A DNA stretch of 64,000 bases from Chiloscyllium plagiosum (lineage: Eukaryota), in NCBI RefSeq assembly GCF_004010195.1, contig NC_057719.1, positions 15,624,257-15,688,256 on the forward strand. The letters run 5' to 3'. The notes under the pieces were generated by a model, which was not told the origin of the DNA, searched no databases, and saw nothing but the letters and a program-made list of their open reading frames with translations. Shown here in pieces: positions 1 through 64,000 of this stretch; the first letter of the stretch is position 1; each line of letters starts with the position of its first letter. Position numbers and translations under genes: made by a program.

Positions 1-978
1 TTTATATAAATGATTTGGATGCAAGCATAAGAGGTATAATTAGTAAGTTTGCAGATGATGCCAAAATTGGAGGTGTAGTGGACAGCGAAGAAGTTTACCT
101 CAGATTACAACAGGATCTTGATCAGATGGGCCAATGGGCTGAGAAGGGCAGATGGAGTTTAATTCAGATAAATGCGAAGTGCTGCATTTTGGGAAAGCAA
201 ATCTTAGCAGGACTTATACACTTAATGGTAAGGTCCTAGGGAGTGTTGCTGAACAAAGAGACCTTGGAGTGCAGGTTCATAGCTCCTTGAAAGTGGAGTG
301 GCAGGTATATAGGATAGTGAAGAGGGTGTTTGGTATGCTTTCCTTTATTGGTTAGAATGTTGAGTACAGGAGTTGGGAGGTAATGTTGCAGCTGTACAGG
401 ACATTGGTTAGGCCACTGTTGGAATATTGCATGTAGCTCTGGTCTCTTTCCTTTTGGAAAGATGTTGTGAAACTTGAAAGGGTTCAGAAAAGACTTACAA
501 GGATGTTGCAGGGTTGGAGGATTTGAGCTATCGGGAGAGGCTGAACAGGCTGGGGCTGTTTTCTCTGGAGCATCAGAGGCTGAGGGGTGACCTTATAGAG
601 GTTGACAAAATTTTGAGGGGCATGGATAGGGTAAATAGGCAAAGTCTTTTCCCTGGGGTGGGGGAGTCCCGACTAGAGGGCATAGGTTTAGGGTGACAGG
701 GGAAAGATATAAAAGAGACCTACGGGCAACTTTTTCATGCAGAGGGTGCTACGTGTATGGAATGAGCTGCCAGAGGAAGTGGTGGAGGCTGGTACAATTG
801 CAACATTTAAAAGACATTTGGATGGGTATATGAATAGGAAGGGCTTAGAAGGATATGGGCCGGGAGCTAGCAGATGGAACTAGATTGGATTGGGATATCT
901 GGTCAGCATGAACGGGTTTGACCAAAGGGTCTGTTTCCATGCTGTACATCTTTATGACTCTATGACTCTATGACTCTA
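1..978 (+). mobile_element. CR1-type LINE, 3' part (RT C-terminus and tail)
   Basis: Frameshifted RT motifs SKFADDAKIGG, KCEVLHFG and RLRGDLIEV; ends in a (GACTCTAT)n tail. Confidence 0.92.
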
Positions 979-1717
979 AGAGTTTTTCCACCCTTCGGAA
1001 GCACCATAGCAATGGAGATATCAATGTGAACCCACCACCTTCTTTACATGGAAGTCCCAAGCTCAGCCATGTTGTTGTGGCTAGGTTGTAGAAACATCCA
1101 GGTGTTTCTCCAAAGTAGATGAGTGGGTGAATAAGTGAGGGGTTGGCATTCTGGGCTGCTGTTTACAACTGTCAGGGGCCAAAGTGCAAACAGCTAAAGC
1201 ATGGTCATCAATTTTCTATGCTCTGGAGTTTCTTCCCTAAATCTGAGTTCTTCACCTCCCTCTCACAGAAATCAGAAATTTACAGAATGAAAGGAGGCTA
1301 TTTAGCCTATTGTGTATGCCAGCCAACAAGTAACCACCCAGTCTAAAACCTCTTACCTGTTCTTGGTCTAAAAAGATATTGTAGGTTATGGCAGTTCAGA
1401 TGCACATCCAAGTATCTTTTAAATGTTATGACGGTTTCTGCGCTACCACCTCTTCAGATCTCAGCACTCTCTGCAATTGAACATACCCTTTTGAATCTCC
1501 TCTGGGTTCCCAAAACATACCTGAAATCTATCCCTGCTGTTTGTGGACCCTTGAACCAAGGGATAGAAGTCCCCTATTGACTCTGAATCCTTTATAATTT
1601 TATATATTGCAAATCTTTTAGGATATGTTTTAAAACTACTTCTTAACCAAGCCTTTCCCTCCCCAAATAGAAAAAAAAATAAAAACAATATTTAAAAAAG
1701 GTTTTTGGGTCAATTAT

Positions 1718-2340
1718 AGATTCATATAGCATAGAAACAGACTCTTCAGTTCAACCAGTCCATGCTGAACATAATCCCAAACTAAACTGGTCCCATCTAC
1801 CTGCCCATATCCCTTCAAATCTTTCTTATTCATGTATCTATCCAATTTAGAGTCTTTTAAACTTGAAAGGGTTCAGAAAAGATTAACAAGGATGTTGCCA
1901 GGGTTGGAGAGTTTGAGCTTTAGAGAGAGGCTGAATAGGCTGTGGCTATTTTCCTGGAGTGTCGGAGGCTGAGGTGACTTTATAAAAGTTTATAAAATCA
2001 TGAGGGGCATGGATAAGGTCAATAGTCTTTACTCACGGTAGGGGAATCCAAAACTTGAGGGCATAGGTTTAAAAGGTGAGTGAGGAAAGATATAAAAGGG
2101 ACCTAAGGGGCAACTTTTGGACACACAAGAAGTACGGAATGAACTGCCGGGGGAACTGGTGGAGGCTGATACAACACAGCATTTAAAAGGTATCTGAATG
2201 GGTACATGAATATGAATGGGAAGGGTTTAGAGGGATATGGGTCAAATGCTGACAAATGGGACTAGATTGATTTAGGATATCTGGTCGGCATGGAAGAGTT
2301 GGATCGAAGGGTCTGGCTGCGTGCTGTACAGCTCTATGAC
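1718..2340. mobile_element. Two adjacent CR1 3' fragments in opposite orientation (about 1718-1845 minus, 1858-2340 plus)
   Basis: Both pieces match the CR1 3' end seen at 470-978. Confidence 0.8.
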
Positions 2341-2824
2341 AGTGGCAGTGGCAGTGATGTGAAATTCAACACTGCACTTGAAACATAAAAGTTCGAATTA
2401 AATATAGATGGTATATAAACACTCATATTATTGATGCAATTGAACCGGGAAAAGTACACATTTTCTTGAGAGTGGCGAGTTTGCTAAATCATGTAAACTA
2501 ATATCTACGGTTTCAGAAACTTGAATTTACACAACTGATAAGATCACATTCTCCTTCTCTTCGCTGTTCAATTTTACTTAGATGACTTGAATTTCACTTC
2601 AACTGAAGATTCTGACTGGGAGGAATATTAATATTGACAGGCATCATACTTCAGAAAGCCCCTAAGAATGTGGAGGCAGTGGGGAAAGGATGAAGTCTTG
2701 CAGAATCTTGCAAAGAAAGGTGTCCTTCTGAAGTCTGATTTTAATTAAAGTGGAACTTTACTCTGTGTCTAACACCCGTCATGTCTGACTTTGAACTTAA
2801 CAGGTTTTGCAAAGTGATACTTAG

Positions 2825-2833
2825 AAAGGATAC
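2825..2833 (-). other. PROX2: U12-type (minor spliceosome) 5' splice site GTATCCTTT
   Basis: Exact match to the U12 donor consensus RTATCCTTT at the point where prospero homology stops. Confidence 0.9.
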
Positions 2834-4444
2834 ATTAACTGATTTGAATGGAGTGACATCTTCCATGGAATGCAACTCTCCACGTTCAGACTTAATGCGA
2901 GAAAGACAGAGATTCTCTGCTGGACTTCGACCTAATTGTGGGAACGGCTGTTCTGCCATATGATGGGAGATAACCTTCGATCTCATTTTGACTGCATCCC
3001 ATGAAGGAGGCGTTGATTCAGAAGATGAATCCTTTTCAGTAGCTGAGAGGCAATGTCTTATGTCATTGTGTGCACCATATCTCAATAGAGGTTCAGGCAA
3101 TTCAGTCAGAGGCATCTGCGCGCCTAACGCTAATGATAAAGGTATCTTGGTGTTAGGCATTTGGCATGCCTGTTTAATAACAGAGTTACCAATGCTAGAT
3201 TGGTTTTGGGATGATTTTCTCACTACTAATGGTATTGCTTCTGTCTGATCCTGAATGTCATAGATAGAAGGGCTTTGAGAGTTGTCATAACATCTGCGTA
3301 TCGTCATTGAATCTTGAGAGTGGCGAAGGTCATGACTGGCCATCCTCAAGTTTGAGTTCTCATTAGGCATGAGACCCTTAGGCAGAGAGGCTGGCAAGCT
3401 TTGAAATGCTTGGGAAGAGACGTTTGAAGGTTTCACAGAGAACAACTGCACTGCTGAATCTACAATGTGAGCTACTGCGTTGGTTAATTCATATTTAAGG
3501 GCGTCTGCAAGATAGCCACCCTTGACAAGAGAGAACGAAAAATGTGTATGATTGTTGAATTTCCTGTCTACATCGTGATGTTTGTTTGCATCTTTTGGCA
3601 TTGTCAGTTCTTTTTCTTGGCCAAACGATTGAGCACAGTCATAACCTTGGTCCATTTCTGAAAGGCATCTTTCTAGAGTATTTTCTCCATTCTCCCCATT
3701 GCAGTCAGGACCACCCAAATGGAAGCTGTAATCAGAAGTGTCCCCCTGGTCCTCTTGTTCAGACTCACTGGCATCATACATCTGGAAAAACTTTTCTTGA
3801 AGTTCAAGGAGTTTTCCCTGCATATCCTGTAACTGCTGCTTTAATTTATGACATTCCCGTCTCTTGTGATTCTTGAGTGATGCAGTTAATTTGGGAAATT
3901 TCCAGGGATTCTCCTGCTTTTGCTGTTGTTGAGGAAGTCTCTGCTTCCGTTTATTCTCTTTGTATCTATCTCCCAAAATTCCAGGTCGTTGGCAACAGTC
4001 CCTCTCAAGCTCACTGTTGAGGATGGTGTTCGGAGAACTGCTCATTCCTCGGATGATGTTCTCTACTCTTGCCCTCTTTGCTTGCAAATGTTTGTCGAGC
4101 AATCGGTCCCCTTCAGTGTTGGTTGAAATATGGTACTGACTGAAAGGCGAGCCAAGGTCCTGTACACTATCTTTGGAGCAGTCACTGCTTCTGTCCTCCT
4201 GAAATGATTCTGCAGTGGAATGGGACAGATTCCTTGACGAGAAGTCAAAGTCTTGAGTTGTTAAACTATTTTTCTTGGTAGCTTTGCCCAGAAAATGAGA
4301 AATGATAGCCCTGCTGGAATGGGATGGCACAGAATCCTCAAAAGCATTTCTTTTCAGGTGCACAGAGAGCTGATTTGTTTTGTCTCCTTCTGCGTAGCAG
4401 CTGCTGGAACTTTGCATTTCCTGTTTGGATATGTTGTGGTTCAT
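2834..4444 (-). CDS. PROX2: Prospero homeobox protein 2, first (large) coding exon, 537 codons; downstream homeo-prospero exons lie outside the window
   Basis: The translation has prospero-family blocks AKRARVENIIRGM, YKENKRKQRLPQQQQ, LKQQLQDMQ..LLELQEKFFQMYD, LKYEL, DQTEAIPLVVRK and LSRIKSE. First ATG is at 4444-4442 (the ORF-track start at 4456 is TTG), with an in-frame TGA upstream at 4528-4526. The exon ends phase 0 at ...PFKSVN|GTATCCTTT. PROX2 rather than PROX1 is inferred from head-to-head synteny with DLST. Confidence 0.9.
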
Positions 4445-4604
4445 TGCATAGATCAAGGGGGCTTGGACACAGGACTCAAAACAGTTCCTGACTTTTGTTG
4501 CAAAGTTTAAAGTTAAAAGAAGGTATCAAGCCTAGTATTCAGGCAATCCGATTAAGTCAAAATACTACTGACACAGTCTTTCGAAACAGCTAGAGGTCTG
4601 GATC
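4445..4604 (-). other. PROX2: 5' UTR part of the PROX2 exon, following a splice acceptor
   Basis: Minus strand reads ctcactcttctcttttattatccAG|GATCC: a polypyrimidine tract with AG at 4606-4605, 160 nt upstream of the ATG. Confidence 0.6.
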
Positions 4605-5589
4605 CTGGATAATAAAAGAGAAGAGTGAGGTTACTTTCCCAGAAAATTTATTTTAAGTCACATGGAGTGTACAACACAGGAACAAACCATTTAGCTTGAC
4701 AAATTGATGCTCTCTACATGCTCCTCAAAGCAGTCTTCGATCTACCTTCATCTCACTCCATCAATATATACTGCTATTCCTTTCTCATGTGCTTATCAAG
4801 CTTCCCCTTAAATAAATCTATACCAATTGCCTCAACTACTCAGTTTTTGTCCAAATACTTATACTTCTGAATTAAGATGTTTATCTTGAATCGCTATTGG
4901 ATTTTTTATTGATCGGCATATGAAGGACCTCAAGATTTCATTTCATCCACCCAAACTTTATCTTCTACATCAAACCCTTTTATTACTTTAAAGAAGCCCA
5001 TCATGCCCTCCTAAGCCTTTTGTTTTGTAGAATAGAGCCCCTGCCTACTCAGTCTTTCCTAATTAATATATCATCACTGTGTCTTGGCATCACCTTTGTG
5101 AATATTCCTCTACACATTTTCCAGTCATTCTTTGTACCGTTAAAAATGATTTTAGATATCTTTGCATTGGTAACCTCAAATCCTTCTGCTCCTTTACTCC
5201 ATTATACGCTTATTATTGAGGCTATATGTGGCCTCCTTTCTCTAACTAAAACACATAACTTCACACATAGCCATACTGAAATTCATTTGCCAATTCCATG
5301 CTTATTCTGTAGGTTTGTTAGAGTCCACTTAGTCATAAAGCTAATATGTTCTCTTCATGTGAAAAGTTCTAAATGTGCTGGAACAAAGACATATATACAT
5401 CTAGGAACCAATACAACCATCCATTCACCTCAGCACCATCTAAATAGGCAGCAGGAATCCACAAGGACGTGTCTGACCTCACATTCAAATGCCAAGTTCC
5501 CCTCTACAGATCCTTTCCTCACCACTTCTGAGATCTAGCAGCCTCTTTGTGGTCCTATTAAACCCCAGGATACTCCTCTACCAGTAACC

Positions 5590-6270
5590 CCAGCCACTTT
5601 TTTAAATTCCCCATGACCATTCACCGGTGTTTGCAATCTTGTCAGCTTTGATCCATCACTGAGATCATTGGTTTTCACCAGTGGTTAATTCTGCTCTGTA
5701 TCAGCTCGTCTCCTGTTGAAATCCTCATCTGCGCCTTTCTTACTTCTTTTACTTGGCAAAATCAACATACTCTTGGCCAGTCTCCCACATCAGACTCCCA
5801 ATGAACTCAGTCTTCCAAAACTCTACTTTCTTGTCCTAATTCGTCTTTTTCACTCATACCCCTCACTGATCAAAATTAGCTCCTGGTTAATCAATAACTC
5901 AATTTTAAAACTTTCATCCTTGATTTGAGATCCTTTCATGGGCTGACCCTCCTTTCCTCTGCATCAGCCACTGAGATGATGCAGTACTCAAATTCTGGTC
6001 TCTTGTGTATTCCTGATTTTAAATACTCCTCCATTCAGGCCATTGTGTCTTTAGATGCCAAGGGCCTAAGTTCTGGATTTCCTTGCTACCTTTTCTGTCT
6101 CTTCTTACCACTAGGGTTCACCTTACAATTTAACATATTGACCAAGCTCTTGGTCATCTGCCTGATGTATCGACTCAGTTGTCTTGCTTTCAAATTTAGT
6201 TTAGTAACACTCCTATGAACTCCTTGACATGTTTTACTACATTAGAGGTGTTATATAACTAGAAGATGTT
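5590..6270 (+). mobile_element. Degenerate L2-like LINE 3' fragment
   Basis: Related blocks recur at about 40355-40750 and 48530-48980, and inverted at about 12290-12660. The family name comes from recalled L2 3'-end style. Confidence 0.5.
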
Positions 6271-6958
6271 GTTATTACTGAAGGATTGAATTATTTCCAT
6301 TTTTAGCAGAGCACAGGGATGCCTTCAAATACATCTCAATCTCCCTCTTGTTCTCCCATTCAAAACTTGCCCCTAATTCACACTACTTGCAAACCAACTT
6401 GCTCTAATTATCAAACAGGTATCGTTGTCAGTTGAAAATTGAAGTTACATTAAATGGAGAAAGACTCTCACTTCATGCTGTTCTTTCAGTCTTCAACCAG
6501 GCAAACACATTTGGAAATGTGACTCTCTCCTTTGTAAAATATTCTTAATGTTATTTCATTCCAATGAACCTTTTGCGATGTACTTTAAGTATATTTAACT
6601 TAAACTTTACAATGCCTGTCTGTCTCAGAGTAGCTTTCATAATTAAGACACTCCTTAAAACCTACCTTTTTAGTCCAGCTTTGGTAACTCAGTACCTTAA
6701 TTATAAAATTAATAAGGCTCTAATATCCCATTTTTCAATTCAGACTCGAATGTTGTCTTATAAATGCCTCTGTAGGTATCCATTTCATTCAGACAAAGAT
6801 AATTGTTGCACCTTCTTTCACAAAAATACTGAACATAAGTTCTGCAGGTTAATGAAAAATATTCCATCAGTACAACTGACTGACTGGTACTGGTTTATGT
6901 TATTGTGGTCAGACTGTATAATCCAAACTAAGCTGGAGACAGCTCTGGGCAAAAATAT

Positions 6959-7032
6959 GCCTGACCTGCTGCGCTTTTCCAGCAACACATTTCCAGCTCT
7001 GATCTCCAGCATCTGCAGACCTCACTTTCTCC
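6959..7032 (+). mobile_element. Truncated Penelope-type terminal unit between 50-bp direct repeats
   Basis: Matches the 3' part of the 15142 and 53600 copies; identical flanks at 6909-6958 and 7033-7082. Confidence 0.85.
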
Positions 7033-8939
7033 TCAGACTGTATAATCCAAACTAAGCTGGAGACAGCTCTGGGCAAAAATATCAACTTCAACTTCTGGCT
7101 TTTGGGAAGGGATGACATTTTCAAATATAATGATAACTCAGTTGACAAATATGTTCATGTTATTGCAAAAATACGATCTTTTATCAATCTTTGACTTCTT
7201 TGAATCCTCTGCTTTGGTATTTAAAATGAAGTTCTTGAGAAAAAATGGCAATTGGAGAAAGATAATTCAGAAAACATTGAGTGATTTGATGGAACCTATG
7301 GCTCTTGTCTTGTTGTACAATTGCAGGCATGGGTTTATATTAGGAAAGCTCATTATAAATGTGAATATAGGACTTTAGCAGTGGGAATTCTTAGGAACTG
7401 TGACAAAAAAAAATAAGATGACATAAAAATAGAAAATGCGACAAATACTTAGCAGGCCAGCTTGTATCTATGGAGAGGGAAATACGTAACAATTCAAGTT
7501 CATGATCTTTCATCAGATAAAGGTGGTGGTGTTGTGCAATCAGGAGATGTTGATAAGATGGAACTCAGAAGGGAGAGGGAGGGAGTCAAGATTTCGGGCA
7601 GAGGGAGGGATGAAGAGACATTTCAGTCAGGATCTATTTCTTAACTCCATCGCAGAATCAGTTTCACTATGCTGTACATTTGATCAAGAGGACAGCTAAT
7701 CTCCTCAGGAACGTTTCGATCAACAGTCATTCCCTCTCACGAGCAGCAGAACAAAATTAACTCAGATAATGGATGACACACCTTCTGTTATTCTCCTTTG
7801 ATTGGGGAAAATTCCATTCGGTGTCTTCTGGCAACAGTACAGCTCTGTTATTTGGTTTACTGCAACACACATTGGAACTAAATTGGACCATTCCATGTTA
7901 GGAAGCTTTTTTGTTCCAGCCATTAGTCTCAACAATAAAAGGTAATTAGCTTTTGAGTTCCTGTACAGATCTTACAAAAGCCACTGTTATGAATCCATTT
8001 TATGACTTTGATTTTTGTTTTCCTGCTCTAAATGCAATTGTCTATTGTATCAAGCCTGTCGCTGATAAAAGAAAGTCAAAGGGGTAGAAAGATCCACTTG
8101 TCCCATTTTTACTCACTGATGTGTCTCTCCTCCTGGACTGGATCTAAACATATTTGAAAAAGCCTAAAGCACTTTTTTTCTAATACTATGAGGCAGATTA
8201 TTTCAAACATTTATCATTTTTGAGTAAAAATTTATTTCCAAATACATTGCAATTTCAAATTTATCTTATGCATATTTAAATTTATGCCCTTTGATCCTAC
8301 CAGCCTAATTCATTTTCAAGTATTACTTCTTGGTTTACTTAATCTATACTATGTAATGTGCTGTACATCGCAATAGGTCCTTCCCTTAACATGGTTTGAT
8401 CTCAATAAATAATATTTTCTATGACTAGCCAGGCAAACCTATTTCCAATTTCGACGAAGATGAACCTTTAAGCAGAGTATAACATTCAGAGCTGAACAAT
8501 AACATACATTTGTTACTAATAAATGCACTGAATATTGCACTACCTAAATCTTTTGAACAGATGAATAGCTCAGCATGCAAACCACAAAACACATTTATTA
8601 GAAATATTAATTGTAAGAATTAAGTAAAATGGCAGATTTTACTACATTACGTGACATCATAATTCCCAAGTGGCTTGTTTGAAACAACAACAATTAGGAA
8701 CGTTTTATCAGTTTTCTGTTGTACTTTATTGTTGGTTATTTGTTCATATGATGTGGGCTAGCAGGTATAGTCCATCCAAAATTATGTTGGAGAAAATGGC
8801 GATGAACTGCCTTCTTGAACTGCTTCAGTCCTTTGAACAGCAGGTTTCCTTGTTAAAAATTTTAGGAGGAGACTAATTCACATTCCATGTTTGCCTCCAT
8901 CTCAACAGTAGTACAGCAAAAATGTGATGTTGTGAGGTG

Positions 8940-9140
8940 CAGGTCATTCTGTTATATTGCGCGTTTCGTCAGTGCAAGTTGGTTATTACGCGATTGACGA
9001 ATTGTGGATATTGTTTGGATATTGCGAACTTTCTACTGAAAGGGTAGATCGATTTTATATTAGCGCCTTTCTACAGTGCAACTTTCTATAGCATGAGATT
9101 GTAGAGGAACACAACTGCCGCGTTATAGCAGAATGGCCTG
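8940..9140. mobile_element. Tc1/mariner-pogo-like MITE (201 bp)
   Basis: Terminal inverted repeats caggtcattctgttata.. and ..tatagcagaatggcctg, with TA on the right and TG on the left. Confidence 0.7.
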
Positions 9141-9969
9141 TACCATGACTACACTCAGTGTTACTCTTTAATGGTACGAAGTTTATGTTTTAAGAAAAAT
9201 GTTGTTGCATTGTGTAGGACTGGGAAAGTTTCTATTCAAGGGGCTTTATGAACCCTGTTATATGAATTACAGAAAGTTAAGATGCAAGTAGATATAGCAT
9301 GAAATTAAGGTGGCAAATGTTATGTTAGATATTGTTAGAGAAGGAGAATAGGAGTAAAGAAATTTTAAAACAATCATGCAGGGCATCAGTGAAATTACAC
9401 TCGAATACTGTGAGAAGTTTTGATGTCCTTACCAGAGGGATGATTTGCTTGAACTAGAGGGAGTGCAACAAAGATTCACGAGACTCGTTTCTGTGATGAA
9501 GGGATTGAACTGTGAGAAACAATTAGGTAGACTAGAACTATAGTTCCTGGAGATCTGACTGAAACGTAAAATACTCTGATTGCATTCTGACATTGGATGC
9601 CGGATGCTGAGTTGTAAGCAAGAGAGAGTGGTCAATAGATTTCTTATGCAATGGACATTACAGGATGGGGGTATGAAGTAGAAAGATGGAATTGTAGTAA
9701 AAGATCAGCCCAGATTTTGTTGAAATGAGCTCAAAAGGACCAAATGTTCAACTATAGTTCCTTTATCTTTTAAAAAAAAGTGTCTTTTTTGTAGAAAATT
9801 GCCAAAAGCTGGTCATCAGATTGTAGGACTAAACTGGTGTTTGGTCTGAGGAACAGAATGCCATTGAGATTGCATCTTTGCAAATGCCCTTTGGGAGACA
9901 GTATATAATTACAGAAAATAGACTGTACATCCAAAGAAGGGTCAGACTGTATGAACTTTGTTTTATTAA

Positions 9970-10190
9970 AGAACTGTGGATGGCGAAGACCTGAAAAAAC
10001 TAAGAAATAAATTGCTGGAGAAAGTCAACAGGTCTGGAACCATCTGTGAAGAGAAAAACAGAGTTAACATTTAGAGTCCAGTGATACAGATGACGGGTCA
10101 CCAGACTTGAAATATTAACTCTATCTTTTTTCCATGGATCCTGCCCGACCTGCTGAGTTTCTCCAGCAATTCCTGTATTCGTTTGTATGA
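9970..10190. mobile_element. Older palindromic Penelope-type terminal unit
   Basis: Inverted arms aattgctggagaaa...gagtccagtga and tcaccagacttga...tttctccagcaatt. Confidence 0.65.
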
Positions 10191-10764
10191 ATTTTAATCT
10201 TTGTTTCAATTACTGAACAGTTTTTTAAAAATTGCATTAGAACCTTCATATTTAATCAAAATAATCATCTGAATAAAGGCAACACAATCTTAAGCTTTCA
10301 CAAGGAAACATTAAAAATATTAAAAATGGGACTTTGGTAAAATAAAAATTAGTACATGAGGAATCAGTCATGATCCTTCCTGAAGTACTTTTCCCATTGT
10401 TTGGATAGTTCAACTTCTCCCTCCAGATTGATTATTTTACATTTGAAATTATTCTGTTTTCTCTGCTCTCCAAACAGATGGATTTCCCGTTCAATGTGAT
10501 TATGTTCAAACACTACAGTCAAAATTGCCTCTAGGTAATATTCATTGGCTGCTGATGGTTGAGGAAGGTCACTGCTACCTATTCTCCTTTCTACCCCTTT
10601 AGATGAACAATAATAAATTAGACAGTTTCTGGTAACAAAACATTAGGACCTTCTATGCTAAGGGCATGTTTAATATTAGTGGCAGAGGATAGACCACTTG
10701 AGAGTCTTAACAAGAAAAGTCACTTGTCTTCATCTATACTTCCTGCTAACTTGGGAAAGCAACC

Positions 10765-11048
10765 AACATAATCAAAGACCCCTCCCACCCCAATTATACT
10801 CACTTCCACCCTCTTTTGGTCAGGCAGAAGATATAAAGGTTGGTATACACGTACAAACAGACCTTCTTCCCTGCTGTTATCAGACTTTTGAATGGACCTC
10901 TTTAATGGTAATGTTGATATCTCTGCACCTTCTCAGCAGCATCCTTCACTCTGTTCTTTTATACTGATGCGTTTGTAAAGTACAATCTGCCTATAAAGCA
11001 GGTAAGACACCACTTTTCACTGTACACGTGACAATAATAAATCAAATT
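10765..11048 (+). mobile_element. Rex1/Babar-like LINE 3' end
   Basis: Remnant resembling IKDPSHP...GRRY...FFPAVIRLLN, ending in gtgacaataataaatcaaat. Confidence 0.55.
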
Positions 11049-13479
11049 TTTCACAACAAGGTGTTGTTTATATTTTGTGATCAACCTGTTCAGGGAGGTT
11101 ATTACACATCTCTGGAGCAGATGGAACTTCAACCCAGGCCACCTGACTCTACCACTTCACTCCAGGGCCACTCAAGGTGTTGTTTATATTGTATGATAGC
11201 AATAGTTACAATTAATACTAACTAGACAGACATAATTACAATCATCAGTATCCAGGTATGTTACATTTCTCTCCAGGTGGACTTTGTGCAAAACTAGTCA
11301 ATTTTCCACCCAATGACTTTCAGAATCATTACATTACACAGCAATTGAGATCTGATAATGGAAATTTCTTAGCATTGAATTCTGGTCTGACTGTACATCC
11401 AGAGCTTTTATTTATTTTTTTTTAAATTGCTTCATTGCAATATCTCTGTATTGGAAGTGCTGAGTTAATTATTACTTCCATTATACTCAGTCCTGTCATG
11501 TGAAATCAGTTCCATTATCTACCTATTCAGATTGCTTTTCAACTGATGTGCAATGTGAAATTTGTCTACCGATTTGGTCTAAGTCTATCTTAAAACCTTT
11601 AACTGGATTATTTTTCCCTATTTATCTCTACTTTGTCATCCACAGATTTAACAAAAAATATGAAAATACTCACAATTCATTTGAATGTTAATATAACAAG
11701 TATTGAACTAATACATTGAATGAAAATTAGCACAAACTGTCTATTATTTCTTCTCTGTTTTTATAATATCATTTCACTTCGCTGGGTAGGACAAATTGAA
11801 CTTTTTAACCATTTCAATGACAATACAGTTATTTTTGATACAATTCTTATGCTCTCTGCATTTTTCTATTTACCTTTTCCATGTATTCTGATCGATGGGA
11901 CAATATACAACTCACAAATAGGTGAACAGACCTAACCTGCTGCTAGATATTTGTTAACTCAAGTGAATTTCTCACTAATCGTTCCTGCAGGAGTTCAATG
12001 CAGTATCTTCTAAAGTCAGCCTTCTAATCCACCAAGAGCACTGTGACGCTGTATGAAGACTTCCTTCTTAAAAAATAATCATTTGAAATGTTTCATGGCA
12101 GAATTTTTCATTGTTCTAGCTATGTCAAGAAAATATTACGTATTTTTGAATGCTATTTGTCACAGCATTATTTGTATAAGATTGTCATTTGACAACATGT
12201 TCAGTTGCAATGACATTTCACAATAAAATAAAGCTTATCGGATGCTGCTATGTATTTAACAAGTTGTTTGTATCTACTATACAAAGTGAAATGTTACTAC
12301 AACGACTTGAACTTATATAGCACCTTTAAAGGATGTCCGAAGAGATTCACAGGAGCATTACCAGACAGACAAACATTGGTATTGAGCCAATGAGGAAAAG
12401 TTAGGAGTAGTGGCTAAAAGTTTGGTAAAAGAAGTAGGCTTTATGAATGTCTTAAAGGGATGAGAGATAGTGAAGTGGAAAGTTTACAGTCTAGATAAGC
12501 AAAAGGTATGGTCATCAAGATGGAAGGTGAGGAAAATTGGGGAAACTTAAGAGGTCAGAATTGGAGTTAAGAGATTTCTCAAGATTTCAGGATTGGATGT
12601 GGTAACAGAGGTAAGGAGCTGAGGTCATGAGATTTTAATACAACATGAGAATTTTAAATTAGTAAGCTTTCATATAACATAGCTTATTTCAGTATAGGAA
12701 TGGCAACATTTATTAAGACTAACTCTACATGACTTCATTTGTATGAAAATCCTAGTGAGATTATTGCTACAGAAAAACTGGGTTTATGATAATGACAAAA
12801 GAAAAAATGTTAAATAAACCATTCCATATTATTGCTCCGTAACATTATTTTCTTTTAAATTATGTGGTTTAAAAGATTCCCCTTTAAGATGCTCATTAAA
12901 ATTTAGCTTTTTGATCCATCTAAATATCCTTATGTGGATCACTACAAAACATTCTTCATCGTGTCTGTGGACCATTTTGGGATCCTTTACTATGTTAAAA
13001 GATAGTACATGTTGTTACTGATACATTCAGCATCTGAATTCATGCCACGTATTTTCCAAAATCTCTTCTCAGGATCCCACCAAAGCTTGGCTTGTATCTA
13101 TCTGTCTCATTACCTCTCAAATCACTCCACAGTTAATGGCTTACTCTCAGATTATTTTTCATATTCCCTCAGTGGTTACACCAGACCTGGACCTGTTTTC
13201 CTTCTGTTCGCACCTTATTTCAATGACCTCTTCAGATCAAACTCTCTTGATACTTTTGCTGATGACTCCATTCTACATTTATCAATTTCCTTCAACATTC
13301 AGCTGGCTTGTTTTTAAGGATAAGTTGAATCCTGCTCATAACCCAGTAGGCTTTGCCCATCCATCGCCAACTCTAATGATCAGTGGTCTCTCTACTCAAT
13401 TCTACACTCCATTACCTTCCTTAAATGGATGAACACCTTTACTTTCAGTTGTAATGCCAGCTGTAAGCTAACTGGTCAT

Positions 13480-14370
13480 CCTCTTGCTTCAGAGTCTCAC
13501 TTAAGGCTCAGGACACACTCTAGGATTGGAGTACAAAAGGCTGATACTCCAATGCCGTATGGAATGCAGGATTCCCCTTTAAGAAGATGAGAGTTGAAGC
13601 AAGGAGACCAAACAACTATGGAGGCTGGAAATCAGAAATGTAAACCAAATTTGCTGGGAAAACTCAGCAGATCTGGCAGTATTTGTGGAGAGAAATCAGA
13701 AACGTTTCGGGACTGATCTGAAGAATGGGTCATTGGACCCGAAACATTAATTCTGTTTCCTCTCCATGAAGGAAGGCCTTGTTTGTCCTCTCAACTGGAT
13801 GCAAAATAAAACCATGGCACCATTTTGAAGAACAGGGGAGTTGTGCCTGATGTTCTAACTAATCTTTATCCCTCAATCAAAATCACAAACATACATTTCA
13901 TATGAACATATGAGTGAAGCTCAGAAGTGTATCAATTAGACCCCCAGATCTCTTCTACTGAACAATATGATCATGGTTGGTCTGATCCATCCACATTTCC
14001 ATAACCTTTCACTCCCCCAAGAATCTATCTATCTCTGTCTTTAATATATTCTAGGAGTCTGCTTCCACTACCATTTGAGGAAAAAATTTCCAAAGATTCA
14101 CGACACGGAGAAAAAGATTCTGCTCATCTGTCTTAAATAGGTGACCCTTTATTTTTAAACAGTGACCTGTAGAACTAGATTCTTCTACAAGGGGAAAAGT
14201 CCTTTCCAAATGCACTTTGTCAAGACTCCTGAAGATCTAATCTATTTCTGATATATTATCTGGTCATTGCACATTTGTATTTGTGGGAGCTTGCTATGTG
14301 CAAGTTAGCTGCCATGGTTCCTACACTGAACAATGTCTTCACTTTAAAAGTAAATGATTGGTCATAAATA
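13480..14370 (+). mobile_element. DeuSINE-like SINE (SacSINE1/AmnSINE-type), interrupted by a Penelope-type unit (about 13605-13768) and a minus-strand CR1 fragment (about 13900-14245)
   Basis: Deu-like core ccatggcaccattttgaagaacaggggagtt...tttatccctcaa and tail gtgggagcttgctatgtgcaagttagctgcc. Related copies at about 20900-21270 (-), 29770-30050 (-), 41050-41375 (-) and 60440-60790 (+). Confidence 0.55.
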
Positions 14371-15141
14371 AATGTAGGATCACAAAATGGCTTCAGATAA
14401 TAATTCAATTCCACTTTGAAAACCAGAGTGAATCTGTCTCCGACACACTCTCAGAATGGTACATTCCATTTCCAAACAACTCACTGCATAAAAGATTTTT
14501 TTGGTATGCCAGCTTTGGTTCTTTAACCAATCACCTTAAATTGGGATTCTGGGTTCATGACTAGTGGGACTTGCTGTGTGCAAGTTAGCTGCCATGGTTT
14601 CTACAGTGAGACCAGTTTCTCATTTCCAGGATTCTTTCCTTGTGGTTTTGAAAACCATTATCAGATCTTCAGTCAACTTTCTTTTCCTTTAGGAGAACAC
14701 TCCCCACTGCCCCCCCCCCCAGCTTTTCAGTCTATGAAAGAAGTAGAAGTCTCTCATGTCTAGAGCCATTTACATACATCTTTTCTGGATCTGCTCTGAA
14801 GTTTTCAGATCCTTCCTGAAGTGTATGCCTAATCTCTGTCTCATTCACAGAGTTCATGATGCTACATGCATTATTAACCACTTCCTCAATCTGCCCTACC
14901 ATCTTCAATGACAGTCACCCAATCTCTCGTTATTCTCTACTTCCTTTGCAATTGTATTGTCTACATTGTCTCAACTTAATTGTATGGTCAAAGCATATCA
15001 TTTCACACTTCTCAACATTAAATGTCATCTGTGAAACATATCAATAACATTATGAATCCACAAAAACTTCCATGTTTTGTGACACCTGCAAATGTGTGTT
15101 GCACTAGTACAGATTGTCAAAAGCTGGGGTCCTTATATTGA

Positions 15142-15267
15142 TTCCTGAAGAAGGGCTTCTGCCCGAATCATCGATTCTCCTTCTCCTTGGATGCTACCTG
15201 ACCTGCTGCGCTTTTCCAGCAACACATTTTTAAGCTCTGATCTCCAGCATCTGCAGTCCTCACTTTC
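15142..15267 (+). mobile_element. Penelope-type terminal unit with a 12-bp target duplication
   Basis: tccttatattga at 15130-15141 and 15268-15279; begins ttcCTGAAGAagggcttctgcccGAAT (core mutated). Confidence 0.85.
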
Positions 15268-16109
15268 TCCTTATATTGACCCCTAGGGAACCCCATTATG
15301 TACTTTCTTCCAGTCTAAATGAAACCTTCATCACTATTTCCTGTTCCCTATAGGGAAACCACAGATCTAAATCCATGGTCTCCTCTATTCCCTGGGTTTC
15401 AGGTCTGCTGATAGGCTGCCATGTGTCACTTTATCAAACACCATCCATGTATACAGAATATGATCTGCCTTATTCTTATCAACTCTTCTTGCCGTCTCAT
15501 CAAGAAGAAAACTCAATCAAGTTAATTAAACAATTAACAAATGTCCTTAAAACAAATCCATTGTGCTTTCCTTTCATTAATCCACAGTGCCCATTTCATC
15601 AGGGATTCTCATTTTCCTCCAGGGAGGCTGGACTGACTGACCCTTAGCCTGACACCCTCTTCTCAATACAGATGCCACATTTGCAATTTTCCAGTTCTTT
15701 GACAGCACTCCATATCCAAACAAGTCTTGTTGTTGCAAATGCCTTTGGGTCTTCCTGTATAAAAGGCAAATTTTTGCTTCCTTTTTGTTGCAAACTTTCC
15801 TATGAATGAGACAGTGAAGAGATTAGATGATCCTTGGCTCTGCAGGGAAAAAGATACTGAGCTCCTTTGGCTACATCTGAAGCGACAGCAGGATATTCAA
15901 CATGGGAAACTACACTTTCAAAACACATGGACTGAGACATAATTCCCACCACTTTCAAAGCACAAAATTAAAATTAGGCAGAATGACTAAACTACAATTG
16001 TGCCAATGAATAAGAAAAAATATTAATAAAATAATCAGAAATATCAAGAAACTATTCACATTCCCTGAAACAAAGCCCAGTGCAAGAGAGCACTCTGTTC
16101 TGAAGAAGG

Positions 16110-16460
16110 AATTGGTTCGGCATATTGCTTTCAATTCTGGTCTCCCTGCTACAGGAAATCATTGTTAAACTTGAGAGGATGCAGTAAAGATTTATAAGGG
16201 ATATTGCCAGGGTTAGAAGGTTTGAGCTTTGGGAGAGGCTAAATACACTGTGGCTATTTTCGCTGGAGGTTGGAGGCTGAGGGGTGACCTTATAAAGGTT
16301 TATGAAATCATGAGGGGCATGGACAGGGCTATTATCTGAGGATTTTCCCCCAGCATTGGCGTGTCCAAAGCTAGAGGGCATAGGTTTAGGGTGAGAGGGG
16401 AAAAATTTAAAAGGGATCTAAGGGGCAACTTTTCACGCAGAGGCTGGTGCATGTGTGGAA
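16110..16460 (+). mobile_element. CR1 fragment, followed by a minus-strand Penelope-type piece (about 16461-16530)
   Basis: Homologous to 410-770. Confidence 0.8.
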
Positions 16461-18562
16461 AAAGTGAACACTGCAGATGCTAGAGATCAGAGTCGAAGAG
16501 TGTTGTGCTGGAAAAGCACAGCCAGTCAGTCACCTTGTTGGCAGACTGAGTTTATCCAATTGCTAAACTGGGAGGGTTTCAGGGTTTGTTTTTTGCTACA
16601 TTAGGGGATTTGAGCAATGATTGTCACCACATCTTTCAGTTCTGAAGAAGGTCATGCGGCTTCAAAATTAACTTCACAACTGCTTGCAGATCTGCTGAGG
16701 TATCTCTCTCTCTCTGTCTGCAGTCATTTCCGTATCTGTTTTAGGAATGTTACAGTTGGTATCTGTATTGCTGGGCTGGAAGGGACAAACTGCCCATTAG
16801 ACTGGGTCTTGCTATCTGAACTTCTCTATCCCGGACGCACGAAGATAAAATAAACTTAAACACGGTAGTCTGCTTTCAAATGACACACAATGCCAAAGAT
16901 GTATGCATATACAAACAGCCGTTTCTTCCCTCCAGCAGAAATCCCCAAACTTGCAGCAACAAGGTAACAAATTGCTGGAGAAATCATGCTCAGAGAAAAA
17001 CAGAATCAACATTTCAAACCCTTCTTCAGTACCCTACACTCGCAGCTTGGACTGGATGGAAGAGGAGGTGTTGAAGAGTTTGATGAGGGGGAACAATAAA
17101 TAATTCAGACTCGAGGCTGTTCTAACATTCTGTCTCTAAAATCCTAACCCAGGCACAGTACCAAGCTAAAATTTGAATAAAGAAATTAAGCTTTCTATTC
17201 TATTTGACCACAGCACTGAAGCTGTTGTTAACCTCACATCTAGAACCAGATTTTGCAGTGCAGGTTGAAAATAGTATCCAATTGTTTGTTTCAAATATCA
17301 TAAAGATCATAACATTTAAATAAGTTTTATGAAGGAACAAAAAACTTCTTTTTGCACGTGTTTACGATATTTAAAATTTGAAAACAATACATGTACAGGC
17401 TACTCCGTGATGACTCTCCTTATATAAAAGGATTCAGTTTTATGTCTGACATTCCTAATGTTTAAGTTGGAATTCTTGATGTCTGCATTCGCCGTCCTTG
17501 TATAAGGTGTGACAAAATGCGGAGCTTTATTTCAATTTTAAAATCGTGACCTCAACTGCTCCGAAATTGTTTGTAAAATGCAATAGGTAAGCAACAGTTT
17601 GTGGCTCATCCTCCCTAATAACGAAGAAAACCTGCAATTACTAAAAAAAAGGTTTCAAAACGGGCTGATAGCCCTGCGCCTCTCCGCGTTGACTTGCTAC
17701 AGATACTGTATATCGATCCCATTATAGACTTAATTATTCTTGCCTTAAAAGATATCCACTAGACCACAATTCGAAATAATATTGTTCAATGGAAGGCTCA
17801 AAGGTACTATTTTAAAACAGTTAGCTATAGTCGCCCAAATAAATACATTTCAAATGATTTTAAGAATTCTAAGTGCATCAACGAAATCTTGCAAGCAGAC
17901 AGCTTCTGCAGTCCAAATGTATTCCCCCGGAACATTTCAAATAGTGTTGAACAATAATAAAATCTGCAAAAAAATGGCCAGAAAGAAATAAACACACACC
18001 GGTTCTAGCCAGGAGTGTTAACTTGTATTTTCTTTATTGGCAATGGAAGAAACTTTTAAGCATCTAAGGCTTTCTTTTAAAAAGAATAAATTCCATTGAA
18101 TAAAGAAGGCGTAATTTCATTAATGTATACGCGAAACAACTTTATGAAAATGATTGATTTGCCAGCGAGTCATCCGCATAAACCTTGTTTGATATCTGTA
18201 CTCAAAATCAACTTTCACTCACAACGTAATGGAGTTTTAAAAATCAGAAAACGCAACATGGTAAAGAAGTTATTTGTTCCCAAGAATAATCTGAGTTTTA
18301 AAGAAAAAGATTGGTCCAAATGAGATTGGGCATTAGTTGAATTTATGCCGTCGCTAAGTGGGAAACGAATGCCGGGTGATGTCTTGCAATTATTAATGAG
18401 AACAAGTACCTTGAGATATCTTTATAATCATTAACATAGAAACACAGCCAAGAGAAGTCACTGAAAATTTTATCTTGTTAAAATGGTCTTACAAATAGAG
18501 GGGAAAATCTCACAGTCACTTTTCCCTAATCTCACAAATTTGCCAGATTCACTTTAGCAACT

Positions 18563-18671
18563 TCTAGTCAACCTGTTTGGACGTATTATGACACAAATAT
18601 GGATAGGTGGTACTTGAACGTGGACCTTTTCGGCCAGAAGAAGGGCCAATGAAACTGCGCCAAAAGAGCCC
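18563..18671 (-). mobile_element. Short tRNA-derived SINE-like element
   Basis: Minus strand has an A-box-like tggcgcagt and a B-box-like gttcaagtacc; a related copy lies at about 11075-11170. Confidence 0.5.
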
Positions 18672-18781
18672 TTATTCACTTTATCATTCAGTTTCGGGAC
18701 ATATCAGAGACAAGTATATTATTTACAGTAATTATTACCGTATTGTTAATCAGAATAAGAAACAATTGAATAACAATAGTG

Positions 18782-19315
18782 AACATTCAATATTAAGGGT
18801 AAGGCTGACGATAATACCGTAGCCCACACTCACTATAAACATTCAGTATTAAGGGTAAGGGTGATGATTACTGTAACACAACACTCACCATCAAGTTCAG
18901 TATTAAGGGTAAGGGTGATGATTACTGTAACACAACACTCACTATGAAGTTCAGTATTAAGGGTAAGGGTGATGATTACTGTAACACAACACTCACTATG
19001 AAGTTCAGTATTAAGGGTAAGGGTGATGATTACTGTAACACAACACTCTCTATGAAGTTCAGTATTAAGGGTAAAGGGAATGGTTACTGTAACACAACAC
19101 TCACCATCAAGTTCAGTATTAAGGGTAAGGGTGATGATTACTGTAACACAACACTCACCATGAAGTTCAGTATTAAGGGTAAGGGTGACGATTACTGTAA
19201 TACAACACTCAGTTCAGTATTAAGAACGAGTGTGATGATAATACTGTAGCCCCCAAATTCACTATATTAAATATTAAAGGTGAGGATGACGATAATGCAA
19301 TAACCCACACCCACC
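18782..19315. repeat. 54-bp minisatellite, about 10 copies
   Basis: Unit aagttcagtattaagggtaagggtgatgattactgtaacacaacactcactatg; central copies nearly identical, end copies diverged. Confidence 0.95.
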
Positions 19316-19819
19316 ATGCAGCTCTCCTCTCGGATACACTCTGTCGCTCCAGCGCGTTGTCCTCATTCATTCATCCTCATTCCTTAAAAGGAGGAAGGGG
19401 GCGTTCCCAAAGTAGCCAATCCAAAGTAATCTATTAACATATATGCAAACGACCACGGTGTGGAAGAGCCCAAGAACGTAAGGGGACGATGACATTTTCA
19501 CGAAGCAAACATCTAAACGATATGACAGTACTGTTGTAAAGGAAAATAAAAACAACGTATATTTGGAGATATTTATTTTTCGGTCTTACATAGGTTGTTA
19601 GTTTGCACTTGTTTGTTTGTTACCCATCCCACACATTCTGAACATTCGTATAGTCCAGCAGCAGCTTGGGCCAAACCATTTCTTTAAGTGGATCATGATG
19701 GATTCATTGAACACGCACACACAAAGGTCAATTTTTCGTAAGTCTTACGGCTGTTGTTGGGGTGAAAGGGTATCTTAGTTTTAATATTTCAGACGGTACA
19801 GTAGACCATATCATAACCA

Positions 19820-20430
19820 GTTCCCCCTGCCGTGATCCTCGGTGTTGGTGGAGCCCAGTTGGTTTCCGGTCTTGGGTCTGTCTGCTCGAGCTGCAGCACC
19901 GCCATGTTGTCCCGTTCCCGGTGCCTGGCTCGGAGCCTGAGCCGCTTCGTCGCCAGCCGCAATCCGGGGGGCCTGCAGGTAGGCGACACCGGAGAGATTG
20001 CCCCCTTCCGGACCGGAGCGGCGGGGAGGGTGGAAGGAGCTCATCCTCGAGCCGGCTGGAGACAGAGGTTGCCGAGGGAGGCCCGAGGCCTTGGCCAAGG
20101 GCAAGCTGTTACTCCGAGCCTGTGTCTGTATGGGTCAGCTCTCACCGCGCCCCCTCTCCCGGGCTGCGCTCTTATGATCCTCCCTCAGCTTCCCTGGGGG
20201 TCCGCTCTCACTCCTAGCCGGGGCTGGCCTCTCTCTCGGGGTCCGCTCTCATACCCTCCCAACCTCCTCCGCCCGGGTCAACTTTCACCCCGGGGTCATC
20301 TCCTTCCCCCATCCCCGATCAACTCTTCCCCACCCTCCGCCTCGGGGTAAACCCTCTCATCCACCCTCCCGAGGTTCGCTCATCTCACTCCTCCTTCCCT
20401 GGGGTCCGCTCCTCCTTTCTCTCTCGCCTT
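19820..20430. promoter_or_regulatory. CpG island / DLST promoter and exon 1 region
   Basis: The only GC- and CpG-rich stretch in an otherwise AT-rich, CpG-poor window. It includes an ETS-like TTTCCGGT at 19863-19870 and a YY1-like CCGCCATGTT over the start codon. Confidence 0.8.
19904..19978 (+). CDS. DLST: DLST exon 1 (mitochondrial targeting peptide MLSRSRCLARSLSRFVASRNPGGLQ)
   Basis: Kozak context gcaccgccATG in a CpG island; MLSRSRC matches the vertebrate DLST N-terminus; donor CAG|gtaggc; 75 nt. Confidence 0.93.
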
Positions 20431-20507
20431 CCCCATTCCCTCATTGCGTTTATGCCCGTTCCTTCAGAATTGTTAATGTCCAAAAGTGCCTCACTGCTGG
20501 TCACTGA

Positions 20508-20520
20508 CGGGAAATGTAGT
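20508..20520 (-). promoter_or_regulatory. ZNF143/THAP11-type motif ACTACATTTCCCG
   Basis: Exact match to ACTAYRnnnCCCR on the minus strand, at the edge of the CpG island. Confidence 0.5.
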
Positions 20521-23335
20521 TGTAATCAAAGCTATATACGACAATGTCTTATAGGTAACGATGACCAGATTTCTCATTGTGATGTTGGTGGCTCATTAGT
20601 AAAGGCTCATTAGTACAATAGGAGAACTCCCTTTCACTTCAAAATTATCAAATTTTGCTTTGATCTTATCCAAACGGGACTAAAGGTGATTTTCTCTATA
20701 TAAGAGTTGAAATTGTAAACCTATACAAATTATTCTCATGTTGGAATAAGGGAATTTGGTTTACAAGCGTGGTGGATGATTGATTCCTTGATGTTAAAAC
20801 ATGGGTGGGGATAAAAGTTACAGATGTAACATCTGCAAATTTGATCAAATATTTACCTTACCAAAAAGATCTCTCTGATCCTTTATATTTTGAGCCTCAG
20901 CAGAAAATAATAAGTATCTTGTATTGTGCTTTTATGATCTCCATATAACTTGCGGCATTTTGCAATTCATGTATTTTTCATGTGCATTCTTTTGATCGGT
21001 TAATTTGCTTGTGATGTTGGCTGAGGGATAAACATTGGTCTGAAAAATTGTGAAAAGCTTCTCTTCAAAATAGTGCCACAGGATCTTCTGCATTGTTTGA
21101 GAAAGCAAATGGTGCGGTGATTTATAATGCCTTATCCAGGAGACAGAACTTGCAGCAGTGCAGCATTTCTTTATTCACTGGAGTAGGAGTCTGTTCTTTA
21201 ACCAAACTTCTGGGGCGCACCTTGAGCTCACAACCTTATGACTGAGATATGAATATGACTGTTAAGTCGCAGTGAACACAGTAGTCAGTGATCTTGATCT
21301 GCATAAGCAGCTGCTCATATTGGATAATTTTTTGCTTTTCTCAAACTGAAATTCTGCAAAAGGTGCTTTGAGGATCCCTCAATAGTTCAGTGATATTCTT
21401 CAATGCATATTTGAACGATACAAATCAGAAGGTTCCATCTCCAGTCTCTGCTGAGCAACTTTCTTCATCCAGAGGATCCTTAGTGATTCTACAATTGTCC
21501 AACCTCAGTGCTCCATTCCACAATAGTTAGGATTCTTGTAGGATAATGAACCTTAACTGGGAACAAAGCCAAATCCAGCAGGCTATAACCTGCCCTGGTT
21601 GTATATATTTGTCAAGCGCCTCAAATGAATATTAGCCACTAAGGTGTGATACTGTAATCTTTCTTGTGTATATAGAAAGAGGAAGATAATTTTCATTTTT
21701 ATGCTACATTTTATAGAGATTGATAAGCTCTCCAGGAACCATCAAACTGGAGTGGTTCATTGAGAGAAGACCTGTAATGTAAAATTCAAAATGGATGTAG
21801 AAAATGAATTCCAGCCTAAAAAGTGAGATGGTAGAATGGTATTGAAAGCCTAATCTAACATAGGATTTGAGAAAATTTTAAAGATGTCAATGGAACTTTA
21901 CTAAAGAGGAGCAAGGCTGCTGAAAGCTGTGTCATAGGTAGTGAGAGGAGAAGGGCATGGAGGCAGGATTCATAGCAAATGTATAGAACTCCCAAAAAAA
22001 ACCACACAAAATCTCTGAAGAAATTAGAATAGGGAATTAGAGAGTCAGTTTGGGTGAGGCTGATGGTGTAACAGTTTTTTTTCTACTACTTTTTTTTGAA
22101 CTCAACAGGTCTGGCAGCATCTGTGGTGAGAAAAACAATTACTACTTCAAGGCCAAAGTGACTCTTTGTTCCAAATGAGTCACATTGGACTTGAAAGCTT
22201 AACTCTTTCTCTGGCCATAAATACTGCCAGATCTGCTGAGTTCTGTTTTTATTTTAATCTTCAATATCCACAGTTATTTTGGGTGTAGCAGTGTTGATTG
22301 GGTGAGTTGGGGTTTATTAAGAATGGATGATGGAAGGACACTGGAGGCCACTGCAGAAGCAGACAGTGTTGTGAAGTTTGAAATAAATCATCTTGATGTA
22401 TGATGAACTCCATGACCAAAAATACTGTGAAAGTGGCAATTTTCAAGCTGTGGTTGGGGAAGGAGAATGAACTTAATGGAAAATAAGCATTGCTTTATGG
22501 TGGTGGCTTTAGACAGCAGTCTATCTAATGAACAACGCCTACGCATGAACTGAATTTTATAGGTGTCATGTATTTCCTGGAGGCATTTTGTAGCATGAAG
22601 CATGAGAGAGCAGAATGGTATTGGCATGCGTTAGAATGTATTGACTGATATTACACTCGCTTCAGTTTGATAAATATACTGGTGCCAGTTATGTTAAATG
22701 GAGGATAATTTTTGACTCTTCTGCATTCAGGTCTTAGTTAGGATCATGTTTAGGGTCAGACTTGATTAACAGGGAATTCCCTGTGATGCTGTACTAATCT
22801 AATTTCAGGGAACCAAGAAAAGGAGTACTGCATCTTTAACCCTCCTATTCAGAATGCTGGATAAGAATCCGCATATATTTCTCTAAGAAAATGGGTATCA
22901 ACATCTTTGTTACCTGGTGGGGGTTAGCTGAAATGACATCCTCCTTTCAAGGTTATGGTAAGCAGAACTTATAGAAATAGTTGGTTGAAATATTTAACTG
23001 AGCGGGAAACGTCACAACTACTGAAAAGGTAATAAGAGGCATATTTATATTGTGAGAAAATATATAAGCTCTCCTGTTTTGTTGGTTCATATTTGTTATT
23101 GGCCTACTTGACATTTGGAGGAATGACCACCAGTTGTGGGCCAAAGACTGTGAGGTGGAATGTGCAGGAGGCTGTGTTGGTGAATGCAGAGTTCAGAGTG
23201 TTGTGTAGCTGGAGGTAGGCGAAGTCCTGAAAAGGTTTCAACATGTGAACATTTTCATTTGTAAGCATTGGAAGACATGACCATAAAACAATAAGATGTA
23301 GGAACAGAAAAGGCCCTTGAACCCATTCCGCCATG

Positions 23336-26300
23336 GGGAGGCAATCGCATAGTGGTATTATCGCTCGACTATTAATCCAGAAACCCAGAATAATGTTCTG
23401 AGGACCTGGGTTCCATGGCAGATGGTGGAATTTGAATTCATTAAAAAAAATCTGGAATTAATGGTCGACTGATAACCACGAAACCATGACGTAAAAACAA
23501 TGACTGCAGATGCTGGAGACCAGATTCTGGATTAGTGGTGCTGGAAGAGCACAGCAGTTCAGGCAACATCCGAGGAGCAGTAAAATCGATGTTTCGGGCA
23601 AAAGCCCTTCATCCTGATGATGGGCTTTTGCTCGAAACGTCGATTTTACTGCTCCTCGGATGCTGCCTGAACTGCTGTGCTCTTCCAGCACCACTAATCC
23701 AGAACCATGAAACCATTGTCAATTGTCGGAAAAATCCATCTGGTTCTCTAATGTTCCTTAGCGAAGGAAATCTGCCATCCTTACCTAGTCTGGTCTACAT
23801 GTGACTCCACAGCCACAGCAATGTAGTCAACTCTTAGCTGCCCTCTGATATGGCCTAGCAAGTCACTCATATTTGTATCAATCGCTAGAAAGTCACAACA
23901 AAGGAATCAACCAGACAGGCAACCTGGCATCAACCTTGGAACCAGAAAAGATAACAGCAAAAACATAAACAGTCCTGTCGACCGTGCAAAGTCTCCTTAC
24001 CAATATCTCTTGGCTAGTGCTGAAATTGGGAGAGCTGTCTCATAGACTAGTCAAGCAACAGTCTGACATAGTCATTCTTATGGAATCATACCTTACTGAT
24101 AACACCCTAGAGACCACCATTACCATTCCTAGATATGTCCTGCCCCACTGGCAGGACAGACCCAGCAGAGGTAGCACAGTGGTGTACAGTTGGAAGGGAG
24201 TTGCCCTGGGAGTCCTTGGCATCGACTCCCGACCCCATGAAATCTCATGGCGTCAGATTAAATATGGGCAAGGAAACCCCTTGCTGGTTACCATGTACCG
24301 TCCTCCTTTGGCTAATGAATCAGTACTCCTCCATGTTGAACAACGCTTGGAGGAAGCACTGAGGGTGGCAAAGGCACAAAATGTACTCTGGTTGGAGGAT
24401 TTCAATGTCCACCACCAAGAGTGGCTTGGCAGTAGCATTATTGATCGAGCTGGTCAGGTCCTAAAGGATATGACAGCTAGACTGGGTCTGCGGCAGGTGT
24501 TGAAGGAACCAACGAGGAAAAAAACATACTTGACCTCATCCTTACTAATCTGCCAGCTGCAGAAGCATCTGTCCATGACAGTATAGGTGAAAGTGATCAC
24601 CTCACTGTCCTTGTGGAGACAAAGTCCTACCTTCACATTGTTGTGTGGCGCTATCACTGTGCAAAATGGGCCAGACTTCAAACCGATCTAGCAACTCAAG
24701 ACTGCGCATCCATGAGGTGCTGTGGGCCATCAACCGCAGCAGAACTTTACTCTAGCACAATCTGCAACCTTGTGGCCTGGCATATTCCCCACTCAACCAT
24801 TACTGTCAAGCCAGGGGATCAACCCTGGTTCACTGGAGTGTGCCGAAGGGCATGCCAAGAGCAACATCACGCATTCCTAACAATGAGGTGTCAACCTGCT
24901 TAAGTTACTGAACAGGACTACTTGCATGCCAAATGGCATAACCAGCAAGTGATAGACAGAGTTAAGCAATCCAACAACCAATGGATCAGATCTAAGCTCT
25001 GCAGTCCTTCCACATCCAGTCATGAATGGTAGTGGACAATTAAACAACTCATGGGAGTAGGAGGCTGCACAAATATCTCCATCCTTGGTGATGGAGAAGC
25101 CCAGCACTTGAGTGCAAAAGATAAGGCTGATGCATTCACAACGATCTTCAGTCAGAAGTGCTGAGTGGATGATCCACCTTGGGCTGCTCCAGTGGTCCCC
25201 AGCATCATGGATACCAGTCTCCAGCCAATTCACTTCACACCATATGATATCAAGAAACAGCTGGAACACTGGATACAGCAAAGGCAATGGGCTTTGATAA
25301 CATTCCAGCAAGAGGACTGAACACGTGCTTCAGGACTTGCCACTCCCCTATCCAAGCTATTCCAGTACAGTTACAGCACTGGCATCTACCCGACAACATG
25401 GAAAACTATCCAGGCATGTCCTGTGCATAAAAAGTAGGACAAATTCAACACTGCTTATTACCGTCCAATCAGTCTACTGTCCATCAGTAAAGTGACGTAA
25501 GGGGTCATCAACAGTGCTATCAAGCTGCACCTTCTCAGCAACAACCTGCTCCATGATTCCTAGTTTGGGTTTTGCCGGGATCACTCAGCTCCTGGTCTCA
25601 TTACAGCCTTGGTTCAAACATGAACAAAAGAGCTGAATTCCAGAGATGAGGTGATTGTGACCCTTGACACCAAGGCTGCATTTGACAGAGTATGGCATCA
25701 CGGAGCCCTGGCAAAACTGGAGTCAATGGATATCAGGGAGCAAACACTCTGCTGGCTGGAGTTGTACCTGGCACAAGGGAAAATGGTTGTGGAGGGTCAG
25801 TCATCTCAGCTCCAGGGCATCTCTGCAGGAGTCTTTCAGGGTAGTGTCCTTGGCCCAGCAATCTTCAGCTGCTTTCCCTTTGTCAGAAGGTCAGAAGTGG
25901 GATGTTCACCGATGATTACACAGTGTTCCGCACCATTCATGACTCCCCAGATACTGCTCAAATGCAACAATATCCAGATTGGGCAGACAAGTGGTAAGTA
26001 ACATTCACACCACACAAGTGGCAGACAATGGCCATCACCAATAAGAGACACTCTAACCACCGCCTCTTGACATTCAATGGTAGTACCATCACTGAATCCC
26101 CCATTGTCAACATTCTTGAGGTTACCATTGACCAGAAACTCACCTGGACTCACCACATAAATACAGTGGCTACAAGAACAGGTCAGAGACTAGGGATACT
26201 GCGGCAAGTAACTCATCTCCTGACACCCCAAAGTCTATCCACCACCTACAAGACACAAGTCAAGAGTGATGGAATACTCCCCACTTGCCTAGATGGACGC

Positions 26301-26771
26301 AGCTCCAATAACACTCAAGAAACTTGACACCATCTAGCTTAAAGCAACTTGCTTAATTGACACTGTATCTACAAACATTCAATCCCACCACCACTGGTGC
26401 TTAGCAGTAGAAGTGTGTACTATTTACAAGATGCACTGCAGAAATTCACCAAAGATCCTTAAACAGTACCTTCCAAACCTACAACCACTTCCATCTAGAA
26501 GGACAAGGGCAGTAGGTACTTGGGAACGCCACCTGCAAGTTCCCCTCCGTGCCACTCATCATACTGACTTGGAAGTATACCGCTGTTCCTTCACAGGTGC
26601 TGCGTCAAAATCCTGGAATTCCCTCCCCACTGGCATTGTGGGTCAACCTACGGCAAGCAGACTGCAGCGATTCAAGGCGGCAGGTCACCATATCTTTCTC
26701 AAGGGCAAATAGGGATGGGCTATCATTGCTGGCCAGCCAGCGACACCCAAGCACAACAAATGAATAAAAAA
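23336..26771 (+). mobile_element. Near full-length, inactivated CR1-group non-LTR retrotransposon (APE + RT) with a tRNA-like head
   Basis: APE motifs DIVILMESYL, MYRPP and DFNVHH (about 24000-24600); RT motifs YRPISLL, LDTKAAFDRVWH and QGSVLGP (about 25450-25920); 3' end tgaataaaaaa; many stops and frameshifts. Confidence 0.88.
23488..23704. mobile_element. Palindromic Penelope-type unit nested in the LINE head
   Basis: 89-bp inverted arms at 23525-23613 and 23616-23704; duplication aacca(c/t)gaaaccat at 23474-23487 and 23703-23716. Confidence 0.9.
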
Positions 26772-27060
26772 CAATTCAATTATATCCTGGCTGATTTTAA
26801 TAGTTATTAATTCCACTTTCCTGTTCTTTTTTTCCCATAACCTTGTTTCCCTGACTGATTTAAATATCTGTTTACCTCAGCCTTGAATATACTTAATGAC
26901 CCAGTACTATGACCGGTCTCCATGGTAAATAATTCCACACATTCACTGCCCTCAAAGAAATTCTTCCTTGTTTCTGTCGTAAATTAGTGCCCCATACTCT
27001 GAGATTACGCCCTCTGGTCCTAGACACACTCACAAGCAGAAACAACCTCTCCACTTCAAC

Positions 27061-28053
27061 TGTTGTTATACCTCATTGGGATCACATGCTGGAAATCAAG
27101 CCCTGCTATTGTTAGATTTATTTTTACACTCCCTTCTGCGAACTAAAACCAAAACATTCAAAGAGGAACGCCTTGTCCCATAATCTGTAAAAAGAGGTGA
27201 AAAGTGTTATAACCTGTTTTTCAGCCTTCTAGTAGTTAATAAAAATAAATCCTTAACATTTAAAAATCAACAAAGAATAATTTATTTATCTAACAGTGAA
27301 CAAATTAACTAAACTATTGACAAACTGAATAAAACCCTGCTAACTTGCTGCTCATAAATAAAGCAGTATGCTGTTCCAATAAGTACAAGTTCCACTCAAC
27401 ATTTTTAAAAAGAAAAGTTTTGTTTCTTGAAATTGCAGCCAGGTTACATGTCTTCTGGAATGTTTGTGCCTTCTCTGCTGACTCTTCTGTCAGGAATATG
27501 AGCTAGTTGTGCTGTTGGTACCATTGTTATTTTGATGGTGCTTTCTTTAAGACATAAACAAGCCTGTGAGTGCCAGTGATTCTCTCTTGAGAGCTGAGAG
27601 TCATTCACTTTGGCGGATGGCAGATTGCTCTGAGGTCTTTTTATACCCATAATGTCATATCAATATTTCTGGCATAGGATTGGTCCTAGTTCGTCTAAAC
27701 CATCAGACTTAGGTAGCAAAAGAAACTATTAAATTTAAGTACCTGGTTCAAATTGATTGGCTAAATTCAAAAGTCTGCTGTCTTGGTAAAAACTGCTACT
27801 TGGCCTGCTAACTGTATGACCTTTCGATACAGATGTTTCAATTCGGGTGTTCTTTGTGTACTTGCAAACTTTCAACTGCTGCTTACAGGCGTCTATTTTA
27901 AATCTCAAAGCACAGAAAAAGCACAATCGTTTAAAGGGACCATGGAATGCTTCCCACCCCAGCACTTTACAAACACAGAAGGAGCTGAAGATTTTGTACT
28001 AGGAGTGCAGCAGAGTGAGGAAGATGAAAAGAAAGCTGGAGTCGCATGTGACG
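27061..28053 (-). mobile_element. Possible solo LTR
   Basis: About 1 kb block starting TGT and ending tgtgacg that interrupts a CR1 fragment; minus-strand TATA-like (about 27640) and AATAAA (about 27282) motifs are in LTR order. Confidence 0.35.
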
Positions 28054-28416
28054 TATCTGTCACTGTCTTGTGTCATGATGGTGATTTGTGCCATGGTGGT
28101 GGTATTGTTAAGCATTGCCTGGTGCAGCTCAGCATCCCCACTCTAGCACCACAGTTTTTGCTGTATTTGCTGTAGAAGGTGACAGTAGACTGAAAAGGTA
28201 CATGATCATTCCTTCATTACCTGGACAATGACAGTGTTGAATGCTATTCAAGGTCAAAATATTATTGTGATTTTTATTTTCAAATTGATTTTTGTTTTGC
28301 TTAAATTTTTTGAGGAGAATTGTATCCATTAATCTGATAATCTCAAAGGAGATTTATGTCACAGTCTTAAATTTGCAATGACCTTTTTTCTTAATAACCT
28401 GTCTTCTGACTGCTTA

Positions 28417-28619
28417 AAATAAAATAAAATAAAGAATCGCGGATGCTGGAAATCTGAAACAAAAACAAAGAATCCTGGAAAAATTCAGCAGGTCTGACAG
28501 CATCTGCAGAGACAAAGCAGAGTTAACATCATCTGAGTCAGCAGACTTGAAACGTTAGTTCTGTTTCCTCTCCCCGAGATGATGCCAGACTTGTTTCTCC
28601 TGCAGTTTCTGTTTTTGTG
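28417..28619. mobile_element. Palindromic Penelope-type unit with a 12-bp target duplication
   Basis: tctgactgctta at 28405-28416 and 28620-28631; imperfect inverted arms. Confidence 0.75.
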
Positions 28620-30051
28620 TCTGACTGCTTATCCTATTCACACAAACACACTTTCTGTTGTCACATTTTTGCCAAAATGTAAATATAAACTCTTTTCACT
28701 GTAACTATACTTTCCCAGCAGGAGTAGCATGATGGTACTACTTGTATGCTCATAATGCTCATCTTGTACTTCAGATAAATGCCGCTGATCCAGCCATCTC
28801 CACTTGAGTTTTCAAAATATGTTCTTATTAATAGTTAAATAAAATAAAATCTAAACATTATTTAAATTAGATATTTGACTTTAACATGGGAGCTGAATTA
28901 TACCTGCAGATCCTGGCTCAATTATTAGGATGTATGAACACAAGATCCAAAGTAGGTCTTTTGGCATTTTAAGCCTGTTTTGCAATTCAGGAAGATCACT
29001 TTCCGATCTGCGCTAAGTAACCCTCCATTGCCTTGTCTCTGAAAAATTTACTTATCTCTTTTTATTCAGTAAATTTCAGGACCCAGCCCCTGTTACTTTC
29101 TAGGAAATTTTTTAAAAGATCTGACCCCACTATCATCAGATAGCTACAAAGTGAGAAACGTCACATTTCGAGGAGTAGAACGTTGTCTCCTTATCACATA
29201 GAAGGTCATAATCACAAAAGTAATGGGTTACTACCTATGCTTTAAACCACTTCACAGAAGTCTACATTTTATCTTGATTACTATGTCCAGTGCCTTGGGA
29301 GATTAAGTTGTGTACATACTTGATTTGTGTATAAGGAGCAAAATAATTCATCACTTTGCGAAATAAGGGACATGACAAACAAAGGGAAAATGTAAAACTC
29401 TGTTGAAGGCATTGACATTTTAAGGTATTATATAGTTAATTGTTCTCTATTGAACTGAAATATCAGGAAATGCTGATGTGCAGTTGCTATTTTATGTGCG
29501 GTACTATACTATTTTGGGGACTCTATTATAGAGAGGATATCCAAGTCGTGAGAAAATGTCTTATGGCTATGATTTAAGGAAAATAATAAGAATTTTGAGA
29601 GATTTTACGTTTAAACAAACTGGGATTATGTTGAAAGATGATGAAGGAAACACTAATCAAGTTCAGACTTAGAAATAGGGTTGAGCAGATAATTGCAAAA
29701 GATGATTTCCATTGTTGATAGATTAAAAACTGGATCAAAATTATTGATACAAGAAAAAAGGAAGAGGAGAAAAAACTTGTATTTAACGCTTTCTTGTCCA
29801 CTGGACATCACAAAGCTACTTGAAGCCAGTTACGTACTTTTGAAATGTGCTGATTAATTTAGAAGCATGTAGACATTTTTCCAGACAAGTTCTCATAAAC
29901 AGTATTATTGGAATGACAGAATAATCATGTTAATTTGAATAGCAATTATTTATCAGAAGACCAAGCATACCAGGCCTGCCCTTCAAAATACTACTGCAAA
30001 ATGCTTTTGAGATGCTATTGCATTCACTTGAACAGTGAGATGAGAATGGGT

Positions 30052-30436
30052 TAAGGGGTGACCTTATAGAGGTTTACAAAATTATGAGTAGCATGGATAG
30101 GATAAATAGGCAAAGTCTTTTCCCTGGGGTCGGGGAGTCCAGAACTAGAAGGCATAGGTTTAGGGTGAGAGAGGAAAGATATAAAAAAGACCTAAGGGGC
30201 AACTTTTTCACGCAGAGGGTGGTACGTGTATGGAATGAGCTGCCAGAGGATGTGGTGGAGGCTGGTACAATTGCAATATTTTAAGAGGCATTTGGATGGG
30301 TATATGAATAGAAAGGGTTTGGAGGGACATGGGCCGGGTGCTGGCAGGTGGGACTAGATTGGGTTGGGATATCTGGTCGGCATGGACAGGTTGGACCGAA
30401 GGGTCTGTTTCCATGCTGTGCATCTCTATGACTCTA
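30052..30436 (+). mobile_element. Young CR1 3' fragment
   Basis: Highly similar to 583-965, with a gactctat tail. Confidence 0.9.
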
Positions 30437-30976
30437 TCTTCTCAGAGACATATGCAACATGCTGTCAGCTCTGCATAGCAACCTTGTGACTCAAGGATTC
30501 TACTAACTGAACCAGATTGGCCCTTAAGATTGAGAGAGTTGCTCATTTGTTGTAAAGGTAGCATAGGTTGATTCATTTCTATACAGAATTTTGATTCTGT
30601 AATTGCGCGTACTCCAAACAAGAGAAAGATAGCGAATGAAATACAGATGGGGAATATAATATTGCAGTAATTGAGAGTTTAGCGATTTCTATATATACTT
30701 ATCTCTGACGTCTCTTTGACCATCCAGTAGTAATAGCTGTTAAATAGAATGGTAATCATTCTGGCTATGATGTGCAGGTTACACTTTGTTCTTTTCCTTC
30801 AAGGTTCCCAAATGTGATGATGCAGAAGAAGGCTAATAAAATTAAATTGTAAAATTTCAGCCTTGTATATCATAAGATTAAATATGGTGTTATTAATGCA
30901 ACATATTAGCAATTTGTTAGCTGGTTATACAAATAACCTGACCTGAAAAAAAATTTGTATTCCTTCCTTACTGCAG

Positions 30977-31010
30977 GGTAATGGCTCACAACGATGCAGA
31001 GGTCCCTCTG
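30977..31010 (+). CDS. DLST: DLST exon 2 (GNGSQRCRGPS)
   Basis: ctgcAG acceptor and G|gtgagt donor; 34 nt, the size recalled for human exon 2. Confidence 0.8.
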
Positions 31011-32559
31011 GTGAGTAGATGTTCCTGAGTAGAAATATGGAGAATTTAATTTGTTGTAATCCTTAAGTTTGTGTTGATTCGGTTTATCTGATGATCCTGT
31101 TACTGTTCTTACAAATGAATTATGATCTGGTCCCTGCTCTGCTTGATCCTACATTTTCCTTACCTATGTGAGGAACTCGGATCTTCAAAATATAAAGTTT
31201 TTATTTTATAGTTAATTTGAACAGCCTATTCTAAGATGATGAGCAGACAACTAGCAGTACATTGTATCAGTTTTGTGCAGTTCATGACAGCTTTTACCCT
31301 GGCACAAAAATTGCAATGTTCTCTGCACTTAATGAAGGTCATCTGGAATACTAGCCACACTGAGTAGCCGAATAGAGCTAATCACAAAATCATTCTTGGA
31401 AACTGGCTCTATTTTTGGAAAGTTTGAGAATGGCAAAGGAGGTTTATTGACAGCCAAAATTCAATATTAAATATGAAGTTTTTCTGAGAAGAATTAAATA
31501 AATTAGCTTTGCACAATTACCACTAGCTGAAAAATGAGTGGTATTCAAACTGAACTAGGTGATGGAGGCCCTGATATTCTCTTTCTAGTGAAACCTGGCA
31601 GAAAATAATGGTCTGGTCGGCTGGATTGTTGGACTAGACACTTTTGATCATTGCTCACCTGCCTGAGAAGGATCCCCATGAATCTTTGAGTGTAACTTTA
31701 TCTGCCCTCTTGATATTGTCTATGCTGTATGTAACAACAGGTTCTGCATTATTAAGATCAACAATGATTAAAGTGAAGACAGTTTAAATATTTACAGAAT
31801 GCTTCTAGTTTTCCAGACAAACATATAAATTGTCATGAAATACTCTGGAATAACAGACCATCTGATGAATTCCCAGCACGGACTGTTGAACAGTGTTAGT
31901 CATTGCAGCTTCAGTTTACTTAGGTATGAAGAAGATGCCTGGTTCATACCCTCTGGGAGAAGTATCCATGTTAAATATTTGAACTACCTGGGTGTTAGCT
32001 TCAGAGTGGAAATGACTAGAGGGCAGGATGCTTACCATATTTGATGCATTAACTTCATGGTGATTCTGAAGTTATTCTGTGGTCACTGAGTAAATTAAGC
32101 TTGTACATCAATCATATTTTGAGTATATAAAACTTCCTTGAATCTTCTAAATTGCACCATAACCATTTTGATCAGCTTCCAAAATTGAAGTATTGAATTC
32201 ACTGTCATGATTCTGTGGAGATTTTCTGAAACAAGGTGCCAACAGTACAAGATGTCACTTAAAAAGTCCATCAAGGAACTTCAAAGAAATGCCTATATCC
32301 AGGCAGTGGTTCAAATAGGAAATTGTCACTGTGTGTATTAGTTGAGAGGAATAGTATAGATGCCTTATCAAGGGAAGGTGGATTAGTACATGAGAAAGAA
32401 AGGAATAGAAGAATATATAAATAAGGATATGAGAGGTTTCTGTGGTGTATAAACCATAGACAATACGACTTGATGGCTTGTTCTTAGCTATATGTTCTTT
32501 AAAAATGTGGCATCTTCTTAGTATCATTGGTCATATTTATTTATTCTCTTATTTTATTA

Positions 32560-32714
32560 AGAGTCATAGTCATAGAGATGTACAGCATGGAAACAGACCC
32601 TTCGGTCCAACCTGTCCATGCCGACCAGATATCCCAACCCAATCGAGTCCCACCTGCCAGCACCTGGCCCACATCCCTCCAAACCCTTCCTATTCATATA
32701 CCCATCCAAATGCC
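32560..32714 (-). mobile_element. Young CR1 3' end
   Basis: Reverse complement of 30287-30433. Confidence 0.9.
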
Positions 32715-32933
32715 TTCTGTTAAAACATATCTAGTATCAAGTTGAAGAATGGGCATGGAATTCACATGCTTTTAAAATGGAGCAATATTGTAAGCCGGAA
32801 TAACTACTGCCTGAACGTTTTACCTTGTTGAAATTATCACTAAGTATTCTTTTTAAAGTGCCTGCACCATTTTATTGTCTTTTACTGCATGTCAAATCTG
32901 ACTAACTAAATATGTCTTTCCTTGGTCTTTCAG

Positions 32934-32973
32934 TGTGCTATCGGTCAATCTATGATAAAAGCAGACAGTTTTC
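32934..32973 (+). CDS. DLST: DLST exon 3 (VCYRSIYDKSRQF)
   Basis: Branch-like ctgactaac, pyrimidine tract, cAG acceptor, gtaagt donor; 40 nt, keeps the frame between exons 2 and 4. Confidence 0.75.
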
Positions 32974-33791
32974 GTAAGTACCAGTATAGCAGTGGTATTA
33001 ATTGAAAATACATGAATGATGTAGGTTCCAGGCCTCTTTTTGTTTTCTCTTTACTCTTTCAGCCATTCCTTACCAGTATTTTTTAACTCATCTTTGTTTT
33101 TTTTTTCTTCTTCAGACACTTAAGATGTGCAGGTTTGGGATTTCAGGCACCCAGTTACTTAATTCACCTTTCTTTCTATTATATGGCCAATGTAAAGTGA
33201 CATTTGACTGTTTGCTGAATAGGGATGTTCTTTCCATTATAATATAGGATACCATTCATTGATAATATAATGCAGGGTGATTCACTGTCCTGTGTGGTTT
33301 AAAAAAAATACCAGGAAGTTACTGTGCTGCTAATCACATGCAGCTGGCTATCGTCTGTCACACTGACCATCAGCAAAAACGTAAACCTACTCTAAAAGGG
33401 AGCTAAGAGTCACAAAACGTTCATTAGAGAACTGTGATTTGTTTATACAAAAACATTGTCACAATAAACCTGAAATTTAAGATAGAGCAATCTAAGTAAT
33501 TGTATCCAAGGGATGGGTTGTTTATGAAATGCATGTGCAGATTCACTGAAATTTAAAGGGAAATATAGTTTTATGTAGAGAAATCATAAATAAAATTATT
33601 TCTTTGATCTGAAGAATGCAATTATTTGTGAATGGATCTCTTTCTTTGTCATTGGCCTTGCCAATCCATCTTCAAATATGTAAACCTGCAAGTATTACCA
33701 ACCGTAGACTAATTGAGAGTGGAGGTTGTTTATTTGTAATCTGATCTGTCTCCTCTGTATAATGTTTGGTTCTAATTATGGTTGTTTACAG

Positions 33792-33853
33792 ACAAAATGT
33801 CTCTAAATTCAGCATCTTCCACCTCCGACACTTTAAGACATCAGCAGTCTTTA
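33792..33853 (+). CDS. DLST: DLST exon 4 (QNVSKFSIFHLRHFKTSAVF)
   Basis: tttacAG acceptor and gtaagt donor; 62 nt; resembles the R-x-F-x-T-x-A-V presequence end of DLST. Confidence 0.85.
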
Positions 33854-34446
33854 GTAAGTAATGTATTGTTTTATATGGCGTACTGTTCCAGGTCCATTTA
33901 TCCTATTTGAGACCTTAAGACTTCTCATGGTAGCTAGATATTCATTATGTGAATCCGCTGTGCTACAGTCACACAACGTCAGGAAATTGTTTTTAATTGT
34001 GTAACCAAATTACCTTATTAAATGATATCTTGTATTAAGTGACATAGTATCATAAATATTGAAATAACATTTAAAACTACGAAATATATCAGTTGTATTA
34101 CATTTGAAAACTTGTTTTAAGATTTTTAAAATGGGTTCTGGAAAGAATGCAGATCTAATGCACATTGTTTTGTGCAAGAAGCAAAGAGTTAATGGGCAGG
34201 TGGAGTAATACTTGGTATGGTATTGGATTAATGTTCATCATGAGTACTGTTAAATGTGTTGCATTAAATGTATTCTATTTTGATCCTTGTCATAAACTTG
34301 ATTCTGGTAATGGTGCTATGATCAACAGCAAGGTATTTTATGAGAATGTAGCAAAGGAAGCTTTAGAGTGTGCTAGTTTTATAATATATGTACTAGGCAT
34401 TAACAGTAGAAAGATCTTAAAAGTTGTGCAATGCTTGCATCAGGTC

Positions 34447-34575
34447 ATTCCTGATGAAGAGCTTATGCTCGAAACGTTGATGCTCCTGCTCCTTAGATGC
34501 TTCCTGACCAGCTGGGCTTTTCCAGCACCACATTTTGACTCTGATCTTCAGCATCTGCAGTCCTCACTTTCTCCT
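34447..34575 (+). mobile_element. Penelope-type terminal unit with a hammerhead-like motif at 34451-34478
   Basis: CTGATGA-a-gagc-ttat-gctc-GAAA-cg-TT. Confidence 0.8.
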
Positions 34576-34619
34576 CACATGAATAATCTTTTGGCTGGCT
34601 GGCAGGATATATGCACATA

Positions 34620-35610
34620 AATGGATTTTTGTCTGACTGGCAGGATGTGATTAGTGACATTCTCTGTGCGAGGGTCTCATCAATTTAGAATTTATATCAT
34701 TAATTTAGATGAAAGGAGCTTAGGCATGGTAGCTAGGTTTGTAGATAACATCAAGATAGGTAGGGAAGTATATTGTGAAGAAAACATCATGTGGAAGTTA
34801 CAGGCGAATATAGATTGGTTGAGAGTGGGCAGAAATCTGCCCTTATATAATGTGGGAAAACATGTTCACTTTGGCAGGAAGAATAAAGTAGAGTATTAGT
34901 TAAACTGAAAACAACCACATAATTCTGAAGTGTGGAAGAATTTGTATATTCTTGCATATGAGTACAAAAATTTAATGTGCAGATACAACACAGTATTTCA
35001 TTGGTCTTTTTAATTATATCTACTTTTACTACAAGAGGAATTGAGCATAAAAATGAGCATGTTTTGCTTCACTTATACTGGACATGGGTGAAACTACGTT
35101 TTGATTACTGTGTGCAATTTTAAACAAATGCATTAACATCCTTCATTAAATAAGATGAAGTCGTTAGAGAAGAATCTTACTAGATTAAGTGGATTTTCTT
35201 AAGATGTTACTTTGGGCAGGCTGGTCTTGTTTCCACTCAAGTTTGAAAGATTGAGAGGTGACTTGATTGATATTTTTAAGATCGTAAATAGTCTTGACAA
35301 GGTGGACATGGTAAGCATTCAAGTTTCCACTTGTGGATGAGTTCAGAACTACAAGATGATATTTTAAAATTAGGGGTTGCTGTTTCAGGATAGTGATTGG
35401 AGAATGTTTTTCTGAAGGATTGCTCAACATTTGGAAGATGCTGAAGGTGGGATTGTTAAAAATATTTAACAATCCCACCTTCAGCATCTTCCAAATGGAT
35501 AGACTGAGTTAAAAATTGGGAGTTGATGGGAAAGTGAAATTTGAAATAAGAACGTTAGCCAAGCTACTATTAAATGACGGAGAAGGCCCAAGGGGCTGAA
35601 TTGTCTATTT
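34620..35610 (+). mobile_element. Old CR1 RT fragment
   Basis: Degenerate IYIINLD..ARFVDNIKIG and HFGRKN motifs. Confidence 0.7.
35428..35497. repeat. Perfect 33-bp inverted repeat with a 4-nt loop
   Basis: catttggaagatgctgaaggtgggattgttaaa-aata-tttaacaatcccaccttcagcatcttccaaatg. Confidence 0.97.
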
Positions 35611-35755
35611 TTGTTTTGAATGTTTGTAATTTATAAGCCTATTAGGCTTTTCTGCTTGATCAAACCTCTAAATGTAAAATATTTTCTCCAGTCCAATTTG
35701 CAACAGATGTCTTTTTCATGCAAGTTTTAATAACTTTGTTGTCTTGCTTTTACAG

Positions 35756-35830
35756 ATAATGAAGTGCTAACAGTAAATACACCACCCTTTGCAGAGTCTG
35801 TCACAGAGGGTGATGTCAGGTGGGAAAAAG
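35756..35830 (+). CDS. DLST: DLST exon 5 (start of lipoyl domain, [22 protein letters not shown])
   Basis: Strong protein match; AG/GT boundaries; 75 nt. Confidence 0.96.
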
Positions 35831-36951
35831 GTACAGTACATTTTGGGGGAACTTCATAACTATTTTGTAAAAATATGCAATTATTTGAACCACAGTGGAG
35901 TCACTACATTATATTTGATACCGACTGCTTGTTGACCAGTTAACTTATTCCTTTAAAAACGCAATATTGGGACTGTTATTATGGGAAGTTCCCAACATGT
36001 CAGATATTCAAGGCCATTTTAAGTAAATGTTATGTGAATAAATTAAAATAGTGCAGTTTACTCGAAGAAAATCACCTAGCCATATTTGGAACTTGGTAAT
36101 TTTTGACTGTGGCCATTCTAGGTTATTCCTTCTCAACAGGTCAGAAGTCTTTAACTGCAGTTACCCATAAAACCTTTCCCCAGTGCCTTTCTTTGGTTAT
36201 CAAGCAGGGTGGGATTGCACTTCCCTGGTTCCATTCTTATCTATCCAGTTATTATCATTACACCTTCTTATTCCTGCATCTTAAACCCCTCCTGTCCTCA
36301 TCTACATACTGCCTCTCATCATATTATTGCTTTTTCCAATGTCAGATTGCACACATTTTGATTATGCTGACTATCTATTGTTTACACCACCATTAGATAG
36401 CACAAATCTGTCATGACCTTATGTCACAAAGTGATAGAAGTAAATGGCAGCACCAGGTGCAGTGAGAAGTGAATGACTTCATTGAATACCGAGTGAAGAG
36501 TGTGGTGCGGGGGTTCAAGAGAGGTGGGGAGAATAGTTTCAGCAACCAGTCCCTGCCCCAGTCGTGGCCTCCAAGTTCAAGTAGGCCCCACCTCAGAGTC
36601 GGTGATGAAGTGGCAGCAGTTGGAGAGAGTAGATGCTCCCAACCTCTCCTCCTGGCCTTGCTCTTACACCCAGCCTTTGTCTCACTCCTGCTAGGGTCAA
36701 CGTCTCTGCCTCACCTGTCCAACCTGTTCTAATGATTTATGGAAATGCAATGACATAATTGGAACATGCATAGTCACTTCCTGATGCTGGTCCTTGTGCA
36801 ACATGTGACAACTGGGTTTATCGCTGTGCCTGCATGTGCTTGGAGGCCAATATACGTTATATCTAATTACTGGATAATACCCATCTTTATTTCAGCACCA
36901 GCACTGATCTTGAGTTTGGTACACTGCCCATCATCTAGTACTGCAATTAAA

Positions 36952-37130
36952 TACATTAGTCCCCTTGTACCCACGGGGGGTATGTTCCAACAACTACTGC
37001 GGATAGGAGCAAACCCATTCATTTAAATGGAAATTTTGCCTTCCCGGCAGCCCTGGTCCCTGGGTCTGGAATGTTCCCTGTAATATGTTTGGGCCGTGGT
37101 AAACCGTAGGTAACTGAAACCTTGACCCAG
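36952..37130. mobile_element. Tigger/pogo-like DNA transposon remnant
   Basis: Begins ta-cattagtccccttgtacccacggg and contains ccgtaggtaactgaaacc, resembling Tigger-type termini; the right TIR is not intact. Confidence 0.35.
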
Positions 37131-37239
37131 CTGCGATGTTCAGGGAACCATTCCCTAAGTTTGTTTGGTTTCCACAATGTGGAGCAGACTACATCGGGAG
37201 CATTGTCGGCCCCTGTGGGCCCAGCCCTAGCATTGCAGC

Positions 37240-37695
37240 CAGCTTGCAGGGACGACCGGACCTCCCAGTCACCGGTCATTTCAATTCCCCCAGCCACTCC
37301 CTTTCTGTCATGGCCATCCTTGATCTCCTCCATTGCCACAATGAACCACATCGCAAATTGGAGGAACAACACCTCATCTTTCACCTGGGCAGCCTACAGC
37401 ATGAGGGACTCAAAATTGAGTTATCTAATTTCAAATAACCTCCCTTCCCAGCCCCTCCCATACCTTCCACTCCTCCCTGCCACCAACAGGATTCATTCCT
37501 CCCATTGACCAACCAGGTCATATGCTCTTCTTGTCTTTACCTATCCCCACCGCCACCCCCTTTATCTGCAGCTCTCCCTACACCCACTCCCAGTCCTGAA
37601 GAAGGGTTACACCCAATATGTCAATTTCTCCACGTCCTGATGCTGCCTGACTTTCGGCCTCCTGCCTGAGCATCTGCAGTTTGTTTTGTCTCCAG
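37240..37695 (+). mobile_element. Penelope-like retroelement 3' end: GIY-YIG endonuclease C-terminus, pyrimidine-rich UTR and terminal unit
   Basis: PVTGHFNSPSHSLSVMAILDLLHCHNEPHRKLEEQHLIFHLGSLQHEGLKIE, stop at 37436-37438, then CTGAAGA-a-gggt-tac-accc at 37596-37614. Confidence 0.85.
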
Positions 37696-38148
37696 CAAAA
37701 TTCTCAGGCTGACTTAGGAATAGCTGCGTTTGGCAGGGAGATTTGGAAGGGAGAAGTGCCGAGAAAACAAAACATTAGGGTAGTAATTTAAGACTTCCAA
37801 ATGCACTGATCAGGTGAGCAAGATGCATCGGTATAGACTTTATGATGTCAATGTAAAACAAATTGAGGGGAGCTACTTTGGCAGCCTGATGGGTTTTATT
37901 TACCTTAGGATTATGACTTGGAGTGACCTATTGTACTTGAAGGTCTGTTATAAATTTCTAGACTTGGGGAGTTTTTTGAAAGCTTAAGGGAAACACCTCT
38001 GTCTTGTTTCCATTTTACTTTGTTCTATGAAGCCCTTGCATGGATATGCATGCGGGTGTTGAGACATTATCACAGTTCCTGAATGGGTTTTGATCTTATA
38101 TTCTGAATTCCCTTATGAAATACCCGTATTTCATCTGTTTCGTTACAG

Positions 38149-38204
38149 CTGTTGGTGATGCAGTAAGCGAAGATGAGGTGGTATGTGAAATTGAAACTGA
38201 TAAG
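38149..38204 (+). CDS. DLST: DLST exon 6 (AVGDAVSEDEVVCEIETDK; lipoyl-lysine codon at 38202-38204)
   Basis: ETDK lipoylation motif; 56 nt; AG/GT boundaries. Confidence 0.97.
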
Positions 38205-40222
38205 GTTCGTAACTTTTTTCTGACCATCAATTTTTTTTTTCCTTTTTTAGTCTCTGAACTAATCGTGCTTGAAATGATAAACAGTCTCCTGTATAATTGC
38301 TGGTATTAAAATGGTAGATGATCCCAGGGTATCCCAGCCCCATAATATTTCCCTTCCATGTAACATTGTTACTCCCATGTTGATTAGCCACTGTTTGCAA
38401 ATTATGATGAGGTGAAATGTGTCCAGTCTGTATAGTTCCCACCACTACCAGAAATATCAAGATCAATGTCTGTGATACCACAAACACTTGTCTGTTCCCT
38501 GAACTATTGCTTTCTTAATCTCATTTGCCCACCTTTACAGCTGAGTCAGCTATGGTGCTGTGCAGTTGGCTGTGGCAGCATTCCCAGATCATCTCTCTTT
38601 TTATTATTAAAAACAGAATACTGGTTGGAAAGTGAGATGCACTCTGCTATCTTGAGCATTTCCTACCTCCTATTGATTGTCACCCATTCCCTCCCTGCAT
38701 TCCCTTAAACAGTAAGCAATATCCAGAAACATAATATCGTGCAACCTTCCGTTTCATGAATGCATCACAGTGATTCAAACTGCTTCTCGAGCTCCAAAGC
38801 CTGTAGCCATGGGAGTCACCAGCTTATGCCACTTTGTGCAATTGTTGTTCAGCATTCAAGAAACATCCTGAAATTCCCACACACAATATTGTGTGCATTT
38901 TACAGGACTGAAGTGCCCTGCCATTCCTCACATTTAACAGAAATAAATCAAATACTTCGACTGTATAGAACACTTGATCAGCTACTCATCAATCTGTACC
39001 TTCTCTTGTGCTGACATCACATTATTTTTGCATTATACTTTGCTTCTGATTCACATCAACTTAGCTGACTCTTAACTGCCCCCTAATCAATAAATGCTGA
39101 CTCAGCCAGTGATGTCCACATCCTGTGAATGAATAGAAAGACGTTGGTGGCTTTCTGAACTAAAATAATTTTGTATGTTCTCACCTGATTCATTCTTCTC
39201 TTGGAGTACCACCTGTGTACTTGCTGTACTCGATGATGTCACCATTTCAACAGGATTCTAAGAATCCTCTGGTGTAAATGCTAGACAGCTCCTGTCTCTA
39301 CTTGATACTGACGGGAATTTCTCCTACACTGGTACTCATTTTTTGCACTCACTGGGCTCCATCCTTGATGCTGGTGTTAAACCTGTTACTATACATATTC
39401 TTTCACATTTTTCCTGTCTAATTACCATTATCACTCCTTTTGTTTTAGTCAGTATCAACCATATGACTGTCCATCAGCAGAACACTCCTCACCATCTGAT
39501 TAATTTAATAAATCACTCCCAGGTAGCCTTTAGATGCATGCCACAATGACATTTTTTTGTTCAGGTTGCTGAGTGAGGATTAATAAAATTAGCTTGAATA
39601 CACCGAATTCTTTTAACATGCCTCATCGCTGCTCCTTTTTCTGTACTTTAGCAAATTTTCATCAGTCATCCTTTTGGTTCAGTTAATTGTCAGCGTGTAT
39701 TTATTGTGCAACAGTTGATTATTTCAGTCACCTGGTTACTTTAGGGAACAGGATTCAATTTTATCTGTCGAAATGCTGTTATCCATGCAAAACACTTAAC
39801 CATTCCATTTTCTATCATAATGATATTAAATTCCTCATGAAAATTGCTGCCTTAATTTTGTCATTTTGGACCTAGATTATTTTCAAAATCGAAATACAAG
39901 AATCGTCCAATTTCCATATCTGTACAAAGGTCAATGTTGGTTCAATGTTTCTGTGATTAGTATTTATTTAACTATATTGTTAGTCAATATGACAGCCATA
40001 TTTGATCCATCTCCTGCACCTGAAAACTGTACTGTTACATTGACCATGATTTCGGTCGTTGAACCAGACAGATTCTCTCATTCTGTGAACAGAAGCTTAA
40101 AATTACGGCACGTGACCTCCCCATTAATAATCAATGTTGGAAAGGAAGTGTGGGAATTCTTTGGTCACCACAAGACGTGCTGCTAGGCTATAGTTTCTAA
40201 AATTAGTTCCTCTTTATTTCAG

Positions 40223-40334
40223 ACATCAGTGCAGGTTCCTGCTCCGTATGCTGGTATCATCGAGGAGCTCCTGGTACCTGATGGAGGTAAAGTGGAAGGA
40301 GGAACCCCTCTCTTCAAACTCAGGAGGGCAGAAG
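40223..40334 (+). CDS. DLST: DLST exon 7 ([37 protein letters not shown])
   Basis: C-terminal half of the lipoyl domain; 112 nt; AG/GT boundaries. Confidence 0.97.
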
Positions 40335-40821
40335 GTGGGTTTCTCTTTGATTGTTGGCCTACATTTGCACCTGCTTAAGCAACATTTCAATCTTAAAAGT
40401 CCCCATCCTTGTTTTGAAATTCCCTCCATGATTGTACTTACATTTCTGATCTCAGATCCACAACTCTCTGAATTATCTGTGCTCCTTTAATTCTGGACTC
40501 TTAAAGCTCCCTGGTTACCATTAGTGTTCATGACTACAGTTGCAAAGATTCTAATTTCTGTCCCCATAACCAACACCTCTTTGTGTTCCTCCTCTGATGC
40601 CCTTCAAAACCTACCTTTCTTTGACCAGCCTTTGTGCATTAGGCAATTAGGGTAGACGATCAATGATAAAGTTTGCTTTTCAATGTTCTGTGAAGTCCTT
40701 GGGATATTTTATGTCAGATAAATTAGCTACATAAATACATGTTATATATTGCGAAGTGTTTTTTGAGACATGGCATCTTAGACTTGAGTAACATGTGTCT
40801 TTTTACTTATTACTTTTCCAG

Positions 40822-40974
40822 TTGGCGCTGCAAAACCTATACCAGAAGTCTCCCCCACCCCTAAACCAGATACAGCACCTCCACCACCACCACCTCCAGC
40901 TACAGCAGGGGCAATTCCTACCACAATGCCACCTGTACCACCAGTAAATATGCAGGCCATAGATAGTAAACCTG
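40822..40974 (+). CDS. DLST: DLST exon 8 (Pro/Ala-rich linker)
   Basis: Translates ...APPPPPPPATAGAIPTTMPPVPPV...DSKP; 153 nt; ccAG acceptor and gtgagt donor. Confidence 0.93.
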
Positions 40975-41613
40975 GTGAGTAAAATAAATGAATTTCATTT
41001 AAAAAGGGCTTTACAATATCTCAGTAATGTCTCCAAAACCTCATCTTGAATGCAAGTAAGTGACTTATCATGTTGGTAAATGTGTTGATCAACTTGTGTA
41101 CCACAGAATCGCACTGGCAGCTACAATATGGGTTATTGGTTGCATTGATCAAGGAGCAATGTTAAAAAGGGGTACAAGGGGATTCCTGCCATGTAAAAAT
41201 CTGCCAGCAGGAGGTAGGTGGTTGCCTTTTCTGAAGGACAGCAGCTCCAGTGATGTAGCCCTTCTCCAATGCTGCACACCCTTGCTATCTGGATATGTCT
41301 CCAAACTTAGATGAAGCTTGAATCCATAATATTTTGACTCTGAGGTCAAATGCTGTTGAGTCAGCTAAGTTGACACAAAGAAAATGGTGGGGAAAATAGA
41401 TTGTTATTAGTCTTGTATGTTTGGTGATCGTTTGCTGTAAACAATATTCATAATGCTGTTTACAGTGTTAGGTCTGTGATTTCTAACTACTGGGTTTGTT
41501 ATCATTCTTCCTCTATGTGCATATAATGACTTGGATAGTAATCCTAATAGGATATAATGTAAGCTTTTCACATCCAGCTCCTTACATCATCTCATGTTCT
41601 GTTTTTGTTCCAG

Positions 41614-41693
41614 TGTCGGCAGTGAAGCCTTCTGTTGGATCCCTCACCCCAGCTGCAGATGTGGGGGTGAAAGGTGTCCGATCTGAGCATAGG
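41614..41693 (+). CDS. DLST: DLST exon 9 (VSAVKPSVGSLTPAADVGVKGVRSEHR)
   Basis: VSAVKP...RSEHR match; 80 nt; AG/GT boundaries. Confidence 0.94.
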
Positions 41694-42329
41694 GTATGTA
41701 TGAACTTGAGGCAATAAATAAGACCTGTTACAACCAAAATGGGGGGGGAACTATTGTAAAAGCTGGTCTCGAATTCACTCCTACACATAAATATAGTTCA
41801 TTATTGGCTTTTAAGTTTCAAGGTGGTAATGTGCTGTAGTTTGATCTGTACGTTTGATTCCATCTTGCTGTGCTTATGATCTCAAGTGGAACATGTCAAA
41901 ACAAAGTAAAGCATCTCCATATAGGAGAAAAGGACCTATCAAAGCATGCCATTCATATATGATTCTCCCTTGGACCTCTGCACCTGACGGTATGACTTTC
42001 TGGACTGCAAGTGGTATCGGGTCTAGGAATTTAAAGCAGAGGAAAAGAAGGGTTTGAGTAGTAAAATACCCTCAATTTGCCAAGCTGTAAGTGGGCATAA
42101 ATGTGCACTATTCATAATTGACTAATTACTGATAAATTGTTTTATATAATAGCTAAAGAAAAATTATTGGCATTTTGATGTGGAAACATAAGTTAACTCC
42201 AGTTATCTTGTACCCTCTTATTCTAGCATAAGTGTTCATTGGCAGATATGGCACAGGAAAGTGCAAACTTAGAAAGTTTGCAAGTTTCTTTCTATATACT
42301 TGCCCTGAACACAACAGTTAATGTGTTGT

Positions 42330-45300
42330 TTTTTCTATTTGTTCATAATATATTGGCATCAAAGGCTAGATCTGCATTTATTTCCCATTCCTAGTTTCCC
42401 AGGAGAGGTGGATGGTGAGATACCTTCTTTAATAGCTGCAGTCCTTGTGTGTAGAGACATCTACAGTGCAATTAGGAGATCTATTATTTGGATCCACTGG
42501 TAGTGAAGCAGTGGCAATAAGGAGGTTCACATGATGGTATATGACTTAGTGGGGAACTTGTAGGTAATGATGTTTCCATGCATCTGCTGTCTTTGTCCTT
42601 CTAAGTGGTAAAGGTTGTGGATTTGTAAGGTACTGTTAGAGTTTTGGTGAATTGCTGCAATGTATCTTGTAGGTGATGCACATTGCTGCTGCATCAGTGG
42701 TGAGTGTAGTGAATGCTCAAGGTGGTTAAGGGGGTCAATCAAGTAGTTTTTGTTCCCAATTCTTCCTGTAGTGTGGCAACCAGAACTGTACACACTGTTC
42801 CATATGTGACCTCACTAAAATTTTATACAGCTGCAACAAAACTTACCAACTTTTATCCTCATTCCCCTGATCAGTGAAGGCAAGCATGTTATATTCTGCC
42901 TTTACCACCTTATCCACTTGTGTTGCCACTTTCAGAAAGCTATGGGACTTGCACCCCATGATCCCTCTGCATATCAATACTCCTAAGAGTTTTGCTATTT
43001 ACTATACACTTTTGTCTTGCATTTGGCCTCCAAAAATGCATTACTGCACACTTGTCTGAATTAAATTGCAACTGTCGTTTCTCCATCCAACTTTCCAACT
43101 GATCTATATTCTGTGTATCCTTTGACAACCTTCAGTATCCACAACTCCATTGATTTTCATGTCAGCAAACTTACTAGTGAGACCACCTGCATATTTTCAT
43201 TCAAGTCATATATGTTATATAAAACAACAGAGATCCTGGCATTGATCCCTGCAGAACACCAGTGGTCAGACGTCCAGTCAGCACAACACCCCTTCAAAAC
43301 TAACTATGACTCAGCCAACTTAACAATGAGTCACATGGAATCCATGGCACAATCTTCTGGACTAGCCTACTTTGAGGGAGCTTGTCAAATGCTTTCGTAA
43401 AGTGCATATAGATATCATTCACTACCCTACCCTCCTTCAACCCTCCCTTAAAAAACTCAAATTTGTGAGGCAAGACCTCCCTCACATAAAGTCATGCTGA
43501 CTATCCCTAATGAATCCATTATTTTCCAAATGCATGTAAATCATGTCCCTAAGACAAATCTCTAATAGACAGTTAACTACTTACTGAAGGTGGTGGTTCT
43601 ACAGATATCCCCACCCTCAATGTTGAAGGCATTCAGCACATCACCTGTCCCTAAGAAGAATCCCTCAACCATTTGATATAAGGCTCACCTGACTATAATT
43701 CCCTGGATTATTCCTATTGCCCTTAAAGAAATGAATAACATTGACTATTCTCCAGTTTTCTGGGAGCTTGCTTGTGGTGAAAGAGGATACAAAGATCTCT
43801 GTCAGGGTACCGGCAATCTCCCCTCTTGCCGTCTCCAGTATCCTGATCTACTTATCCACATTAGTGTTCTTCAGGACACCCAACACTTCTCCTTTGCTAT
43901 CATCCGAATTTGATGGGCCTCAAACAGCTGCAGCCATCCTTCTTTGAGCTCGGTTTGACTTCAACCAGTGGAGAATTTTCCTCCCGATTCCCACTATCTG
44001 CAGAGGAAAAGTGCGGTGCTGGTAAAGCGTAGCAGGTCAGGCAGTATCCGAGGAGCAGGAGAATTGACATTTTGAGTATAAGGAATGTTGGGGGAAGAGG
44101 GCTGAGAGATAAATAGGAGAGAAGGGGTGGGGCTAGGGGATGGTAGTTGGGAAGGCAATAGGTAAATGCAGGTGGGGGGTGATGGTGATAGGCCAGGGTG
44201 GAGTGGATACATGGGAAGGAAAATGGGCATATTATCTCCAGTTTTGCTAGGGTCTTTGCTCATGTCAGTCAACTGTTTCCTTAATTTCAATGGCAGTCTC
44301 TATTACCTTCCCTCCTGGAGTTCGTGTTTGGACCATGGCAATATTGAGGGCTGGAGCTGGGTTTCCCTGTGAACAATGCATAGGCTATTGTTGAATATGT
44401 GCCAATTGCTAACATGATCAACGGCCCCTTCTATCATTTTGCTGATGATAGAGAGTAGACAGACACCAGTAATTGTCTGCATTGGATTTGTCCTGCATTT
44501 GTGAACAGGATGACATTGAGCAATTTTTCATATTGTGAGGTAGACTAATTAGCTTTACTGGATGAGATTTGCCAAGGGCATGGCTAATTCTGAAGTACAA
44601 GCCTTCAGTATTATTGCTGGGATGTTGTCAGGATCCATTGCCTTTGTAGTGTCCAGTGCCTTCGAACATTTTTTGATATTATTTGAAGTGAATCGAATTA
44701 GTTGAAGACAGGCTTTTGTGATGCTGGGGACCTATATAGGAGGCCAAAATGGATCACCCACTCAGCACTTCTGGCTAAGAAAAGGAGCAAATTCTTCTGC
44801 CTTGTCTTTTGCACTGGTGTGGTGGTTCTTCATTATTGAGGGTGAGAATTTCTGTAGAATCACCACCTCCAGTAAGTAGTTAATTGTCTACCTTCACAAC
44901 TGAATGCAGAGGGACTACAGAACTTAAAGATCTGATAGTTGTGGAATTTCTTTACCTTGTCTATTGCATATTGTTTAGCTTCACCTTATTGAATACTGCT
45001 TCTGCTGAGTATGCAAGTAGTCTTGTTTTGTAATTTCACTACTTTCTCCCCTCATTTTTAGGTTTGCCTAACACTGCTCTTGTCATATCCTCCTGTGCTC
45101 ATTGCAAGGCTTGATGGTAATAGCAGAGTTGTGTGTATGGTGTGCTATGGCGTTACAGATTATCATTGACCATAATTCTCCTGCTGATGGTCCATTGTGC
45201 CTCATGAATGCCCAATTTTGAGTTACTAGATCTGTTTAAAATCTGTCCCATTTAAGATGGTAATGCCATGCAAGATGGAGAGTATTTTCAGTGTGAGGAT

Positions 45301-46170
45301 GGGGCTTAGCCTCCTCAATGACTGTGTGCAATGATCATTCCTACCTATTATGCCATGGTCGGATGAAACTGCAGCAGACTCAGTCTAGCAGCTATGTCCT
45401 TTAGGACTACGCTAGTTCAGTCAGTCATGGTGCAACTGAACTACTCATGGTGATGTACATTGAAGTACCCCAACAGATTGCATTCTATGACCTTGTCATC
45501 CTTAGTGATTCCTCTAAGTGATCATCAACAGCTGAGGAGGGGTGTCTCGTTGGTAATTAGCAGAAGATTTCCTTGTCCATGTTTGACATGATGTCATGCA
45601 AATTCATGGGTCTGGACTTAATGTTAAGGACTCCCAGGATTAACTCTCCCAACTGTATGTCACTGTGCTACTGTTGCTGGGATGGTGATGGTGGCACGTT
45701 GTCTATAAGCTATGATTCTTGGAATAATATTGTCAGAATATTATTTGAGTATTGTTTGGGGCCGGTCTCCTCGTTTGGCACAAGATTCAAGTTGTTAATG
45801 AGGAGAAGTTTGCAAGGTTGGCAGGGCTAGATTTGCCATTATTGCTTCTGGTGCCTAGGTCAATGCCAAGTGATCTATCTAGTTTCATTCCTTCCTCCAG
45901 GTTTTGTAGCTAACCAGGCCAATTATTTGTTCATTCAGATGAATTGTCATTTATTTTGGTCATGGCGTGGGCTAGGAATCATAAGTGGGCCAGACCGGGT
46001 AAGGATGACAGATTTCCTTCCCTAAAAGGCATTAATGAACCAGGTGGATTTTCTCAACCATTGACAATGGTCATATGATCATTAGAGTAGTTTTTAAAAT
46101 TCAATTATGTTGTTGGATTTGAATGCATGTGACCAGAATATTTGCCTCGAGTTTTCGATTAGTACAGTGA
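42330..46170 (-). mobile_element. Older degenerate relative of the 23336-26771 LINE, interrupted by CR1 (about 42745-43720) and a Penelope-type 3' end (about 44005-44228)
   Basis: Tail at 42330-42740, body at 44230-45900 and head at 45950-46170 are collinear reverse complements of the 23336-26771 element. Confidence 0.7.
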
Positions 46171-46483
46171 TTTTATCAGTCTGCCTTCCTTGGTGTACCT
46201 GTGGAATAGTCAAGTTTTGTCTCTATCTTTCTGTCACCAGAAGTATCAGCATGACCCTAATAAGGTATTTTTATTTGTAATTTTGGGAGGATATTTTACT
46301 TTGAGAAAGGAAAGATATGGTTTACAGCAACTCTGAGAGCTGTCTGCGGATCTTATTCTTGCCTGTCATAATTTATTATAGTCCTTCAACATATGGCATA
46401 CTATGTAAGTAATGTATTTAAACTCTTGAAAATTAATCTTGTATAAAATAGAGTAATTTTGTAATTGACTTCTAAACGTTTAG

Positions 46484-46581
46484 GTTAAAATGAACAGAAT
46501 GCGGCTACGAATTGCACAGCGACTAAAGGAGGCTCAGAATACTTGTGCCATGCTGACTACCTTCAATGAAATTGACATGAG
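46484..46581 (+). CDS. DLST: DLST exon 10 ([32 protein letters not shown])
   Basis: Start of the catalytic domain; 98 nt; AG/GT boundaries. Confidence 0.97.
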
Positions 46582-49500
46582 GTAACTATTACACTCAGCA
46601 CTTTGGGAGACATTTAGTACAAACATATCAGCTCAGTCTTTGTTTTGTGCTTTTGGTTGCCTATCAGAAAACTTTGAATATAAAACCATATTATTTAACA
46701 TAGTCTAGCTTAAGTTCTTTCACTGAAACCTATATCGGGCTGGAGTCTGGTACAAGACCTGTAACGGAATGAAGTGTTTCTATCTGGTTTCCATTGAGGC
46801 AGGGGTGATCAGTTCATAATGACTTGCATACTAGTATCAGTAAGAACAGACTAAACTTGTTCATTCTTTGCTTTGAAAGGAGATGCAGAAAACGTGTTGC
46901 ATTCAGTTGAGGAATAGGAGGTATAAAGAGTAACATATGTTACAAATGGCTTAACCTTTCTTGGATCTCTAAAATAGCAACATTCAGACCAAAAATTCAG
47001 AGAGCCTGCTCTAGTGCTGTCTGGAACCAGCCAGCTACATCAGAAGGCCCATCCTGTAGTTATTCCTTCCCTAAAGTAAGCTACAATGGAATTGGTTACT
47101 CAGTGCATGAGTAATCACTGCCCCAAACCAATGTCCCTTCACTTCAGGGCACAACAAAGTGGTCCACCATCATGGTACATCCCCAAGTCCTGTTCTATGT
47201 ATTGAACTTGCTACTTCCTTCTTTTTCCTCTTCTTTCCCAGTGCCATCCCTAACATTATCTCTATTGAATTGATCACAGAGCTCTTGGGGCAACTTTCAA
47301 AACTAAGCAAGGAGGTGATTTTCAAGGCAGAATGTTAGATTTTAACTTCAAAGTAAGGAAGGCTGCATCTTAAACTATTAGGCAATTTCTTTCCAAATAC
47401 CATTTAAGCACTTCAGCAAACTGAAACATAATCTCCACTTAAAGACAAAGTCATGTAAATATTTGTGTCTAATGTGCTTTTGTTGTAAGATGGACAGACT
47501 GCGCAATATTAATTTAAGGGAAAATATTTGTCTCTTGTGCTGGAAATGATGCTTTTAACATTTCGTTTAGAGGACTAATATGCCAGTTTTGGTTTACAGC
47601 TCTTCAGGATAGTGTTGTGAGCTGTAATAATACCTATTTAAACAGATTAGTGAAGAATGCACTTTACAAGACTGACATCTGCCTGGAGACTGAAGAGAAG
47701 GAGAGAAGAGATGGGGGGAGAGATAAACCCTCGAGGGAGAAGGTTGGTCTTTGAATGAAGGCAGTTTAATGATGAGGCAATGAAATTTTGATATAGTTAG
47801 ACTCGAAGATTTTATCATTCCTGGCTCCTTTTCTTGTGTTCTTGCATCTTGGGGATGCATAATGGTGTTAGGGAAGTAATCCTAGAGTTAATGAGCTTAA
47901 GTGCAGGAAAACAAACAGGGTTAAGGGGAAAACACAGACATAGACACCTTTTTATCAGGTCAGTGAACACAATATCCATTTTCACTCGCCTTTAACTGTT
48001 TCATTGCTAGTTTTGCTTGAAATGTATTTGCCATTTTTAACTATTGCAGAATCCTTATCTCTAGGGAATTCTGTCTTCACTGGATAGTTTAAGATTGCAG
48101 TTTAATACCAGAGATTGGAAGAAATTTTTTTTCCACCTTTGATACCAAATTTTTACTGCATCAAATGCTTCAAGAACAGTGTTTCTGTGCATTAGACACA
48201 GAGTGAAGCTACTGTTTTCAACATTGTATATTAAATAAAATCATATCTCCAGCTGTAATATGACTCCTCTTTCTGTAATATCAGTAAAGGAAGACTGAAA
48301 CTGAATCTTTCTGGTTTATTATTTTGCATTTATTTTTTGTTTCTTTTCTCCCTGGAGAAATTCTGCAGTGAATGCAAGTTGTAATTGGGATTTGTCTTTG
48401 AGTATTGCATGGCTGCAACCAAGATGGAGTGTTGGTGTGGAATATGGGTAGTCAGAGTGAATTGTATCGAGGGGATCACATCTGACCCTGAGATTTCTTC
48501 TGACAAATAGGCCAGCATAGTGAAGGCACTTGTTCCACCTCTAACATCACCTGATTACACTCTGCTTATCTGCTACCTTGTTCATGTCTTTATTACTTCT
48601 AGACTCAACAATTCCAGTGCACTCCTGTCTGTTCTCCCACATTCTACCCTCCATAACCTCGAGGTCATCTAAACTGTTTCCTATGAGTTGACTTGCAGCA
48701 AGTCTCATCCCCTCACCCCTGTGCCAGCTGACCTTTCATTGTTTCTGGTCAAACAATTTCTTAGCTAAGAAATTCCCATCCTTGTTTTCAAATCCTCCTA
48801 TGCTCTCACTCTTGCTATCTTTTATAATCTTGTGCAGCACTGCGTCTTTTCAAGTATCTGCTCTCCTTTAATTCTGGCCTTTTGTGCATTTCCTATTTAA
48901 CTGTTCCACCCACTGGTCGACATCAGTTGTCTAGATCCACATATCTAGAATACCTTACCACACCTCTGCACTACTTTAAGTGTGTAATATTTATAAATAT
49001 AAATACATATGTAATATTCATCTGTAGCAAAATATTATTTCCTTGTTTTCCTCCCACATTCCCTCTCCCCAACTTCCTTTTTGCCTTTACCCTCGATCAC
49101 AGGATTATAAATTTGCAAAAGAACTAGTAATATCACCAAGAGGTAGCCTGAAGCATTTAACTGAAGTTGGTTCCAGAAAAGTTGCATGTCACATTTGGGC
49201 CAGTTGATGTTTGCTTTTCCAGTATCAATTCAGTCAGAAAGGAAATACTTTTGAATGACTCGTTCTTGTCTCATTCTGCCTCCCACAGCTTTCACCCATC
49301 AGAGCTGCTCTTTGCCTGTAGTATAATCCTGTAGATTTGTATCTGACAAACAGTGCTTGTTCGTAAATTTCACCTGCCATGGAGAATCTTGATCCAGCCA
49401 TTGTAGATGGTGTTACCTATGATTCCATTAAGATTTGTCAGAGCAAGCAAACTTAGCCCTACAATACACTTGGCCAATATCCAGTCACGCTATAAGATCA

Positions 49501-49914
49501 ATATATTAGAAAATTTTTAAAACCTCTAGATAATAGAACCATTTGATTTGTGAAAACTTCAAAAGAAACGTTTTCAGTTGGTCAAAGTATCAACTTTCCT
49601 GTTTATCGCTTGTTTGTATGTTAAGAAATGTCTCATTCTGTGTGAAATTAAGTGGTGCAGTTGACTTTACAATGTGTCTTGCTCTGTGTTCACTGATCAC
49701 CTGACCATGCAAATTTGATTAATCAATTCTCCAGCCTTTTGAACCAAATCCATGCACATTTCGTACATGAAAATTCAAAAAGTGTGCACTAAATTCTGCC
49801 AATGTATGTGAAAATGTTATGGGGATTTATAAATTGAGCCAAAATATGGAACACAAATTTTTTTCTTTTACTTTTCTCCAAAAATTAACTTGTTGAAAAG
49901 ATATGATAATTTGA

Positions 49915-50405
49915 AATCTGTTCTGGTCACCGCATTATAGGAAAGATGTGGAAACTTTGGAAAGGGTTCAGTGGAGAGTTAGTAGGATGTTGCCTGGTAT
50001 GGAAGGTAGGTCTTACGAGGATAGACCAAGGGTACTGAGGTTGATTTTGTTGAAGAGAAGAAGGTTGAGTGTGACTTAATCGAGACATACAAGATAATCA
50101 GCGGGTTAAATAGAGTGGACAGAGAGCCTTTTTCCTTGGATGGTGAAGACTAACATGAGGGGACATAGCTTTAAATTGAGGGGTGATAGATTTAGGACAG
50201 ATATCAGGGGTAGTTTCTTTACTCAGAGTAGTAGGGGCATGGAATAGCCTGTCTACAACAGTAGTAAACTCGCCGACATTAAGGGCATTTAAATAGGGCA
50301 TTGGACATACAAATGGATAATAACGGAATGGTGTCGGTTAGATAGGCATCAGATTAATTTCACAGGTCAGCGCAACATCGAGGGCCGAAGGGCCTGGACT
50401 GCGCT
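49915..50405 (+). mobile_element. CR1 3' fragment (different subfamily)
   Basis: Homologous to the CR1 RT C-terminus (FWSP.Y.KDV..LERVQ). Confidence 0.75.
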
Positions 50406-50780
50406 TGACCATTGCTGAATGGTTCTATCAAAGACTGACAGCAAGCCTGTTGACTGTATGATTCTGTGGTAATCTCAGGGGTGATGTACAAACTGAAGTT
50501 GCAGATCATTGCAGGATTGACACCCTACTTAAGCTGTTGGAGTTAGAGACCATAGTTTTCACCAATTTAAATTAACTGCAGCTGCCACAATTCTTCATGC
50601 TGGCCAAGAGCTGGTACATTTTGTTGGATTTCTTGACTTTCGTCCATTCTTATCAAGGAAGAATTTGACTCTAAAAGGATTGCAGAAAAACTAATTTCAA
50701 GTTCTGTGGCAATGCCGGACTACTTTTTTGTATAAGGAATTAACAAAAGGATGCATTAGAACACTTTAAACAACAAATGG

Positions 50781-53530
50781 TCATCGAGTCATAGAGATGT
50801 ACAGCACAGAAACAGACCCTTTGGTCCAACTCATCCATTCCAACCCGATATCCCAACCCAATTTAGTCTTATCTGCCAGCACCCAGCCCATATCCCTCCA
50901 AACCCTTTCTATTCATATACCCATCCAGATGCCTTTTAAATGTTGCACTTGTACCAGCCTCCACCACTTCCTCTGGCAGCTCATTCCACACACACACCAC
51001 CCTGTGTGTGAAAAAGATGCCCCTTAGGTCTCTTTTATATTTTTCCATTCTCACCCTAAACCTATGCCCCCTAGTTCTGAACTCCCCCACCCCAGGGAAA
51101 AGACCTTGTCTATTTACTCTATCCTTGTCCCTCATGATTTTATAAACCATTATAAAGGTCACTCATCAGCCCCCGATGCTCCAGGGAAAACAGCTTTAGC
51201 CTATTCAACCTCCTTTTAGCTCAAATGCTCCTACCCTGGCAACATCCTTGTAAATCTTTTCTGAACCCTTTCAAGTTTCACAACATCGTTCTGATAGGAC
51301 AGAGACCAGAATTGCACGCAATATTCCAACAGTGGCCTAACCAATATCCTGTACAACCGCAACATGACCTCCCAACTCCTGTACTCGATACTCGGACCAA
51401 TAAAGGAAAGCCTATCAAACGCATTCTTCACTATCCTATTTACCTGCCACTACATTCAAGGAGCTATGGACCTGCACTCCAAGGTCTCTTTATTCAGCAA
51501 CACTCCCCAGGTCCTTACCATTAAATGTATAAGTTCTGCTAAACTTTGCTTTCCCAAAATGCAGCACCTTGCATTTATCTAAATTAAACTCCATCTGCCA
51601 CTCCTCAGCCCATTGGCTCATCTGATCAAGATCCCATTGTAATCAGAGGTAACCTTCGCTGCCCACTGCACCTCCCACTTTGGTGTCATCAGCAAACTTA
51701 CTAAAAATGTACCTCTTACGCTCGCATCCAAATCATTAATATAAATGACGAAAAGTAGTGGACTCAGCACCGATCATTGTGGCACTCTACTGGTCATAGG
51801 CCTCCAATCTGAAAAACAACCCTCCACCACCACCCTCTGTCTTTTACCTTTGAGCCAGTTCTGTATCCAAATGGCTAGTTCTATTCCATGAGATCTAACC
51901 TTGTTAACCAGTCTCCCATAGGGAATCTTGTCGAACGCCTTACTGAAGTCCATATAGATCACATCTACTGCTCCTCTTTGTTACTTCTTCAAAGAAGTCA
52001 GTCAAGTTTGTGAGACATGATTTCCCACTCACAAAGCCATATTGACTATCCCTAATCAGTTCTTGCCTTTTCAAATACATGTAAATCCTGTCCCTCGGGG
52101 ATTCCCTCCAACAACTTGCCCACCACCATCATCAGGCTCACTGGTCTGTAGTTCCCTGACTTGTCCTTGCCACATTTCTTTAGTGGCACTATGTTAGCCA
52201 ACCTCCAGTCTTCTGGCACCTGACCTGTGACTGTCGATGATATAAATATCACAGCAAGAGGCCCATCAATCACTTCCCTAGCTTCCCCCAGAGTTCTAGG
52301 ATGCACCTGATCAGGTCCTGGGGATTTATATATTTTTATGCGTTTCAAGATATCCAGCACTTCCTCCTGTGTAATATCGACATTTTTCAAGATGTCACCA
52401 TCTATTTCCCTGCATTTGATATCTTTGATGTCCTTTTCCACACTAAACACTGATGTAAAATACTCGTTTAGTATCTCCCCCATCTCCTACGGCTCCACAC
52501 AAAGGCCGCCTTGCTGATCTTTAAGGGGCCCTCTTCTCTCCCTAATTATGCTTTTGTCCTTAATGTATTTGTAAAAACCCTCTTGAGTTTTCCTTAACAC
52601 TATTTTATTAGATTCGATTCCCTACAGTGTGGAAACAGGCTCAACCAGTCCACACAAACCTTCTGAAGAGTAACCCACCCAGACCAATTTCCCTCTGACT
52701 AATGCATCTAGCACTATGGGCAGTATAGCATGGCCAATTCACCTGACGTGCCTTTCCTTTCACCCTAACAGGAATATACTGTCTCTGCACTATCGTTATC
52801 TCATTTCTGAAGGCTTCCCATTTTCCAGCTGTCCCTTTACCTGCTAACATCTGCCCCCAATCAGCTTTTGAAAGTTCTTGCCTAATACTATCAAAATTGG
52901 CCTTTCTCCAATTTATAGTCAGAGTCATAGAATTTAGAACTTCAACTTTTAGATCTGGTCTATCTTTTTCTATCACTATTTTAAAACTAATAGAATTATA
53001 ATCACTGGCCCCAAAGTGCTCCCCTACTGACACCTCAGTATCCTGCCCTGCCATATTTCCCAAGAGTAGGTCAAGTTTTGTATCTTTTCTAGTAGGTACA
53101 TCTAAATACTGAATTAGAAAATTTTCTTGTACATGCTTAACAAATTCCTCTCCATCTAAACCCTTAACACTATGGCAGTCCCAGTCTATGTTTGGAAAGT
53201 TAAAATCCCCTACCATAACCACCCTATTATTCTTACAGGTATTTGAGGTCTCCATACAAGTTTGTTTCTCAGTCTGCAACCTGTCTTTGTACAGGTCACT
53301 TCTACCCCAGAGGAGATTCCAATGATCCAAAAATGTGAATCCTTCTCCCATACACCAGCTCCTCAGCCATGCATTCATCTGGTTAACCTCGTATTCCTAC
53401 CCTCACTAGCTCGCAGCACTGGGAGTAATCCAGATATTACTACTCTCGAGCACCTCCTTTTAAATTCCTGCCTAACTCTCTCTTTTCTGCCTTCAGAATT
53501 TCATCCTTTTCTGTTCCTCTGTCATTGGTT
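50781..53530 (-). mobile_element. Long CR1 LINE with internal deletions: ORF1 esterase remnant, APE, RT and 3' tail
   Basis: TND...ELGRNLK and NAWLRSWC.GEGFTFLDHW (SGNH-like ORF1); VMVGDFNFPNIDW (APE); NYRPVSL and YMDFSKAFDKIP (RT); gactc tail. Confidence 0.92.
52605..52752 (-). mobile_element. HE1-like shark SINE 3' fragment inserted in the CR1
   Basis: Breaks CR1 collinearity; tagcatggccaattcacct and ...ccacactgtagggaatc resemble the recalled HE1 SINE 3' half. Confidence 0.55.
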
Positions 53531-53596
53531 CTGGAAATCTCAACTTCAGCTAACTGCTGGACCAATTTCTTGGGAATCACCTGCTTGAGTTTCATG

Positions 53597-53726
53597 TTGA
53601 TTCCTGATGAAGGGCTTTTGCCCGAAACGTCGATTTTACTGCTCCTCATATGCTGCCTGACCTGCTGTGCTTTTCCAGCACCACTCCAATCTAGACTTTG
53701 ATCTCCAGCATCTGTAGTCCTCACTT
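53597..53726 (+). mobile_element. Penelope-type terminal unit with a 20-bp target duplication
   Basis: tcacctgcttgagttt(c/t)atg at 53577-53596 and 53727-53746. Confidence 0.88.
53600..53635 (+). ncRNA. Minimal type I hammerhead ribozyme motif (best-preserved copy)
   Basis: CUGAUGA (53604-10), A, GGGC-UUUU-GCCC, GAAA (53624-27), CG, UC (53630-31); palindromic ACGU in place of helix III; helix I is very short. Confidence 0.7.
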
Positions 53727-56127
53727 TCACCTGCTTGAGTTTTATGACTGTTTTATTTGAACAGTGTGTAGCTTGGCATTCGTTTGGTTTTCAGTTGGGG
53801 AGTAAAGCCAGGTGAGGAAAAGCTGGCTGACTCAACACAGTCCAGTTTCTGAAGCGCTCTTGTGCTGATGAGACATGATTGTCCTTATGAAGAGCATTGG
53901 AACTTGGAACGAGAGTAGTCACTCGGCCCTTTGAGCCTGCTCTGCCATTTAGTAGATAATGACTGATCTGATTTTAACCTAACTCTACATTCTTGTGTAT
54001 CCCTGATAATCTTTCATCCCCTTGGTTGTTGAAAGTCTATCTACCTTTCTTAAAATATTTAAATATTCTGTATTCTGTGGGTAAACATTTGGAAGATTTC
54101 TTGATGCTGTGTTTCATAAACAAGTTGTGTCTACCAAGACCTGAGAGACAGCTGTCAGTCCAGTGATTGATAGGCATTTGAACATGTTGCACTGCAGACA
54201 CCCCTTTCTCCCCTCCAGGAGCTAACCATTATTAGCCTAAAGTGTTTCTTCCCAAAGTGAATCTCTGCCAAAGAAATCCTTTTTCCCCCTTTACTATCTG
54301 CATGTGTGCACTTTGTTTTGGGCTATTTCGTAAAGGCAACATTTATTTTCCTATTACAAACTCTTTTAATCAGATTTTCAATCTTTGTGGAATATGTTTT
54401 TTGTTTTCTAATAAATCAGTAATTTTCTCTTTATTAAAGAAACTTGACAGATTATTTTTTTAATTGTTACTTATGTTACATGGGGTGGTTAGACTAAAGA
54501 GTTCTGTCCTCTCATTTCTCTTGTAACACTACTCAACTGCACTGAGAAGAGCTAGGAATGAATACTCCTTCAGCTGCACTGTCCTGGTAAGCAATTGTAG
54601 CAGCAACCACCTCCTTTTAGAGGTGGTGTTGGAGGTGATATAATAGCAACGTTTAAGTGGTATCTTGACAGCTGTGTGAATAGGCAGGGGAAAAAAAGGA
54701 TATCGACTGTGTGGAGACAAAAGGTTTCAGTTTAGAAAGGAATCATGTGTTAGTGCAGTCCTGATAGGCCGAAGGGCCTGTTCCTGCACTGTACTGTTCT
54801 TTGTTCTAACATAGCAACACAAAAAAAATGAGCACAAGGACCTGCTTTACATAAATGCTCTTTACATTTTTTCATCAAGTCGAATTGTGATTTTTACGTG
54901 ATTAATTTGTATCCTGTGTACTGTAATCCAGTAATTTATACAGAATAACCTTTGCTGTGACGTAATGCAACAAAATTGGAGTGTTACACATCAGATTGTA
55001 GCATTATCAAAATTATATTGTACAGTTTGCAGATATAAATTTCTATTGCAAGTTGGAATGTTTTGTTCCCCATTAGAAGAATTTTTATGAACAATGCCAA
55101 TGACACACAAAAGGATGAGTTTTGGTGAGAGATGAGAAACAAAGCCAAACTAGAAGTGTAATAAAATCATATCTTTAATGACTGGAAACTATTGCTAGAG
55201 TAATGTACATAGGTGACAAGGTCATAAATATTTGCCTTGAGCTGGAAAGACTGAAGAACCGTGCAATTTATTGTGTGATAACTCTAGAGTAAGAAACTGA
55301 AATTCTGCTCAGGTCAAACAGATGTAAATTATAGTGCTGGAGTGGCCATGTATGAATCAAAAGCCTTAAGCTGATTTCATTACTGTGACATTTTAAAAAA
55401 GTAGTTCAAACAATTATAGAAGCCATTCAGATGATAATCAACACAGCACAATGTTATCGAATACACAGCTTTGTACTGAGCTAGAAGTATTTTGCATAGA
55501 AAATGTTGTTCAGCTTCCTCTTCACAAAAGCTTAACATGATATTTAGTGATGGGAGATATGAGGTAAGTAGTCTTGTTAGTCTAACGGCCGAGTTGTCTC
55601 TAAGTGACTGTTTGTTGAGTGAAATTGAAAGTCATTAATGAAAAATAAGAGCTAATAATAACTGTTTGTTTATTAATGTAAGTGAAGTAGAGAATGAAGG
55701 GAGATGCTATTGTGCTTCAATTGAGAAGCCTCCGTATCTTAAAAGCAGGAGATGAATGTGTGCTTTTATTTGCCTACTTCAAATTAATAATATAACAAAG
55801 GACACGAATTCAAATAAAATAATTGTGCTTTACTTAAATCAGAGAAAAAAATTGTTTCATGAAAATAACTGGAGGGTTTCAAGTAAGAAATAAAACTTGA
55901 AAACAGAAGAGACTTCTGATACTTTAAAAGAGCCTTGAGGCCTCCTATAATTATACACACTTGGTTATCTCTACCTGTACGTATCTATGTTACCTTCGTT
56001 TCTCTTCCTAAGAAACTAAGCATCTCTGGTCATTCTTGCTGTTAATCTGCAATTTCTGTGGGTTGGCGCAGAGGAAATACCTTCTAATCTTAAATCTTAC
56101 TAATTCTTCATTTCTAAGTTTAAATTA

Positions 56128-56300
56128 AATTCTTTCACGACATTGCTGACAAGAATAGCATTTGTTGCCCATTTCTAATATCTTTTCAAGTTAATAGCTT
56201 GCTAGGCCATTTCAGCGGGGAAGTTAAGTATCCACCACACTCGTGGGATTGCATGTCAGCCAGATCAGATAAAAGTGGCAGATTTCCTGCCCTAAATCCA
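56128..56300 (-). mobile_element. Short non-coding derivative of the tRNA-headed LINE (head joined directly to tail)
   Basis: Tail block gcatttgttgcccatttctaat abuts head block gcttgctaggccatttcag...ggcagatttcctgccctaaa. Confidence 0.6.
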
Positions 56301-57136
56301 TTGGCAATGTTGTCTGCATCTAATTCTTAAAAGACTTATTGTCATCTCTTTCATGAGAACCAGTATAATTGTGAAAGAACAGAATGCAAGAAATATTCAG
56401 CACAAAGCATCTGTGAAGGGAGTGGCTAAGTAAATGCTTTAGTTCATATTACTGTACTTGGGTCTGATAATTGCAATAATCCACTCAGTAAGAAATGAGC
56501 ATAGTCATAAGGTTAATTACTGGACTGGGTATAGTTCAAGGGCATTTAATTGAACTGTTAAAAACAAGTTGTAACTTTTATATTCAAAGCTTGGTTACAT
56601 TTGTGTAGCATTGTACATCATTGAAGAAAACCATTGACTTAGGGGTGGGTTCATATCACGTTCTCTACACAGGTTGATTACCTTTTTCTACATTGAAGAT
56701 ACAATGTAAAATCAAGATTATTTAAGTGCATTTCTTAGCAAAAATAGCAGTATTTTGATTTTGATCTATTGAGTTAAAGTTCTTATTACTCCACTTAAAT
56801 CAACCTGGTTGCTCTTCCCAGCTGTTTACTTTTTTAATAAATACTTGCCTCCATTTTTAAATAAACTGTTTGTTTTTTCTTTATTTATTTGAGCTGTTTA
56901 GGAAGAAATATTATTTGGGATTTTTGGCTAAGAAAAGATGACTAAGTTTTAAATTTTGTGATTGGTTTTTTGAATCTTACATAGCTTGTCATGAGAGGTG
57001 CATTTCTGCCTCCTGCTGTTGTATAGTACAGTCCATTGAAGCACTGACATACTGTCCAATTTTTCTAGGGAAATCTCTATACATTGCTGTTTAGTTTCAA
57101 AGACTAATGGTTCTTTATTCTCACTTTACCTAACAG

Positions 57137-57267
57137 TAATATCCAGGAAATGAGAACTCTACACAAAGAAACTTTCCTCAAGAAACACAATATAAAGTTA
57201 GGTTTTATGTCTGCGTTTGTCAAAGCATCTAGTTTTGCACTGCAGAATCAGCCAGTGGTAAATGCTG
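57137..57267 (+). CDS. DLST: DLST exon 11 ([43 protein letters not shown])
   Basis: [11 protein letters not shown] motif; 131 nt; AG/GT boundaries. Confidence 0.97.
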
Positions 57268-58462
57268 GTAAGTATAAACCAAGGATGAGACCATGTTCTA
57301 CTCAACAAGAAACTGTCGTACTTCTTTATCACCTAGGAGGCTAGGTTATTAAATATGTTCAAGACTGAGTTGGACTTTAAGTCAGCATAAGGAGTCCAGG
57401 ATTATCGGGGTGCAGGTAGGAAAATTGAGTTGCTACCATAAATGAGCCTTGATTTAATTGAATGGCAGAGTAATCTTGAGAAACTAAATGGCCACTTCCT
57501 ATTTCTAATGTTCAGATTTTAAGAGCACTACAGTGATGGAAAAATGAAGGGTCTACTTGTGGGAAGTGAATTAAAATTTGTCTTTCAGTGACTTTTAGCA
57601 GAGTTTTGATGAGATGGTCAATGAATATCCTTGTTTCCATATTTATTTAACTAATGCTTGTTGGCTAAAAACGGTACTGTTATCTACTCGAATTCAATGT
57701 TTTCAATTTTTTTTGATTTGCAACTATGTTTCAAGATAAAATGGTCAAATTTGTCAGAAATTTTAGTCTTGCAATGTGAAATTGTCCTTCTAGTTTAAGT
57801 AAATAAAGCTACTGAGTTTTAAATGGGGGTTTCTATTTATAAATGTGAACGCTGATGTATTTATTCTTCTGATTCACCTTTGGTGAGACTACTATAAAAT
57901 TGTTTATTTGAACAAGTACCTAATCAGATTCAATCTGTACTTTACAGAACTGTATTCTTGTCATTTCATTTTACTTGCACTAACATATAGTAAAATGACA
58001 ATCTCAAAGCTTTTTGTTTGTAAAGCAAACTAAACTGAGGGAAGCATTTCTCTTTTTTAAAATAAAATCAAAATCTACTCTTTGCTTCATTCTCCTTATA
58101 CTAATTTCTGTTCATAAGTAAGGGAGATATAACGTATTCTAATTGAGTTGAAGCTACGAAAAACTTCAGCCATGTTTTCCCCCACCTTACCCCACCCCTG
58201 CTAGAAAGTAACATGTGGGACTTTTAAAATCTAAGGCTAGAACAAAGGTGAAACAGCAAAAATTCAGTTCAGATAATAAAAATACATTAGTAGTCTCTGC
58301 AAATGGGCAGACAATATTAAGATTGCATTGTGTAGTAAGAAGCCACTTCAGTGTGGTAAACTATATCCACAGCACTTGATTCCATTGCAATGTCATAGTT
58401 TTATTTCTGACGTTTGTCATGAATGCAGCTTGCCAGTGGTTTAATTTGTGTTTTCTGCCCAG

Positions 58463-58536
58463 TTATTGATGATACAACCAAAGAAGTGGTCTACCGTGAT
58501 TATGTTGACATCAGTGTTGCTGTAGCAACCCCAAAG
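58463..58536 (+). CDS. DLST: DLST exon 12 ([25 protein letters not shown])
   Basis: DISVAVATP motif; 74 nt; AG/GT boundaries. Confidence 0.97.
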
Positions 58537-59596
58537 GTCAGTATTGAACAATATTTATTGGGTCACTGGCATCTTTTTTTTATTCTTCAGAAGATGAGAA
58601 CTTGACTGGCAAGGCCAGAATTTAATACTCGGTCCCAAACTTATCTAAAGAGATGGTGATCTGCTTTCTTTAACCGCTGCAGTCTGTGAGATGAAGGAAT
58701 TCTCTTGGTGCTCTTGGGTCAGGAGTTCCAGGGTTTTGACAAAACACTGATGACAAATATTTCTAAGTCAGAATATTTGTAATTTTCCATGTGTCTACTT
58801 GTCTGCCTAAGATTTCGAGATCACAGGTTTGGGTATGTGCTGTGAAAAAAATCCATGGGAATTATTTGCAAAGTAATGAAAGGAAAAGAATTTACATTAT
58901 TTTCCATGCCAAATAAACATGCAAGTGACTTTTAGATAGTCAACATATTGTATTATTTCAGTTTATATTCAAACTGTAAACTGTAGGGTGCAAATGATGG
59001 TAGTCCTCTGGTCATGGTGATCAGACATGCAGTTGTATTATGAGGAATAATTACCACATCAATTCAATTACATAATTCTCATTGGTTCCTCATATTTTTT
59101 ATTTAGTTACATAACAATTTAGTAAATATTCTGAGAGGTTGCCCATTTGCAGTTCCAAGTCCTATTATTGAGCATATTAATATTAGATTTGAGATGGTGA
59201 AAGTAAAAGTTATAAGTAATGAGGATTTGCCTCCTGTTTTTGTGTATATTCTTGACAATCTATGGAATCATTCTAAATCCCAAAACAATTTGAGTCAGAA
59301 ATTTAGTGTAGCATTATTTCTGATTTTCTGTAATGTAGTAAACTTGAATGGAACTTGTGGGCCACACTCATCTCTGGAGGGAATTTTCTATTCAAGAGCT
59401 TTCTTTTGGGCAGCTGCTTCTTCTAATAATTTCCAAGCATAATAAAACATAGATGGACTGAGAAGCACCATAATTCTGTGTAAAGATGCCTTAATATCAA
59501 TTAAGACTACATAATCTAGTTGGCTTCAACTCCTTCAGATATTCTTGATTAATTTTGCTCTCCTAAATATAAATTGACATAGGCTAGGTGGCCTCC

Positions 59597-59688
59597 ATTC
59601 CTGAAGAAGGGTTTTTGCCAGAAACGTTGATTTTCCTGCTCCTCAGATGCTGGCTGACCTGCTGTGCTTTTCCAGCACCACTCTAATC
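59597..59688 (+). mobile_element. Penelope-type terminal unit with a hammerhead-like motif
   Basis: attcCTGAAGA-a-gggt-tttt-gcca-GAAA-cg-TT, followed by the family body. Confidence 0.8.
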
Positions 59689-61083
59689 AAAACATTGGCT
59701 AGATATGTTCAAACCATTGAACAGTTTAGTAAAGTGTGTTTTCACAATTGAATGAATGCAAGGTTTGTGAAGGCTCTCATTGTCTTTGATATTTTATAAT
59801 GCTGGTCTTACCTTTAAAATTGTTCTTCGAGTTTATCTTGTCATGTGATAGCATCATGAATGTAATTCTGTACTTCTGTTCAATCGCTGGTATATTAGGG
59901 TGTCTATCAGAGATAAGAAACAATTTACCTATTGCCTTACGTTCCCATTTATTAAAGAGAGTAGCTGAAGAAACATGTAACCTTATTTTTGTATCCAGCC
60001 TAGTTAAGTGTAGTCTGGGTTTGTTTTAGCCTTTCAGCAAATCCTTTTTAATCCCATTGATATTATTCTTGTAAATCAGAGATATTAATGAGAAACTACA
60101 GGTTATATGCATCATATGCTGGGAATCCTCTCTCTTAGATCCTGTTGACTAATGATCTACTGGAGGTTTTCAAATTATGACTTGGCTTTATTGGGTAGAA
60201 ATGTGAAAGTGTTCATATTTCAGGGGTGCTCAAATCGAGAGATCATATATGTGGAGTAGTCACTAATAACTTCAACCATTTGGAATAATTGAGGCATATA
60301 ACAAAGATACACTTAAGGGAAAATTAAACAGTATTGTAAAGGAGAAAAAGATAGAGGATATGCTGGTAGGTGGATCAGTTGCACTGTATGCATAGAAACC
60401 ATTCTATGTAATTCTCACTACTTGTGGTTTAAGCCTTGTTCCAGAGATTTTAATGTAATCTAGGACATGATAATGTCAGATTGTATACTCAGCTGTATCA
60501 AGGAAATACACCATTACCAGAGCTGTTGCTGTTTGCAAATCCCTGAAGTCCCATTTGCTCTGTCTGACAAACATTTAGAGTCCTGGTACTATTTAAAGAC
60601 TTAATAGGGTTTTTTTTATTCAATGTCCTGGAGAACATTTATTCCTTGAGCGGCATTACTAAATCAAATTGTTGACTCACTTTTCATATTTTTGTTTGTT
60701 GGACCTTGTGCATAGGTTTGCTAGTACATTGAACTTTATTACTACACCCACCAAACAGTTTTTAAAAACATGTTGTGGTACTTCCAAGATAACATTCGGC
60801 TTTAAAAACTACTGTTATATTGAAAAGCTTTTTCATTGTTACTCTCAATTTATATTGATATTCTTTTGAAAGAGGCATCCGTTGGTTAAAATGGCTTAAC
60901 TCAACTATTTGGATCATTTGTTCTTTTTCATGTTCAAAATACTAAATCATTAGAATTGTGTATTTCTTGTCATGTTAAAAACAAAAAGTTTTCCTGCGGT
61001 ATTGTGTACAATCCAAGTCTCCTCTTTGAGTCATTTTGATACATTATATAAATACGAGGTGATTAATTTTATTTCTGCTGCAG

Positions 61084-61167
61084 GGCCTGGTAGTCCCCGT
61101 GATCCGAAATGTTGAAACAATGAACTACGCTGACATTGAAAAAGTAATCAATGAGCTGGGAGAGAAG
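61084..61167 (+). CDS. DLST: DLST exon 13 ([28 protein letters not shown])
   Basis: GLVVPVIRN motif; 84 nt; AG/GT boundaries. Confidence 0.97.
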
Positions 61168-61782
61168 GTAATTGTATTTCATCTTAGTTAATGTTGAAGA
61201 TGTTGGTTCTCTAACAGTCTAAATGACTTTTGATTTGGGTCCCAATTGTTCTGCATTGCTGTTTGTTGATTACAACTTCTGTAGCTTCTTCCTAGATTAC
61301 TTCGTGCACATGGTGTTGAATTGCTTTTTGGGTTGGGGTGCCCATATTTGTTGGAGTTGACTAATCAAAGTCCATGTAGCTAGGCGCAAAGTCTAATTAT
61401 TACAGAATTGATTGTTAACTCTGTGGAACCAAACTGCTTTTCACACAATGGAATTCAGTCTGGATAAATGTGAGATGATGCAATTGGGCAGGACAAACTA
61501 AACAAGGGAATACATGATGACCTGTACGACCCTGTGAAATACTGAGGATCAAAAGAACCTTGGTGTGCATTTCTGAGCCAATTTTTGTTAACACACTGGA
61601 TCATAGCCCACTATAAAGTTCCCTAGTATTGCTCATGGTAAAGTGCCAGTTTTGTAACGTTTTTGATTGATTGAAACAACAATCAGGTTTTCTAGCGAGG
61701 GAATAAGGCCGAATGCTGCCTTTTCTAGAAAGATCAAGAAGTCCACTGCTTTTAGTCATTTATGTAAGTGATTTGGTTGTGA

Positions 61783-62294
61783 ACATTGGTTAGGCCACTT
61801 TTGGTAACTCCTATGTCCTGTTTAGCTGCAACATGACTTTCCAACTCCTATACTCAGTAGTCTGACCAAGAAAGGAAAGCATAACAAACACCATCTTCAC
61901 TACCCTAGCTACCTGCGACTCTACTTTCAAGGAGCTATGAATCTGCCCTTTAAGGTCTCTCTGTTCAGCAATTCTCCTCAGGACTTTACCCTGGAGTGGG
62001 GGAGTCCAGAACTAGAAAGCATAGGTTTAGGGTGAGAGGCAAAAGTTATAAAAGGAACCTCCGGGGCTACTTTTTCACACAGGGTGGTGCGTGTATGGAA
62101 CAAGCTGCCAGAGGGGATGGTGGAGGCTGGTACAATTACAGCATTTGTAAGGCATTGGGATGGGTATATGAAGGGTTTAGAGGGATATGGGCCACGTGCT
62201 GGCAAATGGGATTACATTAGGTTAGGATATCTTGTTGGCATGGACGTGTTGGACCGAAAGGTCTTTTCCGTGCTGTACATCTCTATGACTCTAA
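61783..62294. mobile_element. CR1 3' fragment with an internally inverted segment
   Basis: About 61813-61990 is the reverse complement of 227-402; 61989-62294 matches 651-965 in forward orientation. Confidence 0.8.
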
Positions 62295-62935
62295 AGTGTT
62301 GGCAAGGAATTACACCACAGGTGAGCAATAGGTGTCAGACAAAACTATAGCATGATTGGACTGGTGCCTTACACTGTACAGATGAGAGATGATGTAGGAT
62401 AGAGAAAGCTGCAGATTGTCTCTGCCATAATCATTCTAATTACCAAGAGATAATGTTAATTGAAGATGTGCAAATAGCTGAGCCAAGGGTTATGATGGAG
62501 CCTCAGCAGATAAGGATGATCCATAAAGATTCCACATGTACATTAGAGCAAAAGAGCAACAGGATAGAGAGAACAGGGCCCCTTATGGATTGTCGAGGTA
62601 GCCTGTGTCAAACCACAGGAGATATTAAATATGTCGCATCAGTTTTTTATTGTGCAGAAAGGAATGGCAGCTAGATCCTGTTGATAACATTTCAGCATGC
62701 TGGTCCTTCTTGAAACGTATCAATATGCTTTGTGATCTCATCACTCAACATGCCACTTTCAATGATCTATACACTTAGTGTATTTGTCTCTCACTGTTCA
62801 TCTGTCCAGGTGAACTATCTCACATTGTCCTTTTGAAGGAGTAGGATAGGATATAAGATGCAGTTACATAACATGAGGAAAAATGCATGCACAATTGAAG
62901 AACCTAACGCATTTTTGATGAATTTCTTGTTGCAG

Positions 62936-63103
62936 GCTCGTAAAAATGAGCTGGCTATAGAAGACATGGATGGAGGTACTTTCACAATCAGCAATGGAGG
63001 AGTGTTTGGTTCAATGTTTGGGACACCAATCATTAACCCGCCCCAGTCTGCCATTCTTGGCATGCATGCTATTTTTGAAAGACCAGTTGCAGTTAAGGGC
63101 CAG
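62936..63103 (+). CDS. DLST: DLST exon 14 ([44 protein letters not shown]...); the last exon is outside the window
   Basis: [10 protein letters not shown] and [14 protein letters not shown] motifs; 168 nt; CAG|gtgagt donor. Confidence 0.97.
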
Positions 63104-64000
63104 GTGAGTAAAATACAGTTTTGTTTTGATTCCTATATGACTTATTATTGTCAAAAGATTGAAAGTGTTTATTCATTGTGACAGAATAGACTGCAACTTA
63201 CCATCAGAGGTAAAATGTACATTTAGAATATTTAGTAATTCTTGTAATAGATTTGTCTAATTTCTTTGCATCCTCAAGTGGTATTGCCATCATTTTCTAA
63301 CACTGTAGAGATCTCTTGAACCTGACATCTGCAGAGGTGTCCTCTGGAGCATTAATTAATGCACCAGCTTCAAACCCGACTTGATCCCCACTCGAGTGAC
63401 TTAATATGTTTACAGGAATTATACAAACAGGATATAAACAGACAGCATTTGTACAGAATACCTACAGGAAAGTACCAGGTTGTGTAAATCTGAGTCTACT
63501 CCACTGGCAGAAATTCTTTTCAACTGTTGGTTTGGAATTGGGAGCTGATCTTCCTTCTACCTTTACCATTGTTGTACAAGCATATCCCATGGCATATTTC
63601 ATGATGATGTAATAAGGATCTTCACAGTTTAAACCATGTTGGATCCTGAAATTGTAACTCGACTGAAACCAATAAATGTACAAGCCGTGTTGTACTTGAT
63701 GACTGGCCTCCCGAGTTGTGACTTGGTTTTTAATCCAGCTGTTAAGAATTTCACATGAGGTAATTGATGTTAAAAAAAAATTAAAAATTGGTATCAGCAG
63801 CCTGCATTTGTTAAGACACCCTCATCTCCTATCCAGGCCAGTTCTGTAATTTCAACATGTGCTGTTTTAAAAATATAATTACATGTGGAGAGTTACATCC
63901 ACAGAAGTCAAAGTTGAAGGGTTTGTGTTGTCCTGCATGAAGGGAACTGACAGGCCTCCTCTTGATGGTAGAAACATTGCCTTCTCCTGGTGTAAATGCT

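Follow-up and report, generated by a model that had tools for sequence, protein, structure and literature searches.

Minimal hammerhead motifs in the end pieces of a Penelope-like element of the shark Chiloscyllium plagiosum

Minimal hammerhead ribozymes were described in 2014 in the pseudo-LTRs (pLTRs) of metazoan Penelope-like elements (PLEs), in many animals, fishes, coelacanth, frogs and reptiles among them (PMC4209133). As set out in the main sections of that paper, in which sharks are not named, these motifs have an unpaired base behind A9, close helix II with G10.1-C11.1, and carry a palindrome (ACGU) but no helix III loop. Insertions of endonuclease-bearing (EN+) PLEs are described, in the portion of PMC8557442 drawn on here, as strongly 5' truncated, with partial tandems, an inverted 5'-truncated copy at the 5' end and a 30-40-bp tail at one end, and with the hammerhead lying in the pLTR. 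Further systems are PAc, a Poseidon-clade PLE of Anolis carolinensis (Frangieh et al. 2024, PMC11167929), and the retrozymes, whose type I hammerheads are related to those of PLE pLTRs and which were carried by one cartilaginous fish in the sample, according to the portion used of Li, Clavereau and Pollet (2026, 10.64898/2026.07.22.740005). A literature search on hammerhead ribozymes, Penelope-like elements and sharks turned up nothing but a review, where the word 'shark' describes the shape of the ribozyme.

Here we analyse a stretch of 64,000 nucleotides of the genome of Chiloscyllium plagiosum (contig NC_057719.1, positions 15,624,257 to 15,688,256; hereafter the window), for which a preliminary description made from the sequence had proposed a family of ~130-nt mobile units carrying a minimal hammerhead ribozyme at seven sites.

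The unit at 53597-53727 and the motif families

Read directly from the sequence, the unit at 53597-53727 is a retro-insertion between 19-nt target duplications (Table 1), and the duplication shrinks to its last 14 nt if the element ends in ...CACCT like other copies. The boxes of its motif can likewise be read directly, CUGAUGA at 53604-10 and GAAA at 53624-27, in type I order and with A53611 as the single bulged base after A9. Stem II (53612-15 / 53620-23) pairs GGGC with GCCC around a UUUU loop and includes the G10.1-C11.1 closing pair of helix II (G53612-C53623); the 3' part of the motif holds C15.2-G16.2 (53628-29), U16.1 (53630) and C17 (53631). A helix III loop is absent, and in its place stands a palindrome, A-CG-U-C at 53627-31 (ACGU). 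For helix I the window sequence offers only C-G, U-A, U.U and A-U pairs, between ...AUUC and GAUU..., and what lies beyond the 5' edge of the motif is flanking DNA in most copies. Helix I excepted, the motif is, as far as its sequence tells, a match to the features given for PLE minimal hammerheads in the main sections of PMC4209133, among which are both the additional A behind A9 and the palindrome ACGT that had been pointed out beforehand.

All seven sites of the preliminary description exist. Five have both boxes intact, and 15145 (GAAT for GAAA, CA for CG) and 37596 (AATA in place of GAAA) are mutated, as the description had allowed. A loose pattern, CTGANGA-N(4-30)-GAAA, matched 16 times on the two strands together, where 7.2 +/- 2.75 matches were expected and 1 of 100 shuffles attained this count, and this roughly two-fold enrichment in the window is a weak test alone; its plus-strand matches at 13718, 23614, 34451, 53604 and 59601 are sites already noted. 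A 28-nt family motif with at most three mismatches was matched five times in the window (15145, 23588 on the minus strand, 23614, 53604 and 59601) and never in 100 shuffles, and 34451 departs from it at four positions. The seven sites do not form a single ~130-nt family: five belong to it, and 13718 and 37596 represent other families.

Table 1. Positions in the window of the ~130-nt unit, its copies and the motifs of other families
Feature	Position	Strand	Remarks
PLE end piece, ~131 nt	53597..53727	+	from just upstream of the hammerhead to the element 3' terminus (...CAGTCCTCACTTT)
Left target-site duplication, cacctgcttgagtttcatg	53578..53596	.	18/19 bases recur at 53728-53746
Right target-site duplication	53728..53746	.	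direct reading
Minimal hammerhead motif	53604..53631	+	predicted cut after 53631
GAGC-UUAU-GCUC subfamily copy	34447..34575	+	one stem II pair G-C -> A-U
Copy with short 3' end (unit position ~93)	59597..59688	+	stem II closing pair broken, G/A
Full unit, mutated core (GAAT, CATC)	15141..15271	+	flanking duplication CCTTATATTGA
Head-to-head pair	23502..23703	.	23502-23613 (-) and 23606-23703 (+), joined at the CUGAUGA box
5'-truncated copy without hammerhead	6958..7033	+	unit positions 56-134
5'-truncated copy without hammerhead	16463..16532	-	unit positions 56-127
Old copy, 70% identical	44015..44229	-	extends 149 nt upstream of the hammerhead position
PLE endonuclease ORF remnant (C-terminus), second family	37250..37438	+	stop codon at end; tblastn E 5.7e-11
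Decayed hammerhead, second family	37596..37622	+	stem II GGGU/ACCC, GAAA -> AAUA; 157 nt past the EN stop codon
Hammerhead motif, third family	13718..13748	+	2-nt bulge, stem II GGGUC/GACCC, CG -> CA

As claimed, 53604 and 59601 are intronic and sense to DLST, lying between plus-strand DLST-like exons; exons of this kind were placed at 40226-40321 (Biotin_lipoyl, 27.8 bits) and 62927-63115 (2-oxoacid_dh, 76 bits; best solved relatives succinyltransferases, E 1e-30). The sites at 23614 and 34451 sit upstream of the first DLST-like exon that could be placed. As isolated monomers, sense intronic stubs such as those in DLST would probably leave the host pre-mRNA uncut. Pfam searches of seven window ORFs of at least 110 aa found no PLE protein, two of them being LINE AP-endonuclease fragments. 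LINE fragments with Exo_endo_phos_2 lie nearby, at 52641-53396 and 23969-24586.

The four stem II variants listed beforehand (GGGC/GCCC, GAGC/GCTC, GGGT/ACCC and GGGTC/GACCC) were all recovered by direct reading. Two of them, at 13727 and 37604, come from other PLE-type families and cannot be counted as variants within one family. The compensation is real for GAGC/GCTC, where a true subfamily has A-U in place of G-C: in the first 100 of 2,373 matches that carry a TTAT loop, the pair is G-C in 72, G.U in 8, A.C in 3 and A-U in 17 (Fisher p 1.4e-10). Since the A-U copies share further changes outside the search pattern, a productive master carried the compensated pair, and the probability that two of 6-8 diagnostic changes fall on one stem pair and restore pairing is ~0.003-0.005. 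We conclude that stem II pairing has been under selection in one master lineage. A compensated pair in a productive lineage is clean and non-circular evidence, which argues for selection on the ribozyme fold in active elements.

The EN remnant at 37250-37438 is similar to the EN ORF of the ~130-nt unit's family (BLASTP, 28/59 identical, E 3e-15), and the motif at 37596, of this EN-linked family, has U-A in stem II where family A has C-G. No EN similarity was found upstream of 13718, the upstream ORF included. Elsewhere in the genome, other families have the boxes, the bulged base and a palindrome, and differ in stems and tails; family B has stem II GGAGC/GCUCC and the palindrome AGCU (A-GC-U-A), and the stem II of a further family is GUUACCU/AGGUAAU. 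The bulged base is A or U in families A, A-d, B and C and in the 37596 motif, with two bases at 13718, and the G10.1-C11.1 pair is present in families A, A-d, B, D and E, with G.U in the single copy of family C. The descriptor that brought up families B and C requires a stem, which makes covariation across families partly circular. A MAFFT alignment of the motifs of six families was structurally inconsistent because bulges and stem lengths differ between families, and pairs were read directly instead.

Copy number, coding sequence and insertion anatomy

Across the genome, a 27-nt degenerate motif gave 23,717 matches and a reversed control pattern gave none; the 40 genome copies that were scored, from 1643 first-look candidates, are 92-95% identical. 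A strict descriptor matched 38 times in 300,735 nt of a sample enriched for the ~130-nt unit's family, and 20 shuffles gave no match in 19 and one match in the other. Most copies have decayed, the strict motif being retained in 2 of 17 aligned units and in 15 of 52 tails selected by their EN. The comparison of conservation that the preliminary description had suggested came out in favour of the motif, with a majority agreement of 0.968 for core and stem II against 0.908 for the rest of the unit (core and stem II at non-CpG positions, 46 of the 52 EN-selected tails, one-sided Mann-Whitney p 0.042).

The proposal that the repeats are Penelope-derived and carry a minimal type I hammerhead motif is borne out by longer copies, which enter reverse transcriptase (RT) and GIY-YIG coding sequence. 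Among 29 copies picked by their 3' 69 nt alone, five have upstream sequence in common, and in the long copies such shared sequence reaches ~820 nt. The upstream ORF of these copies encodes CHRRNCKTC and ...VIYCIRCSRCSLLYIGETG...REH, in which the motif YIGETG...R..EH is visible. At one locus (L073), an RVT_1 match of 30.7 bits (cut-off 29.6) is followed by an EN match and then by the unit (89% identity, with hammerhead), so that RT and EN are neighbours there, but in a broken ORF. With the Pfam GIY-YIG model the EN scores 14.9 bits, below the cut-off of 22.6 (E 0.035), and a whole-genome search with this model gave one marginal match and no lead. The 52 tails had been chosen by EN protein similarity alone; the strict descriptor matched its 15 tails on the sense strand, with motifs that start 73-274 nt beyond the EN match, and none on the antisense strand. 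A CX4CXXC linker before the EN, a motif described for PLE types in the portion of PMC8557442 drawn on here, suggests that the element is of the Neptune or Nematis type and not Poseidon. No full-length element with both ends was seen, and at six loci, three found by RT similarity and three by the spacing of two motifs, no 5' copy of the unit was found to lead into the ORF. The PLE copies that look most intact contain runs of N; a '670-aa open frame' at L072 and the long frames at L131-L133 were rejected as artefacts of such runs.

The 3' end of the copies is constant and their 5' ends are variable, as judged from 29 copies picked by their 3' end and 35 incidental copies. The constant end is hairpin-distal and the variable end lies at or near the hairpin, so the RNA strand is the hammerhead strand. 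5' truncation is common among the unit copies, target duplications of 8-15 nt were scored by script in 13 of the 29, inverted 5' arms occur often, 10 out of 14 having their end at unit position 94-107, and a partial tandem was found at L055. There are two main classes of 3' end, at unit positions ~93-102 and ~130-134, which amounts to an optional tail of ~30 nt. A start no more than ~10 nt from where the CUGAUGA box has its 5' edge was found in 18 of the 35 incidental copies and 11 of the 29 chosen by 3' end (excess over uniform truncation, p 2e-8 and 5e-4, respectively), and DNA word depth rises 4-fold at the hammerhead 5' edge; truncation deeper inside the unit is seen in 13 of the 29 and 10 of the 35. 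Copies in the window are dispersed or head-to-head, the unit at 53597-53727 is single, and no tandem repeat was found at 53000-54500. By these signs the shark unit insertions carry PLE hallmarks that match those in PMC11167929 and in the portion drawn on of PMC8557442.

Origin of the short copies and role of the motif

Element identity, RNA strand and insertion anatomy are shown by these data, and the unit at 53597-53727 is very probably a retro-copy, 5'-truncated and dead, that stems from the 3' end of an EN-bearing PLE. Judging from the longer copies, the element would read RT, CX4CXXC linker, GIY-YIG EN, ~130-330 nt of non-coding pLTR, hammerhead and ~100-125 nt to the end, and the copy would be the product of target-primed reverse transcription, which began at the 3' terminus of the element and halted just past the hammerhead. 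The hammerhead would be a feature of the master element's RNA. Because it has no helix III loop, it would reach an active fold only through pairing of its ACGU with a second copy (a dimer) or through the element's protein, as the main sections of PMC4209133 and PMC11167929 lead us to suppose. The thousands of scattered single copies, most of which have lost the motif, would be by-products with no expected function, and annotation should mask the stubs under PLEs, of which they are fragments, and not under SINEs.

It is possible, though we would put it below even chances, that the ~130-nt stubs are a defined side product of the PLE, made by reverse transcription from internal starts to a fixed RNA 5' end. 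The starts may lie ~90-125 nt downstream of the hammerhead, internal starts of this kind having been demonstrated in vitro for the Anolis element, and the end 2-8 nt upstream of CUGAUGA, and the fixed end may be the pLTR transcription start or a block by the folded, protein-bound ribozyme. The hot spot of 5' ends, the two classes of 3' end and the step in DNA depth all permit such a product. If it exists, the hammerhead would mark where the PLE transcript or RNP has its functional 5' border, and tens of thousands of shark stubs would be a record, at base resolution, of where PLE reverse transcription starts and ends. The pile-up of 5' ends at the ribozyme edge is in any event a testable lead on what PLE hammerheads are for.

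Thermodynamic folding (ViennaRNA) favours an inactive hairpin in which UGAUG is paired with CGUCG (-11.4 kcal/mol), and speaks neither for nor against the active fold. Rfam hammerhead models (such as Hammerhead_1, RF00163) gave no match in the window at the gathering threshold, and no hammerhead match at 53570-53760 with E up to 10; the Rfam families share the catalytic boxes with the shark motif, but are modelled with a closed helix III and a helix I that is longer. A long copy was covered by 1,351 reads in one poly(A) single-cell RNA run, at equal depth on both strands, all of them read-through from flanking DNA and with no transcript starts, and the predicted cut was marked by no accumulation of read starts or ends in this run, a library ill-suited to show them. 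A second RNA run yielded no reads. That the RNA is cleaved, and after C53631, we infer.

The motif might instead be kept in a PLE end piece for binding or folding, as a protein or RT site, or as a passenger, and not for self-cleavage, which we consider unlikely. The Anolis work bears on this in both directions: its PLE motif does cleave, and C3/G8 mutants and a compensating double mutant behave as those of a true hammerhead, yet cleavage needs protein, ribozyme mutants leave in vitro insertion unchanged and RNA-seq has no reads ending at the cut site (PMC11167929). A non-catalytic role would agree with the poor in vitro cleavage of PLE minimal hammerheads (main sections of PMC4209133) and with the Naiad PLEs, which thrive without hammerheads, the authors raising the possibility that hammerheads parasitize PLEs (PMC8557442, portion drawn on here). 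In the shark, helix I is nearly absent, no read ends at the cut in the ill-suited poly(A) library, and half of the copies stop at the 5' edge, a pattern that frequent halts of reverse transcription there would leave; but the boxes, G10.1-C11.1, U16.1-H17 and the palindrome are kept across families with different stems and tails, and such conservation is what a catalytic core needs and exceeds what would suffice for a hairpin binding site.

The preliminary description had taken the units for a separate non-autonomous family, which in retrozyme- or SINE-like fashion would have short masters moved in trans by PLE proteins. This now seems quite improbable. Clustered starts at the CUGAUGA edge (18/35 and 11/29 copies; p 2e-8 and 5e-4) and the 4-fold step in DNA word depth there are what such masters would leave, but internal truncations are also common (13/29 and 10/35), and the 3' end and the diagnostic changes are common to short and long copies. 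About half of the GAGC-type copies (n=18) extend upstream into pLTR sequence, the other half beginning at the motif, and as short and long copies share the subfamily-specific changes, the simplest reading is that they are 5'-truncated, dead-on-arrival copies of an autonomous PLE. Moreover, the unit is single with target duplications and not tandem, and 130-nt units have no demonstrated promoter, protein binding or route of transcription of their own. The statement that these repeats are not ordinary SINEs stands, as ARAGORN finds no tRNA at 53400-53900 (the test covered a tRNA-type head) and the unit has neither a simple-repeat nor an A-rich tail. Finally, a chance look-alike, with a SINE or LINE tail on the wrong strand and a 3' hairpin (GGGCAAAAGCCC) that is a LINE reverse-transcriptase recognition stem, might be suspected from the only ~2-fold enrichment of the loose box pattern in the window, the LINE fragments nearby and the lack of an Rfam hammerhead match, but it is already contradicted by the constant, hairpin-distal end, by the 0 of 52 tails with an antisense strict motif, by the lack of a tRNA-like head and by the position of the unit behind an RT and GIY-YIG ORF, not an AP-endonuclease LINE, and has next to no probability.

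Comparison with known systems

The shark motifs and the PLE minimal hammerheads of PMC4209133, as its main sections present them, have in common the CUGANGA and GAAA boxes, the unpaired base, G10.1-C11.1 and a palindromic 15.2-16.2. Both also comprise many consensus families per genome with compensatory changes, and in both most motifs are solitary and scattered, derive from truncated PLEs and at times lie near one another on opposite strands. They differ in stem II, which has 4 bp in the shark against 7-8 in Schistosoma and 6 in Drosophila, in helix I, which is weaker in the shark than the 4-5 bp given there, and in the very high copy number of the shark family (23,717 near-intact motifs). 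The pile-up of 5' ends at the hammerhead edge of the shark copies goes unmentioned for EN+ PLEs in the portion of PMC8557442 drawn on here.

The shark units are unlike retrozymes in being single, in having target duplications and in the PLE coding sequence of their longer copies. Animal non-LTR retrozymes were reportedly the subject of work by Cervera and de la Pena in 2020. Retrozymes are head-to-tail tandems and are thought to give circular RNAs, in the portion used of 10.64898/2026.07.22.740005.

With PAc the shark copies share a hammerhead ~100-125 nt upstream of the copy end points, two end points ~30 nt apart, i.e., an optional 'tail', and RNA reads without ends at the ribozyme cut, for which the shark library is ill-suited; both DNA strands can give rise to PAc insertions, in keeping with the head-to-head arms of the shark (PMC11167929). 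The PAc ORF starts at stem II and its reverse transcription starts inside the ORF (PMC11167929), whereas in the shark copies that were read by eye, the window copy included, all three frames close within ~125 nt after the motif, so an ORF cannot run through this stretch. The shark family is of a known kind, and the gain is a modest one, namely a shark family of very high copy number with a clean case of a compensated stem II pair, in which the signatures seen in vitro for the lizard element (two start sites, a tail and priming on both strands) also mark the copies of a cartilaginous fish.

The unit, its window copies and the host gene

The unit at 53597-53727 (+) reads directly as ttgattc-CTGATGA-A-GGGC-TTTT-GCCC-GAAA-CG-T-C/GATTTT..., where the slash marks the predicted ribozyme cut after C53631, and continues for approximately 95 bases to the terminus ...CAGTCCTCACTTT. 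Its flanks, cacctgcttgagtttcatg (53578-53596) and cacctgcttgagttttatg (53728-53746), differ at one base and form a target-site duplication of 19 nt; since other genome copies end in ...CACTTTC(A/G)CCT, the last five bases may be derived from the element, the duplication then being 14 nt. Further copies were located with the unit as BLASTN query, and a DLST-like gene on the + strand extends over no less than 23 kb of it. The preliminary description placed four copies sense to the DLST pre-mRNA: those at 53604 and 59601 lie between the two exons and are therefore intronic and sense, and those at 23614 and 34451 are likely to be so.

Repeat copies and neighbouring coding features in the window
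Feature	Position	Strand	Basis or remark
Unit copy	34447-34571	+	BLASTN
Unit copy	59597-59697	+	BLASTN
Unit copy	15140-15267	+	BLASTN; own target duplication CCTTATATTGA
Head-to-head pair	23612-23703 with 23502-23613	+ with -	BLASTN
3' piece without hammerhead	6958-7029	+	BLASTN
3' piece without hammerhead	16461-16532	-	BLASTN
DLST-like exon, lipoyl domain	40226-40321	+	
DLST-like exon, catalytic domain	62927-63115	+	
LINE fragment, open frame	52641-53396	-	Exo_endo_phos_2 (LINE AP-endonuclease), 29.4 bits; directly upstream of the unit
LINE fragment, open frame	23969-24586	+	Exo_endo_phos_2, 30.1 bits
594-aa open frame	2741-4525	-	ESM Atlas nearest: prospero homeobox 2-like clusters (score 0.94, 215/256 features common)

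The 594-aa frame had no Pfam or solved-structure match and is probably the large exon of a PROX2-like gene adjoining DLST; PROX2 and DLST are neighbours in human.

The loose two-box pattern occurred 16 times in the window against 7.2 +/- 2.75 expected (approximately two-fold; 1 of 100 shuffles as high), and the family motif of 28 nt, three mismatches allowed, five times against none in 100 shuffles. Across the 3.56-Gb genome a 27-nt degenerate motif occurred 23,717 times and its reversed control pattern not at all. A strict descriptor (both boxes, 0-2-nt bulge, stem of at least 3 bp, paired 15.2-16.2, U plus H) gave 38 matches in 300,735 nt of fetched sequence, a sample enriched for the family by the fetching itself, with no match in 19 of 20 shuffles and one in the other. 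The Rfam search proposed in the preliminary description returned no match at gathering score in the window and, with E values as high as 10 admitted, no hammerhead within 53570-53760; this stripped-down form lies outside what the Rfam models cover.

Origin from Penelope-like elements and mode of copying

Long copies have upstream sequence in common (5,536 first-look candidates genome-wide), reaching, in the longest among 20 loci, approximately 820 nt beyond the 5' side of the motif and containing an ORF with CHRRNCKTC, then VIYCIRCSRCSLLYIGETG...REH...HFNSPSHS. Its Pfam GIY-YIG match is weak (14.9 bits, below the cut-off of 22.6; E 0.035), and its protein gave 181,879 first-look candidates. 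One locus, L073, carries on one strand and in order an RVT_1 match (30.7 bits against a cut-off of 29.6, E 3.3e-7; ORF broken), the endonuclease (EN) match and the unit, at 89% identity and with the hammerhead present. A second, diverged family repeats this arrangement in the window at 37250-37622, where an EN C-terminus (37250-37438; 28/59 identities with the EN of the first family, E 3e-15) is followed by a stop codon, 157 nt of C-rich spacer and a decayed motif at 37596. Among 52 tails picked solely by EN similarity, the strict motif was found on the sense strand in 15 and on the antisense strand in none, its start lying at positions 133-334 in pieces of 701 nt, i.e., 73-274 nt past the end of the EN match. 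The proposed derivation from Penelope-like elements (PLEs) is borne out by L073 and these tails. In another locus, L055 (G000:C100212), a partial copy with matching orientation comes after a long one, the pseudo-LTR-forming kind of partial tandem. The PLE copies whose apparent open frames are longest (L072, L131, L132, L133 and L136) include runs of N, so that the frames of at least 600 aa given by the genome search are not real.

The preliminary description also spoke of a family of mobile units. A separate family of short units is unlikely. Among 18 A-U copies (stem II GAGC/GCTC, chosen by motif and not by ends), approximately half extend upstream into the C-rich PLE end repeat or pLTR (...CYCTC-ATTCC) and half start at the motif, and because short and long copies have the same subfamily diagnostic changes, they derive from common lineages. 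Nor are the repeats ordinary SINEs: ARAGORN found no tRNA-like head in the region around the unit, and the 3' end is constant where the 5' ends vary. In 29 genome copies (L011-L039) picked solely by their last 69 nt, the 3' end was identical in all 29, whereas the 5' end varied: 11 copies began at unit positions 1-10 and were preceded by unrelated DNA, 13 were cut at positions 18-63, and five continued upstream into mutually shared sequence. Since the 3' end is fixed and the 5' ends vary, the hammerhead strand is the RNA strand, and copying began 3', in the manner of target-primed reverse transcription; the same ends rule out that a SINE or LINE tail has been read in the wrong sense. Script-scored target duplications of 8-15 nt accompany 13/29 copies. 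A retrozyme in the published sense was rejected, the window unit being single and not tandem.

In many copies a short inverted duplicate of the copy's 5' portion is attached head to head. Junctions often lie in or beside the stem II hairpin, with starts at unit positions 18-26 (window 23502-23703; L002, L007, L019, L022, L023, L026, L027, L030, L033, L037 and L039), as if the self-complementary GGGC...GCCC had aided the joining of the two arms.

Compensation in stem II, folding and RNA reads

The pattern CTGATGAAG-R-GCTTATGC-Y-CGAAACGT, which permits all four combinations at one stem pair, matched 2,373 times genome-wide; the first 100 matches comprised 72 G-C, 17 A-U, 8 G.U and 3 A.C pairs (Fisher exact p 1.4e-10). 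All 17 A-U copies, aligned with window copy 34447, have changes in common beyond the pattern, among them a 2-nt deletion and GATTTT to GACTCT, and hence descend from a master already carrying the compensated pair. The chance that two among 6-8 diagnostic changes in approximately 125 sites fall on both sides of one of four stem pairs and restore its pairing is approximately 0.003-0.005, and this one compensation event argues for a fold under selection in active elements. The covariation claimed for stem II is thereby upheld for GAGC/GCTC in a non-circular test. Other families have the same frame with other stems and tails: family B (CTGATGA-a-GGAGC-gat-GCTCC-GAAA-GCTA, three copies in the sample) and family C (CTGATGA-t-GTTACCT-agcc-AGGTAAT-GAAA-CGTC, one copy) were picked with a stem-demanding descriptor, making their stem comparison partly circular. 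Further families have GGGTC/GACCC (window 13718) and GGGT/ACCC (37596), the latter reached via protein similarity and hence not circular.

In 46 of the 52 EN-picked tails, non-CpG core and stem II positions agreed with the majority at 0.968 against 0.908 for the rest of the unit (one-sided Mann-Whitney p 0.042), in line with such selection; CpG positions were the least conserved throughout (0.82-0.85). Single copies decay freely, and the strict motif is intact in just 2 of 17 aligned units.

ViennaRNA predicted stem II extended into an inactive hairpin pairing UGAUG with CGUCG (-11.4 kcal/mol); this pairing is impossible in family B (GAAAGCUA) and therefore not conserved. Helix I has at most C-G, U-A, U.U and A-U, and a dimer combining an intermolecular ACGU helix with the stem II hairpin of each strand came to -18.9 against -24.6 kcal/mol for the best dimer. 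Among RNA runs, none was listed as containing the stretch. A DNA run, an assembled run and two raw poly(A) single-cell RNA runs labelled as the same species were compared with L110, a 701-nt long copy whose motif occupies 265-292. From one RNA run came 1,351 reads, equally deep in both directions, and from the second none. The 5' depth step in RNA matched that in DNA, and loose read ends at the unit border lacked a consensus, a sign of read-through from many flanks. No molecule start or end stood out among the 1,351 reads, and since such a library is ill-suited for a ribozyme cut, the result bears little on cleavage.

Copy ends and comparison with known elements

Among 35 incidental copies (unselected chance occurrences in locus flanks and the window), 18 start between -2 and +8 of the unit, i.e., no more than approximately 10 nt before CUGAUGA or within its first bases, seven extend upstream and ten are cut further inside. 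The excess over uniform truncation is significant here (p 2e-8) and in the 29-copy sample (p 5e-4). Summed DNA word depth on a long copy rises from 1.6 million to 7.1 million at this hot spot and is 0.2-0.4 million further upstream. No copy starts at unit position 34, so the hot spot is distinct from the ribozyme cut site. It possibly reflects a fixed RNA 5' end (pLTR promoter) together with internal reverse-transcription initiation, or possibly reverse transcriptase stopping at the folded or protein-bound motif. The available text of PMC4209133, PMC8557442 and PMC11167929 does not mention it.

Alignments of the incidental copies end at unit positions 130-134 (12/35), 121-127 (4/35), 93-102 (9/35), 81-87 (9/35; this class may partly be alignments halting at a variable stretch) and 64 (1/35). 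The end of the inverted arm falls within positions 94-107 in 10 of 14 cases, and a piece of approximately 30 nt at the 3' end is thus optional. The available text of Craig et al. 2021 (PMC8557442) names as PLE hallmarks strong truncation at the 5' end, an inverted copy that is itself 5'-truncated and a tail of 30-40 bp. In the Anolis PLE (Frangieh et al. 2024, PMC11167929), two internal reverse-transcription start sites bound the tail, the hammerhead lies directly upstream of them and both DNA strands are cut and extended; ribozyme cleavage requires protein, ribozyme mutants still insert and the cut is not marked by ends of RNA-seq reads. The shark copies are consistent with this picture with one difference: the Anolis ORF passes through the motif, whereas in the shark copies examined by eye all three frames are closed within approximately 125 nt 3' of it, so that the ORF cannot.

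PLEs have been reported in shark and other vertebrate genomes (available text of PMC8455134 and PMC4350176), and a 2026 preprint (10.64898/2026.07.22.740005), as far as its available text goes, finds PLE-related hammerhead repeats in the sole cartilaginous fish sampled. A literature search combining hammerhead ribozyme, Penelope-like and shark yielded no publication about PLE hammerheads in sharks. The PLE minimal hammerhead was defined by Cervera and de la Pena 2014 (PMC4209133), whose available text describes it in fishes, coelacanth, frogs and reptiles and gives, beyond the search descriptor, abundant compensatory changes in families, an unpaired nucleotide between A9 and G10.1, a conserved G10.1-C11.1 and a palindromic 15.2-16.2. 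The window motif has all these features (A53611, G53612-C53623, ACGU at 53627-30). The preliminary description was correct in its identification: the added interest is limited to the clean compensatory change and the unexplained 5'-end hot spot, the kind being already known and this member new and very abundant.
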